Assembly (NCBI GenBank): GCA_049903315.1
Contig: JBNGBT010000010.1
Coordinates: forward strand, 1 to 64,000
Direction: 5' to 3'
Source: Candidatus Cloacimonadota bacterium
Lineage (GTDB): Bacteria > Cloacimonadota > Cloacimonadia > JGIOTU-2
Length of the DNA: 64,000 bases
The notes under the pieces: generated by a model
What the model was told of the DNA's origin: nothing
The model's input: the letters and a program-made list of their open reading frames with translations, nothing else
Database searches by the model: none
Made by a program: the position numbers and the translations under genes
Shown: one piece after another, positions 1 to 64,000 of the stretch
Layout of the letters: the number at the start of each line of letters is the position of its first letter
How positions within the stretch are numbered: position 1 is the first letter of the stretch

Positions 1-61
1 TACCATGGCATGTACTCCTTTCTGCAACAACATACTCTTCTCCCAATTTCTGTAAACAACG

Positions 62-3000
62 CTAAGTTTTCTTACATTCGCTAGTCTTTGCGCGTTTTTT
101 GTAAGAAATTCTTTCAACCAATGAATAGATCGTTGGAATGATGAGAAGCGTAAAGAATGTCGCAGTAATAAGTCCGCCAATGACTGCAATTGCCAGCGGA
201 GATCTCATTTCCGAACCCTGACCTGTACTGATCGCCATTGGCATCATGCCGCCAATTGTAGTGATCGCAGTAATGAGCACCGGACGCATTCTGTCCGAAC
301 TCGCTTGAACAATAGCATCTTGAGATATCAGTCCTTCTCTGCGAAGCTGATTTATATGATCAATAAGCACAATGCCGTTATTCACCACAATACCGGAGAG
401 TACAATAATTCCAACAAATGTTATAGCGCTGAGGGTCGTGCTGGTTGCAACAAGAATATAGATCACGCCAATGTATGCAAGGGGGAGTGTGAACATTATC
501 ACAAAGGGCTGCTTGAAGGATTCAAATTGGGACGCAAGTATCACATATACGAGAAGTGCTGCAAGAAGAAGTGCAAGGAACAACGTTAGAAAACTTTCTT
601 TCATGTCCTCGTATGCACCTCCGTATTCAATAAAATATCCAAGCGGAAGGTCATCAGTAATACCTTGAAGTTCTTTCTTAATCTCCTCAACTGTACTGCT
701 AAGATCCTTACCTGCTAGATCTGCTGTGATTGTCACTTTTCGGGTTTGGTGTTCACGGGAAATAGTTAATGGACCTTCCCCAAGATCCCAGCTTGCCACC
801 TGCTTGAGAGGTACGGAAAATCCCAAAGGTGAGGTGAGAGTTATATCTTCAAGATCTTTGATGCTGTTACGGTCCTGCTTGTCGTATCGGACAAGTATCT
901 CGATTTCATCACCTGCTTCACGGAATATTCCTGCAATTTTGCCGTACGTTGCTGTCCTGATCGCTGATTCTATCTGCGCTGTTGTGAGCCCGTATCGAAA
1001 TGCTTTATCGCGATTGATAGAAATATGAAGTTCAGGTTTTGCCTGTTTATATGTATTCTGCATGTCCACAATACCAGGGATAACTGATATTTTTTCTTCA
1101 ACCTGCATACTTATCTTGCGGAGATAATCAAGGTCTTTACCAAATATTTTAATAGATATTGGTGCTCCAGAACCGCCCACCATTTCACCGGACATGTCAG
1201 CAAAAGTTATCTCAACATCTTCAAGCTGAGGAAGTTTTTGCCTGATAATTTCCTTTATCTGTTCCGAGCTGAGATCCCGTTCCTCTTTAAAGGTTATGCG
1301 GAAGAAGATCTGGGCTTCGTTTGAACCCTGGGGATTTGTGGGATCTGCCGCTGCCATTCCTTCTGTCATTGCACCAGTTGCTGACATCACATCTACAACT
1401 TCCGGAAGATTTTGGATTATTGTCTCCATCTCTTTGATCATACTGCCTGTTTGTTCTAAACTTGTTCCCACAGGTGCTTTTACATTGATCACTTGCATTG
1501 GCATATCGGACTTTGGCATAAACTCAGCACCGATAAATGGGATTAATACAACTGCCAGCACAAAGAAAGCAAGTGTGATAAGGATTATTTTTCCGCGGTG
1601 ATGAAGAGACCAGCGCAGTGCTTTCAAATAGAAATTTCTTATCTTAATGAAAATTTTTCCGGTTGCCTGACGGTATTCTTCACCTGATGCGCGTTTTTTA
1701 AAGATGACAGATGCGAGCATTGGAACAATAGTAAGTGCAACGAACAGAGAAGCAAATAGCGAGAATGCTACAGTGAGTGCAAGTCCACGAACAAGCTGAC
1801 CTGTAAAACCTCCAGCAAAGATCATGGGAGCAAATACAGCAACTGTGGTAAGCGTGGAGGCCATGATCGCCATTCCTACCTGTGAAGCACCGACTTTTGC
1901 TGCCTCGAAGCGTTTCATGCCTTTTTCGAGATGTCGATAGATATTCTCGATCACCACGATCGAGTTGTCCACAAGCATGCCGACTCCAAGCGCCAGACCC
2001 CCAAGAGTCATAATATTAAGTGTATATTTTGCAAGATAGAGCGGGATAAAAGTTGCAATAATGGAGATAGGAATAGCAAGAGAAATAATAAGAGTCGGGC
2101 GCCAATTGCGAAGAAATAAGAACATTATCAAGATTGCAATAATTCCACCGTAAATAACAGTATTTCCTGTTTTGGAAGTTATTCTGCCTACGATATCGCC
2201 CTGGTCAAAGATCTCGACAAAATCTATGTCACCCGGAAGAGTTGCTGTCAATTTGGTCAGTTCCTTTTTAATGAGCTTGGAAACCTTGAGCGTGTTTGCT
2301 CCGGATTCCTTACTGATCCAGAACATGACTGTTGGTTTGCCATTCGTTCTGATGTCATAACGAACTTCTTTAAATCCATTCTCGACGCGTGCGATGTCTT
2401 TTACATAGATCACTTTACCGCTTTTGCTGATACTTATTGGAGTATTAGCGATCTCGTCTATGGATGTAAATTCTCCAAGTGAACGGATCATGAACTCATC
2501 TATACCTTCATCGACATAACCTGCACTCATATTAAGATTTTGAGCTCCTATTACCTGAACAACATCATCGATCGAGATCCCATTCTGCTCCAATTTAACT
2601 TTATCAATAATGATCTGTTTCTGAGGTTCATCTCCTCCCATCATCATAATTGAAGCGACGCCATTAAGGTGTTTTAGCTTTGGTTCTACTTCATCCTCAA
2701 GAATTTTTTTAAGTTGATAGGTATTTTCCATGCCGGTTACACCATAATACACAACTGGCATTTCTGAAAGATTGAATTTCACGACCATCGGACGCTCTGC
2801 ATCCTCAGGAAGATAACCCAGACTCATATCAATGGCATCCCTCAGATCCTGAGCTGCAAAATCCAGATTGGTGCCCCACACAAATTCGACAAGAATAAGT
2901 GAGATATTCTCCATACTTTCAGATTTGAGATTCTTTATATTTTTTACTCCGGCAATTGCGGTCTCCAACGGTTTGGTAACAACCTGTTCCACATCCTGTG

Positions 3001-3166
3001 ATGATGCTCCGGGATAATAGGTCACGATCGAGATGGTTGGATAATCCAGGTCAGGAAGCATTTCAAAACCCAGCATCAGAAAAGCAACCAGCCCGAGAAT
3101 AATAACCAGCACAGTGAGCATGGTAACGGTGACGCGTCTATTTACTGAAAATTCTGGTAATTTCAT
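62..3166 (-). CDS. RND family efflux transporter permease (AcrB/AcrD/AcrF-like)
   Basis: 1034-aa ORF with N-terminal TM, two large periplasmic loops, GMLVDNSIVVIENI and RMRPVLITAITTIGGMMP motifs; last gene of tetR-tolC-adaptor-RND unit. Confidence 0.95.
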   Translation of the reverse strand: MKLPEFSVNRRVTVTMLTVLVIILGLVAFLMLGFEMLPDLDYPTISIVTYYPGASSQDVEQVVTKPLETAIAGVKNIKNLKSESMENISLILVEFVWGTNLDFAAQDLRDAIDMSLGYLPEDAERPMVVKFNLSEMPVVYYGVTGMENTYQLKKILEDEVEPKLKHLNGVASIMMMGGDEPQKQIIIDKVKLEQNGISIDDVVQVIGAQNLNMSAGYVDEGIDEFMIRSLGEFTSIDEIANTPISISKSGKVIYVKDIARVENGFKEVRYDIRTNGKPTVMFWISKESGANTLKVSKLIKKELTKLTATLPGDIDFVEIFDQGDIVGRITSKTGNTVIYGGIIAILIMFLFLRNWRPTLIISLAIPISIIATFIPLYLAKYTLNIMTLGGLALGVGMLVDNSIVVIENIYRHLEKGMKRFEAAKVGASQVGMAIMASTLTTVAVFAPMIFAGGFTGQLVRGLALTVAFSLFASLFVALTIVPMLASVIFKKRASGEEYRQATGKIFIKIRNFYLKALRWSLHHRGKIILITLAFFVLAVVLIPFIGAEFMPKSDMPMQVINVKAPVGTSLEQTGSMIKEMETIIQNLPEVVDVMSATGAMTEGMAAADPTNPQGSNEAQIFFRITFKEERDLSSEQIKEIIRQKLPQLEDVEITFADMSGEMVGGSGAPISIKIFGKDLDYLRKISMQVEEKISVIPGIVDMQNTYKQAKPELHISINRDKAFRYGLTTAQIESAIRTATYGKIAGIFREAGDEIEILVRYDKQDRNSIKDLEDITLTSPLGFSVPLKQVASWDLGEGPLTISREHQTRKVTITADLAGKDLSSTVEEIKKELQGITDDLPLGYFIEYGGAYEDMKESFLTLFLALLLAALLVYVILASQFESFKQPFVIMFTLPLAYIGVIYILVATSTTLSAITFVGIIVLSGIVVNNGIVLIDHINQLRREGLISQDAIVQASSDRMRPVLITAITTIGGMMPMAISTGQGSEMRSPLAIAVIGGLITATFFTLLIIPTIYSLVERISYKKRAKTSECKKT

Positions 3167-3194
3167 GATATTTTCTCCTTGTGCACGGCGGGTA

Positions 3195-4226
3195 TTATTT
3201 GTTTCTTATGACAATATTGGAATTTTCCGGCAAGCCGATAGCTCCATTAATAACAACAAGATCTCCAGCAACAAGCCCATCAGTCACTTCAATCTCATTT
3301 TCATTTGATAGACCAATCTTGATATTTTTCCTGGATGCGACCGAATTGTTCACAACAAATACGATGCCTTCACCGATAAGTGCATCTTTGGGGATTACAT
3401 ACGCATTGTCAGAAACTTTTATAACTATATCGGTTACTGCATATTGGTTTGGTTTGAGAGTATGGTTTTTATTCTCGATGATGATCTCACAGGGGAATGT
3501 GCCGGACATCATATCTGCTTCCGGAGACACAAAAGATACCTTTCCAATAAAAGCTTGTCCTGGCTCGCTATCCACATAGATGTAAGCCTTCTGCCCTTTT
3601 TTGACCTTATTTATATCGACATCAGAAATGTTAAGATTCATTTTCAAAACATCCAGGTCAACAATCCTGAAAAGTGCAGGATCACCATACGAACTCGGAA
3701 GCATTGCAGAATAAGATTCACCTTCCTGTTTTGTTCTGAGTGTCACAATGCCGTCAAAAGGAGCAGTTATTTGAGTATTGTTTTTTACAAATTGGTATCC
3801 GGATTGAGCTGTTTTGAAAGCGGATTCGATCTGGTCAAAAGTTTGCTTGTCCACAGAACCGGTATTCTTGAGAGATTTCATGCGGTCATAATTTTTCTTT
3901 GCCATATCGAACTGTGCTTCTGCCTGTTTGAGCTGGGTGCTATCCATGACTGCGAGCAACTGTCCCTTTTTGACAACATCTCCTTCTTTGACCATTAGAT
4001 TTTTTATCTTCATGCTGAGTTCTGGACCCACGAATGCAGCTTTCACAGCTTCAAGTGTTCCGGAATAAGTAACAGTTTCTTCAATTGTTTTTATTTCTAC
4101 TTCTGCGACATCGACATAATTTTTCGCAGCAACAATAGTGTCGATTTCTCCCTCATGTTTTTTGGAACAGGCGGTTATTGAGAATATTATTAATGTAATT
4201 ATCAGGAATATTGTTTTATATTTCAT
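3195..4226 (-). CDS. RND efflux periplasmic adaptor (membrane fusion protein), lipoprotein
   Basis: Lipobox-like ITAC, lipoyl-like VKEGDVVKKGQLL and ITAPFDGIV motifs; adjacent to RND permease. Confidence 0.93.
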   Translation of the reverse strand: MKYKTIFLIITLIIFSITACSKKHEGEIDTIVAAKNYVDVAEVEIKTIEETVTYSGTLEAVKAAFVGPELSMKIKNLMVKEGDVVKKGQLLAVMDSTQLKQAEAQFDMAKKNYDRMKSLKNTGSVDKQTFDQIESAFKTAQSGYQFVKNNTQITAPFDGIVTLRTKQEGESYSAMLPSSYGDPALFRIVDLDVLKMNLNISDVDINKVKKGQKAYIYVDSEPGQAFIGKVSFVSPEADMMSGTFPCEIIIENKNHTLKPNQYAVTDIVIKVSDNAYVIPKDALIGEGIVFVVNNSVASRKNIKIGLSNENEIEVTDGLVAGDLVVINGAIGLPENSNIVIRNK

Positions 4227-4239
4227 GTGATCCTCTCAT

Positions 4240-5640
4240 TTATTTATTTGTAAATTTTTCTAATGCATATTTTGCAAGCACAAAATCATAATATGATGTT
4301 TGGAGACTAAGCTCGATACTAAATAGCATTATCTCAGCATCCATAAGCTCTGTATTCGTCACCATTCCCTGGTCGAAGAGGTCATTGACAATGTTATAAT
4401 TTTGTTTTGCATTTTCATAAGCGAGTTTTCCGCTGATTACTTTTTTTGCTTTTGTAATAAGGTCATACACGCTGTTTTCTGCTGCCATCAGGATTTTCTC
4501 GCGAGCATCCTCGAGCTGAAGCTGCGTGCTTTTATATTGGAAATTACTCTTTTTTAGATTAGTGATATTTGTTCCGAAATGGAAGATCGGCACAGAAAAA
4601 ACTGCGGCGATATTCCATGACTTTGCACCGTCAAAATTGAGCTTATCATCCTGATCAAATGTTCGTGTATACTGGAGGTTTAACGATGGAAGAAAATTAC
4701 TGATAGAGAGTTTCTTTGCAGTTTTTGCGATTTTCTCAGAGAGGGCGAAACTTTTCAGGTCAGGATTCTCTGCTTTTACGATAGAGAGGAGGTAACTCAG
4801 TGTATCAAATTTGGTTACCTCAGACATAGAATGCAGAAGAGTAATCTCATTATCGTAGGAAGTAAGATCGATCCTATCCGGCATTGCAGCTTGTGATAAA
4901 GACTCTAATCCGAGAATATTGTACCAATAAGTTTTCAGAATCGATAAGCCGTTTTTGAGTTCTTCAAGTGTGATCTTATCATTCTCAACTTTAACTTCCC
5001 ATTGCAGCACATCAGATTTTTTTACCATTCCCACATCGAATTTATCATATATTTTTTTCAATTGTGCCTGGCTCGAAGCGAGACTTTTATTGGCGATTTT
5101 TATCATATCCTGTATTTTCAGAATATTGAGATATGAGTCCGCTACATTGTATTGCAAGTCGTTCTGAGAGCTAGCCAGATTCTGCAGCGCCTGTTTTGTG
5201 CTCAACTTAGCGATCTCATAACCGAGGAACAATTTCCCTCCGTTAAAGATCGGTTGCTGGATAGTAAGATCGGTCATGTAGGTTGTTTTATACACACCAC
5301 CGGACAGCGCACCAACAGAAATGGGAACATAATCACCGGTCGGCACACCCGCAGTGTTAAACACCGGAAGTTGAAAGACAGAATTTGCTTCTTTATAGGT
5401 CTCATTATCAATACGAACCGCAGTTGCATTTAGATTGACCTTTGGGAAAAAGTTCGTGAGTGCATTTTTCTCATTCCACTTGTATTGCTGATACGTGTAC
5501 TTCTGTGCAGTAAAGCTCTTATTGTTTTTGAGTGCAGTTGAAATCGCGTCATCCAAAGACATTGCACAGAGGTGGGAGGAAAAGAGGAGCAATGTAATTG
5601 AAACGAAAATGGTTTTCCGCTTCATGAAATTCTTACGCAT
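4240..5640 (-). CDS. TolC-family outer membrane efflux protein
   Basis: Signal peptide, SLDDAISTAL, two repeats with FFPKVNL/FLPSLNL and QPIFNGG/VPIFHFG; operon context. Confidence 0.92.
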   Translation of the reverse strand: MRKNFMKRKTIFVSITLLLFSSHLCAMSLDDAISTALKNNKSFTAQKYTYQQYKWNEKNALTNFFPKVNLNATAVRIDNETYKEANSVFQLPVFNTAGVPTGDYVPISVGALSGGVYKTTYMTDLTIQQPIFNGGKLFLGYEIAKLSTKQALQNLASSQNDLQYNVADSYLNILKIQDMIKIANKSLASSQAQLKKIYDKFDVGMVKKSDVLQWEVKVENDKITLEELKNGLSILKTYWYNILGLESLSQAAMPDRIDLTSYDNEITLLHSMSEVTKFDTLSYLLSIVKAENPDLKSFALSEKIAKTAKKLSISNFLPSLNLQYTRTFDQDDKLNFDGAKSWNIAAVFSVPIFHFGTNITNLKKSNFQYKSTQLQLEDAREKILMAAENSVYDLITKAKKVISGKLAYENAKQNYNIVNDLFDQGMVTNTELMDAEIMLFSIELSLQTSYYDFVLAKYALEKFTNK

Positions 5641-5663
5641 ATTTATCTCCTTATTATGAATAT

Positions 5664-6275
5664 TTATGGTTTCATGCCCTGAAAGATCAGGTCTATCATC
5701 TCATCGGTATTTTCGAAAAGGTGCTCATTATTAAATTCAGGATCGAAGAGATACATCATCATTTGAGCAAGCAGGACGGAATAGAATATTTTTGTTGCAT
5801 TATATGAATTCATTTCTGGATTGATCATATTATTTTTCTGAAGCCGCTCCAGCAAATCCTGAAATGCTTTGATGAGTTCAATATCGAGCACCATTCCTTT
5901 TTGAAGATGCACGTCGGAAGAGAAAGTTGCGATAAATATTTCCTTCATACTTTCTTTATTTACAAGCAAAGGAATGCTAAAGATCTTTCTTAAGAGTGAT
6001 TTTATAATGTCTTTTGCATTATGATTTTGCAGGTTTATGTTGAAGAGAGAATCGTCGCCAGTAATTGCAAATTCCATTTCATCCTGCATGATATCAAGAA
6101 GAAGATCGTTCTTTGACGGAAAGTAATTGTATAACGTGCCGACCGCGAGTTCTGCTTTCGCAGCGATATCCTGCATGGAAGTATTTGAGAAGCCCTTCTT
6201 ATTAAAAAGCGCAACTGCTGCAGAGAAAATTCTGTCTTTTCTTGCAGACTTCTTTTTTTCTCTTAATCCTGTCAT
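5664..6275 (-). CDS. TetR/AcrR family transcriptional regulator
   Basis: N-terminal HTH (AAVALFNKKGFSNTSMQDIAAKAELAVGTLYNYFPSK); start moved from 6302 to ATG at 6275, which follows GGAG. Confidence 0.93.
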   Translation of the reverse strand: MTGLREKKKSARKDRIFSAAVALFNKKGFSNTSMQDIAAKAELAVGTLYNYFPSKNDLLLDIMQDEMEFAITGDDSLFNINLQNHNAKDIIKSLLRKIFSIPLLVNKESMKEIFIATFSSDVHLQKGMVLDIELIKAFQDLLERLQKNNMINPEMNSYNATKIFYSVLLAQMMMYLFDPEFNNEHLFENTDEMIDLIFQGMKP

Positions 6276-6289
6276 TGTATCTCCAAACA

Positions 6290-6317
6290 TGAATGAATTC
6301 AAAAATGAATTGGTTCA
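6290..6317. promoter_or_regulatory. Candidate TetR operator: TGAATGAATTCA-AAAA-TGAATTGGTTCA
   Basis: Two TGAA-N4-TTCA boxes forming a 12-4-12 inverted repeat (10/12 match), between a minus-strand TTGACA (6342-6347) and the tetR start. Confidence 0.6.
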
Positions 6318-6436
6318 CTTTAGTTGGCTCCGATTATTTCGTGTCAAATTTTTTATTACATATAATAAAATAATTGACAGCATTTATGATTTTTTCGTAA
6401 ACATTGAATACATGAAAAAAATCAAAAGGAGATGCT

Positions 6437-7540
6437 ATGGAAGAAAAACAAGCTAAGGTTTTTGGGTTTAAGGATATCTTTAAAGCATGGAATCATACAT
6501 TTCGATTTCATCGTTTGATGATATCAGGTATTGCGTACATACTAATGGGGCTTATTGCCTACTTTCTTATTTTCGATTCTTTTCTTGCCCCGATTAAATC
6601 GTTTGGTATGCAGGACACAATGGTGATCGCATTAAGCCTATTCTCTGTGAAATCAGTAATTGGCATTATTCTCATTGCATTTGTCATGTTCATAGCGCGC
6701 ATGTGCATTGCCTACTCAATTCGCACTGAGGTTGTTGATGATGAGATATTTGTAGGTTGGAAAGATGTGTTTAAATTCTTAGGTAAGCACATAAAAACGT
6801 TTGTGTTTTATGTATTGGGATGGATCCTTCTTTTCGTACTGGTCGCACTTGGCTATCTTTTCTTCTATGTGATAGGCATGATACCTTTTGTCGGTTCATT
6901 GTGGCTTTCGATCATGTATTTGCTTCCATTTGCAATCTCAATTTTTGCAGTACTGGCTCTTGTAATTCTTTGTTTTGCCTGTACCTATGGAGCAGTTATT
7001 GTCGGCGTGGAGCAGGAATCTGCAATGGACAGCATTATCAGCTTATTCCATCTTATTAAAGATCACGGTGTATATATCATTGCGACACATGTGCTCTCAT
7101 GGATAGTCGGGACTATTGCATTCTGCTTTGTGTTCGCTGTTGTTCAAGGAGCAGTAGCGTTAACAAGCTGGGGTGCCCATCTGATTATGGGGCAGGAATT
7201 TGCCAAGATCACTTTTCCGGGATTCTTTGGGTTTATCAATCTTCTTTTCCCGGGCTTGAATATGGGCTTTGGTATAGGTGGCTATTACGTAATTCCCGGC
7301 TTTATAATTGGCGTGTTCCTTATCCTCATCGCTTCAATTCTTTATTCATATTTCTTCAACTACATGACTGCTGCCGAAACATTCATTTATCTTTCCTCAC
7401 AGGATAAATTTTATCCAAAAAGAAAAGATGATGATGTAGATGACACTGATGAAGAAGACGAAGAAGATAAGGATGAAGACGTTGTTGTGGAAGAAGAAGT
7501 TGATGTTGAGATCGATGTAGAAGATAAGGAGAAAGAGTAA
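6437..7540 (+). CDS. Hypothetical multi-pass membrane protein with acidic C-terminal tail
   Basis: 367 aa, about 7-8 hydrophobic segments, Asp/Glu-rich tail; AGGAG RBS. Confidence 0.8.
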   Translation: MEEKQAKVFGFKDIFKAWNHTFRFHRLMISGIAYILMGLIAYFLIFDSFLAPIKSFGMQDTMVIALSLFSVKSVIGIILIAFVMFIARMCIAYSIRTEVVDDEIFVGWKDVFKFLGKHIKTFVFYVLGWILLFVLVALGYLFFYVIGMIPFVGSLWLSIMYLLPFAISIFAVLALVILCFACTYGAVIVGVEQESAMDSIISLFHLIKDHGVYIIATHVLSWIVGTIAFCFVFAVVQGAVALTSWGAHLIMGQEFAKITFPGFFGFINLLFPGLNMGFGIGGYYVIPGFIIGVFLILIASILYSYFFNYMTAAETFIYLSSQDKFYPKRKDDDVDDTDEEDEEDKDEDVVVEEEVDVEIDVEDKEKE

Positions 7541-7545
7541 AACTC

Positions 7546-8517
7546 ATGGTACATTATACGGAATTAGGTTTTGTTAATACTCGAGATATGTTTAAAAAGG
7601 CGGTGGATGGCAATTATGCTATCCCCGCCTACAATTTTAACAACATGGAACAGCTCCAGGCAATCATTACTGCGTGTGTGAACACTGCTTCTCCGGTCAT
7701 ATTACAGATATCAAAAGGCGCCAGAAACTATGCCAATGAGACGCTGTTACGTTACATGGGACAGGGTGCGATAGAGATGATGAAACAAATGGGCAAAGCG
7801 GTCCCTGTAGCTATGCATCTTGACCATGGAGACAGCTATGAACTCTGTGTGAGTTGTATTGAATATGGCTTCTCGTCAGTCATGATAGATGGATCTTCAC
7901 TTCCATATGAAGAGAATATTGCACTCACCAAAAAAGTCGTGGAATATGCTCATAAGCATGATGTCTCTGTGGAAGGTGAATTGGGCGTTCTTGCAGGTAT
8001 TGAAGATGATGTGTCTGCAGAAGTTTCTCACTACACAGATCCGGATGACGTAGAAGATTTCGTGAACAGAACGGGGGTTGACTCCCTTGCAATTTCGATT
8101 GGCACTTCTCACGGCGCGTATAAGTTCAAAGTTGGACCCAGCGAAGAAATTCCACCGTTGCGTTTTGATATTCTGGAAGAGATTGAACGCAGAATTCCCG
8201 GATTTCCTATCGTCCTTCACGGATCTTCATCAGTTATGCCCAAATATATTAAGATTATAAATGAATACGGCGGCGATATGCAGGGCGCATCTGGAGTTCC
8301 CGAAGACCAGCTGAGAAAAGCGACAAAGTCCGCAGTGTGCAAAATCAATATTGATTCTGACGGAAGACTTGCCATGACAGCGATCATACGTGAATTCCTT
8401 GCAAAAAATCCCGCAGCCTTTGATCCAAGAAAATATCTCGGACCCGCACGAACTGAGCTCATCGCAATGTATGAGCACAAAAATAAAAGTGTGCTTGGAT
8501 CCGCAGGCAAGGCATAA
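7546..8517 (+). CDS. fba: Class II fructose-1,6-bisphosphate aldolase
   Basis: HLDHG, SSVMIDGS, VEGELG, GTSHGAYK, VLHGSS and KINIDSDGR motifs. Confidence 0.97.
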   Translation: MVHYTELGFVNTRDMFKKAVDGNYAIPAYNFNNMEQLQAIITACVNTASPVILQISKGARNYANETLLRYMGQGAIEMMKQMGKAVPVAMHLDHGDSYELCVSCIEYGFSSVMIDGSSLPYEENIALTKKVVEYAHKHDVSVEGELGVLAGIEDDVSAEVSHYTDPDDVEDFVNRTGVDSLAISIGTSHGAYKFKVGPSEEIPPLRFDILEEIERRIPGFPIVLHGSSSVMPKYIKIINEYGGDMQGASGVPEDQLRKATKSAVCKINIDSDGRLAMTAIIREFLAKNPAAFDPRKYLGPARTELIAMYEHKNKSVLGSAGKA

Positions 8518-8674
8518 TATTATAAAAATCTTGACACCCAGCGTTTAATTTTAGAGAAAAAAGTCAATAGTGTTTTTATATATAAAATGTCGTACATAGC
8601 AAAGCTTCGGCTTATAATTATGTTAACGTCTTAGGTAGGTAACAAAAAAAATAACAAATTCTAGAAGGAGTACT

Positions 8675-9238
8675 ATGAAAAAAATAATTGCTTTAGTTGT
8701 ATGTTTAATGATTACCACAAGTGTGTTTGCATTCGATCCAGGTGAAAAACTTATATGGGGTGAAGTAGGATTTAGTTCCTATACACCCATGAAGGATTAT
8801 GATGCTACAACGACATTGAGTCTCGATGCAATGGTTAGCTATTTCCTTATGAAGGATATTTCACTTGACGTAGGTCTCTTTTGGGAAAGTGTAAAGAGTC
8901 CCTATTATTACTACAAAAGTGATGAGACTTCCACTGTTAGTGATCTTTTGATTGGTGTTGGTGGTTCTTTCTATATAACAAATTTCTATGTTAACGCTGC
9001 ATTCTTATATGAATTATACAGCTCAAAATATAGCAGCAAAGATGATGATACGTATAACCAAAATGCAACATACTTATTGTTTGGTGGTGGCTATCTGGTC
9101 CCCCTTGTTGAAGGTGTATTTATAGATATTGGTGCTGATTATATGATGGGGCTTGGAAAATTCTCTGGTGATAGCGAAGCAGATAATGAACGTTCGAGCT
9201 TTGGGGTTGGAGCTGGTTTTGTAGTTCATCTTCCGTAA
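8675..9238 (+). CDS. Small outer-membrane beta-barrel protein (about 8 strands)
   Basis: Sec signal peptide ending SVFA, alternating hydrophobic strands rich in Gly and aromatic residues; AAGGAG RBS. Confidence 0.75.
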   Translation: MKKIIALVVCLMITTSVFAFDPGEKLIWGEVGFSSYTPMKDYDATTTLSLDAMVSYFLMKDISLDVGLFWESVKSPYYYYKSDETSTVSDLLIGVGGSFYITNFYVNAAFLYELYSSKYSSKDDDTYNQNATYLLFGGGYLVPLVEGVFIDIGADYMMGLGKFSGDSEADNERSSFGVGAGFVVHLP

Positions 9239-9257
9239 ATTTAAGAAATAAAATATT

Positions 9258-9287
9258 AAGGGACGATTCTTCGGGATCGTCCCTTTT
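9258..9287 (+). terminator. Intrinsic terminator with cUUCGg loop
   Basis: AAGGGACGATT-C-TTCG-G-GATCGTCCCTT followed by TT. Confidence 0.8.
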
Positions 9288-9326
9288 AGATATGAAAAAT
9301 CCACGAATAAAGAGGAGATACAAACA

Positions 9327-10484
9327 ATGAAAAAAATTGTTATATTATTAGTATTACTTTCTGTATGTGCTCTTGCCTTCGCAACAGAAGGACGAGTAAG
9401 AGGCATGGGAGTTAATCCCATATTTTACGATGATGACTGTCTTTTCATATTATTCCCACAGTACATTTCTCATTATATGAACAATGCCTACATTGATGCA
9501 TATTCTTATACCTATTATGATAAAACAACTGAATTTCAATATTCAGGTGGTTTGAATTTCAAACTTCTCGGCAATGACTTTGGTATCTATATCAATAGGG
9601 ATTTCCCGATCAAGTTTGATTATAATTATGCAAAACTGGATAAAGCAATGAATCTTTATCTTGCGATTGGTGGACTTGGTCTTGGTTTGGATATTGCGAT
9701 GGATACTTATCAAAATGATAATTATTATACGAAATCAACTCTGAAAGAAAACACACTCGGTCTTGGCGGTAAACTCGGACTCGAGGTCAGTGGTTTTGAT
9801 GTTGCAGGACAGGTTTACTTTGCAACCGGAAAATCAGAAATTGAAGAAGTTCAAGAATGTACTGATAATGCCATGTTCGTCTATGGCGCAGCACGAATGA
9901 AAATGTTTGAAACCAATAAATCCTGCATCTATCCTAAAGCTGAACTTGAAATAGGAACAGCAAAAGAAGTAGAAAAGGATCTCACAAAAACAGACAATGA
10001 AGATGAATACAAATTCAATTATATGACCATTGATCCAGGTATCGGTTTGAACCACTGGCTTACAGATGAAGTTCTTGTTATCGCTGCTGCAAGTTGTGGA
10101 TTTTATACTGGGAAATACACTTCATCCTACGGATATTCTGATACAACATATTCTTATGACAGCAATTATACAATGATCACTTTACCACTACTGGAGCTTG
10201 GTCTTGAAGCCCGTCTTGCAAAATGGCTTACTGTTCGTGCCGGGGTAAACCAGGAATATTACTATTATTCATCAAAGGGTGACGAATGCTGCAAAGATGA
10301 TGTTAAAGTATCATATTATGACTCAAACTTCGATTATGCCTTCGGTATTGGTCTTAACTTCGGCCAATGGACGATTGACTGGGAAATCTGTGACGATCTC
10401 TTTAGGAAGGGACCATACATAGTTACAGGAAACGAAAGTGATTTTGCAAGTTCATTCACTGTAAAATATAATTTCGGCAAATAA
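9327..10484 (+). CDS. Outer-membrane beta-barrel protein (porin-like), function unknown
   Basis: Signal peptide ending AFA, N-terminal RVRGMG segment, amphipathic strands, C-terminal VKYNF-GK; GAGGAG RBS. Confidence 0.75.
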   Translation: MKKIVILLVLLSVCALAFATEGRVRGMGVNPIFYDDDCLFILFPQYISHYMNNAYIDAYSYTYYDKTTEFQYSGGLNFKLLGNDFGIYINRDFPIKFDYNYAKLDKAMNLYLAIGGLGLGLDIAMDTYQNDNYYTKSTLKENTLGLGGKLGLEVSGFDVAGQVYFATGKSEIEEVQECTDNAMFVYGAARMKMFETNKSCIYPKAELEIGTAKEVEKDLTKTDNEDEYKFNYMTIDPGIGLNHWLTDEVLVIAAASCGFYTGKYTSSYGYSDTTYSYDSNYTMITLPLLELGLEARLAKWLTVRAGVNQEYYYYSSKGDECCKDDVKVSYYDSNFDYAFGIGLNFGQWTIDWEICDDLFRKGPYIVTGNESDFASSFTVKYNFGK

Positions 10485-10506
10485 TTACAAATTTGGATTA
10501 TAAATC

Positions 10507-10536
10507 AAGGGACGATCCGAAAATCGTCCCTTTTTT
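10507..10536. terminator. Intrinsic terminator between convergent OMP and gap genes
   Basis: AAGGGACGAT-CCGAAA-ATCGTCCCTT-TTTT. Confidence 0.8.
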
Positions 10537-10556
10537 GTTCTATACGTTTAATCTTA

Positions 10557-11561
<1,005 letters not shown>

Positions 11562-11572
11562 TCAAAATCACC

Positions 11573-12550
11573 TTAATGTATTATTTTTGCTTTTTGTTTT
11601 AATTCTTCAGGAATTACTATATCTAATTTTTTTGCTGTTTTTTCGTTGATCGTAAGTGTTCCTTTTTTAGGCATTCTGACAGGAAGGTCTGCGGGATTTG
11701 TACCGCTCAGGATTTCTTTTGCCATGAGCGCTGCTTCCTTTCCCTGTTCATACCCGGATTGTGTTTCACCACAAAGTACGCCACCCTTCACGGAAAATTC
11801 CTCGAAGCTGAAAGTGGGAAGAGTGTTATTTTCCAGCGTCCATTTAAGCACGTGTTCGGACGGGACACTCTCTTCAGAATTCGGTTCTTCCAGCGTAAAA
11901 TATAGATAGATACCCAGTGCATCAACTTCCGTTTGAATTTTTCTTACATACTTTTTCCAGTCATCATAATTACTCGTTTTGTATACTTCATATAATTTTA
12001 CTGAGAAATTTTCTTGTGTAAACCTGCTCGCAGTTGCCTGTGAAGTGACACTGTTGTCAGAAATAATGGCGATCGATTCTACAGATGGGGCGAGTTTTTT
12101 CAGCAGATCAATTGTGCCGGAGATAAGATTGCGTTCGATCACACCCGTAATGTTTTTTGCAGGCATACCATACACTTTTGGATCTTCATTGATTCCTGCA
12201 AAGATAAAAGGAAGTTTTTTATTGATGAACTGGGTCGCAACAAGCTTGCATGCATTATCATCACACACAATGACAAGATCGGGTTTGAAGGAAACGATTT
12301 TTTCAAGCACCTCATTCGTGACGTTCTTTTCCCATGTTTTACTCGTTTTCCTTTTCGTATCCATATAAAAAGATTCAATAACAATATTTTGGTTCTTAAA
12401 AACGTCATCAATGCCCATTTTTTCCTGCTGGCACCATTCATATTCCGGATGATAGCTGTAGATAACCAATAACTTTTCAGAAGATTTGGAGCAGCCCATA
12501 ACGGCAAGTAGAACTACGAACAATACTATGATGCTTTTTTTCATGACCAT
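11573..12550 (-). CDS. ABC-transporter substrate-binding-like lipoprotein with no adjacent permease or ATPase
   Basis: Lipobox VMGC; SYHPEYEW, CDDNA, NITGVIE, EQGKEAA and TINEKTAKKL match the ABC_sub_bind-type periplasmic fold. Confidence 0.75.
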   Translation of the reverse strand: MVMKKSIIVLFVVLLAVMGCSKSSEKLLVIYSYHPEYEWCQQEKMGIDDVFKNQNIVIESFYMDTKRKTSKTWEKNVTNEVLEKIVSFKPDLVIVCDDNACKLVATQFINKKLPFIFAGINEDPKVYGMPAKNITGVIERNLISGTIDLLKKLAPSVESIAIISDNSVTSQATASRFTQENFSVKLYEVYKTSNYDDWKKYVRKIQTEVDALGIYLYFTLEEPNSEESVPSEHVLKWTLENNTLPTFSFEEFSVKGGVLCGETQSGYEQGKEAALMAKEILSGTNPADLPVRMPKKGTLTINEKTAKKLDIVIPEELKQKAKIIH

Positions 12551-12613
12551 TCTCCTTGAATGATAACTTTTATCAATTTGTTATTTTTGATTGTCAAGAG
12601 AATAGCAATATGA

Positions 12614-14335
12614 TCACAAAATCAGGTTGAGGAGACCCCCGACAATAATTGTTGAAAGCATCATAATCCCTGCAGATTTCAGCATATCTTTAATGCCGAG
12701 TTCTTTGAGCAAAACCGCAAAGGTGGCTATGCAGGGAAAATACATGGTGAGCACAACCGAAGAAACGATCATTTGAGATTTTGAGAGTCCGAGCGGGATG
12801 AGCATTCCTACTGCGACATCCTTCCTGAGAAACCCAATTATTAGCGCTCCAACTGCCCCTTTTGGCAAACCGAATATTCCTTTCACAAGAGGAGCTGCAA
12901 GGTTCCCGATAAATTGAATGATGCCTGAAAAATAGAGAATATTCACAACAAGCACACCAACTATGACAAATGGAACCGCCTCTTTGATGAACCACAAAAC
13001 CCTCATCCATACCTTCTTAAACAAACCGGGGATATAAGGAAATCTGTACGGAGGTATTTCTACGAAAATCTCGGGGCTTTCCCCTTTCATAAATGTGTTG
13101 AGAATAAGCCCGAGTATGATCCAGACAATAAAGAGAGTTCCAAACACAATTAAAATTGCACCTACACCATAAGAACCGACAAGTCCGAATATCATTGCGA
13201 TCTGAGCCATGCAGGGAATCGCAATTGCCATCAGGGTTGCTGCAATAAAGCGTTCACGTCGTGTTTCCAGAACTCGTGTGGCTAAAGCACCGGGCACATT
13301 ACAGCCAACACCAAGGAGCATCGGGATGATCGCAAGCCCGTGAATGCCGAGTTTATGCATGAACTTGTCAATAAGTATTCCTAATCGAGGTAAGTAGCCT
13401 GAATCCTCAACAAAACTCAACACAAAATAGAATGAAATTATGTAGGGAAGCACCATGCCGAGTGGTACGAACAAGCCGGTCGAGAGCAGCCCAAGAGATT
13501 CAACATAAGCAATAGTACCATTCACAAGTTTACCGAGTAAAATGTCATGAAAGAATCCCGATCCGCCAAGAAGCGTTGAGAGCTTCATGAGTATCGGAGT
13601 CCAAAGTTTATTAAAAAGTGGTTCCATTATGTATCTGATTATTGATTCTCCAATAAAACGAATAATCGTGAAAGATATTGCGAGAATAATAACTGCAATC
13701 GGCAAACCTGCAATCGGGTGGATAGAGGCATCACCAATACGTTCCCATAAAGTATGATGACGATGCGAAAGCTGTTGGGTTTTATCAATAATATGCCCGA
13801 TTTCATTCCAGATGTTTTCATCTTTATACTTCAATGAACTCGATTTTGCCTGCTCCAATGAGTCCACGAGATGTTTGATGCCTTCACCGGTAATTCCGCA
13901 GGTAGTAAAGATTGGAACGTCAAGCTCCTGCTGAAGTTTTTCTACATTTATAGAAACACCTGTGTGTTTGCACTCATCCCAGAAATTGAGGACTACGACC
14001 ATTGGGATTTTTCTTTGTATAAGTTGAAGTGTAAGGTGGAGATTTCTTTCAAGATTTGTGGCATCTATGACGTTTACTATTATTGCCTGCTTGTCGTCTT
14101 TTATATCGTCGAGCATCTGCACTGCGACTTCTTCGGCACGGGAAGTGGGATCTAATGTATAAGTGCCGGGCACATCGATGACCTCGATGCGTTTGCCTTC
14201 ATGGCGAAGTACTCCTTTTGTGAAACCAACTGTGGTACCGGGATAATTTGACGCAATGACATTCACGCCGGTCAGACGGGAAAATATAACACTTTTGCCT
14301 ACATTTGGATTTCCGATCAATAGAATTTTATTCAT
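12614..14335 (-). CDS. feoB: Ferrous iron transporter B
   Basis: GNPNVGKS, NYPGTTV, DVPGTY, EDSGYLPR and GVGCNVPG motifs plus TM domain. Confidence 0.96.
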   Translation of the reverse strand: MNKILLIGNPNVGKSVIFSRLTGVNVIASNYPGTTVGFTKGVLRHEGKRIEVIDVPGTYTLDPTSRAEEVAVQMLDDIKDDKQAIIVNVIDATNLERNLHLTLQLIQRKIPMVVVLNFWDECKHTGVSINVEKLQQELDVPIFTTCGITGEGIKHLVDSLEQAKSSSLKYKDENIWNEIGHIIDKTQQLSHRHHTLWERIGDASIHPIAGLPIAVIILAISFTIIRFIGESIIRYIMEPLFNKLWTPILMKLSTLLGGSGFFHDILLGKLVNGTIAYVESLGLLSTGLFVPLGMVLPYIISFYFVLSFVEDSGYLPRLGILIDKFMHKLGIHGLAIIPMLLGVGCNVPGALATRVLETRRERFIAATLMAIAIPCMAQIAMIFGLVGSYGVGAILIVFGTLFIVWIILGLILNTFMKGESPEIFVEIPPYRFPYIPGLFKKVWMRVLWFIKEAVPFVIVGVLVVNILYFSGIIQFIGNLAAPLVKGIFGLPKGAVGALIIGFLRKDVAVGMLIPLGLSKSQMIVSSVVLTMYFPCIATFAVLLKELGIKDMLKSAGIMMLSTIIVGGLLNLIL

Positions 14336-14570
14336 TACTAATTCTTTCTACAAAAATTCTTCGAGCCATACCATGCCCGAGTGCAACTTGTGAGTTTCCG
14401 ACCTGAATGGTAACCGGACCATGAAAGAGCTGAGAGGAGATTTTTTTTATAACTGCATGGGGGCGCAAGCCAAGAGAGCTCATACGTCTTTCAAATAATC
14501 TTCCTCCGTGGTGTGAGACAATGACGGCACTTTCACCTTTTTTAAGTTCTATAAGTGGAATTCTGTTCAT
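14328..14570 (-). CDS. feoA: Ferrous iron transport protein A
   Basis: 80 aa, RRMSSLGLRP and GPVTIQVGNSQVALG; overlaps feoB start. Confidence 0.92.
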   Translation of the reverse strand: MNRIPLIELKKGESAVIVSHHGGRLFERRMSSLGLRPHAVIKKISSQLFHGPVTIQVGNSQVALGHGMARRIFVERISNE

Positions 14571-14579
14571 TACTAACCT

Positions 14580-15026
14580 CTACTTTTCATTTTCCCGGCA
14601 TTCTTTGCAGATGCCGCATATCCTGAGTGTATGACCGGTCATTAAAAATTCATTTTGCTTTGCAATTTGCTTCTGGAGTGCTTCGATTTTATCAGAATGG
14701 AATTCAATAATTTTGCCGCATTTACTACAAATAAGATGATCATGATGTGCTTCGTCTTTCATGCGTTCGTAAATATACGCGCCGCTTTGCAATTGTGTAT
14801 TTGTAACCAATCCGCTTTTCACAAGCAGGTCAAGAGTGCGGTACACTGTTGCCCGTGAGATCGTATAGCCGTTCTGCTTGAGATCGAGATAGAGTTCGTC
14901 TGCACTGAAATGATCTGAACGCGAAAGGACATATTGTGTTATTTGTTCCCGCTCTGCTGACCAGAGTGAATTCTTATTCTTTAAGAAGTTTTTAAACTGA
15001 TTAATTTTTTTATTCATTTTTTTCAT
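14580..15026 (-). CDS. fur: Fur family transcriptional repressor
   Basis: HFSADELY, SRATVYRTL, HHDHLICSKCG and C-terminal CKEC; directly upstream of feoAB. Confidence 0.93.
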   Translation of the reverse strand: MKKMNKKINQFKNFLKNKNSLWSAEREQITQYVLSRSDHFSADELYLDLKQNGYTISRATVYRTLDLLVKSGLVTNTQLQSGAYIYERMKDEAHHDHLICSKCGKIIEFHSDKIEALQKQIAKQNEFLMTGHTLRICGICKECRENEK

Positions 15027-15034
15027 TCTCTAAG

Positions 15035-15053
15035 ATTGAGACACAGTCTCAAT
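15035..15053. promoter_or_regulatory. Candidate Fur operator ATTGAGAC-ACA-GTCTCAAT
   Basis: Perfect 8-3-8 inverted repeat 9 bp upstream of fur, overlapping the expected -10 position of a minus-strand TTGACA (15067-15072). Confidence 0.7.
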
Positions 15054-15086
15054 TAGAATATATGAATGTCAAGGAAAATGCAAAAT

Positions 15087-15113
15087 AAAAACCCGAAGCA
15101 AAACTCCGGGTTT
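15087..15113 (-). terminator. Intrinsic terminator
   Basis: Minus strand AAACCCGGAG-TTTTG-CTTCGGGTTTTT after the 15137-16039 gene. Confidence 0.7.
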
Positions 15114-15136
15114 GATAAATTGTTGTACGTAATTAA

Positions 15137-16039
15137 TTAAATCGAAAAGCCCACACCAGCGCGAAGCGTTTGATATTTTCCAACTGAGTAATCGAGCATC
15201 ACGTCGAGGAGTAATATTTTTAATCGTGCACCTGCTGTAAATCGGAAACCGTTATCTCCATTGATGTCAAAATCGATAGGAATTTCTGTACCCGACCAGG
15301 GCTCAGTGTACGTATATTTTGCTTTGAGTTGTGTACTTTCATATCCAATACCTCCATAAAAAGTGAGAGGAAGAACAATCAGCCCTCTGCTTGCATGAAT
15401 ATTTACAAAAGCGCTGTTCACGGTTACTACATCGCCCAGTTTCAACTGTTGATAGGAACCCTGAATAGAAATCGGTAGGATCGCTGAGAGCACAGGAATA
15501 AGTTTACTGACCTGGTATTTTAAACCACCGCCGACAAAGGAGATTTTACCCATATCTTTTATTTCATAAGGAGGAATATAACGGACTTCTAGTTCGAATC
15601 CGGCAGGAAGACCAAGATGGGCTTGAGGTACAATAAGTGGTATAGCTTTTAAATCTAAGCCCTTCGGCATGTAGAGATCGGGTACGACCTGTGGATCTTT
15701 TGTAGTAAATAAAGCGCCGTTATTTCCCCAGACGGTTGCCGATACTTCATAATCACCATTATACAGATCTGTATTCGGATTGTGAGCCAGGAATGTTTTC
15801 TCGCCATCCGGTACAACTGCAAGCATTGCATTAAAGGTAAGTCCAAAACTCATAGGGCTTGTCTTTGCAGTGCTGAACCAACCGGAATTTAGGTCACTCC
15901 CAAAAGCATTCACAAAGGGCTTCATGTATTTTTCACCATTCTCAGTTCCAAGTTGCTTCAAATCATTAATAATATCTCCGTGAACGAGAGAAACCGAACA
16001 GAACACGATAAAAAGAAAAATTGATACGATCTTTTTCAT
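15137..16039 (-). CDS. Outer-membrane beta-barrel protein (DUF6588-like)
   Basis: Signal peptide, YMKPFVNAFGSDLNSGWF segment, amphipathic strands, terminal GFSI; start set at ATG 16039 after GGAGG. Confidence 0.7.
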   Translation of the reverse strand: MKKIVSIFLFIVFCSVSLVHGDIINDLKQLGTENGEKYMKPFVNAFGSDLNSGWFSTAKTSPMSFGLTFNAMLAVVPDGEKTFLAHNPNTDLYNGDYEVSATVWGNNGALFTTKDPQVVPDLYMPKGLDLKAIPLIVPQAHLGLPAGFELEVRYIPPYEIKDMGKISFVGGGLKYQVSKLIPVLSAILPISIQGSYQQLKLGDVVTVNSAFVNIHASRGLIVLPLTFYGGIGYESTQLKAKYTYTEPWSGTEIPIDFDINGDNGFRFTAGARLKILLLDVMLDYSVGKYQTLRAGVGFSI

Positions 16040-16107
16040 GTGTGCCTCCATAAATTTTAAATTGAACTTTTTATTAAGGTGTAAATTGTCAAGTAATACA
16101 AAATATT

Positions 16108-17310
16108 CTATTCTGTAATCAGTTTACAAAACCGCCGTTTCCCAACCTTGATGACCATGCCATTATCAGGCACCAGTTCGAAATCCATATCAGAAATTTT
16201 ATCTCCATTTATAGAAACCGCACCCTGTTTGATCATTCTTCTGCCTTCACCATTGGACTGCACTAGACCTGCATCGTTGAGAAGTTGAACTAGCCATATC
16301 TTTTCGGATTTCAATTGATATTCAGGCATTTCATCAGGAATTTCTTTTTGTCCAAAGACCGTATTGAAATGATTCTCAGCTTTCTCGGCAGCAGCTTTAT
16401 CATGATAAAGCTCCACGACCTGCCTTGCGAGTTTTTGTTTTATGAGCTTCGGATTTACTCCATTTTCAAGCTCTTTTTTCATAGCTGCAATCTCTTCGGG
16501 TGTCGAAAAGGCGGCGTAGAGGAAATAATTCTCGATCAGCTCATCAGGAATGGACATGATCTTGCCATATTTATCTTCGGGAGAATCAAATATTGCGATG
16601 TAATTACCAAGACTTTTGCTCATTTTTTCTACACCGTCAGTTCCGATAAGAATGGGCATCAGCACGGCAACCTGTTCCGGCATATCGAAATATCTCTGCA
16701 TGTCACGCCCGGCAAGAATATTGAACTTCTGCTCGGTTGCACCAAGCTCTACATCAGCTTTAATTGCGACGGAATCATACGCCTGCAAGATCGGGTACAT
16801 AAGCTCGTGCAAGCCAAAAGGGAGATTTTCTTCATAGCGCCTGCGGAACGTGTCGTGCGCCATGATCTGTGCCATAGTGAATTTCCCGAGTAAGGAAATA
16901 AATTCAGAAAGCTGCATCGGACCGAACCATTCACTCTGATACCGTACTTCAGTTTTGTCTTTATCCAACACATGATAGAGCTGCTCCATGTATTGTTCTG
17001 CATTGCGTTTTACGTCTTCAGCCGAAAGATGGGGACGCGACTCGTTTTTACCGGTCGGGTCACCGATTTGTGCAGTATAATCTCCGATCACTATCACGCC
17101 TATGTGCCCGAGATCCTGAAATCTGCGCATAATGCGAACCGGCACCATGTGCCCGATATGCACATCAGCAGCAGTGGGATCAATACCGTATTTTATCCTG
17201 AGAGGAATATTTTTTTTCTGAGAATATTCGAGTTTTTTCATGAGTTCATCTTCGGGAATGATCTCTTCGACTCCCTGTTTAATGATCTCCATTTGCTTTT
17301 GTATATCCAA
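16108..17310 (-). CDS. tyrS: Tyrosine--tRNA ligase
   Basis: GIDPTAADVHIGH, YPILQAYD, KMSKS and C-terminal S4 domain. Confidence 0.97.
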   Translation of the reverse strand: MDIQKQMEIIKQGVEEIIPEDELMKKLEYSQKKNIPLRIKYGIDPTAADVHIGHMVPVRIMRRFQDLGHIGVIVIGDYTAQIGDPTGKNESRPHLSAEDVKRNAEQYMEQLYHVLDKDKTEVRYQSEWFGPMQLSEFISLLGKFTMAQIMAHDTFRRRYEENLPFGLHELMYPILQAYDSVAIKADVELGATEQKFNILAGRDMQRYFDMPEQVAVLMPILIGTDGVEKMSKSLGNYIAIFDSPEDKYGKIMSIPDELIENYFLYAAFSTPEEIAAMKKELENGVNPKLIKQKLARQVVELYHDKAAAEKAENHFNTVFGQKEIPDEMPEYQLKSEKIWLVQLLNDAGLVQSNGEGRRMIKQGAVSINGDKISDMDFELVPDNGMVIKVGKRRFCKLITE

Positions 17311-17394
17311 AATTTCTCCCGATCATATAATCTTATTCATAGGTTTATTCTTGACAACAGATATGCTCGATTTAAGAGCTGAATCATAAATAAT

Positions 17395-17482
17395 TGGTGC
17401 TGAAGAGGGGACTCGAACCCCTACATCCATAATGGACACTAGGTCCTGAACCTAGCGCGTCTACCACTTCCGCCACTTCAGC
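17395..17482 (-). tRNA. tRNA-Leu(CAG)
   Basis: Minus strand GCTGAAG...CTTCAGC-ACCA acceptor, anticodon arm CTAGG-TTCAGGA-CCTAG, long variable arm, GGTTCGAGTCC T-arm, encoded CCA. Confidence 0.96.
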
Positions 17483-17573
17483 ACGAGTGAGAAAATTCAG
17501 ATACATGCTTCGGAGCGTCAAGAAAATTGCATTATGAGATAATGCGGTGATAATCAATAAGGAAATATTTTGT

Positions 17574-18146
17574 ATGAACAAAAAAGTGATAGAGATACTT
17601 CTCGTTGAATCCGGTGCTTTTCTGGAAGGTCATTTCACGCTGACCTCCGGCAAGCACAGCCAATATTATGTTGAAAAGATCAAAATCATTCAACGACCTG
17701 AAGATGTGGAAATAATCGGAAAAGCATTTGCTGCGAAATGTGCACATCTTGATTTTGATGTCGTCGTAAGCCCGGCCCTTGGAGCGATCGTCCTCGGTTA
17801 TGAAGTTGCAAAACAGATCGGCAAAAGGTTCGTGTTCACTCAAAGAAAAGATGGCAAGATGGCAATCCGCAGCGGTTTCGATCTGCAACCAAACGAAAAA
17901 GTGCTTATTATCGAAGATGTGACCACAACAGGCGGGAGCGTTTTTGAGGTGATCGAATGTATCAAAGAAAGAAATGCAGATATCGTTGGCGTAGGGCTTG
18001 TAGTTGACAGGAGCGGAGGTTCGATAGATTTTGGCGTGCCGATTTTTCCGTTATTGACTTTGAAGATCGAGGCGTACGATCCGGATAAATGTCCCTTATG
18101 TAGAAGGAATATTCCTATTACAAAACCGGGATCGAGTGGTAAATAA
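17574..18146 (+). CDS. pyrE: Orotate phosphoribosyltransferase
   Basis: GHFTLTSGKHSQYY and PRPP motif VLIIEDVTTTGGS; start set at ATG 17574. Confidence 0.93.
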   Translation: MNKKVIEILLVESGAFLEGHFTLTSGKHSQYYVEKIKIIQRPEDVEIIGKAFAAKCAHLDFDVVVSPALGAIVLGYEVAKQIGKRFVFTQRKDGKMAIRSGFDLQPNEKVLIIEDVTTTGGSVFEVIECIKERNADIVGVGLVVDRSGGSIDFGVPIFPLLTLKIEAYDPDKCPLCRRNIPITKPGSSGK

Positions 18147-18172
18147 AAGAATATTTAAGGAGTTTATAAAAC

Positions 18173-19864
18173 ATGAAAATTGTTGAATGTGTTCCGAATT
18201 TTAGTGAAGGACGAGATCTCGCAATTATCAAGCAGATCACTGACAAGATAGAAGAAGTCGATGGCGTGGTGCTGCTTGATGTCGATCCTGGTAAAGATAC
18301 GAACAGAACTGTGGTTACTATGGTGGGTACTCCTGACGCTGTCGAGGAAGCAGCTTTCAGAGCGATAAAAAAAGCATCCGAAATAATCGACTTGCGGCAG
18401 CATTCCGGCGCACATCCACGAATGGGAGCGACGGACGTATGCCCCTTTGTGCCAGTAGCAGGTGTGACAACAGAAGACTGCGTAGAGATTTCTAAAAAAC
18501 TCGGTAAACGTGTAGGCGAAGAGCTGGAAATACCAGTATTTCTATATGAACATTCTGCATCAACTCCCGAAAGACAAAACCTTGCAAACATTCGCAAAGG
18601 TGAGTTCGAAGGACTGCCAAAGAAGTTGGAAGACCCGCATTGGAAACCGGATTTTGGTCCCGCAAAATGTCATGAAAAAGCAGGCGGTCTTGTGACAGGT
18701 GCACGTGAATTTCTTATTGCCTACAACATAGATTTGAATACAAGAGATACACAAAAAGCAAAGGAGATCGCCCTTGCAATTCGTGAAAAAGGTCGCAGAA
18801 TGCGCGATGAGAACTACCAACCTGTTAAAGATGACGAAGGCAATCTCGTTATAATACCCGGAATTTTTGACTATGTCAAAGCAATCGGATGGTATATTCC
18901 TGAATATGGACAGGCGCAGATATCGATTAATCTTACCAATTACAAAATCGCTTCCCCGCATCTTGTTTTTGATAAAGTGCGGGAGATCGCAATGGAAAAT
19001 GGGCTGGTCGTTACAGGCAGCGAACTCGTCGGATTAATCCCCCTAGAGGCGATGCTGAATGCAGGAAGATATTTTCTGGAGAAACAGGGCTCATCCTATG
19101 CAGTGTCCGATAAAGAGTTAGTCCATACTGCGATAGTGTCACTCGGCTTGAACGACATCTCAAAGTTTGATCCTCATGAGAAAATTATCGAGTACAAAAT
19201 TGCAAAACAGGATTTGCTGGTCAATCTCACAGTAATAGACTTTGTTGATGAGCTTGCTTCGGATTCACCTGCCCCGGGCGGTGGTAGCGTTGCCGCTTTA
19301 TGTGGAAGTCTAGCAGCTGGTTTGACTGCCATGGTGGGCAATCTGACAACCGGTAAATACAAGTTCAAGAATTCGGAAGAGAGAATTGCGTACAAAGAGA
19401 ACGAAGCCCGGATGCTCACTATGGCATGGGAAGCCCAGCAGATGAAAAAGCATCTCATGGATGCGATCGATAAAGACACCGAAGCATTTAACAGCTACAT
19501 GGCAGCAATGAAACTCCCAAAGAAAACTGAAGAAGAGAAAAAAATACGCACTGCGGCTATTCAGGTAGCGATAAAAAATGCCACTCAGGTTCCACTTCAT
19601 ACAATGAAGCTGTGTTGGGAAGTCATTGTGCTTGCAGATGCTGCTGCGAAATATGGCAATCAAAACGCGCTTTCTGATGCAGGAGTTTCTGCGATGACTG
19701 CCCTCACGGGTGGAAAAAGCGCATACCTAAATGTGTTGATTAATCTACCGGGCATCAAAGATGAAGGGTTCAAAAAGAAGATCAGGGAACAAGCAGATAA
19801 GATATTGAATCAGTCAATTGAACTCGCAACCAAAATTGAAAAAAGTGTTTTAGAAAAACTATAA
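18173..19864 (+). CDS. ftcD: Bifunctional glutamate formiminotransferase / formiminotetrahydrofolate cyclodeaminase
   Basis: ECVPNFSEGR and HPRMGATDVCPF in the N-terminal domain; SPAPGGGS and SDAGV in the C-terminal domain. Confidence 0.95.
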   Translation: MKIVECVPNFSEGRDLAIIKQITDKIEEVDGVVLLDVDPGKDTNRTVVTMVGTPDAVEEAAFRAIKKASEIIDLRQHSGAHPRMGATDVCPFVPVAGVTTEDCVEISKKLGKRVGEELEIPVFLYEHSASTPERQNLANIRKGEFEGLPKKLEDPHWKPDFGPAKCHEKAGGLVTGAREFLIAYNIDLNTRDTQKAKEIALAIREKGRRMRDENYQPVKDDEGNLVIIPGIFDYVKAIGWYIPEYGQAQISINLTNYKIASPHLVFDKVREIAMENGLVVTGSELVGLIPLEAMLNAGRYFLEKQGSSYAVSDKELVHTAIVSLGLNDISKFDPHEKIIEYKIAKQDLLVNLTVIDFVDELASDSPAPGGGSVAALCGSLAAGLTAMVGNLTTGKYKFKNSEERIAYKENEARMLTMAWEAQQMKKHLMDAIDKDTEAFNSYMAAMKLPKKTEEEKKIRTAAIQVAIKNATQVPLHTMKLCWEVIVLADAAAKYGNQNALSDAGVSAMTALTGGKSAYLNVLINLPGIKDEGFKKKIREQADKILNQSIELATKIEKSVLEKL

Positions 19865-19882
19865 ACTCTCACATGGAAATTT

Positions 19883-19920
19883 GGATGCACATGAATGGAT
19901 AATTTGTGTGCATCTTTTTT
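19883..19920 (+). terminator. Intrinsic terminator after ftcD
   Basis: GGATGCACA...TGTGCATCT stem followed by a T run. Confidence 0.65.
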
Positions 19921-19961
19921 GTGAAGTTGTCATATGAATTTATTGAATAGAAAGAGGTGTA

Positions 19962-21116
19962 ATGAATAAGAATATTGCAGTGTTAGGAGCAGGTCTTGTG
20001 GGTCATGCTATTGTGGAAGACCTGGCACGAGATAATGAATTTCAGATAACAATTTTTGATAATGATCCTGCGAAACTCAAAAAGTTTGAGAATGCAGAGA
20101 ATGTAAAAACTCGGCAAGTAGATCTTTTAAAAGAAGAGGTTTTTACGAGTTTATTGGAAGGAATCGATCTCGCAATTTCTGCAGTGCCCGGGTTTATGGG
20201 ATTTGAAACACTTCTAAAGATAATCAAAACTGGAACAGATGTTGTCGATATTGCCTTTTTCCCCGAAGAACCATTCCAGCTCGATCAGTTTGCACAAGAG
20301 CATGGTGTGACCGCAGTGATAGACTGTGGAGTTGCGCCGGGACTCTGCAATATTATACTGGGTTATCAAAATGCGCAAATGGATAATATTTCACGCTATG
20401 AGTGCTATGTGGGTGGACTGCCTAAAGTGCGCACAATGCCTTTTCAGTACAAGGCAGGATTTTCCCCAATTGATGTGCTGGAAGAATACATCAGACCTGC
20501 ACGCTTTATCGAATTCGGCAAAGTGGTTGTAAAGCCCGCACTTTCCGATATCGAGCACATTGATGTGCCCGGCGTGGGAACGCTTGAAGCATTCAATACG
20601 GATGGACTCCGCTCGTTGCTGAAAACTATTAATGTTCCCTTTATGAAAGAGAAAACCCTTCGATATCCGGGACATGCAGGGATCATGCAGATGCTGCGGG
20701 ATAATGATTTTCTCAGTTATAAAGAAATAGAAGTCAATGGCAAGAAGATAAAGCCGATTGACCTCACCTCCACACTCCTCTTCAAAAACTGGCAATTCGA
20801 TGAAGGCGAGGAAGATATGACATTTATGCGTGTCATTATAGATGGGAAAAAGGGTACATCACATTCTACATTCACCTATGACCTGCTTGATTCTTATGAT
20901 AAAAATACTGGCACGACTTCCATGGCGAGAACCACGGGCTACACATGTACTGCTGTTGCAAGACTTCTCCTTTCAGGAGCTTTTACCAGAAAGGGTATCT
21001 GTCCTCCGGAATATATCGGGCAAAACGAAGCATGCTATCGATCTGTGCTCGATCAACTTTCGAAAAGGAATATTGTACTGGAAGAAAAAATTACAAAAGA
21101 TAAAAATAACGCATGA
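19962..21116 (+). CDS. Saccharopine dehydrogenase family protein (lysine 6-dehydrogenase-like)
   Basis: Rossmann GAGLVG, DCGVAPGL, VGGLP, TDGLRSL, KTLRYPGH and SMARTTGY motifs. Confidence 0.85.
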   Translation: MNKNIAVLGAGLVGHAIVEDLARDNEFQITIFDNDPAKLKKFENAENVKTRQVDLLKEEVFTSLLEGIDLAISAVPGFMGFETLLKIIKTGTDVVDIAFFPEEPFQLDQFAQEHGVTAVIDCGVAPGLCNIILGYQNAQMDNISRYECYVGGLPKVRTMPFQYKAGFSPIDVLEEYIRPARFIEFGKVVVKPALSDIEHIDVPGVGTLEAFNTDGLRSLLKTINVPFMKEKTLRYPGHAGIMQMLRDNDFLSYKEIEVNGKKIKPIDLTSTLLFKNWQFDEGEEDMTFMRVIIDGKKGTSHSTFTYDLLDSYDKNTGTTSMARTTGYTCTAVARLLLSGAFTRKGICPPEYIGQNEACYRSVLDQLSKRNIVLEEKITKDKNNA

Positions 21117-21117
21117 T

Positions 21118-22122
21118 ATGAAAAAGATATCTCGATTTATCATATGCTATTGTTTGCTCATAGGATGCTCACAGAATCAAAAGCAAGAAATGCATAAGGA
21201 AGAGGTTATGTCTGAAAAGCAGATTGTTGAGCACCCTCTTTCAATTGACTATCTCAGATCAAAACAATTTCCGGAAGGTCGGACTGAAGTCATCGAAACG
21301 GTTTTTATAAATGAATCCTATTCAAAATATATCATCTCTTACAATTCTGATGGCAATATCCTCTATGCCGCACTCGCAGTTCCCGCTAGAAGCGATTCAG
21401 CACAGACGTTTCCTGCAATCATTTTTAATCATGGCTATATTCCTCCGGATAAATATGATAACACAAAAAAATATGTCAGGTATATTGATTTTCTGGCGCG
21501 AAACGGATTCGTAGTTTGTATGCCGGATTATCGGGGACACGGCAAATCAGGAGGAATCCCGACACCACCATATTTTACGAATGATTATCTTACGGATGTA
21601 ATGAATGCCTTGAGTTCTGTTGCAAAGCTTGAATACGTTGATACGACAAATATTTTCATGTGGGGGCACTCTATGGGAGGGACATTAACCCAGCAGGCAA
21701 TGGTCGTTGATACGCGCATAAAAGCCGGTGTCATCTGGGGTGGTGTGGTCGGCACGTATGAAGATATATTCTATACCTTTGAGGAAAAAGTCCCGTGGAC
21801 GCGAAAAGGCGGATATATCATGCAAAAGATGAAAGAGTTGGAGGATAAGTACGGAGAATTCTCATTAGAGAATGAATTCTGGAAAGCGATTTCTCCTATT
21901 GCTCATATTGATAAGATAAGCGGACCGGTTCAGCTCCATCATGCGAGATATGATCCCTCTGTGCCTGTTGAACTTTCCATTGCTTTTGCTCAACATATGG
22001 AAAATGCCGGACAATCAGTTGAACTCTTTATTTATAATTCATCGGATCATAATATCGGAAATCCGCATTTCGAAGAAGCAATGCAGCGCACAGTGGATTT
22101 TTATAAAAAATATGTAGAATAA
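21118..22122 (+). CDS. Alpha/beta hydrolase (S9 peptidase-like), probable lipoprotein
   Basis: HGY, PDYRGHG, GHSMGG nucleophile elbow, DPSVP and SDHN; start moved from 20842 to ATG 21118 (lipobox LIGC); ATG 21208 is an alternative. Confidence 0.82.
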   Translation: MKKISRFIICYCLLIGCSQNQKQEMHKEEVMSEKQIVEHPLSIDYLRSKQFPEGRTEVIETVFINESYSKYIISYNSDGNILYAALAVPARSDSAQTFPAIIFNHGYIPPDKYDNTKKYVRYIDFLARNGFVVCMPDYRGHGKSGGIPTPPYFTNDYLTDVMNALSSVAKLEYVDTTNIFMWGHSMGGTLTQQAMVVDTRIKAGVIWGGVVGTYEDIFYTFEEKVPWTRKGGYIMQKMKELEDKYGEFSLENEFWKAISPIAHIDKISGPVQLHHARYDPSVPVELSIAFAQHMENAGQSVELFIYNSSDHNIGNPHFEEAMQRTVDFYKKYVE

Positions 22123-22143
22123 ACAAATCTCAGGAGAGATAAA

Positions 22144-23307
22144 ATGAAAGATAAGATAAACTTAGGATTACGGTTTTTTCTGATCATACTCATCGTCGTT
22201 GTTGGATCAATTATTTCTGTGCGATTGTGGTCTGGAAAGTCTGAGAAGATAGATAAACCGGCTGAAATCGTTATCAATGAGAATATGACTATTTCTGAAA
22301 TCGGGAAAGTGAACAAGCTTGAAAATATCGTCCTCAAAAATGCATTCGATCTCCGATCAAAAGAAGAGATGCAAAAAAAACTCTCGGACTTTGATCTCTC
22401 TGTTGAGCAGGCAGTATCAAAAATACAAAAATCCATGGCTTTACAGTCTGAAGATGCATCAAAGAACTGGGTAAAGATCGTGGTAAAATTCGGACTCTGG
22501 TTTGCGTTCCTGATATTTATGTTTGTCATGATGAAAAAGAAAAAAGTGAGTACCGCAAACAGGAGCTGGTTCTACTTTATTGCAGTTATGATTTTTGGTG
22601 TGATCCTCAGTGCCGACCCTTCACCTATGGGAACGATTAAAGATAACTTTGCTCTATTTGGCGCGTATCATGTTCTCTTCCCGCCGAGATTAGTTGCACT
22701 TGCACTTATGCTGCTCATGGTCATTCTTGCAAACAAATTCATATGCTCATGGGGCTGTCAGCTTGGAACATTGCAGGATCTCATTTTCAGGATCAATAAA
22801 GATAAAAAGGGGAAACCGGTTATCGCGAAGATCAAAATACCATTTGTGATCACGAACACGATTCGGATTATTTTCTTTCTTGTCTTTGCGATTATAGCAT
22901 TAGTGTGGGCATTTGATATTATTGAGCCGGTCGATCTTTTTAAGATATTCAAGCCGTCTGCACTTGGAATTATCGGCATTATTTTTGCAGCGATCGTGTT
23001 TAGTTTGTCGTTGGTCGTCTATCGTCCCTGGTGCCATTTCTTCTGTCCTTTTGGATTGATTGGCTGGATTGCCGAGAAGATAAGCATTACAAAAATAAAG
23101 GTTGATTATGATAAATGTATTGCGTGCGGAACCTGTATAAAGAGTTGTCCTTCAAACGTGATGGAAGCCATTATCAAAATGAAAAAGACGATCCCCGATT
23201 GCTTTTCCTGTGCATCCTGTATTGAGAGTTGTCCTGTCGATGCGATAAGCTTCGGGGGAGGAAAGCGGGATAAACCGACGAAGGAAATATTGGAGAAGTT
23301 AAAGTGA
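22144..23307 (+). CDS. Membrane polyferredoxin (NapH/FixG-like 4Fe-4S binding protein)
   Basis: Multiple TMs, CSWGCQLG and WCHFFCPFG motifs, two C-terminal CxxCxxCxxxCP motifs. Confidence 0.85.
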   Translation: MKDKINLGLRFFLIILIVVVGSIISVRLWSGKSEKIDKPAEIVINENMTISEIGKVNKLENIVLKNAFDLRSKEEMQKKLSDFDLSVEQAVSKIQKSMALQSEDASKNWVKIVVKFGLWFAFLIFMFVMMKKKKVSTANRSWFYFIAVMIFGVILSADPSPMGTIKDNFALFGAYHVLFPPRLVALALMLLMVILANKFICSWGCQLGTLQDLIFRINKDKKGKPVIAKIKIPFVITNTIRIIFFLVFAIIALVWAFDIIEPVDLFKIFKPSALGIIGIIFAAIVFSLSLVVYRPWCHFFCPFGLIGWIAEKISITKIKVDYDKCIACGTCIKSCPSNVMEAIIKMKKTIPDCFSCASCIESCPVDAISFGGGKRDKPTKEILEKLK

Positions 23308-23341
23308 AGAAGCGCGAAAGCGAATAAGCGGAAAAGCGATC
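23302..23341 (+). repeat. Degenerate 8-bp tandem repeat AAG(C/T)G-NNN x5
   Basis: aagtgaag aagcgcga aagcgaat aagcggaa aagcgatc. Confidence 0.65.
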
Positions 23342-23464
23342 CACCTGCTCCGCCCACTGACGGATAACCTTCGCAACGGTTGTACTTCTAAAATCTTAAA
23401 TCTGTGTTCTGCATTCATCATTCAAAAACTTCATCACGGAATGGTCCATGGCGACTCTATTATA

Positions 23465-23494
23465 ATTTGTGTTCATTCGTGTTAATCGGTGGTT
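23465..23494 (+). repeat. Degenerate 10-bp tandem repeat x3
   Basis: atttgtgttc attcgtgtta atcggtggtt. Confidence 0.6.
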
Positions 23495-23500
23495 AATAAC

Positions 23501-23534
23501 AAAAAAAGCACGAAATCTTACGACTCCGTGCTTT
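23501..23534 (-). terminator. Intrinsic terminator of hppA
   Basis: Minus strand AAAGCACGGA-loop-TTCGTGC followed by T7. Confidence 0.75.
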
Positions 23535-23555
23535 ATCTATTTGGGGGTTATTGGA

Positions 23556-25760
23556 TTACATTATACCAAGGAATTGCTGGATTGCAGGGGAGAACGCCAC
23601 GATCATACCGGCGAACACAATACTTACCATGCTCATCAGTTTAATTAGAATATTAATTGAAGGACCGGCAGTATCTTTGAACGGATCACCAACTGTGTCG
23701 CCAACCACACATGCTTTGTGCACTTCAGATCCCTTGCCGCCATAATGCCCGATCTCAACATATTTCTTTGCATTATCCCATGCACCGCCTGAGTTATTCA
23801 TCATGATTGCGAGCGTGAAACCGGTGGTGAGTCCACCAGCCAATAAGCCCATCACACCCGAAACACCAAGAATGAGACCCACAACAATAGGGGTGAGAAT
23901 GCCGAGAAGTGCGGGAGCGACCATTTCTTTCTGCGCTCCTTTAGTGGAAATAAGCACACATTTTGCATACTCGGGTTCGGTTGTTCCTTCCATAATGCCG
24001 GGAAGTTCCTTAAATTGTCTGCGGACTTCGGCAACCATATCGCCAGCAGCTCTTCCAACTGCCTTGAGTGTGAACGCTGCAAAAACAAAGGTGACCATTG
24101 CACCAAGGAAAAGACCAATGAGCATTTTGGGATTCATAAGAGTAATATTATAATGTTCAACAAAGTTGGCAATAGTTGCAGTGCTCAAATCGACACCTGC
24201 GATCATAGTTTCACCTGCGAATTTAAGTCCTGTACGCACTTCTTCAAGATAGGAAGCAAGAAGCGCCATTGCGGTGAGCGCTGCAGAGCCGATTGCAAAT
24301 CCTTTTCCTGTCGCAGCAGTGGTATTTCCCACGGAGTCAAGAGCATCGGTTTTTTCCCGAACTTCTTTTGGTAGCTTGGACATTTCTGCGTTACCGCCAG
24401 CATTGTCTGCAATAGGACCAAACGCGTCCATAGCAAGAGTGACACCAAGCGTGGAAAGCATTCCTACGGCACCAAAACCGATTCCGTATAATCCCATTTC
24501 GGGGATACTAAAACCCTTACTCGCTGCGAAAGCTGCCAGAATTGCGATGGCAATAATGACGACAGGAGCGCCGGTAGATCTCATCCCTACTGCTAGTCCG
24601 TCTATAATAACCGTTGCCGGACCGAACTCTGCCTGTTCAGCGATTCCTTTTGTTGGTTTATAACTATAAGAAGTAGATCGTTCCGTGAATATACCTATCA
24701 GAATACCTGCAAGCAACCCTATTACCATAGCAAAGAATACTCCAAGAGAATATTCAGGAGGAAGCATCCATTTAGTGACAAAAAATGCTACAATTGCAAT
24801 GAGGATCGAGCTGCCGTACACGCCTTTATTTAAGGCAAACATGAGATCTTTTGTCGTGGCGTCCTCTTTGGTGGAAACCAGATAAATTCCAAGTATTGAG
24901 AGGAAAGCACCAATACCTGCGAGAACCATGGGAGCCGTTACAAAACGAATTGCAAGGTCCTGCAATGCGGGAAATTTTATTGAGATTTGTGTGAATGCAG
25001 CCATACCGAGTGCTGCAGTTGCCAGGATCGAACCGGCATAGGATTCATAAAGATCAGCGCCCATACCTGCCACATCACCGACATTATCACCGACGTTATC
25101 TGCAATTGTTGCTGGATTGCGGGGATCATCTTCGGGAATTCCCGCTTCGACCTTGCCCACAAGGTCAGCACCGACATCAGCAGCTTTGGTATAAATACCT
25201 CCGCCGAGTCGTGCAAAAAGTGCCTGTGTGGAAGCACCCATACCAAAACTCAGCATCACAACTGTGATCGTATGAAGATCCATCTTAAAAGTATTGAGTA
25301 CAAAGAACCAAGCGGAGATGTCAACCAGGGCAAGTCCCACGACCACAAGTCCCATCACACCGCCTGCGCGGAAGGCAATGGTGAGTCCTTTATTCAGACT
25401 TTGACGAGCGCCTTGAGCAGTTCTATTGGATGCAAGCGTTGCTGTGTTCATGCCGATCCAGCCTGCGAGACCGCTAAAGAATCCACCGGTCAAAAATGCC
25501 CATGGAATAAGTGGATGAAGTACTTTCAGCACCCATGCCATAATGTTAAAAACGATGAATGCAATGATAAAGAATATTCCTACTCCTCTATATTGCTGCT
25601 TAAGATATGCAAATGCTCCTTCGCGCACATATTTTGCGATTTTCTGCATCTGCTCATTACCCGGGTCTTCTTTTTTTACACTCTTATAAAGAATGAATGA
25701 AAAGATAAGGGCAACTATCGCACCAGCTGGAGCAACAATCCATAACAAAGGGATATTCAT
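23556..25760 (-). CDS. hppA: Membrane-bound K+-dependent ion-translocating pyrophosphatase (Na+,H+-PPase signature)
   Basis: GGGIYTKAADVGADLVGKVE, EDDPRN, DNVGDNVGD, GPIADNAGG, GNTTAATGKG and GDTVGDPFKDT motifs. Confidence 0.97.
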   Translation of the reverse strand: MNIPLLWIVAPAGAIVALIFSFILYKSVKKEDPGNEQMQKIAKYVREGAFAYLKQQYRGVGIFFIIAFIVFNIMAWVLKVLHPLIPWAFLTGGFFSGLAGWIGMNTATLASNRTAQGARQSLNKGLTIAFRAGGVMGLVVVGLALVDISAWFFVLNTFKMDLHTITVVMLSFGMGASTQALFARLGGGIYTKAADVGADLVGKVEAGIPEDDPRNPATIADNVGDNVGDVAGMGADLYESYAGSILATAALGMAAFTQISIKFPALQDLAIRFVTAPMVLAGIGAFLSILGIYLVSTKEDATTKDLMFALNKGVYGSSILIAIVAFFVTKWMLPPEYSLGVFFAMVIGLLAGILIGIFTERSTSYSYKPTKGIAEQAEFGPATVIIDGLAVGMRSTGAPVVIIAIAILAAFAASKGFSIPEMGLYGIGFGAVGMLSTLGVTLAMDAFGPIADNAGGNAEMSKLPKEVREKTDALDSVGNTTAATGKGFAIGSAALTAMALLASYLEEVRTGLKFAGETMIAGVDLSTATIANFVEHYNITLMNPKMLIGLFLGAMVTFVFAAFTLKAVGRAAGDMVAEVRRQFKELPGIMEGTTEPEYAKCVLISTKGAQKEMVAPALLGILTPIVVGLILGVSGVMGLLAGGLTTGFTLAIMMNNSGGAWDNAKKYVEIGHYGGKGSEVHKACVVGDTVGDPFKDTAGPSINILIKLMSMVSIVFAGMIVAFSPAIQQFLGIM

Positions 25761-26106
25761 AGAGAATCCTCCTGAAATTAATGTTGATTTGTGGTCAGAT
25801 TTTTAAGCCCATTTCCGTTTGTCAAGGATAGGAAAAAGAGAGATTGAAATAAAAAAAGAATGTAAACAACATCCTGGTTAATCATTTACTAGGTAACACC
25901 CAAAAGACATAAATGATTTAGTTATAATTTCGCGCGATACTCCATTAATTTCCCATGCTAAAATGGTTGAAATTTAAATTTTCCAATCTTTCTTATAAAA
26001 ACTTGACACGTTAACAATAGCCAAATGTTTTACCGACCAAATAACTTACTTCAAAAATAATTTATTATATGATTAGACCTAAAAGCTTGAATGAGAAAGG
26101 ACAGAA

Positions 26107-27129
26107 ATGGTCGTTTCAAAATCCGATCTAATTAAATTTTTCAATTCAATACAATCACAGTTTGATATTTTTGCTCCCTATAAAACAGAAAGAGAAAAAG
26201 ACGATCTCGTATTCAAAAAATATGACTCGGATAAAGAATTTGTGCTTGATAAATACCGAACTGTCGATCCTGTAAGGGCTTTATTTTATATGCCTTCCGA
26301 AAGTGTGCTTCCCCCTTCTGCAAAATCCAATAAAAGAATTATTGCAGGAGTGAAAAACTGCGATCTTCTCGGGCTTGCTGTGCTGGACGATGCGCTTCTC
26401 AAAGATAATTTTGTAGAACCAAATTACAAAATCTGGCGAGATAGTTCGTACATCATAAGCTGTGACTGCACCGATGCGCTTCAGACCTGCCATTGTGTTC
26501 TGCTCGACAATAATCCCTACCCGGATCAGGATACGGAAGGCACTATGCTTTTTGATATCAATCTTTCTCCAGTAGACGATAATTTCTTAATCACGGTTGG
26601 GAGTAAGAAGGGTGAAGAGCTGCTCAATATGATAAAAAAAGAATGCTCACTCACAAAAGCTACTGATCATGATAAAGAAAGCCGCGAAGCAAATCATGCT
26701 GAGGTTCTCAAAAAAGTCAGAGATATAAATTCTGATTTTACGCCAGACAGGCATTACGATGTCATTACAGAGAACAAGGAAGCATCTGTGTGGAAAGAGT
26801 TCTGTAATGAATGTGTGCAATGCGGCGCGTGTACGAATATCTGCCCGACCTGTTACTGCCTCATTCTTAATGATGAAAGTACAAAAGAAGAATTCCGTAA
26901 GGTTCGTTCATGGGATTCCTGCCAGCTCGCTGGATATGCTGAGGTTGCAGGAGGCGGCACTCCCCGTGAACACAAATGGGAGACGTTTAGAAATCGCTAT
27001 CAATGCAAATACAATTTTATGAAGTCTAATTTCGATAAATTGGGATGCACAGGATGTGGGCGCTGTATTTCCGCCTGTCCTGCAGAAATCGATTTACGAG
27101 AAGTTATTCAAAGTTTACAGGAGGTTTAG
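26107..27129 (+). CDS. Fe-S protein of HydB/AsrA/FlxB type (sulfhydrogenase beta-like)
   Basis: GVKNCDL, CxxxxxxCHC, CVQCGACTNICPTCYC, WDSCQ and GCTGCGRCISACP motifs. Confidence 0.88.
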   Translation: MVVSKSDLIKFFNSIQSQFDIFAPYKTEREKDDLVFKKYDSDKEFVLDKYRTVDPVRALFYMPSESVLPPSAKSNKRIIAGVKNCDLLGLAVLDDALLKDNFVEPNYKIWRDSSYIISCDCTDALQTCHCVLLDNNPYPDQDTEGTMLFDINLSPVDDNFLITVGSKKGEELLNMIKKECSLTKATDHDKESREANHAEVLKKVRDINSDFTPDRHYDVITENKEASVWKEFCNECVQCGACTNICPTCYCLILNDESTKEEFRKVRSWDSCQLAGYAEVAGGGTPREHKWETFRNRYQCKYNFMKSNFDKLGCTGCGRCISACPAEIDLREVIQSLQEV

Positions 27130-27130
27130 G

Positions 27131-27958
27131 TTGCCAGACAAAAACCCCTACGAAGTATTAAAAGCTGATGTCCTCGAAGTCATCGAAGAATCCCCAACGA
27201 TCAAATCATTCTATCTCAAACCCGAGAAACCATTTGATTTTGCGACAGGACAGTTTATTGAGCTCTCATTACCGGGAATTGGTGAAGCACCATTCACTCC
27301 ATCCTCATCACACTATGAGAGGGAGAAAATGTGGGTGACCATCATGAATGCTGGATTTGTGACCAATGAAATTCACAAAGTCCAAAAGGGTGATGTGATG
27401 GGCATTCGCGGTCCCTATGGAAAGGGCTATCCGCTTGATGTGTTCAAAGGAAAAGACGTGCTTCTTCTTGGTGGCGGTGTGGGGCTTGCTCCACTGCGTT
27501 GTCTCCTTCAGACAATGATCCATGATATTAATGATTACAAAAGCATAACTGTATGCTTTGGGGCTCGCACTCCGGATGACATGATCTATAAAGATCAGAT
27601 TGCTGACTGGAAAAAACACGAAAAAATTCATCATTTATGCACGGTTGATAAGTGCTCTGAGAGTGATATTTGGAAAGGAAAGACCGGTGTCGTGACAATC
27701 CTTCTCGATGATATACAGGTTGATCCCAATGATGCAATTGCTGTCGTATGCGGACCTCCTATCATGATGAAGTTTGGAACTTTCTCTCTGCTTGATAAGG
27801 GCTTCAAGCCGGAAAATATTTATCTCTCAATGGAGAAAAAGATGTACTGCGGGTTCGGTCAGTGTCGCCATTGCGTGATGGGTAAATACTATGCGTGCAA
27901 AGATGGTCCCGTGTTCACCTATGAACAGATCAAAGACGAAGAAAAAATCTGGGATTAA
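27131..27958 (+). CDS. FAD/NAD(P)-binding [2Fe-2S] subunit of HydG/AsrB/FlxA type
   Basis: TGQF, GEAPF, RGPYG, GGGVGLAP, CGPPIMM and CGFGQCRHC...CKDGPVF; start set at TTG 27131 after GGAGG. Confidence 0.9.
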   Translation: MPDKNPYEVLKADVLEVIEESPTIKSFYLKPEKPFDFATGQFIELSLPGIGEAPFTPSSSHYEREKMWVTIMNAGFVTNEIHKVQKGDVMGIRGPYGKGYPLDVFKGKDVLLLGGGVGLAPLRCLLQTMIHDINDYKSITVCFGARTPDDMIYKDQIADWKKHEKIHHLCTVDKCSESDIWKGKTGVVTILLDDIQVDPNDAIAVVCGPPIMMKFGTFSLLDKGFKPENIYLSMEKKMYCGFGQCRHCVMGKYYACKDGPVFTYEQIKDEEKIWD

Positions 27959-27986
27959 GTTTATATATTAAAGGAAAGACAGTATC

Positions 27987-28493
27987 ATGAAAAGATTATT
28001 TGTAGATATACCTAAGCTTCTCAAAGAAGAAAGTCTCGAATGCATTGATTGTGAATATCTGTATCACGAAGGAGCTAATCGTGGTGTATTTTCTATTGTA
28101 GAAATCGCAGAATTCGGCGCGTATTGCCGCCAGTGCAAGGAATCTTTCTGCATTGAAGCATGTCCCAAAGATGCACTTGAGCATAGCAAGACCAATATGA
28201 TATTGCGTCATAATATGCGCTGCGTCGGATGTAAAAGCTGTACACTTGCATGCCCATTTGGTACGATCTTTCCAGAGGTTATTAACTATATTTCTCAGAA
28301 ATGTGATTTCTGTTTAAATCAATTGGAAAATGATCCCAATTATGTTCCGCTTTGTGTAAAAACTGCACCAAATGAGACTTTGACAATGGTCGATATCGAT
28401 GAAGATGATCCTGAGAATAATATTTATCTTGTCGGCAGCAGAATGGCAGTGAAGACACATCACTGGCGCAACAAAGTCGGGAAAAATAAATAG
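27987..28493 (+). CDS. HycB/CooF-like Fe-S electron transfer protein with degenerate first cluster
   Basis: CRQC..C...CP, CVGCKSCTLACP, KCDFC and CVKTAP motifs. Confidence 0.82.
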   Translation: MKRLFVDIPKLLKEESLECIDCEYLYHEGANRGVFSIVEIAEFGAYCRQCKESFCIEACPKDALEHSKTNMILRHNMRCVGCKSCTLACPFGTIFPEVINYISQKCDFCLNQLENDPNYVPLCVKTAPNETLTMVDIDEDDPENNIYLVGSRMAVKTHHWRNKVGKNK

Positions 28494-28521
28494 TGCAGGA
28501 TGATGAGGTTCAGGAGATAAT

Positions 28522-29451
28522 ATGCTAAAATATTTGTTCTATTTGCTCGTGTTCCCGGGCTTTCTGTTTGCATCTGTATTTGGTCTAATTGTTGGATGGA
28601 TAGAAAGAAAAGTAAGCGCACGAGTACAATTCCGCGTTGGTCCTCCATTTTTTCAGAATTTTTATGACGTGTTCAAGCTGTGGGGAAAAGAGATCATTCT
28701 TATAAGAAATACACCCTATTTCATATTTGTCGTTGCACCGATCATTGCTTTTGCGACAGTGATCATGACCTCGACATTAGTAGGTGTGACTTTCTTTTAT
28801 GGAATTGGTATCGGCGGAGATCTGCTTTTCATTATATATCTTATGGTCATATATTCCGTCGCGATGATACTCGGAGCATCCTCGACGGGGAACGTATATT
28901 CCAGTATCGGTGCCGGTAGAGAGATGAAAATGCTTATCTCAGATGAATTGGCTTTCGTGCTGGTTATCCTTGTTCCCATTATTCATGCAGGATATAAGAT
29001 CGATCTCACACAAATTTTAGCATATCAAAGTGCCAATGGCATGATCATTGGAACTGCATCAGGTATTATTGCGTTCATAGTCGGCATACTCTGCCTTCAA
29101 GCAAAGATGGGTATGATCCCCTTTGATATTGCGGAAGCAGAAACTGAAATTGTCGAAGGTCCACTCATGGAATATTCCGGACCATTGCTCGCATTCTGGA
29201 AACTGGCACATTATATGATGTATGTCTTCCTGCCGATGCTTTTGGTTATCCTTTTCTGGGGTGGCATGAGCTTTGCTTCATTCGGATCGATCATGGCTGG
29301 CATAGGAAAGTATCTGCTTATTGTCGTGATTATGATCCTTATCAGAAATACAAATCCCCGTGTGCGTATTGACTCTGCAATTAATTTTTTCTGGAAATGG
29401 GCAAGCCCCCTTGCTCTTATCGCCGTAATTCTGGCAATCATAGGAGTGTAA
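28522..29451 (+). CDS. Hydrogenase membrane subunit, NuoH/HycD/MbhM-like
   Basis: ERKVSARVQFRVGPP, PFDIAEAETEIVEGPLMEYSG and NPRVRID motifs. Confidence 0.93.
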   Translation: MLKYLFYLLVFPGFLFASVFGLIVGWIERKVSARVQFRVGPPFFQNFYDVFKLWGKEIILIRNTPYFIFVVAPIIAFATVIMTSTLVGVTFFYGIGIGGDLLFIIYLMVIYSVAMILGASSTGNVYSSIGAGREMKMLISDELAFVLVILVPIIHAGYKIDLTQILAYQSANGMIIGTASGIIAFIVGILCLQAKMGMIPFDIAEAETEIVEGPLMEYSGPLLAFWKLAHYMMYVFLPMLLVILFWGGMSFASFGSIMAGIGKYLLIVVIMILIRNTNPRVRIDSAINFFWKWASPLALIAVILAIIGV

Positions 29452-29454
29452 ATT

Positions 29455-29874
29455 ATGGCTTTTTATAATAAAATTATTAAGAAATCAATCTGGGTTTTTC
29501 ATGTGAGTGCAAGCCCGTGCAACAACTGCGATATTGAAATTCTCGATCTTATCACACCCGGATATGATGTGGAACGCTTCGGTATCAAACTTGTCGGCTC
29601 AGTCCGTCATGCTGATGTTCTTCTTGTAACTGGGGTGGTTTCCTACAAAGTTGCACCACGCATCAAACAATTATATGAGCAAGCAGCCAAACCTCTATTT
29701 GTAATCGGTATCGGAACGTGTACTGCCGGAGGTGCGACCTTCAAAACAAGTTACAATGCAGCAGGAATCCCACTTGAAAAGGTCATTCCTGTCAATGCCT
29801 ATGTCACAGGCTGTCCTCCGAAACCCGAAGCGATGATAGATGGCGTAGTAAAATTATTAGGAACATTAAAATGA
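29455..29874 (+). CDS. Group 4 [NiFe]-hydrogenase small subunit (NuoB/MbhJ-like)
   Basis: CNNCDIE, DVERFG, RHADVLLVTG, GTC and GCPPKPE motifs. Confidence 0.94.
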   Translation: MAFYNKIIKKSIWVFHVSASPCNNCDIEILDLITPGYDVERFGIKLVGSVRHADVLLVTGVVSYKVAPRIKQLYEQAAKPLFVIGIGTCTAGGATFKTSYNAAGIPLEKVIPVNAYVTGCPPKPEAMIDGVVKLLGTLK

Positions 29875-30320
29875 GCGATAAAGGCACAGAATTTTTTGAA
29901 AAATTTCAGGATAAATTAACGAGAGTTATCAAAAAGCCAAGAAGAAATTATTTCAATATAAAGAACGAAGACCTCTGGGAGATCGCAGATTATCTCTTCA
30001 ACACAATGGGATGCCGTCTCTCGATTTGTACTGCGACAGAAGTATATGACGGACTCGAAGTTCTTTACCATTTCTCAGACGACACAACCGGGATCTATTA
30101 TAATCCCCGCGTCAAAACCAGTCTGGAAAATCCTGAAATAAATTCCATCGCACCAATGATCGCTGGTGCGAACTGGATCGAAAGAGAAATGTACGATCTT
30201 TTTGGCATTAAATTTAAAGGACATCCCGATCTGAAAAAACTGCTGACGATCAATAGTCCGCATTTTGGCGAGGATGACCATCCTATGCGTTTTAATCGCA
30301 ACAGAACGAAAGAGAAGTAA
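29871..30320 (+). CDS. NuoC/MbhK-like subunit
   Basis: YHFS and ANWIEREMYDLFGIKFKGHP motifs. Confidence 0.92.
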   Translation: MSDKGTEFFEKFQDKLTRVIKKPRRNYFNIKNEDLWEIADYLFNTMGCRLSICTATEVYDGLEVLYHFSDDTTGIYYNPRVKTSLENPEINSIAPMIAGANWIEREMYDLFGIKFKGHPDLKKLLTINSPHFGEDDHPMRFNRNRTKEK

Positions 30321-30344
30321 CAGGTTTATGCAGAGGAGCATGCA

Positions 30345-31562
30345 ATGAGTAAATGTAGAATTCCTTTAGGTCCTTTTCATCCATTATTGGAAGAAGCGGA
30401 ATTCTTTGATATAAAAGTCGAAGGTGAAAAAGTAGTTGATATCGAAATGGAAACCGGTTGGATGCATAGAGGTCATGAAAAGATCTCAGAGACCAAATCT
30501 TTTACACAATCAATATTTCTGGTTGAACGTATCTGCGGAATTTGTTCAACATCCCATCCTTTCGCAGCAGTGCATGCTATGGAAGATATAGATAATGTTG
30601 AAATTCCTGAAAGAGCACAATATATAAGAATTTTTATTGGTGAGATGGAACGTATTCACAGCCATCTGCTCTGGCTTGGTCTTGCCGGACATTTTATAGG
30701 ATATGACACGCTCTGGATGTGGGCTTGGAAATATCGTGAACCTGTTTTGCAAATTTTCGAAAAAGTATCCGGTAATAGAAATCACTATGCAATGATGCGT
30801 GTTGGTGGAGTAGGCAGAGATTTTGATAATTCCCTGATCCCAGAAATTCACCCTACTCTTGATATGATAGAGAAGAAAATGCTGATGATCGCTGGTGCTG
30901 CACAAGATGATCCTGTACTTCGCTCACGACTGAAAGGTGTTGGCGTTCTTACAAAAGAAGATGCAATAAATTATTGCGCTAATGGTCCAACTGCACGTGC
31001 ATCCGATGTTGATATAGACGTACGTCGAGATGATCCTCTCGAGTATGATCTCGTAGATTTTAACGTTATCGTTTTACCAAACGGAGACGTGTATGATAAG
31101 TTAGTTGTTCGTGTTCTCGAGATTATAGAGTCCATAAAAATTATCAGACAATGTCTCGAAGCATTTCCAAAAGTTGGAGGAGAATATTTAAATAAAGTGA
31201 AGCATATTTCCCCAGGAGAAGGATGCGGAAGATACGAAGCACCACGCGGCGAAGTTTTCCACTACATCAGAAGTGATGGGTCGAACCGACCTCTCCGTCA
31301 TAAAGTTCGTGCACCCAGTTTTTCAAATATTCCGACATATAAAGCTTCATGCGTAGGCATTCCTCTTGCTGATGCACTTATCACACTTGCTGCTGTTGAT
31401 CCATGCTATTGCTGTACAGAGCGAAGTATTCGTGTTGTCGATAAAAATAATAAGAAATTAGAACATAATCTATTAACCATGTCTCGTGAGAAAACTGCAC
31501 ATCTGAAAAAAGCAGTTGCAGGCAACGAGAAAACACCCATTGATAGAATTTTTGAAGATTAG
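30345..31562 (+). CDS. Group 4 [NiFe]-hydrogenase large subunit (MbhL/NuoD-like; group 4g-like architecture)
   Basis: GPFHP, HRGHEK, L1 RICGICSTSH, EAPRGE and L2 DPCYCCTER with all four metal-binding Cys, followed by a 45-aa C-terminal extension. Confidence 0.94.
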   Translation: MSKCRIPLGPFHPLLEEAEFFDIKVEGEKVVDIEMETGWMHRGHEKISETKSFTQSIFLVERICGICSTSHPFAAVHAMEDIDNVEIPERAQYIRIFIGEMERIHSHLLWLGLAGHFIGYDTLWMWAWKYREPVLQIFEKVSGNRNHYAMMRVGGVGRDFDNSLIPEIHPTLDMIEKKMLMIAGAAQDDPVLRSRLKGVGVLTKEDAINYCANGPTARASDVDIDVRRDDPLEYDLVDFNVIVLPNGDVYDKLVVRVLEIIESIKIIRQCLEAFPKVGGEYLNKVKHISPGEGCGRYEAPRGEVFHYIRSDGSNRPLRHKVRAPSFSNIPTYKASCVGIPLADALITLAAVDPCYCCTERSIRVVDKNNKKLEHNLLTMSREKTAHLKKAVAGNEKTPIDRIFED

Positions 31563-31587
31563 GAATTCAAGAAGAAAGGGTACATAA

Positions 31588-33402
31588 ATGTGGAATAATT
31601 ATCTTTTTTTGCTTGTCGTTATACCGATAATTGCAACCATTATTAATCTTTTTGTACCAAAGATTATAAAGAAACTTATCACTCTTGCTTCTGTGATTTG
31701 GTCGCTTGTGCTGAGCATCAAAGTATTCAGTGCAGCCGCTTTCAGCTTTTCTCTATTCGGTGTCACACTATTTCAGACTGATGTTTTATCAAAGTTCATT
31801 CTGCTTTTCATAAATATCTTGAGCACAATAATTCTGATTTACTGCCTGAAAAATGTAAAAAAGGAATATGAAGGAAAATTCTTCCTGCTTTTTACGCTGA
31901 CCGTGAGTTTCTGCAACGGTGTTGCCCTGAGTTCCAATATGATCGCTTTTATAATTTTCTGGGGACTTTCAGGTTTGCTTGTATATTTGTTTGGTATTTT
32001 AAACTCACCGAGAAGTGCAGAAAGCTCAAGAAAAGCATTTATTATCATTGGAACATCAGACGTGCTTCTTCTTTTCGGGTTGGTCGTCATGTACGTAATG
32101 ACCCAGAATTTCAATCTTTATCTAAACCAAATAACTCTTTCCAGTGTGTTGACCTACGTGGCATTTTTCTGCTTGCTTCTTGCTTCATTTGCAAAAGCCG
32201 GAGCTTTCCCGATGCATACCTGGCTTCCAGATTATGCAAAGGACGCTCCCATCGAAGCAGTCGCAGAACTCCCCGCTGCAATGGACAAGCTTCTCGGCAT
32301 TTATCTTTTTGCACGTATTATGATGCATCTCTTTGTCTATCCCTTTGCGATCCAGGGAATCATTATGATCATCGGCGCTTTGACGATTATTTTTGCTGTG
32401 ATGATGGCACTGGTTCAGCATAATGGCAGAAAGCTTCTCGGATATCATGCGGTCAGCCAGGTTGGTTATATGGTTCTGGGAATAGGAACCGGTAATCCAA
32501 TCGGTATAATTGGCGGACTTTTTCATATGCTTAACAATGCGATATACAAATCGAGCTTGTTCCTTTCTCTCGGTTCTGTTGAAAAAAGAACAGGAACTTC
32601 CGAGCTTGATGACCTTGGTGGACTAGCAAAAAAGATGCCGCTTACCTTTATCGCTGCATTAATAGGAGCTCTGTCGATTTCCGGTATTCCACCATTAAAT
32701 GGATTTTTCTCAAAATGGATGGTTTATCAAAGTGTTTTAAAAACTGCGTCACAGCATGGCTCGATCTGGCAGATAGTTCTGAATGTGTGCTTTGTGCTCG
32801 CAGTGTTCGGAAGCGCACTTACCCTAGCAAGCTTTGTTAAGTTCATCCATGCAATATTTTTGAGCAAATTACCAAAAAAATATGAAGGCGTGAAAGAGAT
32901 CAGCTTCAATAACTGGTTTGCAAACCTTTTACTTGGCGCTCTTTGTGTCATATTTGGAGTGCTCGTGTTTGCAATTCCGGTGAAGCTCTTCTTGCTTCCC
33001 ATCATTGGTGCAGGTACTATAAAAACATTGTTAATCGGATTCTATAGCTCGAAAGTTATTTTATATTTCTTTGCAGCTTCTATCCTGCTTGGTCTTATCA
33101 TCTATATTGTGTTTAAGAAGATCAGATTCGACGATGAATATGTCGGAACTTATCCTACGACTGACGAGCACAGGGCAACTGGTGTAGAGTTCTACAATGA
33201 AATCTCTTCAATGAAACCTTTCAATAAGATCTACGAGTGGGCAAATAAGAAATATTTTGATATATATAAATGGGGGACAGTGTTCTCCTTATGGCTTGGT
33301 GATGTTTTCCATAAACTGCATTCCGGACTGTTGCATACATATGCGATCTGGACGCTTGCAGGTCTGGTTGTAGTCACTATAATTTTATTAAGTGCAATTT
33401 AG
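31588..33402 (+). CDS. Antiporter-like subunit (NuoL/MrpA/HycC-type)
   Basis: AKAGAFPMHTWLP, LLGYHAVSQVGYM, FHMLNNAIYKSSLF and GIPPLNGFFSKW motifs. Confidence 0.9.
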   Translation: MWNNYLFLLVVIPIIATIINLFVPKIIKKLITLASVIWSLVLSIKVFSAAAFSFSLFGVTLFQTDVLSKFILLFINILSTIILIYCLKNVKKEYEGKFFLLFTLTVSFCNGVALSSNMIAFIIFWGLSGLLVYLFGILNSPRSAESSRKAFIIIGTSDVLLLFGLVVMYVMTQNFNLYLNQITLSSVLTYVAFFCLLLASFAKAGAFPMHTWLPDYAKDAPIEAVAELPAAMDKLLGIYLFARIMMHLFVYPFAIQGIIMIIGALTIIFAVMMALVQHNGRKLLGYHAVSQVGYMVLGIGTGNPIGIIGGLFHMLNNAIYKSSLFLSLGSVEKRTGTSELDDLGGLAKKMPLTFIAALIGALSISGIPPLNGFFSKWMVYQSVLKTASQHGSIWQIVLNVCFVLAVFGSALTLASFVKFIHAIFLSKLPKKYEGVKEISFNNWFANLLLGALCVIFGVLVFAIPVKLFLLPIIGAGTIKTLLIGFYSSKVILYFFAASILLGLIIYIVFKKIRFDDEYVGTYPTTDEHRATGVEFYNEISSMKPFNKIYEWANKKYFDIYKWGTVFSLWLGDVFHKLHSGLLHTYAIWTLAGLVVVTIILLSAI

Positions 33403-33418
33403 TTTTAAGGAGGCTTAA

Positions 33419-33958
33419 GTGCCAGTTGATGTTTGGTTGTACTTTATTTTAGGATTCATGATAATCGGTTCGATTGCCAGTCTGGAAATAAAGAACATAC
33501 TTTCTTCGATCATAACCATTGGTGTGGTTGGATTGGGTTTGTCTTTAGCATTCCTTTTCTTGGGAGCTCCGGACCTTGCACTTGTTCAGTTCGTGTTCGA
33601 AATTCTCTGTGTGATCATCTTGATTCGCGCATTTGCAAAACGTTCTATCGAAGTTCGTGCCCTCCGTAGAGATGTTCCCGAAACAGTTGTTGCAATTGTC
33701 ATACTTGCGAGCATTTTTGTGCTGAGTATTTTTGCATTCAAGGATCTGCCTTCATTCGGAAAGCCGATCGTGCGCGTCGCTGAGCGCTATCTCGCTCAAG
33801 CAGGAGTGGAAACCGGTTCTCAAAATATCGTCACCTCCGTTATTCTGAACTATAGGATATATGACACGCTTGGTGAGGTTACAGTGCTTTTTACTGCGAT
33901 CTTAGGTGCATTCACCATATTACGTAAAACAGGGAGGAAAAAAAGACATGCAGAATAA
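33419..33958 (+). CDS. MbhD-MbhE-like fusion (MrpA C-terminal / MrpB N-terminal parts)
   Basis: LGAPDLALVQ and NIVTSVILNYRIYDTLGEVTVLF motifs; GTG start after AAGGAGG. Confidence 0.88.
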   Translation: MPVDVWLYFILGFMIIGSIASLEIKNILSSIITIGVVGLGLSLAFLFLGAPDLALVQFVFEILCVIILIRAFAKRSIEVRALRRDVPETVVAIVILASIFVLSIFAFKDLPSFGKPIVRVAERYLAQAGVETGSQNIVTSVILNYRIYDTLGEVTVLFTAILGAFTILRKTGRKKRHAE

Positions 33959-34397
33959 TTTTCCCAATGAAGGTATGTCCGTAATTGTCAAAACAATTAC
34001 CCGATTTACTGTGTGGTTGATCTTCTTATACGGTCTTTATATAGTTCTTCATGGTCATCTTTCCCCAGGCGGCGGTTTTGCGGGCGGTGTGATCATTGCA
34101 CTTTCTTATGTTCACCTGACACTTGCATATGGTAAAAATTTTGTACTGGAGCGAGTAGATAAATTTGCGATGAGCAGTCTGGAATCTATTGCTGCGATCC
34201 TCTTTGTGCTTACAGGCATTATTGGCTTATATGTGATCGGCAATTTCCTTGCAAACTTTATGGGAATCGGCAAACTTTATACACTTATTAGTGCCGGATA
34301 CATCCCTATGTTAAACATATTTATTTGTGTGAAGGTCGGCATGGGATTGTATCTCGTGTTCTACTATTTAGCCAGTTTTAAACCCCAGGAAGGATAA
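33948..34397 (+). CDS. MrpB/MnhB/MbhF-like subunit
   Basis: HGHLSPGGGFAGG motif; start set at ATG 33948 after GGAGG. Confidence 0.9.
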   Translation: MQNNFPNEGMSVIVKTITRFTVWLIFLYGLYIVLHGHLSPGGGFAGGVIIALSYVHLTLAYGKNFVLERVDKFAMSSLESIAAILFVLTGIIGLYVIGNFLANFMGIGKLYTLISAGYIPMLNIFICVKVGMGLYLVFYYLASFKPQEG

Positions 34398-34400
34398 GAT

Positions 34401-34745
34401 ATGATATTATATATAATGTGCTTTTTCCTCTTTTTGGTTGGTGTATACGGCGCGATCACAAAAAGAGATCTGATTAAGATAATACTTGCAATTGGTATCA
34501 TGGGTTATTCCGTAAATCTATTCCTCGTTCTTCTTGCATACCGTACTGGTGCACTTGTTCCGATCCTGAAAGAAGGACTTAATATTCCTGCAAGCATGAT
34601 GGTCGATCCTATTCCTCAAGCTCTTGTCCTAACTTCTATTGTTATTGAACTTGGTGTCACTGCACTTATGGCTGCGCTTGCGATTAGGATCTATCAAAAA
34701 TATGACACATTTGATATTACGAAGATCAGGAGATTACAAGGATGA
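34401..34745 (+). CDS. MrpC/MnhC/MbhG-like subunit
   Basis: DPIPQALVLTSIVI motif, three TMs. Confidence 0.92.
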   Translation: MILYIMCFFLFLVGVYGAITKRDLIKIILAIGIMGYSVNLFLVLLAYRTGALVPILKEGLNIPASMMVDPIPQALVLTSIVIELGVTALMAALAIRIYQKYDTFDITKIRRLQG

Positions 34746-36247
34746 CACTATCACAGTTTATTTTCGTCCCTTTACTCGCCGCATTTCTCATAGCTCTCTT
34801 TGCCCGTAAAAAGGAAAATATCGCTGCTGCTATTGCACTGGCTGCCTGTGCGTGGCTATTGATCGTTTCGTTCATTGCGTTCTTTAAACTCCCTGCACAC
34901 GGAGGTATGATCCTCAACAACACAAGTGGATGGAGTATACCCTATACGATCAGCTTGATCCTGGATAATCTCTCGGCATTTATGCTGATAGTGGTGAACC
35001 TTGTTGCTTTTCTTTCTGCATTCTATGCAATACAGTATATAAATCATTTCAACGGCAAATGGAATTTTTTTGCACTTTTTATGCTGATGCTAACAGGAAT
35101 GAACGGAGTGATACTTACAGGAGACTTCTTCAATTTATATGTTTTCATGGAGATATCACTCATTTCCGCCTATGCTCTTGTTGCCTTTGGTACGGAATCT
35201 GAAGAGCTGGAGGCATCATTCAAATATGCGACAATGGGTGCAATTACATCTACCATGATTCTGTTCGGTATTGGAATACTCTACAGTTATACTTCCACGC
35301 TTACAATGGCAGATGTAGGGCTTCAGCTAAGAAATACCGGAACTCCAAAACTGCTTTTCCTTGTGTATGGTTTATTTATTGCGGGTTTTGGTTTGAAAAC
35401 AGCATTGGTTCCCTTCCATGCATGGCTTCCTGATGCACATCCCTCAGCCCCGGCTCCGATATCTGCAATGCTCTCAGGGGTGCTTATTAAAACACTGGGA
35501 GTCTATGCGATTGTGAGAATTTTCTTTAATGTATTCGGAGCACCAACTGTTGTACTGCAAATTCTCATGTTGCTTGGTACTCTTTCTATAGTGATTGGAG
35601 GATTTCTCTCTGTCGTGCAATGGGATTTCAAACGATTACTAGGATTCAGCAGTATTAGCCAGATTGGGTATGTTGTCGTTGGTTTTGCACTCGGCACACC
35701 TCTCGGTATTCTCGGTGGTATCTTACATCTTTTCTATCATTCGATCTTCAAATCACTGCTCTTCTTGGACAGTGGGGCTGTCGAATATGCGACCGACACA
35801 CGGGATTTACGCCAGTTAGGCGGTCTATCAAAAGAGATGAAGGTCACTTCTACGACGACAATGGTTGGCACTTTATCTATTTCAGGAATTCCGCCATTCA
35901 ATGGATTTTTCAGCAAACTCATCATTATCATTGCATGTATTTCTGCTGGACAGATCGTTGTGGGTATTATTGCAGCGTTAGTGAGTATTGTTACTCTCGC
36001 ATACTTCCTGAAAGTTCAAAAGCATGCATTCTTTGGCAAAAAGGGATCTGCAAAAGTACTTGAAAAAGTTCCCTTTGCTATGAAAACAGCGATGATCATC
36101 TTAGCTGCATTGTGCCTGATAACTTCCGCAATTATGATTCCCTCAATTAGAAAACAATATCTGAATCCCATAGTGGATACCGTTATGGGAAAAACTTCAT
36201 ATATCGACAAGGTCGAGCCCTATCTTGATAATGGGAGTGTTAAATGA
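34742..36247 (+). CDS. MrpD/MnhD/MbhH-like antiporter subunit
   Basis: DFFNLYVFMEI, LEASFKY, KTALVPFHAWLPDAHPSAPAPISAMLSG and GIPPFNGFFSK motifs. Confidence 0.93.
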   Translation: MTLSQFIFVPLLAAFLIALFARKKENIAAAIALAACAWLLIVSFIAFFKLPAHGGMILNNTSGWSIPYTISLILDNLSAFMLIVVNLVAFLSAFYAIQYINHFNGKWNFFALFMLMLTGMNGVILTGDFFNLYVFMEISLISAYALVAFGTESEELEASFKYATMGAITSTMILFGIGILYSYTSTLTMADVGLQLRNTGTPKLLFLVYGLFIAGFGLKTALVPFHAWLPDAHPSAPAPISAMLSGVLIKTLGVYAIVRIFFNVFGAPTVVLQILMLLGTLSIVIGGFLSVVQWDFKRLLGFSSISQIGYVVVGFALGTPLGILGGILHLFYHSIFKSLLFLDSGAVEYATDTRDLRQLGGLSKEMKVTSTTTMVGTLSISGIPPFNGFFSKLIIIIACISAGQIVVGIIAALVSIVTLAYFLKVQKHAFFGKKGSAKVLEKVPFAMKTAMIILAALCLITSAIMIPSIRKQYLNPIVDTVMGKTSYIDKVEPYLDNGSVK

Positions 36248-36747
36248 AGATAGAAACAAAGAGCAGGATCGTTGTCTTTATCCTTTCCGTATTAGTGTGG
36301 ATATTGATAACGATGGTTTTCAGTATTTCTTCCTTAGTCGCAGGCATTATCGTTGCATTGATAACCGCGATATTTGCTGGAGAGATGCTGATCGTTACAG
36401 AAAGAAAATTTCATCTTAAACGAGTATGGTACACACTTGAATATCTGGTAAAGTTTACATGGGAACTGATCAAAGCAAATTTCCATGTGGCATATATTGT
36501 GATTCACCCCCTCCTTCCTATCAAGCCCGGTATCGTGAAAGTGAGAACGAAACTCAAAAGAGATTCTGCACTAACCATGCTTGCCAATTCAATAACCCTA
36601 ACTCCCGGAACATTAACTGTTGATGTTGACGTCGATAATCAAGTTCTCTACGTGCACTGGATAGACGTAAAATGTACCGATATAGACGAAACCACGGAAG
36701 AAGTGGGTGGTCGCTTTGAAAAACTACTCGAGGAGATCTTTGAATGA
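36244..36747 (+). CDS. MrpE/MnhE/MbhA-like subunit
   Basis: LANSITLTPGTLTVD and LYVHWI motifs. Confidence 0.93.
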   Translation: MKIETKSRIVVFILSVLVWILITMVFSISSLVAGIIVALITAIFAGEMLIVTERKFHLKRVWYTLEYLVKFTWELIKANFHVAYIVIHPLLPIKPGIVKVRTKLKRDSALTMLANSITLTPGTLTVDVDVDNQVLYVHWIDVKCTDIDETTEEVGGRFEKLLEEIFE

Positions 36748-37085
36748 GAGTTTTTAGATGGTTTTTAGGTTTACTTTTCATTGCAGCATTCTTTATAATA
36801 AATTTTGTTGTATTCACTGAAATTCCCTTTAATTATAAGTTGATCAATGTGCTCCTTTTCTGCTCGCTGTTCATACTTATACGAGTGGTGAAAGGACCTT
36901 CAGTTGCAGATCGTATTGTTGCTATTGATATTCTAGGTATTCTGATCATAGGAATATGTGCGATACTTGCGATTGCATTGCAGCGCTCATATTTCATAGA
37001 TATTGGTATCGCCTGGGGTCTGCAGAGTTTTATCGGAGCTTTAGCGCTTGCCAAATTCTTAGAAGGGAGGTCACTCGATGCCTGA
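36744..37085 (+). CDS. MrpF/MnhF/MbhB-like subunit
   Basis: GPSVADRIVAID and LAKFLEG motifs. Confidence 0.92.
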   Translation: MRVFRWFLGLLFIAAFFIINFVVFTEIPFNYKLINVLLFCSLFILIRVVKGPSVADRIVAIDILGILIIGICAILAIALQRSYFIDIGIAWGLQSFIGALALAKFLEGRSLDA

Positions 37086-37437
37086 TCTTGCAATTAATCA
37101 AATTATCGGCTATGTAATTATTTGTATTGGCATCATTTTTGATCTTTTTGGTGTGCTCGGACTTGTACGCCTTCCCGATGTATATAACCGTCTTCAGGCA
37201 GCCACGAAGAGTGTGACTTTTGGTTCTGCAGGGATACTGTTCGGTGTGTTTGTCTATTCAGGTTTCAATGCAATGGGCTTCAAGGCAATCTTAGCTGCAA
37301 TATTTGTTCTTTTGACTTCACCCGTATCTGCACATGCTATTGCAAAAGCTGCCCACAAAGCAGGCATCAAATTGACCGACAAGACAATCATTGATCTATA
37401 TCGCCAGGATAAAGACAAGAGTGAGGAACAGAAATGA
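37078..37437 (+). CDS. MrpG/MnhG/MbhC-like subunit
   Basis: RLPDVYNRLQAATK and TSPVSAHAIAKAA motifs. Confidence 0.93.
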   Translation: MPDLAINQIIGYVIICIGIIFDLFGVLGLVRLPDVYNRLQAATKSVTFGSAGILFGVFVYSGFNAMGFKAILAAIFVLLTSPVSAHAIAKAAHKAGIKLTDKTIIDLYRQDKDKSEEQK

Positions 37438-38045
37438 TAATTCCAAAACTTAGAGAATTAGGTGAAGCAATAACATCACTTTTTTCAAAACCAATAACAA
37501 GTAAGTATCCTTTTACAAAGAAACCCTATGAACCGGTGAAACAGTTCAAAGGAAAGCCGATATATAATGAAGAAGAGTGTGTCGGCTGCGGCTCATGTGC
37601 TCAAGTATGTCCTGCTGGTGCGATTGAAATGATCGATATTCCAGAAGAAGGCAAGCGCATCATGCAGGTGAGTTATACACACTGTATTCGCTGTGGCCAA
37701 TGTGAGGAACATTGTATTACACAAAAAGGGATCAAGCTTTCTAATGAATACATCTCAGCTACTTTCAGCCCCGCGCGCGAAGCCGATATGATGAGTATAG
37801 AAAAGAAACTCATTGTCTGTCCTGTTTGTGGAACAAAGATCGCTACGGAAGATCATATGAACTGGCTTGCAGAAAAATTAGGTCCAAAAGCTTATGGTAA
37901 TCCAAATCTTCTCGCTTTCATTCAACTTCGCTATCAGGATCTCCCGGATGCAAAAATAAAGAAGGATAAACTTAGAAGAGAAGATTATTATAAATTGATG
38001 TGTCCGCGCTGTAGGCACCAGGTTGTTGTCGAAGATGCATTCTGA
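37434..38045 (+). CDS. NuoI/HycF/MbhN-like 2x[4Fe-4S] subunit with extra C-terminal CxxC pairs
   Basis: TSKYPF, CVGCGSCAQVCP, CIRCGQCEEHC, CPVCG and CPRCR motifs. Confidence 0.92.
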   Translation: MIIPKLRELGEAITSLFSKPITSKYPFTKKPYEPVKQFKGKPIYNEEECVGCGSCAQVCPAGAIEMIDIPEEGKRIMQVSYTHCIRCGQCEEHCITQKGIKLSNEYISATFSPAREADMMSIEKKLIVCPVCGTKIATEDHMNWLAEKLGPKAYGNPNLLAFIQLRYQDLPDAKIKKDKLRREDYYKLMCPRCRHQVVVEDAF

Positions 38046-38516
38046 TGAGTTAAAAAAATTATTTACATCCATAAAAGATAAACGAACCCTATTTGTGGGG
38101 CTGGGAAATTATCAACGCGGAGATGATGCCGCAGGTTTATATATTGTTGAGCAACTGCAATCAAAATGTAAAAAAAAAAAGTTACATATCTGATCGCAGA
38201 AACAACTCCAGAAAATTATTTGAATACCCTCATTTCCAAAGATATTGATATAATAATTTTTTTTGATGCGTGCAGGCTACCGTCAGATGCGGGAGAGGTA
38301 AAAATCTTAGATCCTAAAGAAATAAGCACATTCTCGACTTCTACGCATACGAGCTCCATGAGTGTGATCATCGACTATATTCATAAGTTATCTGATGTAA
38401 AGATCAAAGTAATTGGCATTAATGTAAAAAGTGCTCATTTAGGAACGGAAATTTCACCGGAAATAAAAGAGAGTGCTGATTCTCTTATAATGATGATAAA
38501 AAATGCAACAAGCTGA
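38035..38516 (+). pseudogene. hycI: Hydrogenase maturation protease (HycI family) split by a frameshift at an A11 tract
   Basis: Frame from ATG 38035 gives MHSDELKKLFTSIKDKRTLFVGLGNYQRGDDAAGLYIV...CKKKKLHI, stop 38191-38193; the -1 frame from 38181 gives VTYLIAETTPENYL...IIFFDAC...STSTH...; one extra A restores a 160-aa protein. Confidence 0.88.
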
Positions 38517-40773
38517 GATACTCCTCACGGGTATTGTGCAGGGAGTAGGATTTCGTCCTTTTGTAAAAAGAACTGCACTTGATCATGGCATCACAGGCTA
38601 TGTTGAAAATAGAGAATTCGGGGTAAAAATAATTGCAGCGGCATCAAAAAAGTTCATTGAGGATTTTTTAAAAGATATCCTCGATAATGCCCCGGCAGTC
38701 TCGACAATTCTTACTCATTCAATAAAATATTTTGATCAAGAACTGCCTGAATATAGTTCATTTGAAATTGCACCCAGCAAGAAAAAGGGGGAGATATCAG
38801 CACTAATTCCTCCTGATATTGCCACATGTGAAAAATGTGCACAAGAAATTTTCAATAAAGATGACAGGCATTTTTCATATCCATTTACTAATTGCACAAA
38901 CTGCGGTCCGAGATTTTCAATAATACAATCTATTCCGTATGATAGAAAAAACACGACAATGAGAAAGTTCATTATGTGCGATGACTGCAATCGGGAATAT
39001 ACAACAGTTTCAGATAGAAGATATCATGCTCAGCCGAATGCCTGCCCTAAATGCGGTCCGGAATTATGCTTTATTGAAATTGTGGACGAATGCCCAATTG
39101 TAACCGAGAAAAGAGAAAAGGCATTTGAGAGGACCATATCACTTCTGCAAAAGGGAGAGATTGTAGCAATAAAAGGGATCGGGGGCTACCATCTCGTGTG
39201 CAATGCTTTGAAAAAGGATGTTGTGGAAAAACTCAGGATGTTGAAGTTTAGACCGAATAAACCTTTTGCATTGATGGCGCGGGATATTGAAACCATAGAA
39301 GAATATTGCATAGCAAATGAAGTTGAGAAGAGCATGTTGGAAGGGCAGCAAAAACCAATTGTCCTGCTAAGCAAAAAAAATGATACTCTGGAGCATGTAG
39401 CTCCCGGGGTGAAAGATCTCGGTTTTATGCTTCCGTACACACCGTTGCATTATCTGCTTTTCAGACATTTTCGTTTGCTTGTATTTACCAGCGGCAATAT
39501 CTCTGAAGAAGCCCTCGAAAATAACGACGATTCCGCATATCAAAATCTTGCAAATATAACCCGGTATTATCTTTCTTATAACAGAGAAATCTTTAATCGC
39601 ATCGATGATTCAATCGTGACATATGCAGGGGATCAAAGAATCTTGATAAGGAAGGCGCGAGGATTTGTACCGAAACCTATAAACATTGCACGAGGAAAAG
39701 GTAAACAGCAGATCTTTGCTTCAGGTGCAGATATGAAGGGTTCATTCGGACTCACTAAAGAAAATATTTTTCTCGGCAGTCAATATCTCGGCGATCTCGC
39801 ATTTGAGTCAAATACCAAATTTTACAAGGAATCCCTTGAGTACTTTCAATCAATATTCGAAATGAAACCACAGATTGTCATCGCGGATTCCCATCCAAAT
39901 TACTTCTCGACACAGTTTGCACGAGAGTTTGCAGAAGAGAACGAGCTACCTATTCACTATGTACAACATCATAACGCCCATATCTACAGTGTAATGGCGG
40001 AAAACGATCTTGAAAATGTATTAGGAGTTTCATTTGACGGAACCGGCTTTGGAGATGATGGAAATGTCTGGGGTGGAGAATTTTTTATTATTAACAAAAC
40101 TGAGTCCGAGAGGTTTGCTCATTTGAATTATGTGCCCATGGTTTCCGGAGAACGTGCAGCGAAAGAGCCATGGAGAATGGCATTGATTTATTTATATAAA
40201 TATTATCCTGAAGCAGTTGAAGGTATTATTACTGAAAAGAAATTTCCACAGAAGGATATGATCTTTCTCCAGCTCCTCAATGATTCTGTGCGACTTCAGA
40301 CCTCAAGTATGGGAAGATTCTTTGATGCGGTTGCAAGTCTTATCGATGTATGCCATTTCAATTCCTATGAAGGCGAAGCTCCTATGAAATTGGAAGCTCT
40401 TGCAGATGAAAACTTTTCGGGATATTATCATTTTGATTTTAATAAGCAGCAGTCACTCATCGAGGTTGATATGATAATTAAAGGAATTGTGAATGATATT
40501 CAAGAGCAAAGATCGAAAGTATTCATATCATCCAAATTTCACTTTACAATTGCGAAGATGGTTTTCGATTTGTGTAAAAAAATGAAGAATGAATCCAGCA
40601 TAGATGCAGTAGCGCTTTCTGGTGGAGTGTTTCAGAATGTCGTGCTTGTTAATATGATAAAAAGAGTATTTTCCGGCAGCGAACTGAAGTTGTTTTGGAA
40701 TGAAAAAGTACCACCTAATGATGCAGGAATTGCACTTGGCCAGGTTTATTCATATCTCTTGAGAAGCAGGTAA
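38503..40773 (+). CDS. hypF: Carbamoyltransferase HypF
   Basis: GIVQGVGFRPFV, NCTNCGPRFSI, HAQPNACPKCGP, QHHNAH, DGTGFG and PPNDAGIALGQ motifs. Confidence 0.97.
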   Translation: MQQAEILLTGIVQGVGFRPFVKRTALDHGITGYVENREFGVKIIAAASKKFIEDFLKDILDNAPAVSTILTHSIKYFDQELPEYSSFEIAPSKKKGEISALIPPDIATCEKCAQEIFNKDDRHFSYPFTNCTNCGPRFSIIQSIPYDRKNTTMRKFIMCDDCNREYTTVSDRRYHAQPNACPKCGPELCFIEIVDECPIVTEKREKAFERTISLLQKGEIVAIKGIGGYHLVCNALKKDVVEKLRMLKFRPNKPFALMARDIETIEEYCIANEVEKSMLEGQQKPIVLLSKKNDTLEHVAPGVKDLGFMLPYTPLHYLLFRHFRLLVFTSGNISEEALENNDDSAYQNLANITRYYLSYNREIFNRIDDSIVTYAGDQRILIRKARGFVPKPINIARGKGKQQIFASGADMKGSFGLTKENIFLGSQYLGDLAFESNTKFYKESLEYFQSIFEMKPQIVIADSHPNYFSTQFAREFAEENELPIHYVQHHNAHIYSVMAENDLENVLGVSFDGTGFGDDGNVWGGEFFIINKTESERFAHLNYVPMVSGERAAKEPWRMALIYLYKYYPEAVEGIITEKKFPQKDMIFLQLLNDSVRLQTSSMGRFFDAVASLIDVCHFNSYEGEAPMKLEALADENFSGYYHFDFNKQQSLIEVDMIIKGIVNDIQEQRSKVFISSKFHFTIAKMVFDLCKKMKNESSIDAVALSGGVFQNVVLVNMIKRVFSGSELKLFWNEKVPPNDAGIALGQVYSYLLRSR

Positions 40774-40775
40774 TA

Positions 40776-40997
40776 ATGTGTTTGGCAGTACCTTATAGAA
40801 TTATTTCAAAAGACGGCAATAAAGCCATTGCAGATGTCTTCGGCATGAAAAAAGAGATAGACATCCGCATTATAGAGAATGTCGAAGTCGATGAATATGT
40901 ACTTGTTCATGCAGGCTTTGCCATTCAAAGAGTAAGTCCCGAGGATGCAAAGGAAACTCTTGAGCTACTCACCGAACTCTGCGAAGCCGAAGAGTAA
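40776..40997 (+). CDS. hypC: Hydrogenase assembly chaperone HypC
   Basis: MCLAVP and YVLVHAGFAI motifs. Confidence 0.97.
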   Translation: MCLAVPYRIISKDGNKAIADVFGMKKEIDIRIIENVEVDEYVLVHAGFAIQRVSPEDAKETLELLTELCEAEE

Positions 40998-41000
40998 ACC

Positions 41001-42089
41001 ATGACCGATAAATTCAGAAATAATCCTGAACTAAAACCGCTTCTAGAAAAAATTAAGCATGAGGTAGCTGCACTCGACCGAAAAGTACTTCCTCTGAAAT
41101 TTATGGAAGTGTGCGGCACTCATACAGTTTCAATACTCAAATTTGGATTCAGGCATTATTTCAAAGATTCAATAAAATTTCTCTCAGGACCCGGATGTCC
41201 TGTGTGTGTTACTTCAATCCGGGATATTGATAAGATCATATTTTTGGCTCAACAGGGACATCATATAGTCACTTTTGGAGATCTGATAAAAGTGCCCGGA
41301 AGCACATCAAGTTTGGAAAAGGAGATCGCAAAAGGTGCGCTCGTAAGTGTCGTATATAGTCCGTTGGATGCCCTGAATATCGCAAAGACTACCTCTAAAG
41401 AAGTGATATTTATCGCAGTCGGGTTTGAAACGACAATTCCCGCGATTGCGAGTTTGGTTCTGGATGCCTATGCACAACAGATACACAATATCACAATTCT
41501 TTGTCTGGTAAAAACGATGCCGAATGTCCTACAATTTCTTCTTTCCCAGCTAGAAGGTGAAATTGATGGATTCATTATGCCAGGGCATGTGAGTGTAATA
41601 ATTGGCTCTGAACCATATGAATTTATACCAAGTAAATATCATATTCCCTGCACAGTAGCTGGTTTCGAGCCCGTAGATATGGGATTGGGAATTGAATCGT
41701 TGGTATCTCAAATTAAAAACAATAATCCGTTTGTCGATAATAGATATAAGAGAATGGTAAGATCCGAGGGAAACAGAGCGGCACAAGAGCTGATCTCAGC
41801 AGTATTTGACGAGTGTGATGTATCGTGGCGCGGATTTGGCTTGATCCCCAAGAGTGGATTATGCCTGAAAGAGGATTATGCAAAATTTGATGCAGAGAAA
41901 AAATATAATATAGAAGTAAAGGATGAAGTTGTACAAACCGCTTGTATCTGCGGAGATATCATTGCAGGAAGAAAAACCCCTCTTGAGTGTACCCTGTTCA
42001 GGAAAAATTGTACTCCGGAAAATCCGGTTGGACCATGTATGGTTTCCTTCGAAGGCGCATGCGCCGCATATTATAAATATGGAGAATGA
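41001..42089 (+). CDS. hypD: Hydrogenase formation protein HypD
   Basis: CGTH, GPGCPVC, GFETT, PGHVS and GPCMVSFEGACAAYY motifs. Confidence 0.97.
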   Translation: MTDKFRNNPELKPLLEKIKHEVAALDRKVLPLKFMEVCGTHTVSILKFGFRHYFKDSIKFLSGPGCPVCVTSIRDIDKIIFLAQQGHHIVTFGDLIKVPGSTSSLEKEIAKGALVSVVYSPLDALNIAKTTSKEVIFIAVGFETTIPAIASLVLDAYAQQIHNITILCLVKTMPNVLQFLLSQLEGEIDGFIMPGHVSVIIGSEPYEFIPSKYHIPCTVAGFEPVDMGLGIESLVSQIKNNNPFVDNRYKRMVRSEGNRAAQELISAVFDECDVSWRGFGLIPKSGLCLKEDYAKFDAEKKYNIEVKDEVVQTACICGDIIAGRKTPLECTLFRKNCTPENPVGPCMVSFEGACAAYYKYGE

Positions 42090-43093
42090 TGAACAAAGAT
42101 ACTACTATTCTTCTCTCTCATGGGAGCGGCGGTAAACAGAGCCAGAAACTTATAGAACTGATATATGAAATACTCAGTGATGTCGTTATCAATCATGGTG
42201 AAGATAGCGGACTTTTAGAAACCACTGAAGGCAAGGCAGCAATCACAACTGACAGCTATACAATTGATCCCATTTTCTTTCCCGGCGGCAATATCGGGAA
42301 ACTGGCTATATGCGGAACTACCAATGACCTTGCAATGGTTGGTGCGATCCCTAAATATGTTACTTTATCGTTGATTATCGAAGAAGGATTCAGCTTTGAC
42401 GATCTGAAAAAGATACTGATTTCGATAAGAGACGAAACCAGAAAAGATCAGATATCTATCATTGCAGGAGACACCAAAATCGTAAGTAAAGGCAAGATTG
42501 ATAAAATATTTATTAATACTGCAGGATATGGAATTTTAAAGACCGAAGCTATCTCATCAAAGAATGCAAAACCGCAGGATACTGTAATCATTACAGGAGA
42601 TATTGGCGATCACGGTGCGTCGATCATGGCATACAGAAATGGATTTGAGTCTTCTTTGAAATCAGATTGCGCAAATGTTGCCCCGCTTATAAAAAAACTT
42701 CTAAATCGCGGAATTGTCATTCATGCATTAAGAGATCCAACACGTGGCGGACTTGCATCAATCCTGAATGAAATCGCAAGTTCATCACAGGTGGATATCG
42801 AACTCGAAGAAGAGAAACTGCCAATCAAAAAAAGCGTGTCCGGCGTGTGTGATGCACTGGGTATTGATCCTCTATATATGGCATGCGAAGGCAGAGCGAT
42901 AATAATCTCACCGGGAGATCAAGCTGAAGAAATATTGAAAATATTACACGACGAATCCTTGGGGAAAAATGCGCAAATAATCGGTCGAGTTTTAGAAAAA
43001 TCTGATGAACCTAAGTTATTTTTGAAAACATTCATCGGGGCAAAAAGGATATTACCCCTTCTCTCACGAGAACAAACACCTCGAATCTGCTAA
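42086..43093 (+). CDS. hypE: Hydrogenase expression/formation protein HypE
   Basis: HGSGG, TTDSY, GGNIGKLAICGTTNDL, RDPTRGG and C-terminal PRIC. Confidence 0.97.
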   Translation: MMNKDTTILLSHGSGGKQSQKLIELIYEILSDVVINHGEDSGLLETTEGKAAITTDSYTIDPIFFPGGNIGKLAICGTTNDLAMVGAIPKYVTLSLIIEEGFSFDDLKKILISIRDETRKDQISIIAGDTKIVSKGKIDKIFINTAGYGILKTEAISSKNAKPQDTVIITGDIGDHGASIMAYRNGFESSLKSDCANVAPLIKKLLNRGIVIHALRDPTRGGLASILNEIASSSQVDIELEEEKLPIKKSVSGVCDALGIDPLYMACEGRAIIISPGDQAEEILKILHDESLGKNAQIIGRVLEKSDEPKLFLKTFIGAKRILPLLSREQTPRIC

Positions 43094-43105
43094 CAGGAAT
43101 ACACC

Positions 43106-44266
43106 ATGCCGGACCAATTTGAGACAACTCTCCACAAAATTTATAAGACCCTCTTGCTGATCTTCCTTATCTATCTTTTCTTTCTGAGTATCGTTATGAT
43201 GGGAGCTGGTTTTAAAGGTTTTCATGGCTTGTCTGAAAGTCTTATTAAAAGTGTGAGCAATCCGATAATGGGATTACTCATAGGAATTTTAGCCACCAGC
43301 ATTGTGCAGAGTTCTTCCACTACCACTTCTATCGTTGTAGGACTCGTTGCCAGTAATATTCTTGGGGCAGACTCCATCCGTATTGCGATCCCGATCATAA
43401 TGGGAGCCAATATAGGAACGACAATTACAAATACACTTGTATCTCTGGGACATATTTCAAGAACAGACGAGTTCAAGAGAGCCTATAGTTGCGCTATTGT
43501 GCATGATATATTCAATATTTTGGCAGTAATAATTCTGCTGCCATTAGAAATATATTTCGGAGTAATAGAAAAAATTTCTCTTAAACTAGGTTCATTTATC
43601 CTGCATGCAAATATTCAAGGTGCGGAGTTCAAAAGTCCCCTTGGATTAATAACAAAACCCATTGTCGGATTTCTGTATAATTCAAAATTTCCCAGTGCTT
43701 CGCCAGGACTGTTGCAAAAGATATTTCCCCCAACAATTGCCCAGATATTGATCCTTGTATTAGCCCTGGTATTCTTATTTATTGCGTTGAGATTTATGGT
43801 AAAAGTAATACGCGAGCTGGTTATAGGAAAGGTGGAACAGTTCTTTTCTGACTACATATTCCGGAATGCTGTTCTTGCACTGCTTCTTGGTCTTATTCTC
43901 ACTGCAATCGTTCAAAGCAGCTCGATCACGACGTCAATTATGATCCCGCTGGCAGGTGCAGGGATAGTGAATATCTACCAAGTTTTCCCATATACTGTAG
44001 GTGCCAATATAGGAACGACTGTGACTACTTTATTGGCAGCCATGGCAACGTGTTCACCTGCGGCACTTGTTGTCGCGATATCTCATTTCACGTTCAATGT
44101 GCTTGGAATGATTATCATACTTCCTTTCAAACCCGTGAGAATGATCCCAATCAAAATCGCATTAGCAGCTTCAAATATGACAATGAAAAGCAAATTATAT
44201 CCAATATTATTTATCGCTTTGATATTTTTTATCATACCGGTACTTTTACTGGTCATTATGAAATAA
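43106..44266 (+). CDS. Na+/phosphate cotransporter (NptA/SLC34-like)
   Basis: Two inverted repeats each with VQSSS and GANIGTT. Confidence 0.93.
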   Translation: MPDQFETTLHKIYKTLLLIFLIYLFFLSIVMMGAGFKGFHGLSESLIKSVSNPIMGLLIGILATSIVQSSSTTTSIVVGLVASNILGADSIRIAIPIIMGANIGTTITNTLVSLGHISRTDEFKRAYSCAIVHDIFNILAVIILLPLEIYFGVIEKISLKLGSFILHANIQGAEFKSPLGLITKPIVGFLYNSKFPSASPGLLQKIFPPTIAQILILVLALVFLFIALRFMVKVIRELVIGKVEQFFSDYIFRNAVLALLLGLILTAIVQSSSITTSIMIPLAGAGIVNIYQVFPYTVGANIGTTVTTLLAAMATCSPAALVVAISHFTFNVLGMIIILPFKPVRMIPIKIALAASNMTMKSKLYPILFIALIFFIIPVLLLVIMK

Positions 44267-44295
44267 TTAGTTAATACCCGAATTCGAGGTAAAAA

Positions 44296-44991
44296 ATGAT
44301 TAAAGAATTAATTGCACTATTCAAAAAAAGTAATCTCTATAAAGAGGCACACGAAGATGCCTGTGGCATGCTTAACCGGGCTAATAATATGTTCGATAAT
44401 GCAAGTGCTAAATTGCGCGGAAGAGAAATTCCACATCCTGATGTTGATATTTTCTATGAGGAAAGAAAAGTAGATAAAGCGGAACGCGCCGTACGCAAGA
44501 AAGTGTTAATACACCTCTCGGCTTCCGGCACAATGGATACACCCGGAGCAATAACTCTTATCGGCATAGTTATAGATATTGAGAGAGTGGGTGACTATAC
44601 TACCAATATACTCGAACTTGCAAGAGTAGCGAAAATACAATTGCATGCAGGTATTCTTGAAAATGAACTCACAGAGATTGAATGCGAAATAGAACGTCTT
44701 TTTGATGTCGTGAGCCAGGCATTTGAAGAATATAATAAAGAAGAAGCCGAATCTGTAATTAATAAAAAACTTACAAGACGGTGCGAAGCATTACTCAATA
44801 GACTCATTACGGAAGACCTTGGAATGAATGTTCAGACAGCAGTAATTGCCGCTTTGTATGTTCGTTATCTAAAGAGGATCGCAGCACATCTTCTAAATAT
44901 TGCCACGTCTCTTGTACAACCATTTGAGAAGGTGCGTTTCATGCCGGAAAATGTTACTCAGAAATATACAAAAAAGTCAGAAAATGAGTAA
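44296..44991 (+). CDS. PhoU-domain protein
   Basis: DIERVGDYTTNI and YLKRIAAHLLNIA helical repeats; follows Na/Pi cotransporter. Confidence 0.85.
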   Translation: MIKELIALFKKSNLYKEAHEDACGMLNRANNMFDNASAKLRGREIPHPDVDIFYEERKVDKAERAVRKKVLIHLSASGTMDTPGAITLIGIVIDIERVGDYTTNILELARVAKIQLHAGILENELTEIECEIERLFDVVSQAFEEYNKEEAESVINKKLTRRCEALLNRLITEDLGMNVQTAVIAALYVRYLKRIAAHLLNIATSLVQPFEKVRFMPENVTQKYTKKSENE

Positions 44992-45673
44992 AAAGATTAT
45001 TAGCATAGTCGATGATGAGCCTGATATAGTTGAACTTATAAAATATCATCTTGAAAAGGAAAAATATCATGCTGATAGCTTTTATGACGGAGAATCTTTT
45101 CTCACACACCTTCATGAAAAGATCCCCGATCTAGTCATATTGGATCTCATGCTTCCTTCCATTGACGGTTTGGAAATTTGCAGAACATTACGTGCAACAG
45201 AAGAATATAAGAACATTCCTATTATCATGCTTACTGCTAAAGGAACAGAGGTCGATAAAATTGTAGGACTTGAAATGGGAGCAGATGATTATATGGTAAA
45301 ACCATTCAGTCCAAGAGAGCTTGTTGCTCGCGTGAAGGCTTTACTCAGAAGAAGCAGACAAAAGAGTATAGAAGAGATATCAAAAATCATCGAATATAAG
45401 GATATGGTTCTGGATCTCGACAAATATGAAACTCGAATAAGAGGAAACCAGATAGATTTGACCACGACAGAATTCAATATACTCACAATTCTTACCTCAC
45501 ACCCGGGTTGGGTATATTCAAGGAATAAAATTCTCGACCTGCTCTGGGGAGAAGATAAGATCGTGCTCGATAGAACGATCGATGTACATATTCAGAAACT
45601 GAGGAAAAAGCTGGGTGTACTCGGTGATAGAATAAAGTCGATTCGCGGAGTGGGCTACAAATTCGAAGAATAA
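44984..45673 (+). CDS. phoB: PhoB/PhoP-type response regulator (OmpR family)
   Basis: VDDE, DLMLP, LTAK, GADDYMVKPF, RTIDVHIQKLR and RGVGY; start set at ATG 44984. Confidence 0.88.
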   Translation: MSKKIISIVDDEPDIVELIKYHLEKEKYHADSFYDGESFLTHLHEKIPDLVILDLMLPSIDGLEICRTLRATEEYKNIPIIMLTAKGTEVDKIVGLEMGADDYMVKPFSPRELVARVKALLRRSRQKSIEEISKIIEYKDMVLDLDKYETRIRGNQIDLTTTEFNILTILTSHPGWVYSRNKILDLLWGEDKIVLDRTIDVHIQKLRKKLGVLGDRIKSIRGVGYKFEE

Positions 45674-45674
45674 G

Positions 45675-47420
45675 ATGAAAAACTTCTCATTAATGTGGAA
45701 GCAGTTTATCAGATTTTTTGTTATTATTGTACTTACTGCAGGACTGATCGTTCATTTTGCTTCGAGAGAAATAAAAAACAACTACCTTCAGAACCTGGAA
45801 AATACCTTAGAGAATTATGCTCAACTTATTGAAAAATTTATCAGTCCTTTTGTTGTTGAGCAAGATTACACTCAAATCAAAACGACCACTCGTCAGCTTG
45901 GACAAGAAATTGGTGTGCGTTGCACTATAATCACAAGTGATGGCACTGTGCTAGGAGATTCCGAAGAAGACCCACAGCTCATGGGAGATCACAGCAACCG
46001 TCCCGAAATACTAGGTGCGCTGCAGATTGGATTTGGCAAAAGTGTCCGCTATAGTAAAACCCTGCAGAAAGAAATGCTTTATGTCGCTGTTCCGATTGTT
46101 TATAATGATAAAGTCATCGGCGCGGTTCGAACAAGTTCATTCGTTAAAAATATCCACCGCAGTATAAATGCAATTACAAAAGATATTTTAGGAATTACAA
46201 TTATCATAACATTTCTAGGATTAGCATTCTCAATCATTAGCACTCAAGCATATACAAAACCAATTCGTGATATTGCAAATGCAGCTTGCCGCATAAAAGA
46301 TGGTGATTTTAAGACTCGTCTTTATATGATGAGAACGGATGAGCTCGGGATGCTTGCCGAATCTCTTAATGAAATGGCAAGAGAGCTTGAGAAATATTTT
46401 TTATCACTCAACCGGGAACAGGAAGAACTCAAAACAATACTTTCCTCCATGGTTGAAGCACTCGTTGTCCTTAATCCAGATGGAACAATTATTACGACAA
46501 ATAAGAATTTCTCCACAATCTTGGGCACGGATCAAGAGCAGCTGGTCGGGAAACGATACTGGGAATACTTAGGGCAGGACACATTCGAGAGATTGATAAA
46601 AAAAGTGGTCGAGCACAATGACGTTGTATCAAAAGAGATCAGGATAAGAAACAAAATTTATTTGACAAGCGGCTCGATCATACAGGGCATTCCTGAAAAG
46701 CGCATTATCATTGTGATGCATGATATTACCGAACTGAAACATCTTGAAGAGATGAAGTCGGATTTTGTGGCGAATGTTGCCCACGAGCTGAAAACTCCCT
46801 TAACTGCAATAAAAGGCTTTGCAGAAACACTGGAAGATGAAGTGGATTCTGAGCATAAAAGGTTTTTAAAGATCATCAGAGCAAATACAGATCGATTGAT
46901 AAATATTGTCTCAGACCTCCTTGTATTATCAAGTTTAGAAAAGAAACGGGATAATATTTCGATACAGAAATTCGAACTGGATAAGCTTATTGAAAACTCT
47001 ATTTCAATTGAACAGAAAAAATTTGATGAAAAGAATATCACTGTAACCTTTGAATTTGATAATTCCATTAAAAGTTTCCTTGCTGATCCATTTCTCATAG
47101 AACAACTCATGATCAATCTGCTAGATAATGCAATCACTTATACAGAAAAAAAAGGCAAAATTTCGATAGAAATTTCAAGGGAAGGAAATAATATCATAAT
47201 TAAGATCACAGATAACGGATCGGGAATTCCTGCTGAAAATTTACCACGCATATTTGAGCGATTCTACGTTGTCGATAAATCACGTTCACGGCGACTCGGT
47301 GGGACTGGTCTCGGACTTTCGATAGTCAAACATATCGTGCTTGCGCATAATGGTGATATACGTGTTCAAAGCAAGCCCGGACAAGGAACGACATTTATTA
47401 TTACCTTACCTTATAAATAA
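45675..47420 (+). CDS. phoR: PhoR-type sensor histidine kinase (periplasmic sensor, HAMP, PAS, HisKA, HATPase)
   Basis: FVANVAHELKTPLTAIKGFAETL, NLLDNA, DNGSGI and FERFYVVDKSRSRRLGGTGLGLSIVKH motifs. Confidence 0.9.
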   Translation: MKNFSLMWKQFIRFFVIIVLTAGLIVHFASREIKNNYLQNLENTLENYAQLIEKFISPFVVEQDYTQIKTTTRQLGQEIGVRCTIITSDGTVLGDSEEDPQLMGDHSNRPEILGALQIGFGKSVRYSKTLQKEMLYVAVPIVYNDKVIGAVRTSSFVKNIHRSINAITKDILGITIIITFLGLAFSIISTQAYTKPIRDIANAACRIKDGDFKTRLYMMRTDELGMLAESLNEMARELEKYFLSLNREQEELKTILSSMVEALVVLNPDGTIITTNKNFSTILGTDQEQLVGKRYWEYLGQDTFERLIKKVVEHNDVVSKEIRIRNKIYLTSGSIIQGIPEKRIIIVMHDITELKHLEEMKSDFVANVAHELKTPLTAIKGFAETLEDEVDSEHKRFLKIIRANTDRLINIVSDLLVLSSLEKKRDNISIQKFELDKLIENSISIEQKKFDEKNITVTFEFDNSIKSFLADPFLIEQLMINLLDNAITYTEKKGKISIEISREGNNIIIKITDNGSGIPAENLPRIFERFYVVDKSRSRRLGGTGLGLSIVKHIVLAHNGDIRVQSKPGQGTTFIITLPYK

Positions 47421-47423
47421 ACC

Positions 47424-47918
47424 ATGGATAAAAATACTATTGAAAAATACATGCCTCTGGTGAAAAGTATTGCAATAACATATTCACATACTGCTATACC
47501 TTTTGATGACCTTGTTCAGGAGGGGACGATCGGCTTATGGGAAGCATGGAAGAGATTCGATCCTGACAAAGGTGCCAAGTTCAGCACCTATGCTACATAT
47601 TGGATAAAGAAATGCATTCTCGAAGCGGTTAGCAAAGAGCATAAAACCTCGCACGATGCCATTCATTTAGATAATGCAATATCGCATAACAAGAGAGAAG
47701 TATCTGAAGATATAGAACATGAAGAGACTGTAGTCTTTCCAGAATCCTTTCCGGAAATGGAAAAGAGAGTTTTAAATCTACTTTATGGTTTAGATGGAAA
47801 AGGATCATATGATCTGGGAGAAATAGGAGTAAAGCTGGATCTGCCAAGAGAGCGAGTGAGACAGATGAAAGAAAAGGGATTACGCCGTTTGAGAAAGCTG
47901 GGAATTAGTTTGCAATAA
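47424..47918 (+). CDS. Short sigma70-family factor (regions 2 and 4 only)
   Basis: Region 2 DDLVQEGTIGLWEAWKRFDPDKGAKFSTYATYWIK; region 4.2 DLGEIGVKLDLPRERVRQMKEKGLRRLR. Confidence 0.88.
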   Translation: MDKNTIEKYMPLVKSIAITYSHTAIPFDDLVQEGTIGLWEAWKRFDPDKGAKFSTYATYWIKKCILEAVSKEHKTSHDAIHLDNAISHNKREVSEDIEHEETVVFPESFPEMEKRVLNLLYGLDGKGSYDLGEIGVKLDLPRERVRQMKEKGLRRLRKLGISLQ

Positions 47919-47942
47919 TCTAGAACCAACCCTCAAAATATC

Positions 47943-47981
47943 TTAACACAGAATTAACACAATAATTATAAATTATTAATC
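47943..47981 (+). promoter_or_regulatory. Candidate Pho box array upstream of porin-pstSCAB-phoU
   Basis: TTAACACA at 47943 and 47954 (11-bp period), weaker copies near 47965 and 47976; resembles the TT(A/T)ACA repeat bound by Bacillus PhoP. Confidence 0.7.
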
Positions 47982-48041
47982 CTCCAATCGTAAAATTTAA
48001 TAAAAAACCCAAAGGGTAATGAAGAAACGAAAGGAGTTAAT

Positions 48042-49052
48042 ATGGCTAAAATGAAATATTTAGTCGCTTTTGTGTTAATTATGGTTATCGGTGCAAACAT
48101 ACTTTTTGCATCTGATACACAAATCCAGATGACTGTCTGGAATCGTTACACCAATGTAAAAACTGGTGATGAGGTTACAGAAGACCAATTCTCACTTCAA
48201 AGAGGTTACTTACGTTTAAATCACAACTTCAGCAGTGCAATTTTTGGTCGTTTCAATGTTGATTTCTTCTCTGATGAAGATGGGCTCGATGGTGCTGGTC
48301 TTAAAATCAAGTATGCTTACCTTGATTTCAAGAAGCTTATACCAATTCCAGATGCGGTATTTACAGCAGGTCTTATGAAAACCTATTTCGGAACGATCTA
48401 TGACTGGAGCTACATCACAGTTGAGAAAGACCCTTCAGATCTCTATAAAATTTGCTCATCCACCGACTATGGTCTTGGTATATCCGGCTTGATCCCCGGT
48501 GGTTTAGGTGAATATGCACTTGCTCTTTATAATGGAGAAGGTTACAAAAAGACAGGTAGTGATGTAAACAAATATCCTGCATTTGTCGGTAATGTTCGCG
48601 TGACACCGATTCCAGGTATTACAGTTGGCGGATCTGCAATCATTGCAAATAAGGTTGGAACAACTGAACCTTATGACAAGATGAATGCATATGCTGGTGT
48701 TGGTCGCTTCGTATTTGGTCCTATTGATATCTGGGCAGAATACATCATGAAGAACTACACTGATGAAACCAAATCAAGCTGCGAAACAAAAAGCGCTGGT
48801 TTCATGGTTATGCCAATTATCAAACTCTTTCCGAACTTTGAATTTGTATTCCGTTATGATCAATGGGATCCGAACACAGATCAGGACAATGACAAGAAGA
48901 ACATGTGGATCGCCGGATTGAACTATTATTGCGCAAGTAGTGTCATCCTTCAGCTTAACTATGAGAACATCTCATACGAAAGCAGTAAGTCCGAAGATAC
49001 TAAGAAGATCTATGCTCAGTTGAATTGGACCTTTAAAACTCCCAAATTTTAA
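48042..49052 (+). CDS. Outer-membrane porin, probably phosphate-selective (OprO/OprP-like)
   Basis: Signal peptide, FSLQRGYL, KIKYAYL, YNGEGY, RYDQWDP and terminal Phe; first gene after the Pho box. Confidence 0.75.
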   Translation: MAKMKYLVAFVLIMVIGANILFASDTQIQMTVWNRYTNVKTGDEVTEDQFSLQRGYLRLNHNFSSAIFGRFNVDFFSDEDGLDGAGLKIKYAYLDFKKLIPIPDAVFTAGLMKTYFGTIYDWSYITVEKDPSDLYKICSSTDYGLGISGLIPGGLGEYALALYNGEGYKKTGSDVNKYPAFVGNVRVTPIPGITVGGSAIIANKVGTTEPYDKMNAYAGVGRFVFGPIDIWAEYIMKNYTDETKSSCETKSAGFMVMPIIKLFPNFEFVFRYDQWDPNTDQDNDKKNMWIAGLNYYCASSVILQLNYENISYESSKSEDTKKIYAQLNWTFKTPKF

Positions 49053-49070
49053 TTAATTAAGGAGAAAACA

Positions 49071-49904
49071 ATGAAAAAAATACTTGTATTATTAACCTTG
49101 TTTGTCTTTATTTGCAGCTCAGTATTTGCCTTTCAGTGGCCCTGGGCAAAGAAAGATACCAAAACATTAACAATAACTGGTTCCACCACTGTCTTACCTA
49201 TTGCACAGAAAGCAGCAGAAGTGTATATGGACAGAAATCCTGGAGTAAATATATCTATTCGTGGAGGTGGATCAAGTGTGGGTATTGCATCACTTCTCGA
49301 CGGAACAGTTCAGATCGCGGATGCTTCACGTTCAATTAAAACCAAAGAATTGAAAGCAGCTCGCGAGAAAGGTATTAACCCAATCGGAAACGTGGTTGCA
49401 AAAGATGGTATTGCAGTTGTCGTTCATCCAAGTAATGGTATAAGCGAAATCACAATTGCCCAGATCAAAGCAATTTTTACTGGCGAGATCAGCAACTGGA
49501 AGGATCTTGGCGGGATTCCAGGACCTATTGTTGCAATTTCCCGTGACAACTCTTCCGGAACCTATGAAGTATTCAATGCACTTGCGCTTGGCGGAGGAAA
49601 GGTTCGTGAAGATGCAGTGACCCTTGCATCTAATAATGCTGTAGCACAAACAGTAAGCCAGACACCTGCTGCGATCGGCTATGTAGGTCTTGGTTATCTC
49701 TCTGATGCAGTAAAAGCGCTTAAGGTCGGTGGCGTCATGCCAAGTAATGCGACCGTTAATTCAGGAGCATATAAACTTGCTCGTCCTCTCTATATGTACA
49801 CCAATGGTCCAGCTAAAGGTCTTGCAAAAGACTATCTTGACTTCATATGGTCTGCTCAAGGCCAAAAACTTGTTGAAGAATTAGGTTTCGTGCCTCTTAG
49901 ATAA
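49071..49904 (+). CDS. pstS: Phosphate ABC transporter substrate-binding protein
   Basis: GSTTVLP, GGGSSVG, ASRSIK, SRDNSSGTYEVF and LARPLYMY motifs. Confidence 0.96.
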   Translation: MKKILVLLTLFVFICSSVFAFQWPWAKKDTKTLTITGSTTVLPIAQKAAEVYMDRNPGVNISIRGGGSSVGIASLLDGTVQIADASRSIKTKELKAAREKGINPIGNVVAKDGIAVVVHPSNGISEITIAQIKAIFTGEISNWKDLGGIPGPIVAISRDNSSGTYEVFNALALGGGKVREDAVTLASNNAVAQTVSQTPAAIGYVGLGYLSDAVKALKVGGVMPSNATVNSGAYKLARPLYMYTNGPAKGLAKDYLDFIWSAQGQKLVEELGFVPLR

Positions 49905-49911
49905 ATATTGT

Positions 49912-49967
49912 GTTGAGATGGTATTCTCATCGAAGGGCGAGAGAATATCTCGCCCTTCATACTCAAC
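49912..49967 (+). promoter_or_regulatory. Intercistronic stem-loop between pstS and pstC
   Basis: 11-bp perfect stem GAAGGGCGAGA/TCTCGCCCTTC (49932-49958), outer GTTGAG/CTCAAC pairing, no U-tract. Confidence 0.65.
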
Positions 49968-49982
49968 CAAGAAAGCTGAAAG

Positions 49983-50840
49983 ATGAAAGAAAAAATAATT
50001 AAACTGATCCTGCTTATTAGTGCATTGGTTTCAATATTTTTCCTGTGTGGAATCACACTGACACTTTTTACAGAAAGTCTCCCGCTTTTCAAAGAATATA
50101 ATCTTTTTAAATTTCTCACAGGTACACACTGGTATCCCACGAGATATCCTGCAGAAATGGGAATCCTTCCGCTTATTGTCGGCACACTCATTGTTACCCT
50201 GGGAACTCTTTTCATTGCTGTTCCTCTTGGAGTAGGTACGGCGATCTATATTTCGGAAGTCGCACCATATCGTATTAAAGAATTTCTTAAACCGACTGTC
50301 GAGCTTCTGGCAAGTGTGCCTTCTGTTATTTACGGGCTTTTCGGAATGGTTTTTTTAGCTCCTCTTGTTCAGAAAGTATTTAATATACCGATAGGATTGA
50401 ATGCATTCACCGCTTCGATCATTTTAGGGATGATGGCACTCCCAACCGTGGCAAGTATCGCAGAAGATGCAATAGGGTCTGTTCCAAAGAATCTACGAGA
50501 AGCTTCCTTTGCACTTGGTGCAACAAAGTGGGAAACAATAACAAAAACTGTTGTTCCTGCTGCTTCTTCTGGAATAATTGCCAGTATCATTTTAGGTTTG
50601 GGTAGAGCTATTGGCGAAACAATGACCGTGCTCATGGTAGCAGGTGGTGCAGCACAAATACCACATTCAATCTTTGATCCAGTACGAACAATGACCGCAA
50701 CGATCGCTGCCGAAATGGGTGAAGCACCAATGGGAAGTATGCACTATCAAGCACTGTTTGCCATTGCATTGGTACTTTTTTTTATGACTCTTGGGTTTAA
50801 CCTTTTGGCAGATTGGGTAGCACACAGAAAGAAAATATGA
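49983..50840 (+). CDS. pstC: Phosphate ABC transporter permease
   Basis: ELLASVPSVIYG, EASFALGATKWET and GRAIGETM motifs. Confidence 0.96.
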   Translation: MKEKIIKLILLISALVSIFFLCGITLTLFTESLPLFKEYNLFKFLTGTHWYPTRYPAEMGILPLIVGTLIVTLGTLFIAVPLGVGTAIYISEVAPYRIKEFLKPTVELLASVPSVIYGLFGMVFLAPLVQKVFNIPIGLNAFTASIILGMMALPTVASIAEDAIGSVPKNLREASFALGATKWETITKTVVPAASSGIIASIILGLGRAIGETMTVLMVAGGAAQIPHSIFDPVRTMTATIAAEMGEAPMGSMHYQALFAIALVLFFMTLGFNLLADWVAHRKKI

Positions 50841-51685
50841 GAAAGTTCAAACAACAATTTGGTTTTATTCTTCTTCGATTATCGATATTGCTGGCTATTA
50901 TCTTTCTTTTTTCATTGATCATAGTAATCATCGTAAAGGGCTCCAAAGTTATTTCAATTCCATTTCTTACAGAATTTCCAAAAGATGGTATGACAAGCGG
51001 TGGCATTTATCCTGCAATAATCGGATCCTTCCTGCTGGCACTCGGAGCTATTATCTTTGCGCTTCCACTCGGTGTTTTTGCAGCGATATATTTACGAGAG
51101 TATGCAAAAAGTTATCGCTTGATTAGAATAATCAGGGTTGGCGTGAATAACCTTGCAGGTGTGCCCTCAGTTGTTTTTGGTTTGTTTGGACTGGCAGTTT
51201 TTGTGAAATTTTTTCAATTTGGAGTTTCTTTACTCTCTGGAGCGCTCACTCTGGGAATATTGATTCTGCCAATAATTATTCGTTCGACTGAAGAAGCTAT
51301 CGCGACAGTGCCCGAAAGTTTTAGAGAAGCATCATACGGATTGGGCGCTTCCAAATGGCATACAGTACGACATGTCGTACTACCAGTTGCTATGCCCGGA
51401 ATCCTGACAGGAGCAATCCTCGGTATTGGAAGAGCTGCAGGAGAAACAGCACCGATATTATTCACTGCCGCAACATTTTATACACGCAGGTTACCCTCTA
51501 CGGTTTTTGATGAGGTTATGGCGCTTCCTTATCATATATATGCTCTTATGACAGAAGGAACAAAGCCACAGTATCAGGTGCCTATCGCCTATGGAACCGC
51601 ATTGGTTTTGCTACTTCTGGTTCTTACAATAAATCTGATTGCAATTATTATTCGTTATAGAGCAAGAAAGGCAAAGAAATGGTAA
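50837..51685 (+). CDS. pstA: Phosphate ABC transporter permease
   Basis: [10 protein letters not shown] and GRAAGETAP motifs; ATGA overlap with pstC stop. Confidence 0.95.
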
Positions 51686-52440
51686 ACAATAATGCTATCG
51701 TTCATACAAATAATCTGAATTTATGGTTCGGCAGTAAACATGTATTGATAGATCTTAATTTAGATATTCTTGAAAAATCAATCACCGCGATTATGGGTCC
51801 TTCAGGATGTGGAAAATCGACCTTTTTACGATGCCTGAATCGCATGAATGACCTTATCCTTGAGACAAAGATAGAAGGCTCGGTGTTTATTGATGAACAA
51901 GATATCTATACCCCAAAAACTGATATTACCGCATTAAGAAAAAAAGTGGGCATGATTTTTCAACGACCGAATCCATTTCCAAAGTCAATATATGATAATA
52001 TTGCATATGGGCTGAAGGTCAATCAGGTTAAAAAGAGTAGAATTCCTGAGATCGTTGAGCAAAGTTTAAAAGATACTGCATTGTGGGAAGAAGTAAAAGA
52101 CCGCCTTCATGATTCTGCAATGTCCCTCTCCGGCGGGCAGCAACAAAGGTTGTGCACAGCACGGGCTATCGCAGTGGAACCTGAAATTGTTCTGATGGAC
52201 GAGCCGGCTTCTGCACTCGATCCGGCAGGCACACTAAAAATTGAAGAATTAATGGAAAAGTTAAAAGAAAAATATACTATCATACTTGTTACTCATAATA
52301 TGCAGCAGGCAGCTCGCGTGTCTGATCATACTGCGTTTTTTTATGTTGGAGAACTGATCGAATACGGTGATACAGAACAGATTTTTATGAACCCAAAACA
52401 TAAACTGACCGAATCATACATCAGCGGAAAATTTGGGTAA
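51679..52440 (+). CDS. pstB: Phosphate ABC transporter ATPase
   Basis: [27 protein letters not shown] and [13 protein letters not shown] motifs. Confidence 0.97.
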
Positions 52441-52454
52441 GAGAAGAGGTTTCC

Positions 52455-53132
52455 ATGGTTAGAGAACAATATATCGAAGGATTAAAAGAGATCGAACAAG
52501 GTGCGATAAGCATTGGAGAAATGGTTTTGACAGCGTTGAGTGATGCGATTGATGCACTAATGAAACATGATTCCGAGAAGGCATATGACGTTATTTCTCG
52601 CGATATTAATATTAATAAGAAACGCTGGAAAGTCGAAGAAAAATGCATTATGCTTATTGCAACCCAACAACCTGTTGCAACAGATCTGCGCGAGATTATA
52701 GCATCTCTGAACATCGTTACGGATTTTGAGAGAATGGGAGATCATGCTCAGGGCATCGCCAAAGTAATGTTGCGCCTAGAATCCGAACCTCCAATGAAAA
52801 CTTTGCAGACTGTTTTTGATATGTCACAGGCAGTACTGAGTATGATAAAAAGAAGTATCAACGCATATATTGCAAGGGACATAAAAGAAGCGCTGAAAAT
52901 ATTTAAACATGACGATGTCGTAGATAATTTTTACAATAAAATATTTGATGAGATCGTGACTTATGAGAAGGAGAATCCTAGGCGTTTTAAAGTAGGAACA
53001 TACTTCCTCTGGATTACCCATGACCTTGAACGAATAGCAGATCGTGTGGCAAATATTTGTGAGCGGATTGTGTATTTGGTTCATGGAGAAATGGAAGATT
53101 TAAAAACGTTCAAACCCAAGAGTTTCTCGTAA
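52455..53132 (+). CDS. phoU: Phosphate signalling protein PhoU
   Basis: QQPVATDLR, DFERMGDHA and LERIADRVANICE motifs. Confidence 0.95.
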   Translation: MVREQYIEGLKEIEQGAISIGEMVLTALSDAIDALMKHDSEKAYDVISRDININKKRWKVEEKCIMLIATQQPVATDLREIIASLNIVTDFERMGDHAQGIAKVMLRLESEPPMKTLQTVFDMSQAVLSMIKRSINAYIARDIKEALKIFKHDDVVDNFYNKIFDEIVTYEKENPRRFKVGTYFLWITHDLERIADRVANICERIVYLVHGEMEDLKTFKPKSFS

Positions 53133-53179
53133 TTGTAAGAAGGTACATTCATAGTACTCCTCCCTAAACAATTACTCAT

Positions 53180-53212
53180 AGCGGATAATCGAAAGGTTGT
53201 CCGTTTTATTTT
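53180..53212 (+). terminator. Intrinsic terminator of pst operon
   Basis: AGCGGATAATC-GAAA-GGTTGTCCGTT stem with G-U pairs, followed by T-rich tail. Confidence 0.75.
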
Positions 53213-53227
53213 ATTTATTAACTAAGT

Positions 53228-53355
53228 GTGCTCGTTACAAAGTTTAACTTTGTCACGAGAAGAATAAAAGTAGCTCAAAATTCAGGTGTCGAGCACGCAA
53301 GATCAATCTCCTTCAGATTGATCGGAATACGCCTTGATAAATTGAAATCTTGCGT
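53228..53355. repeat. Cluster of nested palindromes (REP-like)
   Basis: CTCGTTACAAAGTT-T-AACTTTGTCACGAG (53231-53259); GATCAATCT/AGATTGATC hairpin; ACGCAAGAT (53295) / ATCTTGCGT (53347) inverted pair. Confidence 0.6.
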
Positions 53356-53705
53356 TACATGATATCATTTATTAATTTTCTTATTCCTGTTTCCAAATTT
53401 ATTATATCTTCAATTATAGTATTCCATACGACTTGTATGTCAACACCGAAATAATCATGAATCAGTTTGTCTCTCATACCAGCCATAAATCGCCATGGAA
53501 TATCTGAATAAGTCTTCTGCACTTCTTTCGGTATTTTCTTTGATGCTTCACCAATTATTTCTAAAGCACGAATTACAGCGTATTGTGATTTTTTATCTTC
53601 TTGAAAGGTTGGAAAATCCATATCCTGGATGAATAATTTGATGTTGGTTATAGATTCTAAAATATCATTCACGTAATCCGAAATTATTTTTTCTTCTTTC
53701 TTCAT
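53355..53705 (-). CDS. HEPN/DUF86 ribonuclease toxin (HepT-like)
   Basis: RALEIIGEASK, IPW and RX4HXY motif RDKLIHDY. Confidence 0.92.
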   Translation of the reverse strand: MKKEEKIISDYVNDILESITNIKLFIQDMDFPTFQEDKKSQYAVIRALEIIGEASKKIPKEVQKTYSDIPWRFMAGMRDKLIHDYFGVDIQVVWNTIIEDIINLETGIRKLINDIM

Positions 53706-54001
53706 GCTACTAATTGTGCTTCAGAGATAATTCGTCGCCCTATGTTTGTTTTTAATGAACTTTTCATTACAAGATCGACTTTTACACCAAGCAACCCACT
53801 TAATAAATCTTCCAATTCAATGAACTTGAACAGGGAAGGAGCTTTGGAGAAAGTAACCAATATATCTAAATCACTCTTGGGTGTTTGTTCATTTCTCACA
53901 TAAGATCCAAACACTTCAAGCGATGTTACATAATATTGAGTCCTCAGCAGAGGTAATTCTTCTCTTAATTTTAATAGGATATTATTTAATTTATTATTCA
54001 T
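53702..54001 (-). CDS. Minimal nucleotidyltransferase antitoxin (MntA-like)
   Basis: GSX10DXD motif GSYVRNEQTPKSDLD, KVDLV; 4-bp overlap with HEPN gene. Confidence 0.92.
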   Translation of the reverse strand: MNNKLNNILLKLREELPLLRTQYYVTSLEVFGSYVRNEQTPKSDLDILVTFSKAPSLFKFIELEDLLSGLLGVKVDLVMKSSLKTNIGRRIISEAQLVA

Positions 54002-54057
54002 GATAAAATAATATTTTAAGAAAGCATATTTTATGTCAAATTATTATTTCTTGTCTC

Positions 54058-54086
54058 CTCAGTGCCCTCTGCGTCGTCTGTAGTGA
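54058..54086 (+). repeat. Degenerate 9-bp tandem repeat x3
   Basis: ctcagtgcc ctctgcgtc gtctgtagt ga, GC-rich within an AT-rich spacer. Confidence 0.55.
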
Positions 54087-54098
54087 GATGTAATTGAT

Positions 54099-55082
54099 TT
54101 ATGCTTTTACTTCAATTGCTTTCTTTGGGCATACATCAATACAAATGCCACACTGAATACATTTCTCCTCATCAATTTTATGAACCTCTTTTACTTTTCC
54201 ATCAATCGCACTCACAGGGCATTTCTTTGCACAGATCGTACATCCGATGCATTTTTCTTCAATAATAATGGGTTGAGGACGGGTTTTAATTCTATCTTCA
54301 ATTGCTTTTGTAGGGCACACAGTCGCACACAAACCGCAGGATACACACTTGTCATAATTTATTGTAGCAAGGTTATTCTCAAGAGTTATCGCATCGACCG
54401 GACACTTCTTTGCACATAAGCCGCAGCCAATACAGGCAGTTTTATTTCCGCAGTTCGCTTTGGCATCTTTACCTTTATCGTGAGACATGCAAAGTATATG
54501 CACTTTTTTACTGATCGGAACCAGCTCAATAAGATCTCTCGGGCAGGCCTCCACACATTTTCCACAGCCCGTGCATTTCTCTTCGTCAATGATGCGCATA
54601 TTATTCTCATCGATAGAGATCGCATCAAAAATACAAGCATCATAACAATCATTATAACCAAGACAGCCATACGTGCAGGCATTTTGTCCGTTGGAAAGAA
54701 GAACCGCTGCTTTGCATGTGGCAATGCCTTTATTTTCAAATGTTATATTTGTGTTATTATTTCCGCCGCTTTGGCAATGGATAACTGCAATGTTTCTTTC
54801 TTTTTTACCAGCTTTTGTTCCCATGATCTTTGCAATTTCTGCTGCAACCGCGTCTCCACCAGGTGCACACAATGTCGGTTCTGCACCGGATTTGACAACT
54901 GCTTCTGCATACCCGGAGCATCCCGGATAGCCGCACGCACCGCAATTGACTTTTGGTAATATTTCTTCGATCTGTTCAATTTTGGGATCAACATCAACAT
55001 GAAATACCTTCGAGGCAAAGGAGAGTGCAATGCCGAATAAAATACCAAGAACGCTTAAAACAATGATGGAAACCAATAACAT
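54099..55082 (-). CDS. rnfB: Rnf complex subunit B (extended polyferredoxin)
   Basis: N-terminal [16 protein letters not shown] and several CxxCxxCxxxCP motifs. Confidence 0.95.
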
Positions 55083-55094
55083 GAGTGCTCCTTA

Positions 55095-55697
55095 TTAAAA
55101 TTTCATCCCGGAAAATCCGAGAAAGGCAAGTGCCATACATCCTGCAACAATGAATGAAATAGGCATTCCCTTCATAGATTTGGGAACTTTGCTGTATTCA
55201 AGGCGTTCGCGGATGCCAGCCATGAGCACGAGAACAAGCGTGAAGCCAACTCCTGCCGCGGCGCCGTTTACAATAGACTCAATAAAGTTATAATTCTCAT
55301 TGATATTAAGCAAAGAGACACCAAGAACAGCACAGTTCGTTGTAATGAGTGGAAGATAGATACCAAGTGCTTTGTAGAGCTCAGGTGCTGTTTTTTTGAT
55401 CACCATTTCAACAAATTGCACAAGCACTGCAATGCTGAGAATAAATGTTATCGTACGAAGGAAGGTGAGATCGATGCCGAAGATGCTGGTCGCATCATTA
55501 AGGAAAAATGTGTAGATCAGCCAGGTGATCGTGGACGCCATGGTCATCACGAAGATAACTGCCATGCCCATGCCAAGGGCGGAGTCCATCTTCTTGGATA
55601 CACCAATATAAGGACAGAGTCCGAGAAAACGAGAAATAACGAAGTTGTTAATAAATATCGATCCGATAATAATAATAAAAAGTGTTGAGAAATCCAT
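55095..55697 (-). CDS. rnfA: Rnf complex subunit A
   Basis: FLGLCPYIG, LPLITTNCAVLG and GIRERL motifs. Confidence 0.95.
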   Translation of the reverse strand: MDFSTLFIIIIGSIFINNFVISRFLGLCPYIGVSKKMDSALGMGMAVIFVMTMASTITWLIYTFFLNDATSIFGIDLTFLRTITFILSIAVLVQFVEMVIKKTAPELYKALGIYLPLITTNCAVLGVSLLNINENYNFIESIVNGAAAGVGFTLVLVLMAGIRERLEYSKVPKSMKGMPISFIVAGCMALAFLGFSGMKF

Positions 55698-55709
55698 ATG
55701 TGCTCCTTG

Positions 55710-56315
55710 TTAATTCGCCTTAGATTTCTTCTTGTTTTGAACAATATTTAACAAGCCCATTAAAAGACCGATTGTGATAAAAGCGCCGGGAGGAAGAATT
55801 GCGACGATCATCGGTTTGTATGATGCAGGGAGAAGATGAATATTCAGGAGAGCGCCTGTACCAAGAATTTCCCTGATAGATGCAATAACCATGATCGCCA
55901 GCATGAAGCCAAGTCCCATACCGAGTCCGTCGAGCATGGATTTGAACACGCCATTCTTGCTTGCAAATGCTTCAGCTCTCCCAAGAATGATACAGTTCAC
56001 CACAATAAGCGGAATAAAGATCCCGAGACTCTTGTGAAGTGCAGGCACGTACGCTTCCATTGTCATGTCGACGATCGTTACGAACGATGCGATCACCAGA
56101 ATAAAACAGGGAATACGGACCTTGCTCGGAATTACATTTTTTAAGAGAGAGATTAAGATATTCGAACACACGAGAACAAAGGTCGCTGCAGTACCCATTC
56201 CGATCGCATTCTGAACTGAAGTACTGACTGCCAGTGTGGGGCACAAGCCAAGTGCCATCACGAAAACAGGATTTTCTTTTATGATGCCTTTTGTAAATTC
56301 TTGAAATGCTTTCAT
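55710..56315 (-). CDS. rnfE: Rnf complex subunit E
   Basis: LGLCPTLAVS, PLIVVNCIILGRAEAFA and PPGAF motifs. Confidence 0.95.
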   Translation of the reverse strand: MKAFQEFTKGIIKENPVFVMALGLCPTLAVSTSVQNAIGMGTAATFVLVCSNILISLLKNVIPSKVRIPCFILVIASFVTIVDMTMEAYVPALHKSLGIFIPLIVVNCIILGRAEAFASKNGVFKSMLDGLGMGLGFMLAIMVIASIREILGTGALLNIHLLPASYKPMIVAILPPGAFITIGLLMGLLNIVQNKKKSKAN

Positions 56316-56327
56316 TGTTCTCCTCGG

Positions 56328-56858
56328 CTATAATCTATCACGAAGCTTTTGAAAAGTGTCACGAATTGCATTGGTCACTGCGCGGGTTGTAATGGTCGCA
56401 CCGGTAAGGGATTGGATGTCCCCACCGTCTTTATCAACATAGATATTTCCGGGATTTTTATCAGAGAATTGAGCAGTGAAATCTGGTTTTGTGCAATTTG
56501 CTCCAAGACCGGGAGTTTCTGATTGCGAGACGACAGTGATCGCACTTATCATGAGTTCAGGAGTAAGCCCGACTATCGTCTTCACATCGCTGCTATAACC
56601 GTATTGTTCACAGGAAAAAACATATCCCACGAGTGTGCTGTCTGCAGAATAACCTTCATAAAATAATACAGTACTACTGTCTGATACCGGCTTGAAGGAT
56701 TCAGCATCAGGGAGGACAAGTCTGCGTGCAGCTTCTACTGCTTTCAGCTTATTTTCAGCTATGAGAGGTGCGGTCTGTGTGTAGATCAGCGAGAGTATAG
56801 CTCCAGCGATCACACAGATGATCAACAAAACCAGAGTTGGACAAATAAAATCTTTCAT
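56328..56858 (-). CDS. rnfG: Rnf complex subunit G
   Basis: ETPGLG and covalent FMN site TGATIT. Confidence 0.94.
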   Translation of the reverse strand: MKDFICPTLVLLIICVIAGAILSLIYTQTAPLIAENKLKAVEAARRLVLPDAESFKPVSDSSTVLFYEGYSADSTLVGYVFSCEQYGYSSDVKTIVGLTPELMISAITVVSQSETPGLGANCTKPDFTAQFSDKNPGNIYVDKDGGDIQSLTGATITTRAVTNAIRDTFQKLRDRL

Positions 56859-56879
56859 ATTATCCTCAAAAATATATAC

Positions 56880-57959
56880 TTATTTTTTAGATTTCTTTCT
56901 GGAACCAAATGCCTTTTGCGGGGTAATTTTATCAATGAGTGGAGCGGCAACATTCATAATAAGAATGGAATATGAGACACCTTCGGGATACCCGCCCCAT
57001 GTGCGGATCACGACAGTGAGTAGTCCGCAGCCAATGCCAAAGATAAGCCGCCCGTTTTTGGTCACAGGAGTGGTAACCATATCTGTAGCCATAAAGAAAG
57101 CTCCGAGAATGAGACCGCCGGAGAAAATATGGAATAAGATAGGACCGGAAAAGAGTCCGTCGATACCGCCAACCATCCAGCTCAGAAATGCCACAGTGCC
57201 GATGTAGCCAATGGGTATCCGCCATTCGATGTAGTGCTTATACACCAGAATAGCAGCTCCGAGTATCAGTGCGGCTGCAGATACTTCACCGATACATCCG
57301 CCGATATTACCCCAGAAAAGTTCTTTGATATAATCCAGGGATGAGAGTTGGTGGAAAATGGTTCTGGCAGAATCACCCGCAGTGCCGGCAATGATATCAC
57401 CGCGAACCTGTTGAGCGAGATTAAGGGGAGTTGCTGAAGTGATCAAATTTTGGAGTTGAGCATCTCCGCCAGTTATTAAAGTTTGCTTAAGTCCTGAAAC
57501 AGTCGCAACTCCGGCGTTTGCCAGCTTCGTAGCCCAGCCGGTCGTCATTTGGACAGGCCAGGATGCCATAAGGAAGGCACGCGCAAGGAGCGCTGGATTC
57601 ACGGGGTTGTATCCCAAGCCACCGAAGATCTGTTTGCCGATAGTGATCGCAAAAACAGAACCCACAACAGGAATCCACCATGGAGTAAGGGGTGGGAGAT
57701 TAAAAGCAAGAAGCATTCCTGTGACAACTGCACTTCCGTCAGAGATCGTTACAGGTCTTTTTGTTAAAAATTGTACAAGAGCTTCAGTTACAACAGCAGC
57801 AACTACACCGAGAATGGTTATCCAGATAGATCGCCATCCAAAGAAAAGATATGCAGCGAGAAGCGCAGGCAGAAGGGCTATCACCACAGTCCACATTACC
57901 CGACGAACACTTACCTGTTCATGCAGGTGCGGAGAACAAGAGACATTCACTAAACTCAC
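56880..57959 (-). CDS. rnfD: Rnf complex subunit D
   Basis: SPH, DGSAVVTG, KQIFGGLGYNPVNPA, TSATPL and MATD motifs; start set at GTG 57959 after GGAGG. Confidence 0.95.
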   Translation of the reverse strand: MSLVNVSCSPHLHEQVSVRRVMWTVVIALLPALLAAYLFFGWRSIWITILGVVAAVVTEALVQFLTKRPVTISDGSAVVTGMLLAFNLPPLTPWWIPVVGSVFAITIGKQIFGGLGYNPVNPALLARAFLMASWPVQMTTGWATKLANAGVATVSGLKQTLITGGDAQLQNLITSATPLNLAQQVRGDIIAGTAGDSARTIFHQLSSLDYIKELFWGNIGGCIGEVSAAALILGAAILVYKHYIEWRIPIGYIGTVAFLSWMVGGIDGLFSGPILFHIFSGGLILGAFFMATDMVTTPVTKNGRLIFGIGCGLLTVVIRTWGGYPEGVSYSILIMNVAAPLIDKITPQKAFGSRKKSKK

Positions 57960-57981
57960 GAGTGAAACCTCCAAAAACTAT

Positions 57982-59307
57982 TTATTTATCTTGGCGTTTA
58001 AGTTTATTTACTTCTAACTTTCCGATCTTGATCCATTGGACAAGCTGAATATGAGAAGGGCACACATAAGCGCAGGAGCCGCATTCAATACAGTCGAGAA
58101 CTCCCAATTTCATAGCTTTCTCATATTGTCCATTCTTGATCTTATCAGCAATAAATGATGGCACAAGGTTCATCGGGCATGCATCCACGCAGCGCCCGCA
58201 GTGCAGACAAGGGGCTTCAGTAGTATCGACAACCTCTTTTTTGCCCAAAAACACAAAACCGGAAGTCGTTTTCGTAGCCGGAGCTTCAAGGTTGGGAAGA
58301 GCAAAACCCATCATAGGACCACCGGAAATTATCTTTCCTATTTCTTCTTTTGTGCCATCACAATATTCAAGAAGTTGGGAAAGAGGTGTTCCGATTGGCA
58401 CTTTAAGATTTTTTGGCTCATTTACAATTGCACCACTAATCGTCGTAATCCTTTCAATAAGGGGTTTATGAAAACGAAGCGCTTCATATATTGCAAAAGC
58501 AGTTCCCACATTTTGGACAACAACCCCCACATCCATTGGAAGTCCGCCAGCTGGGACTTTACGTTTTGTCGCTGCATAAATAAGCTGCTTTTCTGCTCCT
58601 TGAGGATAACGCAGCATACAGGGAACTACATTAATGTTTTTCTGATCACGGAGCATTTGCCTGAAAATCGAAATAGCATTCTTTTTGTTGAGCTCGATAC
58701 CAATGTATCCACGCTTGGCTCCGAGTATCTTCATTATAATGCGCAAACCTGCAATGATATCTTCAGGATATTCAAGCATCAGCCGATGGTCGGATGTGAG
58801 ATAGGGTTCGCATTCCACGCCATTAAGAATGACAGTATCTATAGGACGGTTTTCAGGGGGAGAGAGCTTCACGTGTGTGGGAAATCCTGCACCACCCATG
58901 CCGCAGATACCTGCTTCCTGGATTCGTTCTTTCATTTTCTCGATGCTCAATGAGAAATACTGCTCATCGTCGATAAGTTTTGATATCCATTCATTCTTAC
59001 CGTCATTCTCGATCTCGATTGCCTGCTGAATTGTGCCCGTTGGATGCGGATAAGGTCCTATCTTGGTTACTTTACCTGAAACGGGACTATGCATAGGTAT
59101 GGAAACAAATCCACTTGCTTCAGCAATTTTTTGTCCTTTTTTGACCTCATCTCCGACTTTTACAATTGGTACAGCGGGACGACCGATATGCTGGATTAAA
59201 GGAATATAAAGTTTTTCTGGTGCAGGAAATTTCTCAATCCCTTTGTGATTGGAAAAATGTTTATGGTCATGCGGATGAATACCACCCTTAAAAGTTTTTG
59301 CGCACAT
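57982..59307 (-). CDS. rnfC: Rnf complex subunit C
   Basis: GGIHP, GMGGAGFPTHVK, NGVECEPYLTSD, YPQGAEKQL and two 4Fe-4S motifs. Confidence 0.96.
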   Translation of the reverse strand: MCAKTFKGGIHPHDHKHFSNHKGIEKFPAPEKLYIPLIQHIGRPAVPIVKVGDEVKKGQKIAEASGFVSIPMHSPVSGKVTKIGPYPHPTGTIQQAIEIENDGKNEWISKLIDDEQYFSLSIEKMKERIQEAGICGMGGAGFPTHVKLSPPENRPIDTVILNGVECEPYLTSDHRLMLEYPEDIIAGLRIIMKILGAKRGYIGIELNKKNAISIFRQMLRDQKNINVVPCMLRYPQGAEKQLIYAATKRKVPAGGLPMDVGVVVQNVGTAFAIYEALRFHKPLIERITTISGAIVNEPKNLKVPIGTPLSQLLEYCDGTKEEIGKIISGGPMMGFALPNLEAPATKTTSGFVFLGKKEVVDTTEAPCLHCGRCVDACPMNLVPSFIADKIKNGQYEKAMKLGVLDCIECGSCAYVCPSHIQLVQWIKIGKLEVNKLKRQDK

Positions 59308-59321
59308 TATCAGTCCTTTGG

Positions 59322-59356
59322 AAATTTAAAATTTAAAATTACAAATTTAAAATTAC
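59322..59356 (+). repeat. Heptamer tandem repeat AAATT(TA/AC) x5
   Basis: aaattta aaattta aaattac aaattta aaattac, between ftsY and rnfC. Confidence 0.75.
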
Positions 59357-59365
59357 ATAGATTCA

Positions 59366-60289
59366 TTATTCGAAAATAGCTTTCACGAATTCTGTTGCAT
59401 CAAAATCTTTCAGATCATCCATCTGTTCGCCGACACCAATAGCCTTGATAGGTATCTGAAGGCTGTCTTTGATGCCAAGAGCAACACCCCCCTTTGCCGT
59501 GCCGTCAAGTTTCGTGAGTATGATGCCGTTGATTGGTATGGATTCAAGGAATTTCTTTGCCTGCTGAACACCATTTTGACCTGTTGTCGCATCAATGACA
59601 AGCAGGACTTGATGTGGAGCTTCAGGGATGTGTTTTTGGATAGTCCGTTTTATTTTTTCGAGTTCTCTCATAAGATTTATTTTTGTGTGGAGTCTGCCGG
59701 CAGTATCGATCAAAACGACATCGTATGAATGAGCTTTTGCAGACTGCATGGCATTGAATATCACAGAAGATGGATCAGAGCCGTATTCCTGTCCGATAAT
59801 TGCAACACCAATTCTCTTTGCCCAGAGCTCAAGCTGCTCGATCGCTGCTGCCCGGAAAGTATCACCTGCAACAAGGAGAACCTTCTTACCATTATTTTTA
59901 AATCGCTGAGCACATTTCGCAATTGAAGTGGTTTTGCCCACTCCATTCACTCCCACGAAGAGCATCACATAGGGCTTTTCCTGGGGATTAAAATCTATAG
60001 ATTCCACATCCTTATATTCATCCCGAAGAATGGTAAGAATGATATTTTCAAGCGCAGAAAATACTTTTTCTGAACTTGTGAGTTTGTGAAGGCGTATTTG
60101 TCCTTTTAATTGTGAAATGATCTTTTCTGTAATAGAAATGCCGAGATCTGCTTGGATAAGGATGTCTTCGATATCTTCAATAAGTTCCTCATCAACCCTG
60201 CCACTCAAATGAACGATCTCTGCTATACGGGTAATAAAGGAATTGTGGGTCTTAGAAAGTTTTTTCTTTAAACTGCTCACAAGTGACAA
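59366..60289 (-). CDS. ftsY: Signal recognition particle receptor FtsY
   Basis: GVNGVGKTT, DTFRAAA, DTAGR, TKLDGTAKGG and GVGEQMDDL motifs. Confidence 0.97.
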   Translation of the reverse strand: MSLVSSLKKKLSKTHNSFITRIAEIVHLSGRVDEELIEDIEDILIQADLGISITEKIISQLKGQIRLHKLTSSEKVFSALENIILTILRDEYKDVESIDFNPQEKPYVMLFVGVNGVGKTTSIAKCAQRFKNNGKKVLLVAGDTFRAAAIEQLELWAKRIGVAIIGQEYGSDPSSVIFNAMQSAKAHSYDVVLIDTAGRLHTKINLMRELEKIKRTIQKHIPEAPHQVLLVIDATTGQNGVQQAKKFLESIPINGIILTKLDGTAKGGVALGIKDSLQIPIKAIGVGEQMDDLKDFDATEFVKAIFE

Positions 60290-60358
60290 TAAAAACTCCG
60301 AAAATTTTGCTTCAAATATTGTATTGGTAAGAATGAATCAAGTTTTTTTCAAAAAAAA

Positions 60359-60435
60359 TGGTGGGTGATACTGGATTCGAACCAGTGACCTCTACGATGT
60401 GAACGTAGCGCTCTAACCAGCTGAGCTAATCACCC
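60359..60435 (-). tRNA. tRNA-Val(CAC)
   Basis: Minus strand GGGTGAT...ATCACCC-ACCA, D-arm AGCTCAGCTGGTTAGAGC, anticodon arm CTACG-TTCACAT-CGTAG, T-arm GGTTCGAATCC. Confidence 0.96.
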
Positions 60436-60443
60436 GACCGAGT

Positions 60444-60653
60444 TTATACTTCTTTTTTTGCAAAAACTACATAAAACAAACGAATCGCGATGAGCATTAT
60501 TGGTATAATGAGCCAAACATAGTCAACTTTTGCAAGCACTGGGAAAAGCTTAATCACGATCCACATAACAAGTGCAGCAGCGACCTGAGCTAATTTTAGA
60601 TCGAAAATATTCATTCGTTTTATACGGTTATTAAAGAATTGAATAATATTCAT
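60444..60653 (-). CDS. Small hypothetical membrane protein (2 TM)
   Basis: 69 aa, fills the gap between ppdK stop and tRNA, two hydrophobic segments. Confidence 0.6.
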   Translation of the reverse strand: MNIIQFFNNRIKRMNIFDLKLAQVAAALVMWIVIKLFPVLAKVDYVWLIIPIMLIAIRLFYVVFAKKEV

Positions 60654-60654
60654 A

Positions 60655-63375
60655 TTATTTAGGATTTTTAATTACAGCTTGCGCTGCAGCAAGACGTGCG
60701 ATTGGGACACGGAAAGGGGAACAGCTTACATAATTCAAGCCTATTTTATGACAAAATTCTACAGAACTGGGCTCTCCTCCGTGCTCACCACATATGCCTA
60801 TTATTAGTTTAGGATTCGTTTTTCTTCCTTTTTCAATCGCGATTTTAACAAGCTCACCAATACCTTTTTGATCGAGTGCCTGGAATGGATCATGGCTAAA
60901 GATGCCTATTTCTTTATACTGCTTAAGGAATTTACCTGAATCGTCTCTGGAGAATCCAAAACCCATCTGAGTAAGATCGTTCGTGCCAAATGAGAAAAAT
61001 TCTGCATGTTCAGCGATCTCATCAGCAACAAGGCATGCACGAGGTATTTCAATCATTGTACCAACCTTAAAGTGCAGGTTGATGCCGTTTTTATTGATAA
61101 TTCGGGAAGCAATGTCTCGAGCACGTTTTTCTATAAAATCGTATTCATTCACATCACTCACGAGCGGAATCATTATTTCCGGTTTAGCATCAATGCCCTT
61201 CTTTTTTAGAGAGCATGCAGATTCAATTATTGCTTCGATCTGCATGTCATAGATATCCGGAAAAGTTATGCCGAGACGGCAGCCCCTGTGCCCGAGCATC
61301 GGATTGAATTCTTTGAGTTGGTTTATCCTTGCTTTAATATCCTGCGTTGATTTTTTGAAAGTCTTGCTTAATTTTTGAATCTCTTCGTCGTCTTTAAGGT
61401 CAGGGAGAAATTCATGAAGGGGGGGATCGAGTAAACGGATCGTAACGGGAAGTCCCTGCATTACTTCAAGAATTCCTTTGAAGTCTTCGATCTGATTCTT
61501 TTTCAGTTCTTCAAGCGGATATTTCCTTTCTTCCGGTGAGTCGGCAAGGATCATACCGCGGACGAAATCAATCCTATTTTCACCAAAAAACATATGTTCT
61601 GTCCTGCAAAGGCCAATCCCGACTGCACCAAAATTTCGTGCGATTTCAGAGTCTTTTGGAGTATCAGCATTTGCGTGAACATGGAGCCGGGCTCTCTGGT
61701 CAGCCCATTTCATAAGCTGCTCAAATTCTTCAGTAAATTCCGGAGATTTTGTGCCGATCTTACCTTCAAATACTTCACCTGTAGAGCCATCAATAGAAAT
61801 GAAATCCCCTTCTTTTATGACATGGTCATCAACAAAAAATTTCTTAGCTTTTAAATCAATACTAATATCTCCGCAACCTGCGACACAGCATTTCCCCATT
61901 CCTCGTGCGACAACTGCAGCATGAGAAGTCATGCCGCCACGCACAGTAAGAATACCCTGCGATGCATCCATTCCAGAGATATCTTCCGGAGAAGTTTCAG
62001 TTCGCACAAGAATTGTTTTTTCATTTCTTTCTTTCCATTTAACTGCTTCTTCAGCGTAGAAAACGACCTTGCCGACAGCAGCACCAGGAGAAGCAGGTAG
62101 TCCTTTTGCAAGAAAACGATTCTCCTTTTCTGCTTTCACCTTTTCTTTATCATCAAAACTTGGGTGGAGAAGCTGGTTAAGCTGATCCGGCTCGACGCGC
62201 ATGAGTGCAGTGTCTTTATCGATCATTTTCTCTTTTACCATATCAACTGCAATTTTCACTGCTGCATTTGCAGTGCGTTTACCCGTTCTGGTCTGAAGAA
62301 TGAATAAAGTATCTTTCTGAATAGTGAATTCAAGATCTTGCATATCTTTGTAATGAGTTTCTAATTTTCTCTGTATTGCAAAAAGCTCTTTATATACTTT
62401 CGGCATCAATTCTTCGAGAGAAGGATATTTTTCTACTCTCACCTTTTCAGATATATTATTATTTTTTGCCCAACGAATAGAATTTCCTTTTGTGATTTCC
62501 TGTGGAGTGCGTGTTCCTGCGACCACGTCCTCACCCTGTGCATTTACAAGGAATTCTCCAAAGAATTTATCCTCTCCAGTAGAAGGATCGCGCGTGAAAG
62601 CAACACCTGTTGCACAGTCCTCTCCCATATTACCAAAGACCATTGCTTGGACATTAACCGCTGTGCCAAGAAGTCCTGTGATATTATTTAACTCACGGTA
62701 TTTTTCTGCTCGCGCATTACTCCAAGATTTAAAAACAGAGTCGATCGCGGACCAGAGCTGATCATTGGGATTTTGAGGGAATTCTTCACCCATCTCATCT
62801 TTATAGATTTCTTTGTATTGCTCAACAACAAGTTTAAGATCGTCAGCGGTCAAATCTATATCAAGGGTCACTTTTTTCATGTTCTTGATACGTGAAAGCA
62901 CATCTTCAAAGAGCTCAGAATCTATTTGATGAACAACATTCCCGAACATCTGAATAAGCCTGCGATACGCATCCCACACGAATCTTGCATTTCCTGTAGT
63001 TTCTGCAAAACCCTTTACCGACTTGTCATTCAGCCCGAGATTAAGGATAGTATCCATCATGCCTGGCATGGAAACCGCGGCGCCGGAACGGACAGAAAGA
63101 AGGAGAGGCTTATGCGCATCTCCAAACTTCAAATCCATTTCTTTCTCCAGAAGATCAAGGTTAATTTCGACTTCCTTTTTCAAATTTGAAGGATAGTGCT
63201 GGTCATGTTTATTGAAATAGTCACAAATTTCTGTTGATAACGTAAAACCGGGAGGGACAGGGATGCCGAGATTTGACATTTCTGCAAGGTTTGCTCCTTT
63301 ACCTCCAAGAATTTCCTTCATGGATTTATTTCCATCGGTTTTTGTTTTACCAAAATAATACACATTCTTAGTCAT
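60655..63375 (-). CDS. ppdK: Pyruvate, phosphate dikinase
   Basis: LGGKGANL, SMPGMMDT, GGMTSHAAVVARG, GLCRTEHMF, FSFGTNDLTQ and GICGEHGG motifs. Confidence 0.98.
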   Translation of the reverse strand: MTKNVYYFGKTKTDGNKSMKEILGGKGANLAEMSNLGIPVPPGFTLSTEICDYFNKHDQHYPSNLKKEVEINLDLLEKEMDLKFGDAHKPLLLSVRSGAAVSMPGMMDTILNLGLNDKSVKGFAETTGNARFVWDAYRRLIQMFGNVVHQIDSELFEDVLSRIKNMKKVTLDIDLTADDLKLVVEQYKEIYKDEMGEEFPQNPNDQLWSAIDSVFKSWSNARAEKYRELNNITGLLGTAVNVQAMVFGNMGEDCATGVAFTRDPSTGEDKFFGEFLVNAQGEDVVAGTRTPQEITKGNSIRWAKNNNISEKVRVEKYPSLEELMPKVYKELFAIQRKLETHYKDMQDLEFTIQKDTLFILQTRTGKRTANAAVKIAVDMVKEKMIDKDTALMRVEPDQLNQLLHPSFDDKEKVKAEKENRFLAKGLPASPGAAVGKVVFYAEEAVKWKERNEKTILVRTETSPEDISGMDASQGILTVRGGMTSHAAVVARGMGKCCVAGCGDISIDLKAKKFFVDDHVIKEGDFISIDGSTGEVFEGKIGTKSPEFTEEFEQLMKWADQRARLHVHANADTPKDSEIARNFGAVGIGLCRTEHMFFGENRIDFVRGMILADSPEERKYPLEELKKNQIEDFKGILEVMQGLPVTIRLLDPPLHEFLPDLKDDEEIQKLSKTFKKSTQDIKARINQLKEFNPMLGHRGCRLGITFPDIYDMQIEAIIESACSLKKKGIDAKPEIMIPLVSDVNEYDFIEKRARDIASRIINKNGINLHFKVGTMIEIPRACLVADEIAEHAEFFSFGTNDLTQMGFGFSRDDSGKFLKQYKEIGIFSHDPFQALDQKGIGELVKIAIEKGRKTNPKLIIGICGEHGGEPSSVEFCHKIGLNYVSCSPFRVPIARLAAAQAVIKNPK

Positions 63376-63384
63376 GTTACCTCT

Positions 63385-63966
63385 TTATTTATATAAATTA
63401 TTATTATTAATGAATTCTTCAACTTTTGCAGGAACTAGTCCGCGGATGGGCTTTCCTTGCGAGCGCATATTCCTGATGCACTGTGAAGAGATGTCAATTT
63501 TTGGCATTTCCAGAAATGAAAGTTCACCACTGAAAGAAAAATCATGAGAACGATCTTTCCTATCTGATGGTCTGCTAATAATAATGAACTTAGCCAGTTT
63601 GAGCAACTCATTATACTTGAACCACATTGAGATTTCCGGCACATTATCCTCACCCATGAGAAAATAGAGTTCATCATCAGGATGTTCTTTTTTCAATTTC
63701 TCAAGTGTGAAATATGTGTAGGTAAAATCCTGGGCGTGTTCCTGTTTTTCCAGTTCGCTGATTTCAAAATATGGATATCCGCTCAGAGCCAGATGGAGCA
63801 TCTGAACTCTTAGATCAAATGGAGTTTGCGGTTTTTTATGCGGTGGATTGCCGGCAGGAATAAAAAAGATTTTATCCAGTTGAAGTTTGTCTTGGCAATA
63901 TTCTGCCATCCGGAGGTGACCGCAGTGGATTGGATCAAAGGTGCCACCAAGTATTCCCAATCTCAT
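63385..63966 (-). CDS. nadD: Nicotinate-nucleotide adenylyltransferase
   Basis: GGTFDPIHCGH, PPHK, FLMGED and ISSQCIR motifs. Confidence 0.95.
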   Translation of the reverse strand: MRLGILGGTFDPIHCGHLRMAEYCQDKLQLDKIFFIPAGNPPHKKPQTPFDLRVQMLHLALSGYPYFEISELEKQEHAQDFTYTYFTLEKLKKEHPDDELYFLMGEDNVPEISMWFKYNELLKLAKFIIISRPSDRKDRSHDFSFSGELSFLEMPKIDISSQCIRNMRSQGKPIRGLVPAKVEEFINNNNLYK

Positions 63967-64000
63967 GATCAGTTTGTTGTATGAGCGTTTATTTTTTTTA

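What the first reader, a model, noticed from the sequence alone, without database searches (positions are those of the whole stretch)
26107..38045. NAD(P)H-binding HydB/HydG module at the head of an Mrp-coupled group 4 [NiFe]-hydrogenase operon: a candidate NAD(P)(H)-linked ion-pumping hydrogenase
Seen: 16 tightly packed same-strand genes encoding HydB/AsrA-like, HydG/AsrB-like (FAD, NAD(P), 2Fe-2S), HycB-like, NuoH/B/C-like, a large subunit with intact L1/L2 cysteines, NuoL-like, a full MbhD/E-F-G-H-A-B-C (Mrp) set and NuoI-like proteins. The usual partners of HydBG-type pairs (HydA/HydD, AsrC, HdrABC) are absent from the window. Known: characterised Mbh/Ech enzymes use ferredoxin, and other group 4 enzymes use formate or CO dehydrogenase as input; neither input gene is here. 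Inference: the complex links NAD(P)H/NAD(P)+ to H+/H2 with ion translocation. It would either pump ions during H2-dependent NAD(P)+ reduction or use the gradient for uphill H2 evolution from NAD(P)H, as syntrophs need. Similar group 4g-type clusters probably occur in other uncultured genomes, so the novelty may be biochemical more than genomic.
Basis: partly seen in the sequence, partly recalled or inferred. Interest (0 to 1): 0.85.

Follow-up and report, generated by a model that had tools for sequence, protein, structure and literature searches.

The report
Hun hydrogenase operon, likely NADH-fed
This is a real 16-gene operon for a membrane-bound nickel-iron hydrogenase joined to a sodium/proton antiporter, already named "Hun" in 2021; its flavoprotein module likely feeds it NADH rather than the ferredoxin assumed in print, but no such enzyme was found to have been tested.

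Summary
In detail: 16 tightly packed genes (26107-38045), followed by hycI and hypFCDE. The operon is not new. It matches the published Hun group 4g complex (Glass et al.), and this scan reported it before on other DNA. The closest relatives are Ca. Celaenobacter (Cloacimonadota).

The NAD(P)H-type head (hunABC) precedes the large subunit in 102 of 105 loci with room. In two of the other three it sits further upstream, behind an inserted MBX-like cassette. HunB folds like Pyrococcus SHI-gamma but has an invariant Asp (131 of 131) at the NADH-type position. AsrC, HydA and MvhD are mostly absent from Hun genomes. NADH input is therefore likely (untested), against the ferredoxin model in print; Bird et al. 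had already mentioned NADH loosely.

Extras: the NuoL-like subunit lacks the TM5 glutamate (142 of 147). The maturation protease gene is out of frame at an A10-A12 run in 13 of 18 family genomes, a candidate for transcriptional slippage. Co-folding was not available.

The parts
26107..27129 (+). hunA: SHI-beta/AsrA-like Fe-S subunit (16 conserved Cys, up to 4 clusters)
   Evidence: (9nez_B, E 9e-32)
27131..27958 (+). hunB: SHI-gamma/AsrB-like FAD/NAD(H)/[2Fe-2S] subunit; Asp173 at the NADH-type position
27987..28493 (+). hunC: HycB/DmsB-like, 3 predicted [4Fe-4S] clusters (ligands of one cluster lost)
28522..29451 (+). hunD: NuoH/MbhM-like membrane anchor
29455..29874 (+). hunE: small subunit (NuoB-like), 4 Cys conserved in 75 of 75
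29871..30320 (+). hunF: NuoC-like
30345..31562 (+). hunG: [NiFe] large subunit, CGIC...CYCC, 45-residue C-terminal extension after Arg360
   Evidence: (MbhL 6cfw_L, E 7e-81)
31588..33402 (+). hunH: NuoL/MrpA-like antiporter subunit; TM5 Glu replaced by Gly126, invariant Asp233-Lys234
33419..33958 (+). hunI: MbhD+MbhE fusion
33948..34397 (+). hunJ: MbhF/MrpB (probable start 33948; the ORF opens at 33906)
34401..34745 (+). hunK: MbhG/MrpC
34742..36247 (+). hunL: MbhH/MrpD antiporter subunit with canonical Glu137, Lys219, Lys250, Lys392
36244..36747 (+). hunM: MbhA/MrpE
36744..37085 (+). hunN: MbhB/MrpF
37078..37437 (+). hunO: MbhC/MrpG
37434..38045 (+). hunP: HycF/NuoI-like, two [4Fe-4S] motifs plus an extra four-Cys site; best PDB match is E. 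coli HycF
38035..38516 (+). hycI-like maturation protease in two reading frames, switching at an A11 run (38170-38180); candidate transcriptional slippage
38503..43093 (+). hypF, hypC, hypD, hypE maturation genes

Best explanation
The operon encodes the Hun membrane-bound [NiFe]-hydrogenase-Mrp complex, which likely takes electrons from NADH through its own flavoprotein module and passes them to protons, with predicted coupling to Na+/H+ movement. Inferred path: NADH, FAD and [2Fe-2S] of HunB, clusters of HunA, HunC, HunP, HunE, then the NiFe site of HunG. This would join an SHI-beta/gamma input to a formate-hydrogenlyase-like HycB-HycF wire. The reaction lies near equilibrium, so direction would follow H2 pressure: uphill and driven by the ion gradient above about 10-100 Pa, downhill near or below 1 Pa. 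In this fermenter, which has Rnf but no [FeFe] or group 3b hydrogenase, it would serve mainly as the H2-evolving NADH outlet. Shown: genes, motifs, synteny, absent partners. Inferred: assembly, NADH use, direction, ion coupling.
For: Synteny: hunA-hunB-hunC precede hunG in 102 of 105 loci with at least 5.5 kb upstream (178 examined), across about 11 phyla by record title. In Cloacimonadota, 29 of 35 hunG genomes have hunA on the same contig, and the other 6 contigs are too short. HunB model: pLDDT 91, TM 0.91 to NADPH-bound SHI-gamma 9nf0_C. The four [2Fe-2S] Cys are kept in 131 of 131, the NAD-loop glycines and CGPP in 130-131 of 131, and Asp173 in 131 of 131. Asp173 aligns with the Asp of NAD-dependent PyrK. 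Partners are missing in 69 Hun genomes: AsrC-like 1 (below cut-off), ShyA-like 5, MvhD absent from 32. The own genome (96% complete) has no AsrC, [FeFe] hydrogenase, CODH or full-score FDH. Rex-like boxes (at most 2 mismatches) lie upstream of hunA in 20 of 117 loci, against 3 of 2340 shuffles.
Against: No biochemistry exists for any member in the papers found. No HunC fusion to another subunit was found (weak test). In two genomes a whole MBX-like cassette separates hunAB from hunC, so gene order is not inviolable. The Asp rule is not exact: NqrF, an NADH enzyme, has Ser in that column and Asp in the next. The HMMER alignment to SHI-gamma is out of register in this loop, so the Thr-Arg versus Asp contrast was placed by eye. 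The window has no Rex box and the genome no Rex. NADH to H2 yields only about 3-10 kJ/mol at 1 Pa, against 10-17 kJ per ion, so pumping in that direction is marginal. HunH lacks the TM5 Glu. The loci are related and partly redundant.
Confidence: 0.5

Rival explanations
1. Dual input: the complex accepts ferredoxin (at HunC or HunP) as well as NAD(H), evolving H2 mainly from ferredoxin and using HunAB as a side branch.
For: Bird et al. write 'ferredoxin or NADH'. The core is closest to ferredoxin-fed MBH. The genome has 2-oxoacid:ferredoxin oxidoreductase-like genes.
Against: By inference, a shared wire would short-circuit ferredoxin to NAD+ without pumping and would compete with Rnf (window 54099-59307). 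HunB is a single-FAD FNR-type protein with no recognised bifurcating site.
Confidence: 0.2
2. Published Hun model: HunABC only relay electrons from ferredoxin to the NiFe site, and NAD(H) is not a substrate.
For: Stated by Glass et al.. Group 4g is listed as 'ferredoxin-coupled (putative)', and Williams et al. assume ferredoxin for Cloacimonadota 4g.
Against: The whole pyridine-nucleotide domain, including Asp173, is invariant. The nearest structure has NADPH bound. A ferredoxin relay would not need FAD and a nucleotide site.
Confidence: 0.15
3. Uptake direction: H2 reduces NAD+ and the complex pumps ions, supporting growth on H2.
For: Ca. Celaenobacter was proposed to oxidise H2. H2 to NAD+ yields 12-26 kJ/mol at 1e4-1e5 Pa.
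Against: It needs H2 far above what is usual in sediments and anoxic water (recalled). Rex boxes in relatives fit induction by excess NADH. Mvh-Hdr already provides uptake.
Confidence: 0.1
4. HunAB are co-transcribed but act separately, as a soluble diaphorase or as an Flx-like partner of Hdr-MvhD or of the MBX-like complex.
For: HdrABC-MvhD and an MBX-like complex exist in this genome. hunAB directly precede an MBX-like cassette in G001 and G002.
Against: MvhD is absent from 32 of 69 Hun genomes. Several Cloacimonadota keep a separate AsrA-like paralog beside mvhD. The MBX-like complexes carry their own NuoI-GltD fusion.
Confidence: 0.05

Closest known systems
Hun complex, HunA-P (Glass et al., bioRxiv 10.1101/536078; passages read, figures not seen)
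   Same: 16 genes; AsrA/AsrB-like head without AsrC; Mrp module; large-subunit motif CGIC-CYCC; a variant with a molybdopterin-domain gene between hunB and hunC (5 such loci seen here).
   Different: This member is from Cloacimonadota, a phylum not named in that text. HunC has 3 clusters here; many Atribacteria-type members have 4. The donor is read here as NADH; the paper says ferredoxin.
Pyrococcus furiosus MBH (PDB 6CFW, HydDB group 4d)
   Same: Best solved match of the large subunit; MbhA-H type Mrp module.
   Different: MBH uses ferredoxin and has no flavoprotein head (recalled). Hun has a second, NuoL-like antiporter subunit and a HycB/HycF-like wire.
Pyrococcus furiosus sulfhydrogenase SHI beta/gamma (PDB 9NEZ, 9NF0; group 3b)
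   Same: HunA and HunB are homologous in sequence; HunB is also matched in fold (TM 0.91).
   Different: SHI is soluble, uses NADPH and has group 3b alpha/delta subunits. HunB has Asp where SHI-gamma has Thr-Arg (placed by eye).
E. coli formate hydrogenlyase (PDB 7Z0S; group 4a)
   Same: HycB-like and HycF-like relay (HycF is the best match of HunP); HycI-type protease.
   Different: No FdhF here; a full Mrp set is present; HunC has lost one cluster.
Anaerobic sulfite reductase AsrABC; FlxABCD-HdrABC
   Same: Use the same AsrA/AsrB-type NAD(P)H module.
   Different: The catalytic partners AsrC and MvhD/Hdr are not linked and are often absent. The labels 'sulfite reductase subunit B' on Hun members are likely misannotation.

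Membership tests
Hun complex | 16-gene operon with hydrogenase, P-module and Mrp module | tested here: met
   against the text; letters A-P assigned from gene order and text, figure not seen
Hun complex | AsrA/AsrB-like HunAB without AsrC | tested here: met
Hun complex | Large-subunit motif CGIC-CYCC | tested here: met
   CYCC in 172 of 174 homologs
Hun complex | Same clade as Atribacteria HunG (RXG63129) | tested here: inconclusive
   58-59% identity and the same gene order as Atribacteria loci L075 and L079; the accession itself was not among the 15 of 176 members listed; no tree built
HydDB group 4g | HydDB classifier assignment | not testable with these tools
   Ca. Celaenobacter's Mrp-linked enzyme (95% identical in L001) and HunG are given as 4g
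Group 4 [NiFe]-hydrogenase | L1/L2 cysteines, small-subunit cluster, maturation genes | tested here: met
   four Cys in 174 of 174; hypFCDE adjacent; hypA on C33; hycI is out of frame
MBH (group 4d) | Ferredoxin input with no oxidoreductase module | tested here: not met
   flavoprotein head linked in 102 of 105 loci
Group 3b sulfhydrogenase | HydA/HydD partner subunits | tested here: not met
   the only other NiFe large subunit is Vhu/Mvh-like with mvhD and hdr
AsrABC | Siroheme subunit AsrC | tested here: not met
   no PF01077 match in the genome; 1 of 69 weak match in relatives
NADH-linked ion-translocating hydrogenase | NADH:H+ activity coupled to ion transport | not testable with these tools
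   needs biochemistry; co-folding was not available

The most novel reading that the evidence does not exclude
Hun is a complex-I-like machine that runs directly between NADH and H2. An SHI-type NADH module is wired through a shortened HycB/HycF relay to an ion-coupled [NiFe] site. One antiporter subunit is rewired (TM5 Glu lost, TM8 Asp-Lys gained) to suit a very small energy span. In this family, activation is gated by polymerase slippage in the maturation protease gene.
Probability: 0.35. Interest if true: 0.75.

Novelty: new member of a known kind. Interest (0 to 1): 0.38.

Why it matters
The characterised group 4 hydrogenases take electrons from ferredoxin, formate or CO. An ion-coupled NADH:H+ enzyme would give fermenters and syntrophs a direct, gradient-driven way to vent NADH as H2, and a living analogue of a step between hydrogenases and complex I. 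It would also correct genome models that treat 4g enzymes as ferredoxin-fed and read their asrA/asrB genes as sulfite reduction. Cultured Kosmotoga carry the operon according to Glass et al., so the test can be done. The genomic discovery itself is not new.

Tried and rejected
Co-folding of HunA with HunC: the complex predictor was not available, so the interface is untested.

A search for longer, fused forms of HunC found none (weak).

Orphan HydAD, AsrC, FDH and CODH as partners were rejected for this genome. The other two HydG-like hits are PyrK and NqrF.

Apparent loss of hunAB in L001, L009 and L021 was rejected: it reflects a cassette insertion or a second contig. L123 was not followed up.

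The idea that a 4-cluster HunC goes only with the molybdopterin gene did not hold: 31 loci without an insert also have 15 or more Cys.

Promoter and terminator scans were at chance level. There is no Rex box in the window.

Two RNA runs hold contigs of relatives, mostly 85-99% alike, over 25 and 22 of 30 bins; DNA carry-over is not excluded, so this does not show expression.

An outgroup of group 4g enzymes without hunAB was sought and not obtained, so it is unknown whether the TM5 change is specific to Hun. No tree was built.

Paper search was swamped by the word 'hung'. Nobu et al. 2016 was not held. PMC4549626, PMC5946492 and PMC10579422 held nothing relevant.
Full report
Observation. The 16 genes are present on the + strand at 26107-38045, with gaps of at most 28 bp or short overlaps. 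Family scans confirm each label. The large subunit has both metal-binding motifs and is closest to MbhL among solved structures. hycI and hypFCDE follow directly. The closest large subunits are from Cloacimonadota, 95% identical in Ca. Celaenobacter antarcticus.

It is a described system. Glass et al. (bioRxiv 10.1101/536078; passages read) named a 16-subunit operon Hun. It has AsrA/AsrB-like HunAB without AsrC, a group 4g HunG with CGIC-CYCC, and an Mrp module, and occurs in Atribacteria, other MAGs and Kosmotoga isolates. They propose ferredoxin as the donor. Matheus Carnevali et al. (PMC6349859, passages) saw asrA, asrB and cooF beside an Mrp hydrogenase in Saganbacteria. Bird et al. (PMC6469976, passages) wrote that the Atribacteria complex accepts electrons from ferredoxin or NADH. 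Meheust et al. (10.1101/765248, passages; author name recalled) call the oxidoreductase function unknown. Williams et al. (PMC8542988, passages) list an Mrp-linked 4g enzyme for Celaenobacter and assume ferredoxin. HydDB calls 4g uncharacterised (PMC5037454, passages). Searches showed no biochemical study. The library lacks most subscription papers. I read no supplements, those of the preprints are closed, and they may say more. This scan has reported the same system on other DNA.

Linkage. I examined 178 loci: 80 from genomes, 80 from metagenomes and 18 fetched regions. Of these, 105 had at least 5.5 kb upstream of hunG, and 102 had hunA, hunB and hunC there. For two of the three exceptions, hunAB lie 17-19 kb upstream on the same contig, with an Mrp-MBX-like cassette inserted between hunB and hunC; the third (L123) was not checked. 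Among 177 Cloacimonadota genomes, 35 have hunG. Of these, 29 have hunA on the same contig, and the other 6 contigs begin less than 3.9 kb upstream (counted by hand). These genomes are related and some loci are redundant.

Other partners. The own genome (96.4% complete) has one other NiFe large subunit, Mvh-like, in an hdrABC-mvhD-tfrAB-mvhGA cluster. It has no AsrC-family gene, [FeFe] hydrogenase or CODH. Its only molybdopterin-family protein is a NuoG-GltD fusion that scores 186 of 666 bits as FDH. In 69 Hun genomes, MvhD is missing from 32, an AsrC-like hit occurs in 1 (below cut-off), and ShyA-like hits occur in 5. Completeness was given for only 34 of the 69.

The input module. HunB folds confidently (pLDDT 91) and matches NADPH-bound SHI-gamma best (TM 0.91). 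In 131 homologs the four [2Fe-2S] cysteines and Asp173 are invariant, and the NAD-loop residues are kept in 130-131. Asp173 aligns with the Asp of NAD-dependent PyrK. SHI-gamma has Thr-Arg at the end of the same strand, placed by eye. A D239T change is listed as switching cytochrome b5 reductase from NAD to NADP (PMC5817062, table passage); its equivalence to Asp173 is recalled, not aligned here. NqrF has Ser in that column, so the rule is not exact. HunA keeps 16 cysteines. HunC keeps 12, having lost the ligands of one cluster; from memory, that cluster faces the molybdoenzyme in NarH-type proteins. HunP is closest to E. coli HycF. Rex-like boxes lie upstream of hunA in 5 of 58 and 15 of 59 loci, against 0 of 1160 and 3 of 1180 shuffles, but not in the window, whose genome shows no Rex.

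The membrane arm. HunL keeps the canonical charged residues. HunH has Gly in place of the TM5 Glu in 142 of 147 homologs, where MBS, MrpA and MbhH structures have Glu, and it has an invariant Asp-Lys in TM8. A lower ion-to-electron ratio is a possible reading but is untested. A Na+-type pyrophosphatase lies divergently upstream and rnf lies 16 kb downstream.

Mechanism. Most likely, NADH is oxidised at HunB and electrons run through HunA, HunC, HunP and HunE to the NiFe site, with ion movement through the Mrp-type arm. Taking NAD at -320 to -280 mV, NADH to H2 costs 1-9 kJ/mol at 100 Pa and yields 3-10 kJ/mol at 1 Pa, against 10-17 kJ per ion. The enzyme would therefore sit near equilibrium, using the gradient at higher H2 and conserving little at low H2.

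Side finding. The hycI-like gene is split between two frames at an A11 run (38170-38180). Of 19 family genomes examined (one per species), 18 could be scored. Thirteen are out of frame, all with runs of 10-12 A (11 need +1, 2 need -1), including 10 of 10 in the genus. Five are in frame, with runs of 6-9 A. All 40 distant loci are in frame with shorter runs. Both halves are under purifying selection (dN/dS 0.19 and 0.14 over 7 loci), and A/T runs of 10 or more occur only 19 times in the genome. Two DNA assemblies show no indel there, though they may be the source. Transcriptional slippage is the likely reading. Cross-processing by the Mvh protease on C33 is an alternative. A paper search and a scan search found nothing on it.

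Verdict. A real operon and a new member of the known Hun kind. The value lies in residue-level support for NADH input and in the slippage candidate. Interest 0.38.

Noticed in passing
window 38035-38516 (A11 at 38170-38180); L203-L221: The hycI-like protease gene is out of frame at an A10-A12 run in 13 of 18 scored family genomes, and both halves are under purifying selection. It is a candidate for transcriptional slippage controlling hydrogenase maturation.
   Followed up: partly
L097:4310-16784, L098:1998-14425: A complete Mrp-MBX-like cassette (no NiFe cysteines, NuoI-GltD fusion; in L097 also a CoA-disulfide-reductase-like gene) is inserted between hunB and hunC.
   Followed up: partly
window 31588-33402: The NuoL-like subunit lacks the TM5 glutamate in 142 of 147 homologs and has an invariant TM8 Asp-Lys.
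   Followed up: partly
window 54099-59307 (-) and 23556-25760 (-): An rnf operon and a sodium-type pyrophosphatase flank the hydrogenase region.
   Followed up: partly
G000:C70:69054-69992 (L103): The ATP synthase has a 245-aa subunit with three c-type hairpins beside an ordinary c subunit, all keeping the Glu. This may give a hybrid c-ring; the Na+-type motif is judged from memory.
   Followed up: no
G000:C44 (L094:4516-15107): The genome has its own Mrp-MBX-like complex with a NuoI-GltD fusion, a second membrane complex with a predicted NAD(P)H module.
   Followed up: no
G000:C2 (L093:6396-12212): NuoE/NuoF/NuoG-GltD cluster beside a glutamate-dehydrogenase-like gene, resembling a bifurcating NfnABC-type enzyme (family label recalled).
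   Followed up: no
L057:17031-18104: HunP is fused to a CBS-domain pair; separate CBS genes lie next to hunC in L001 and L065. Possible nucleotide-sensing regulation.
   Followed up: no
L171, L172, L173, L178, L192: A molybdopterin-family gene of about 470-580 aa lies between hunB and hunC, the variant mentioned by Glass et al..
   Followed up: partly
G147, G145, G120, G125, G135, G136 and other family f15 genomes: Many mvhD copies carry one in-frame TGA, suggesting selenocysteine; several sit beside a second AsrA-like paralog, as in Flx-type clusters.
   Followed up: no
window 43106-53132: A Na/Pi transporter, phoU, a two-component pair and a pstSCAB-like ABC set follow hypE on the same strand.
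   Followed up: no
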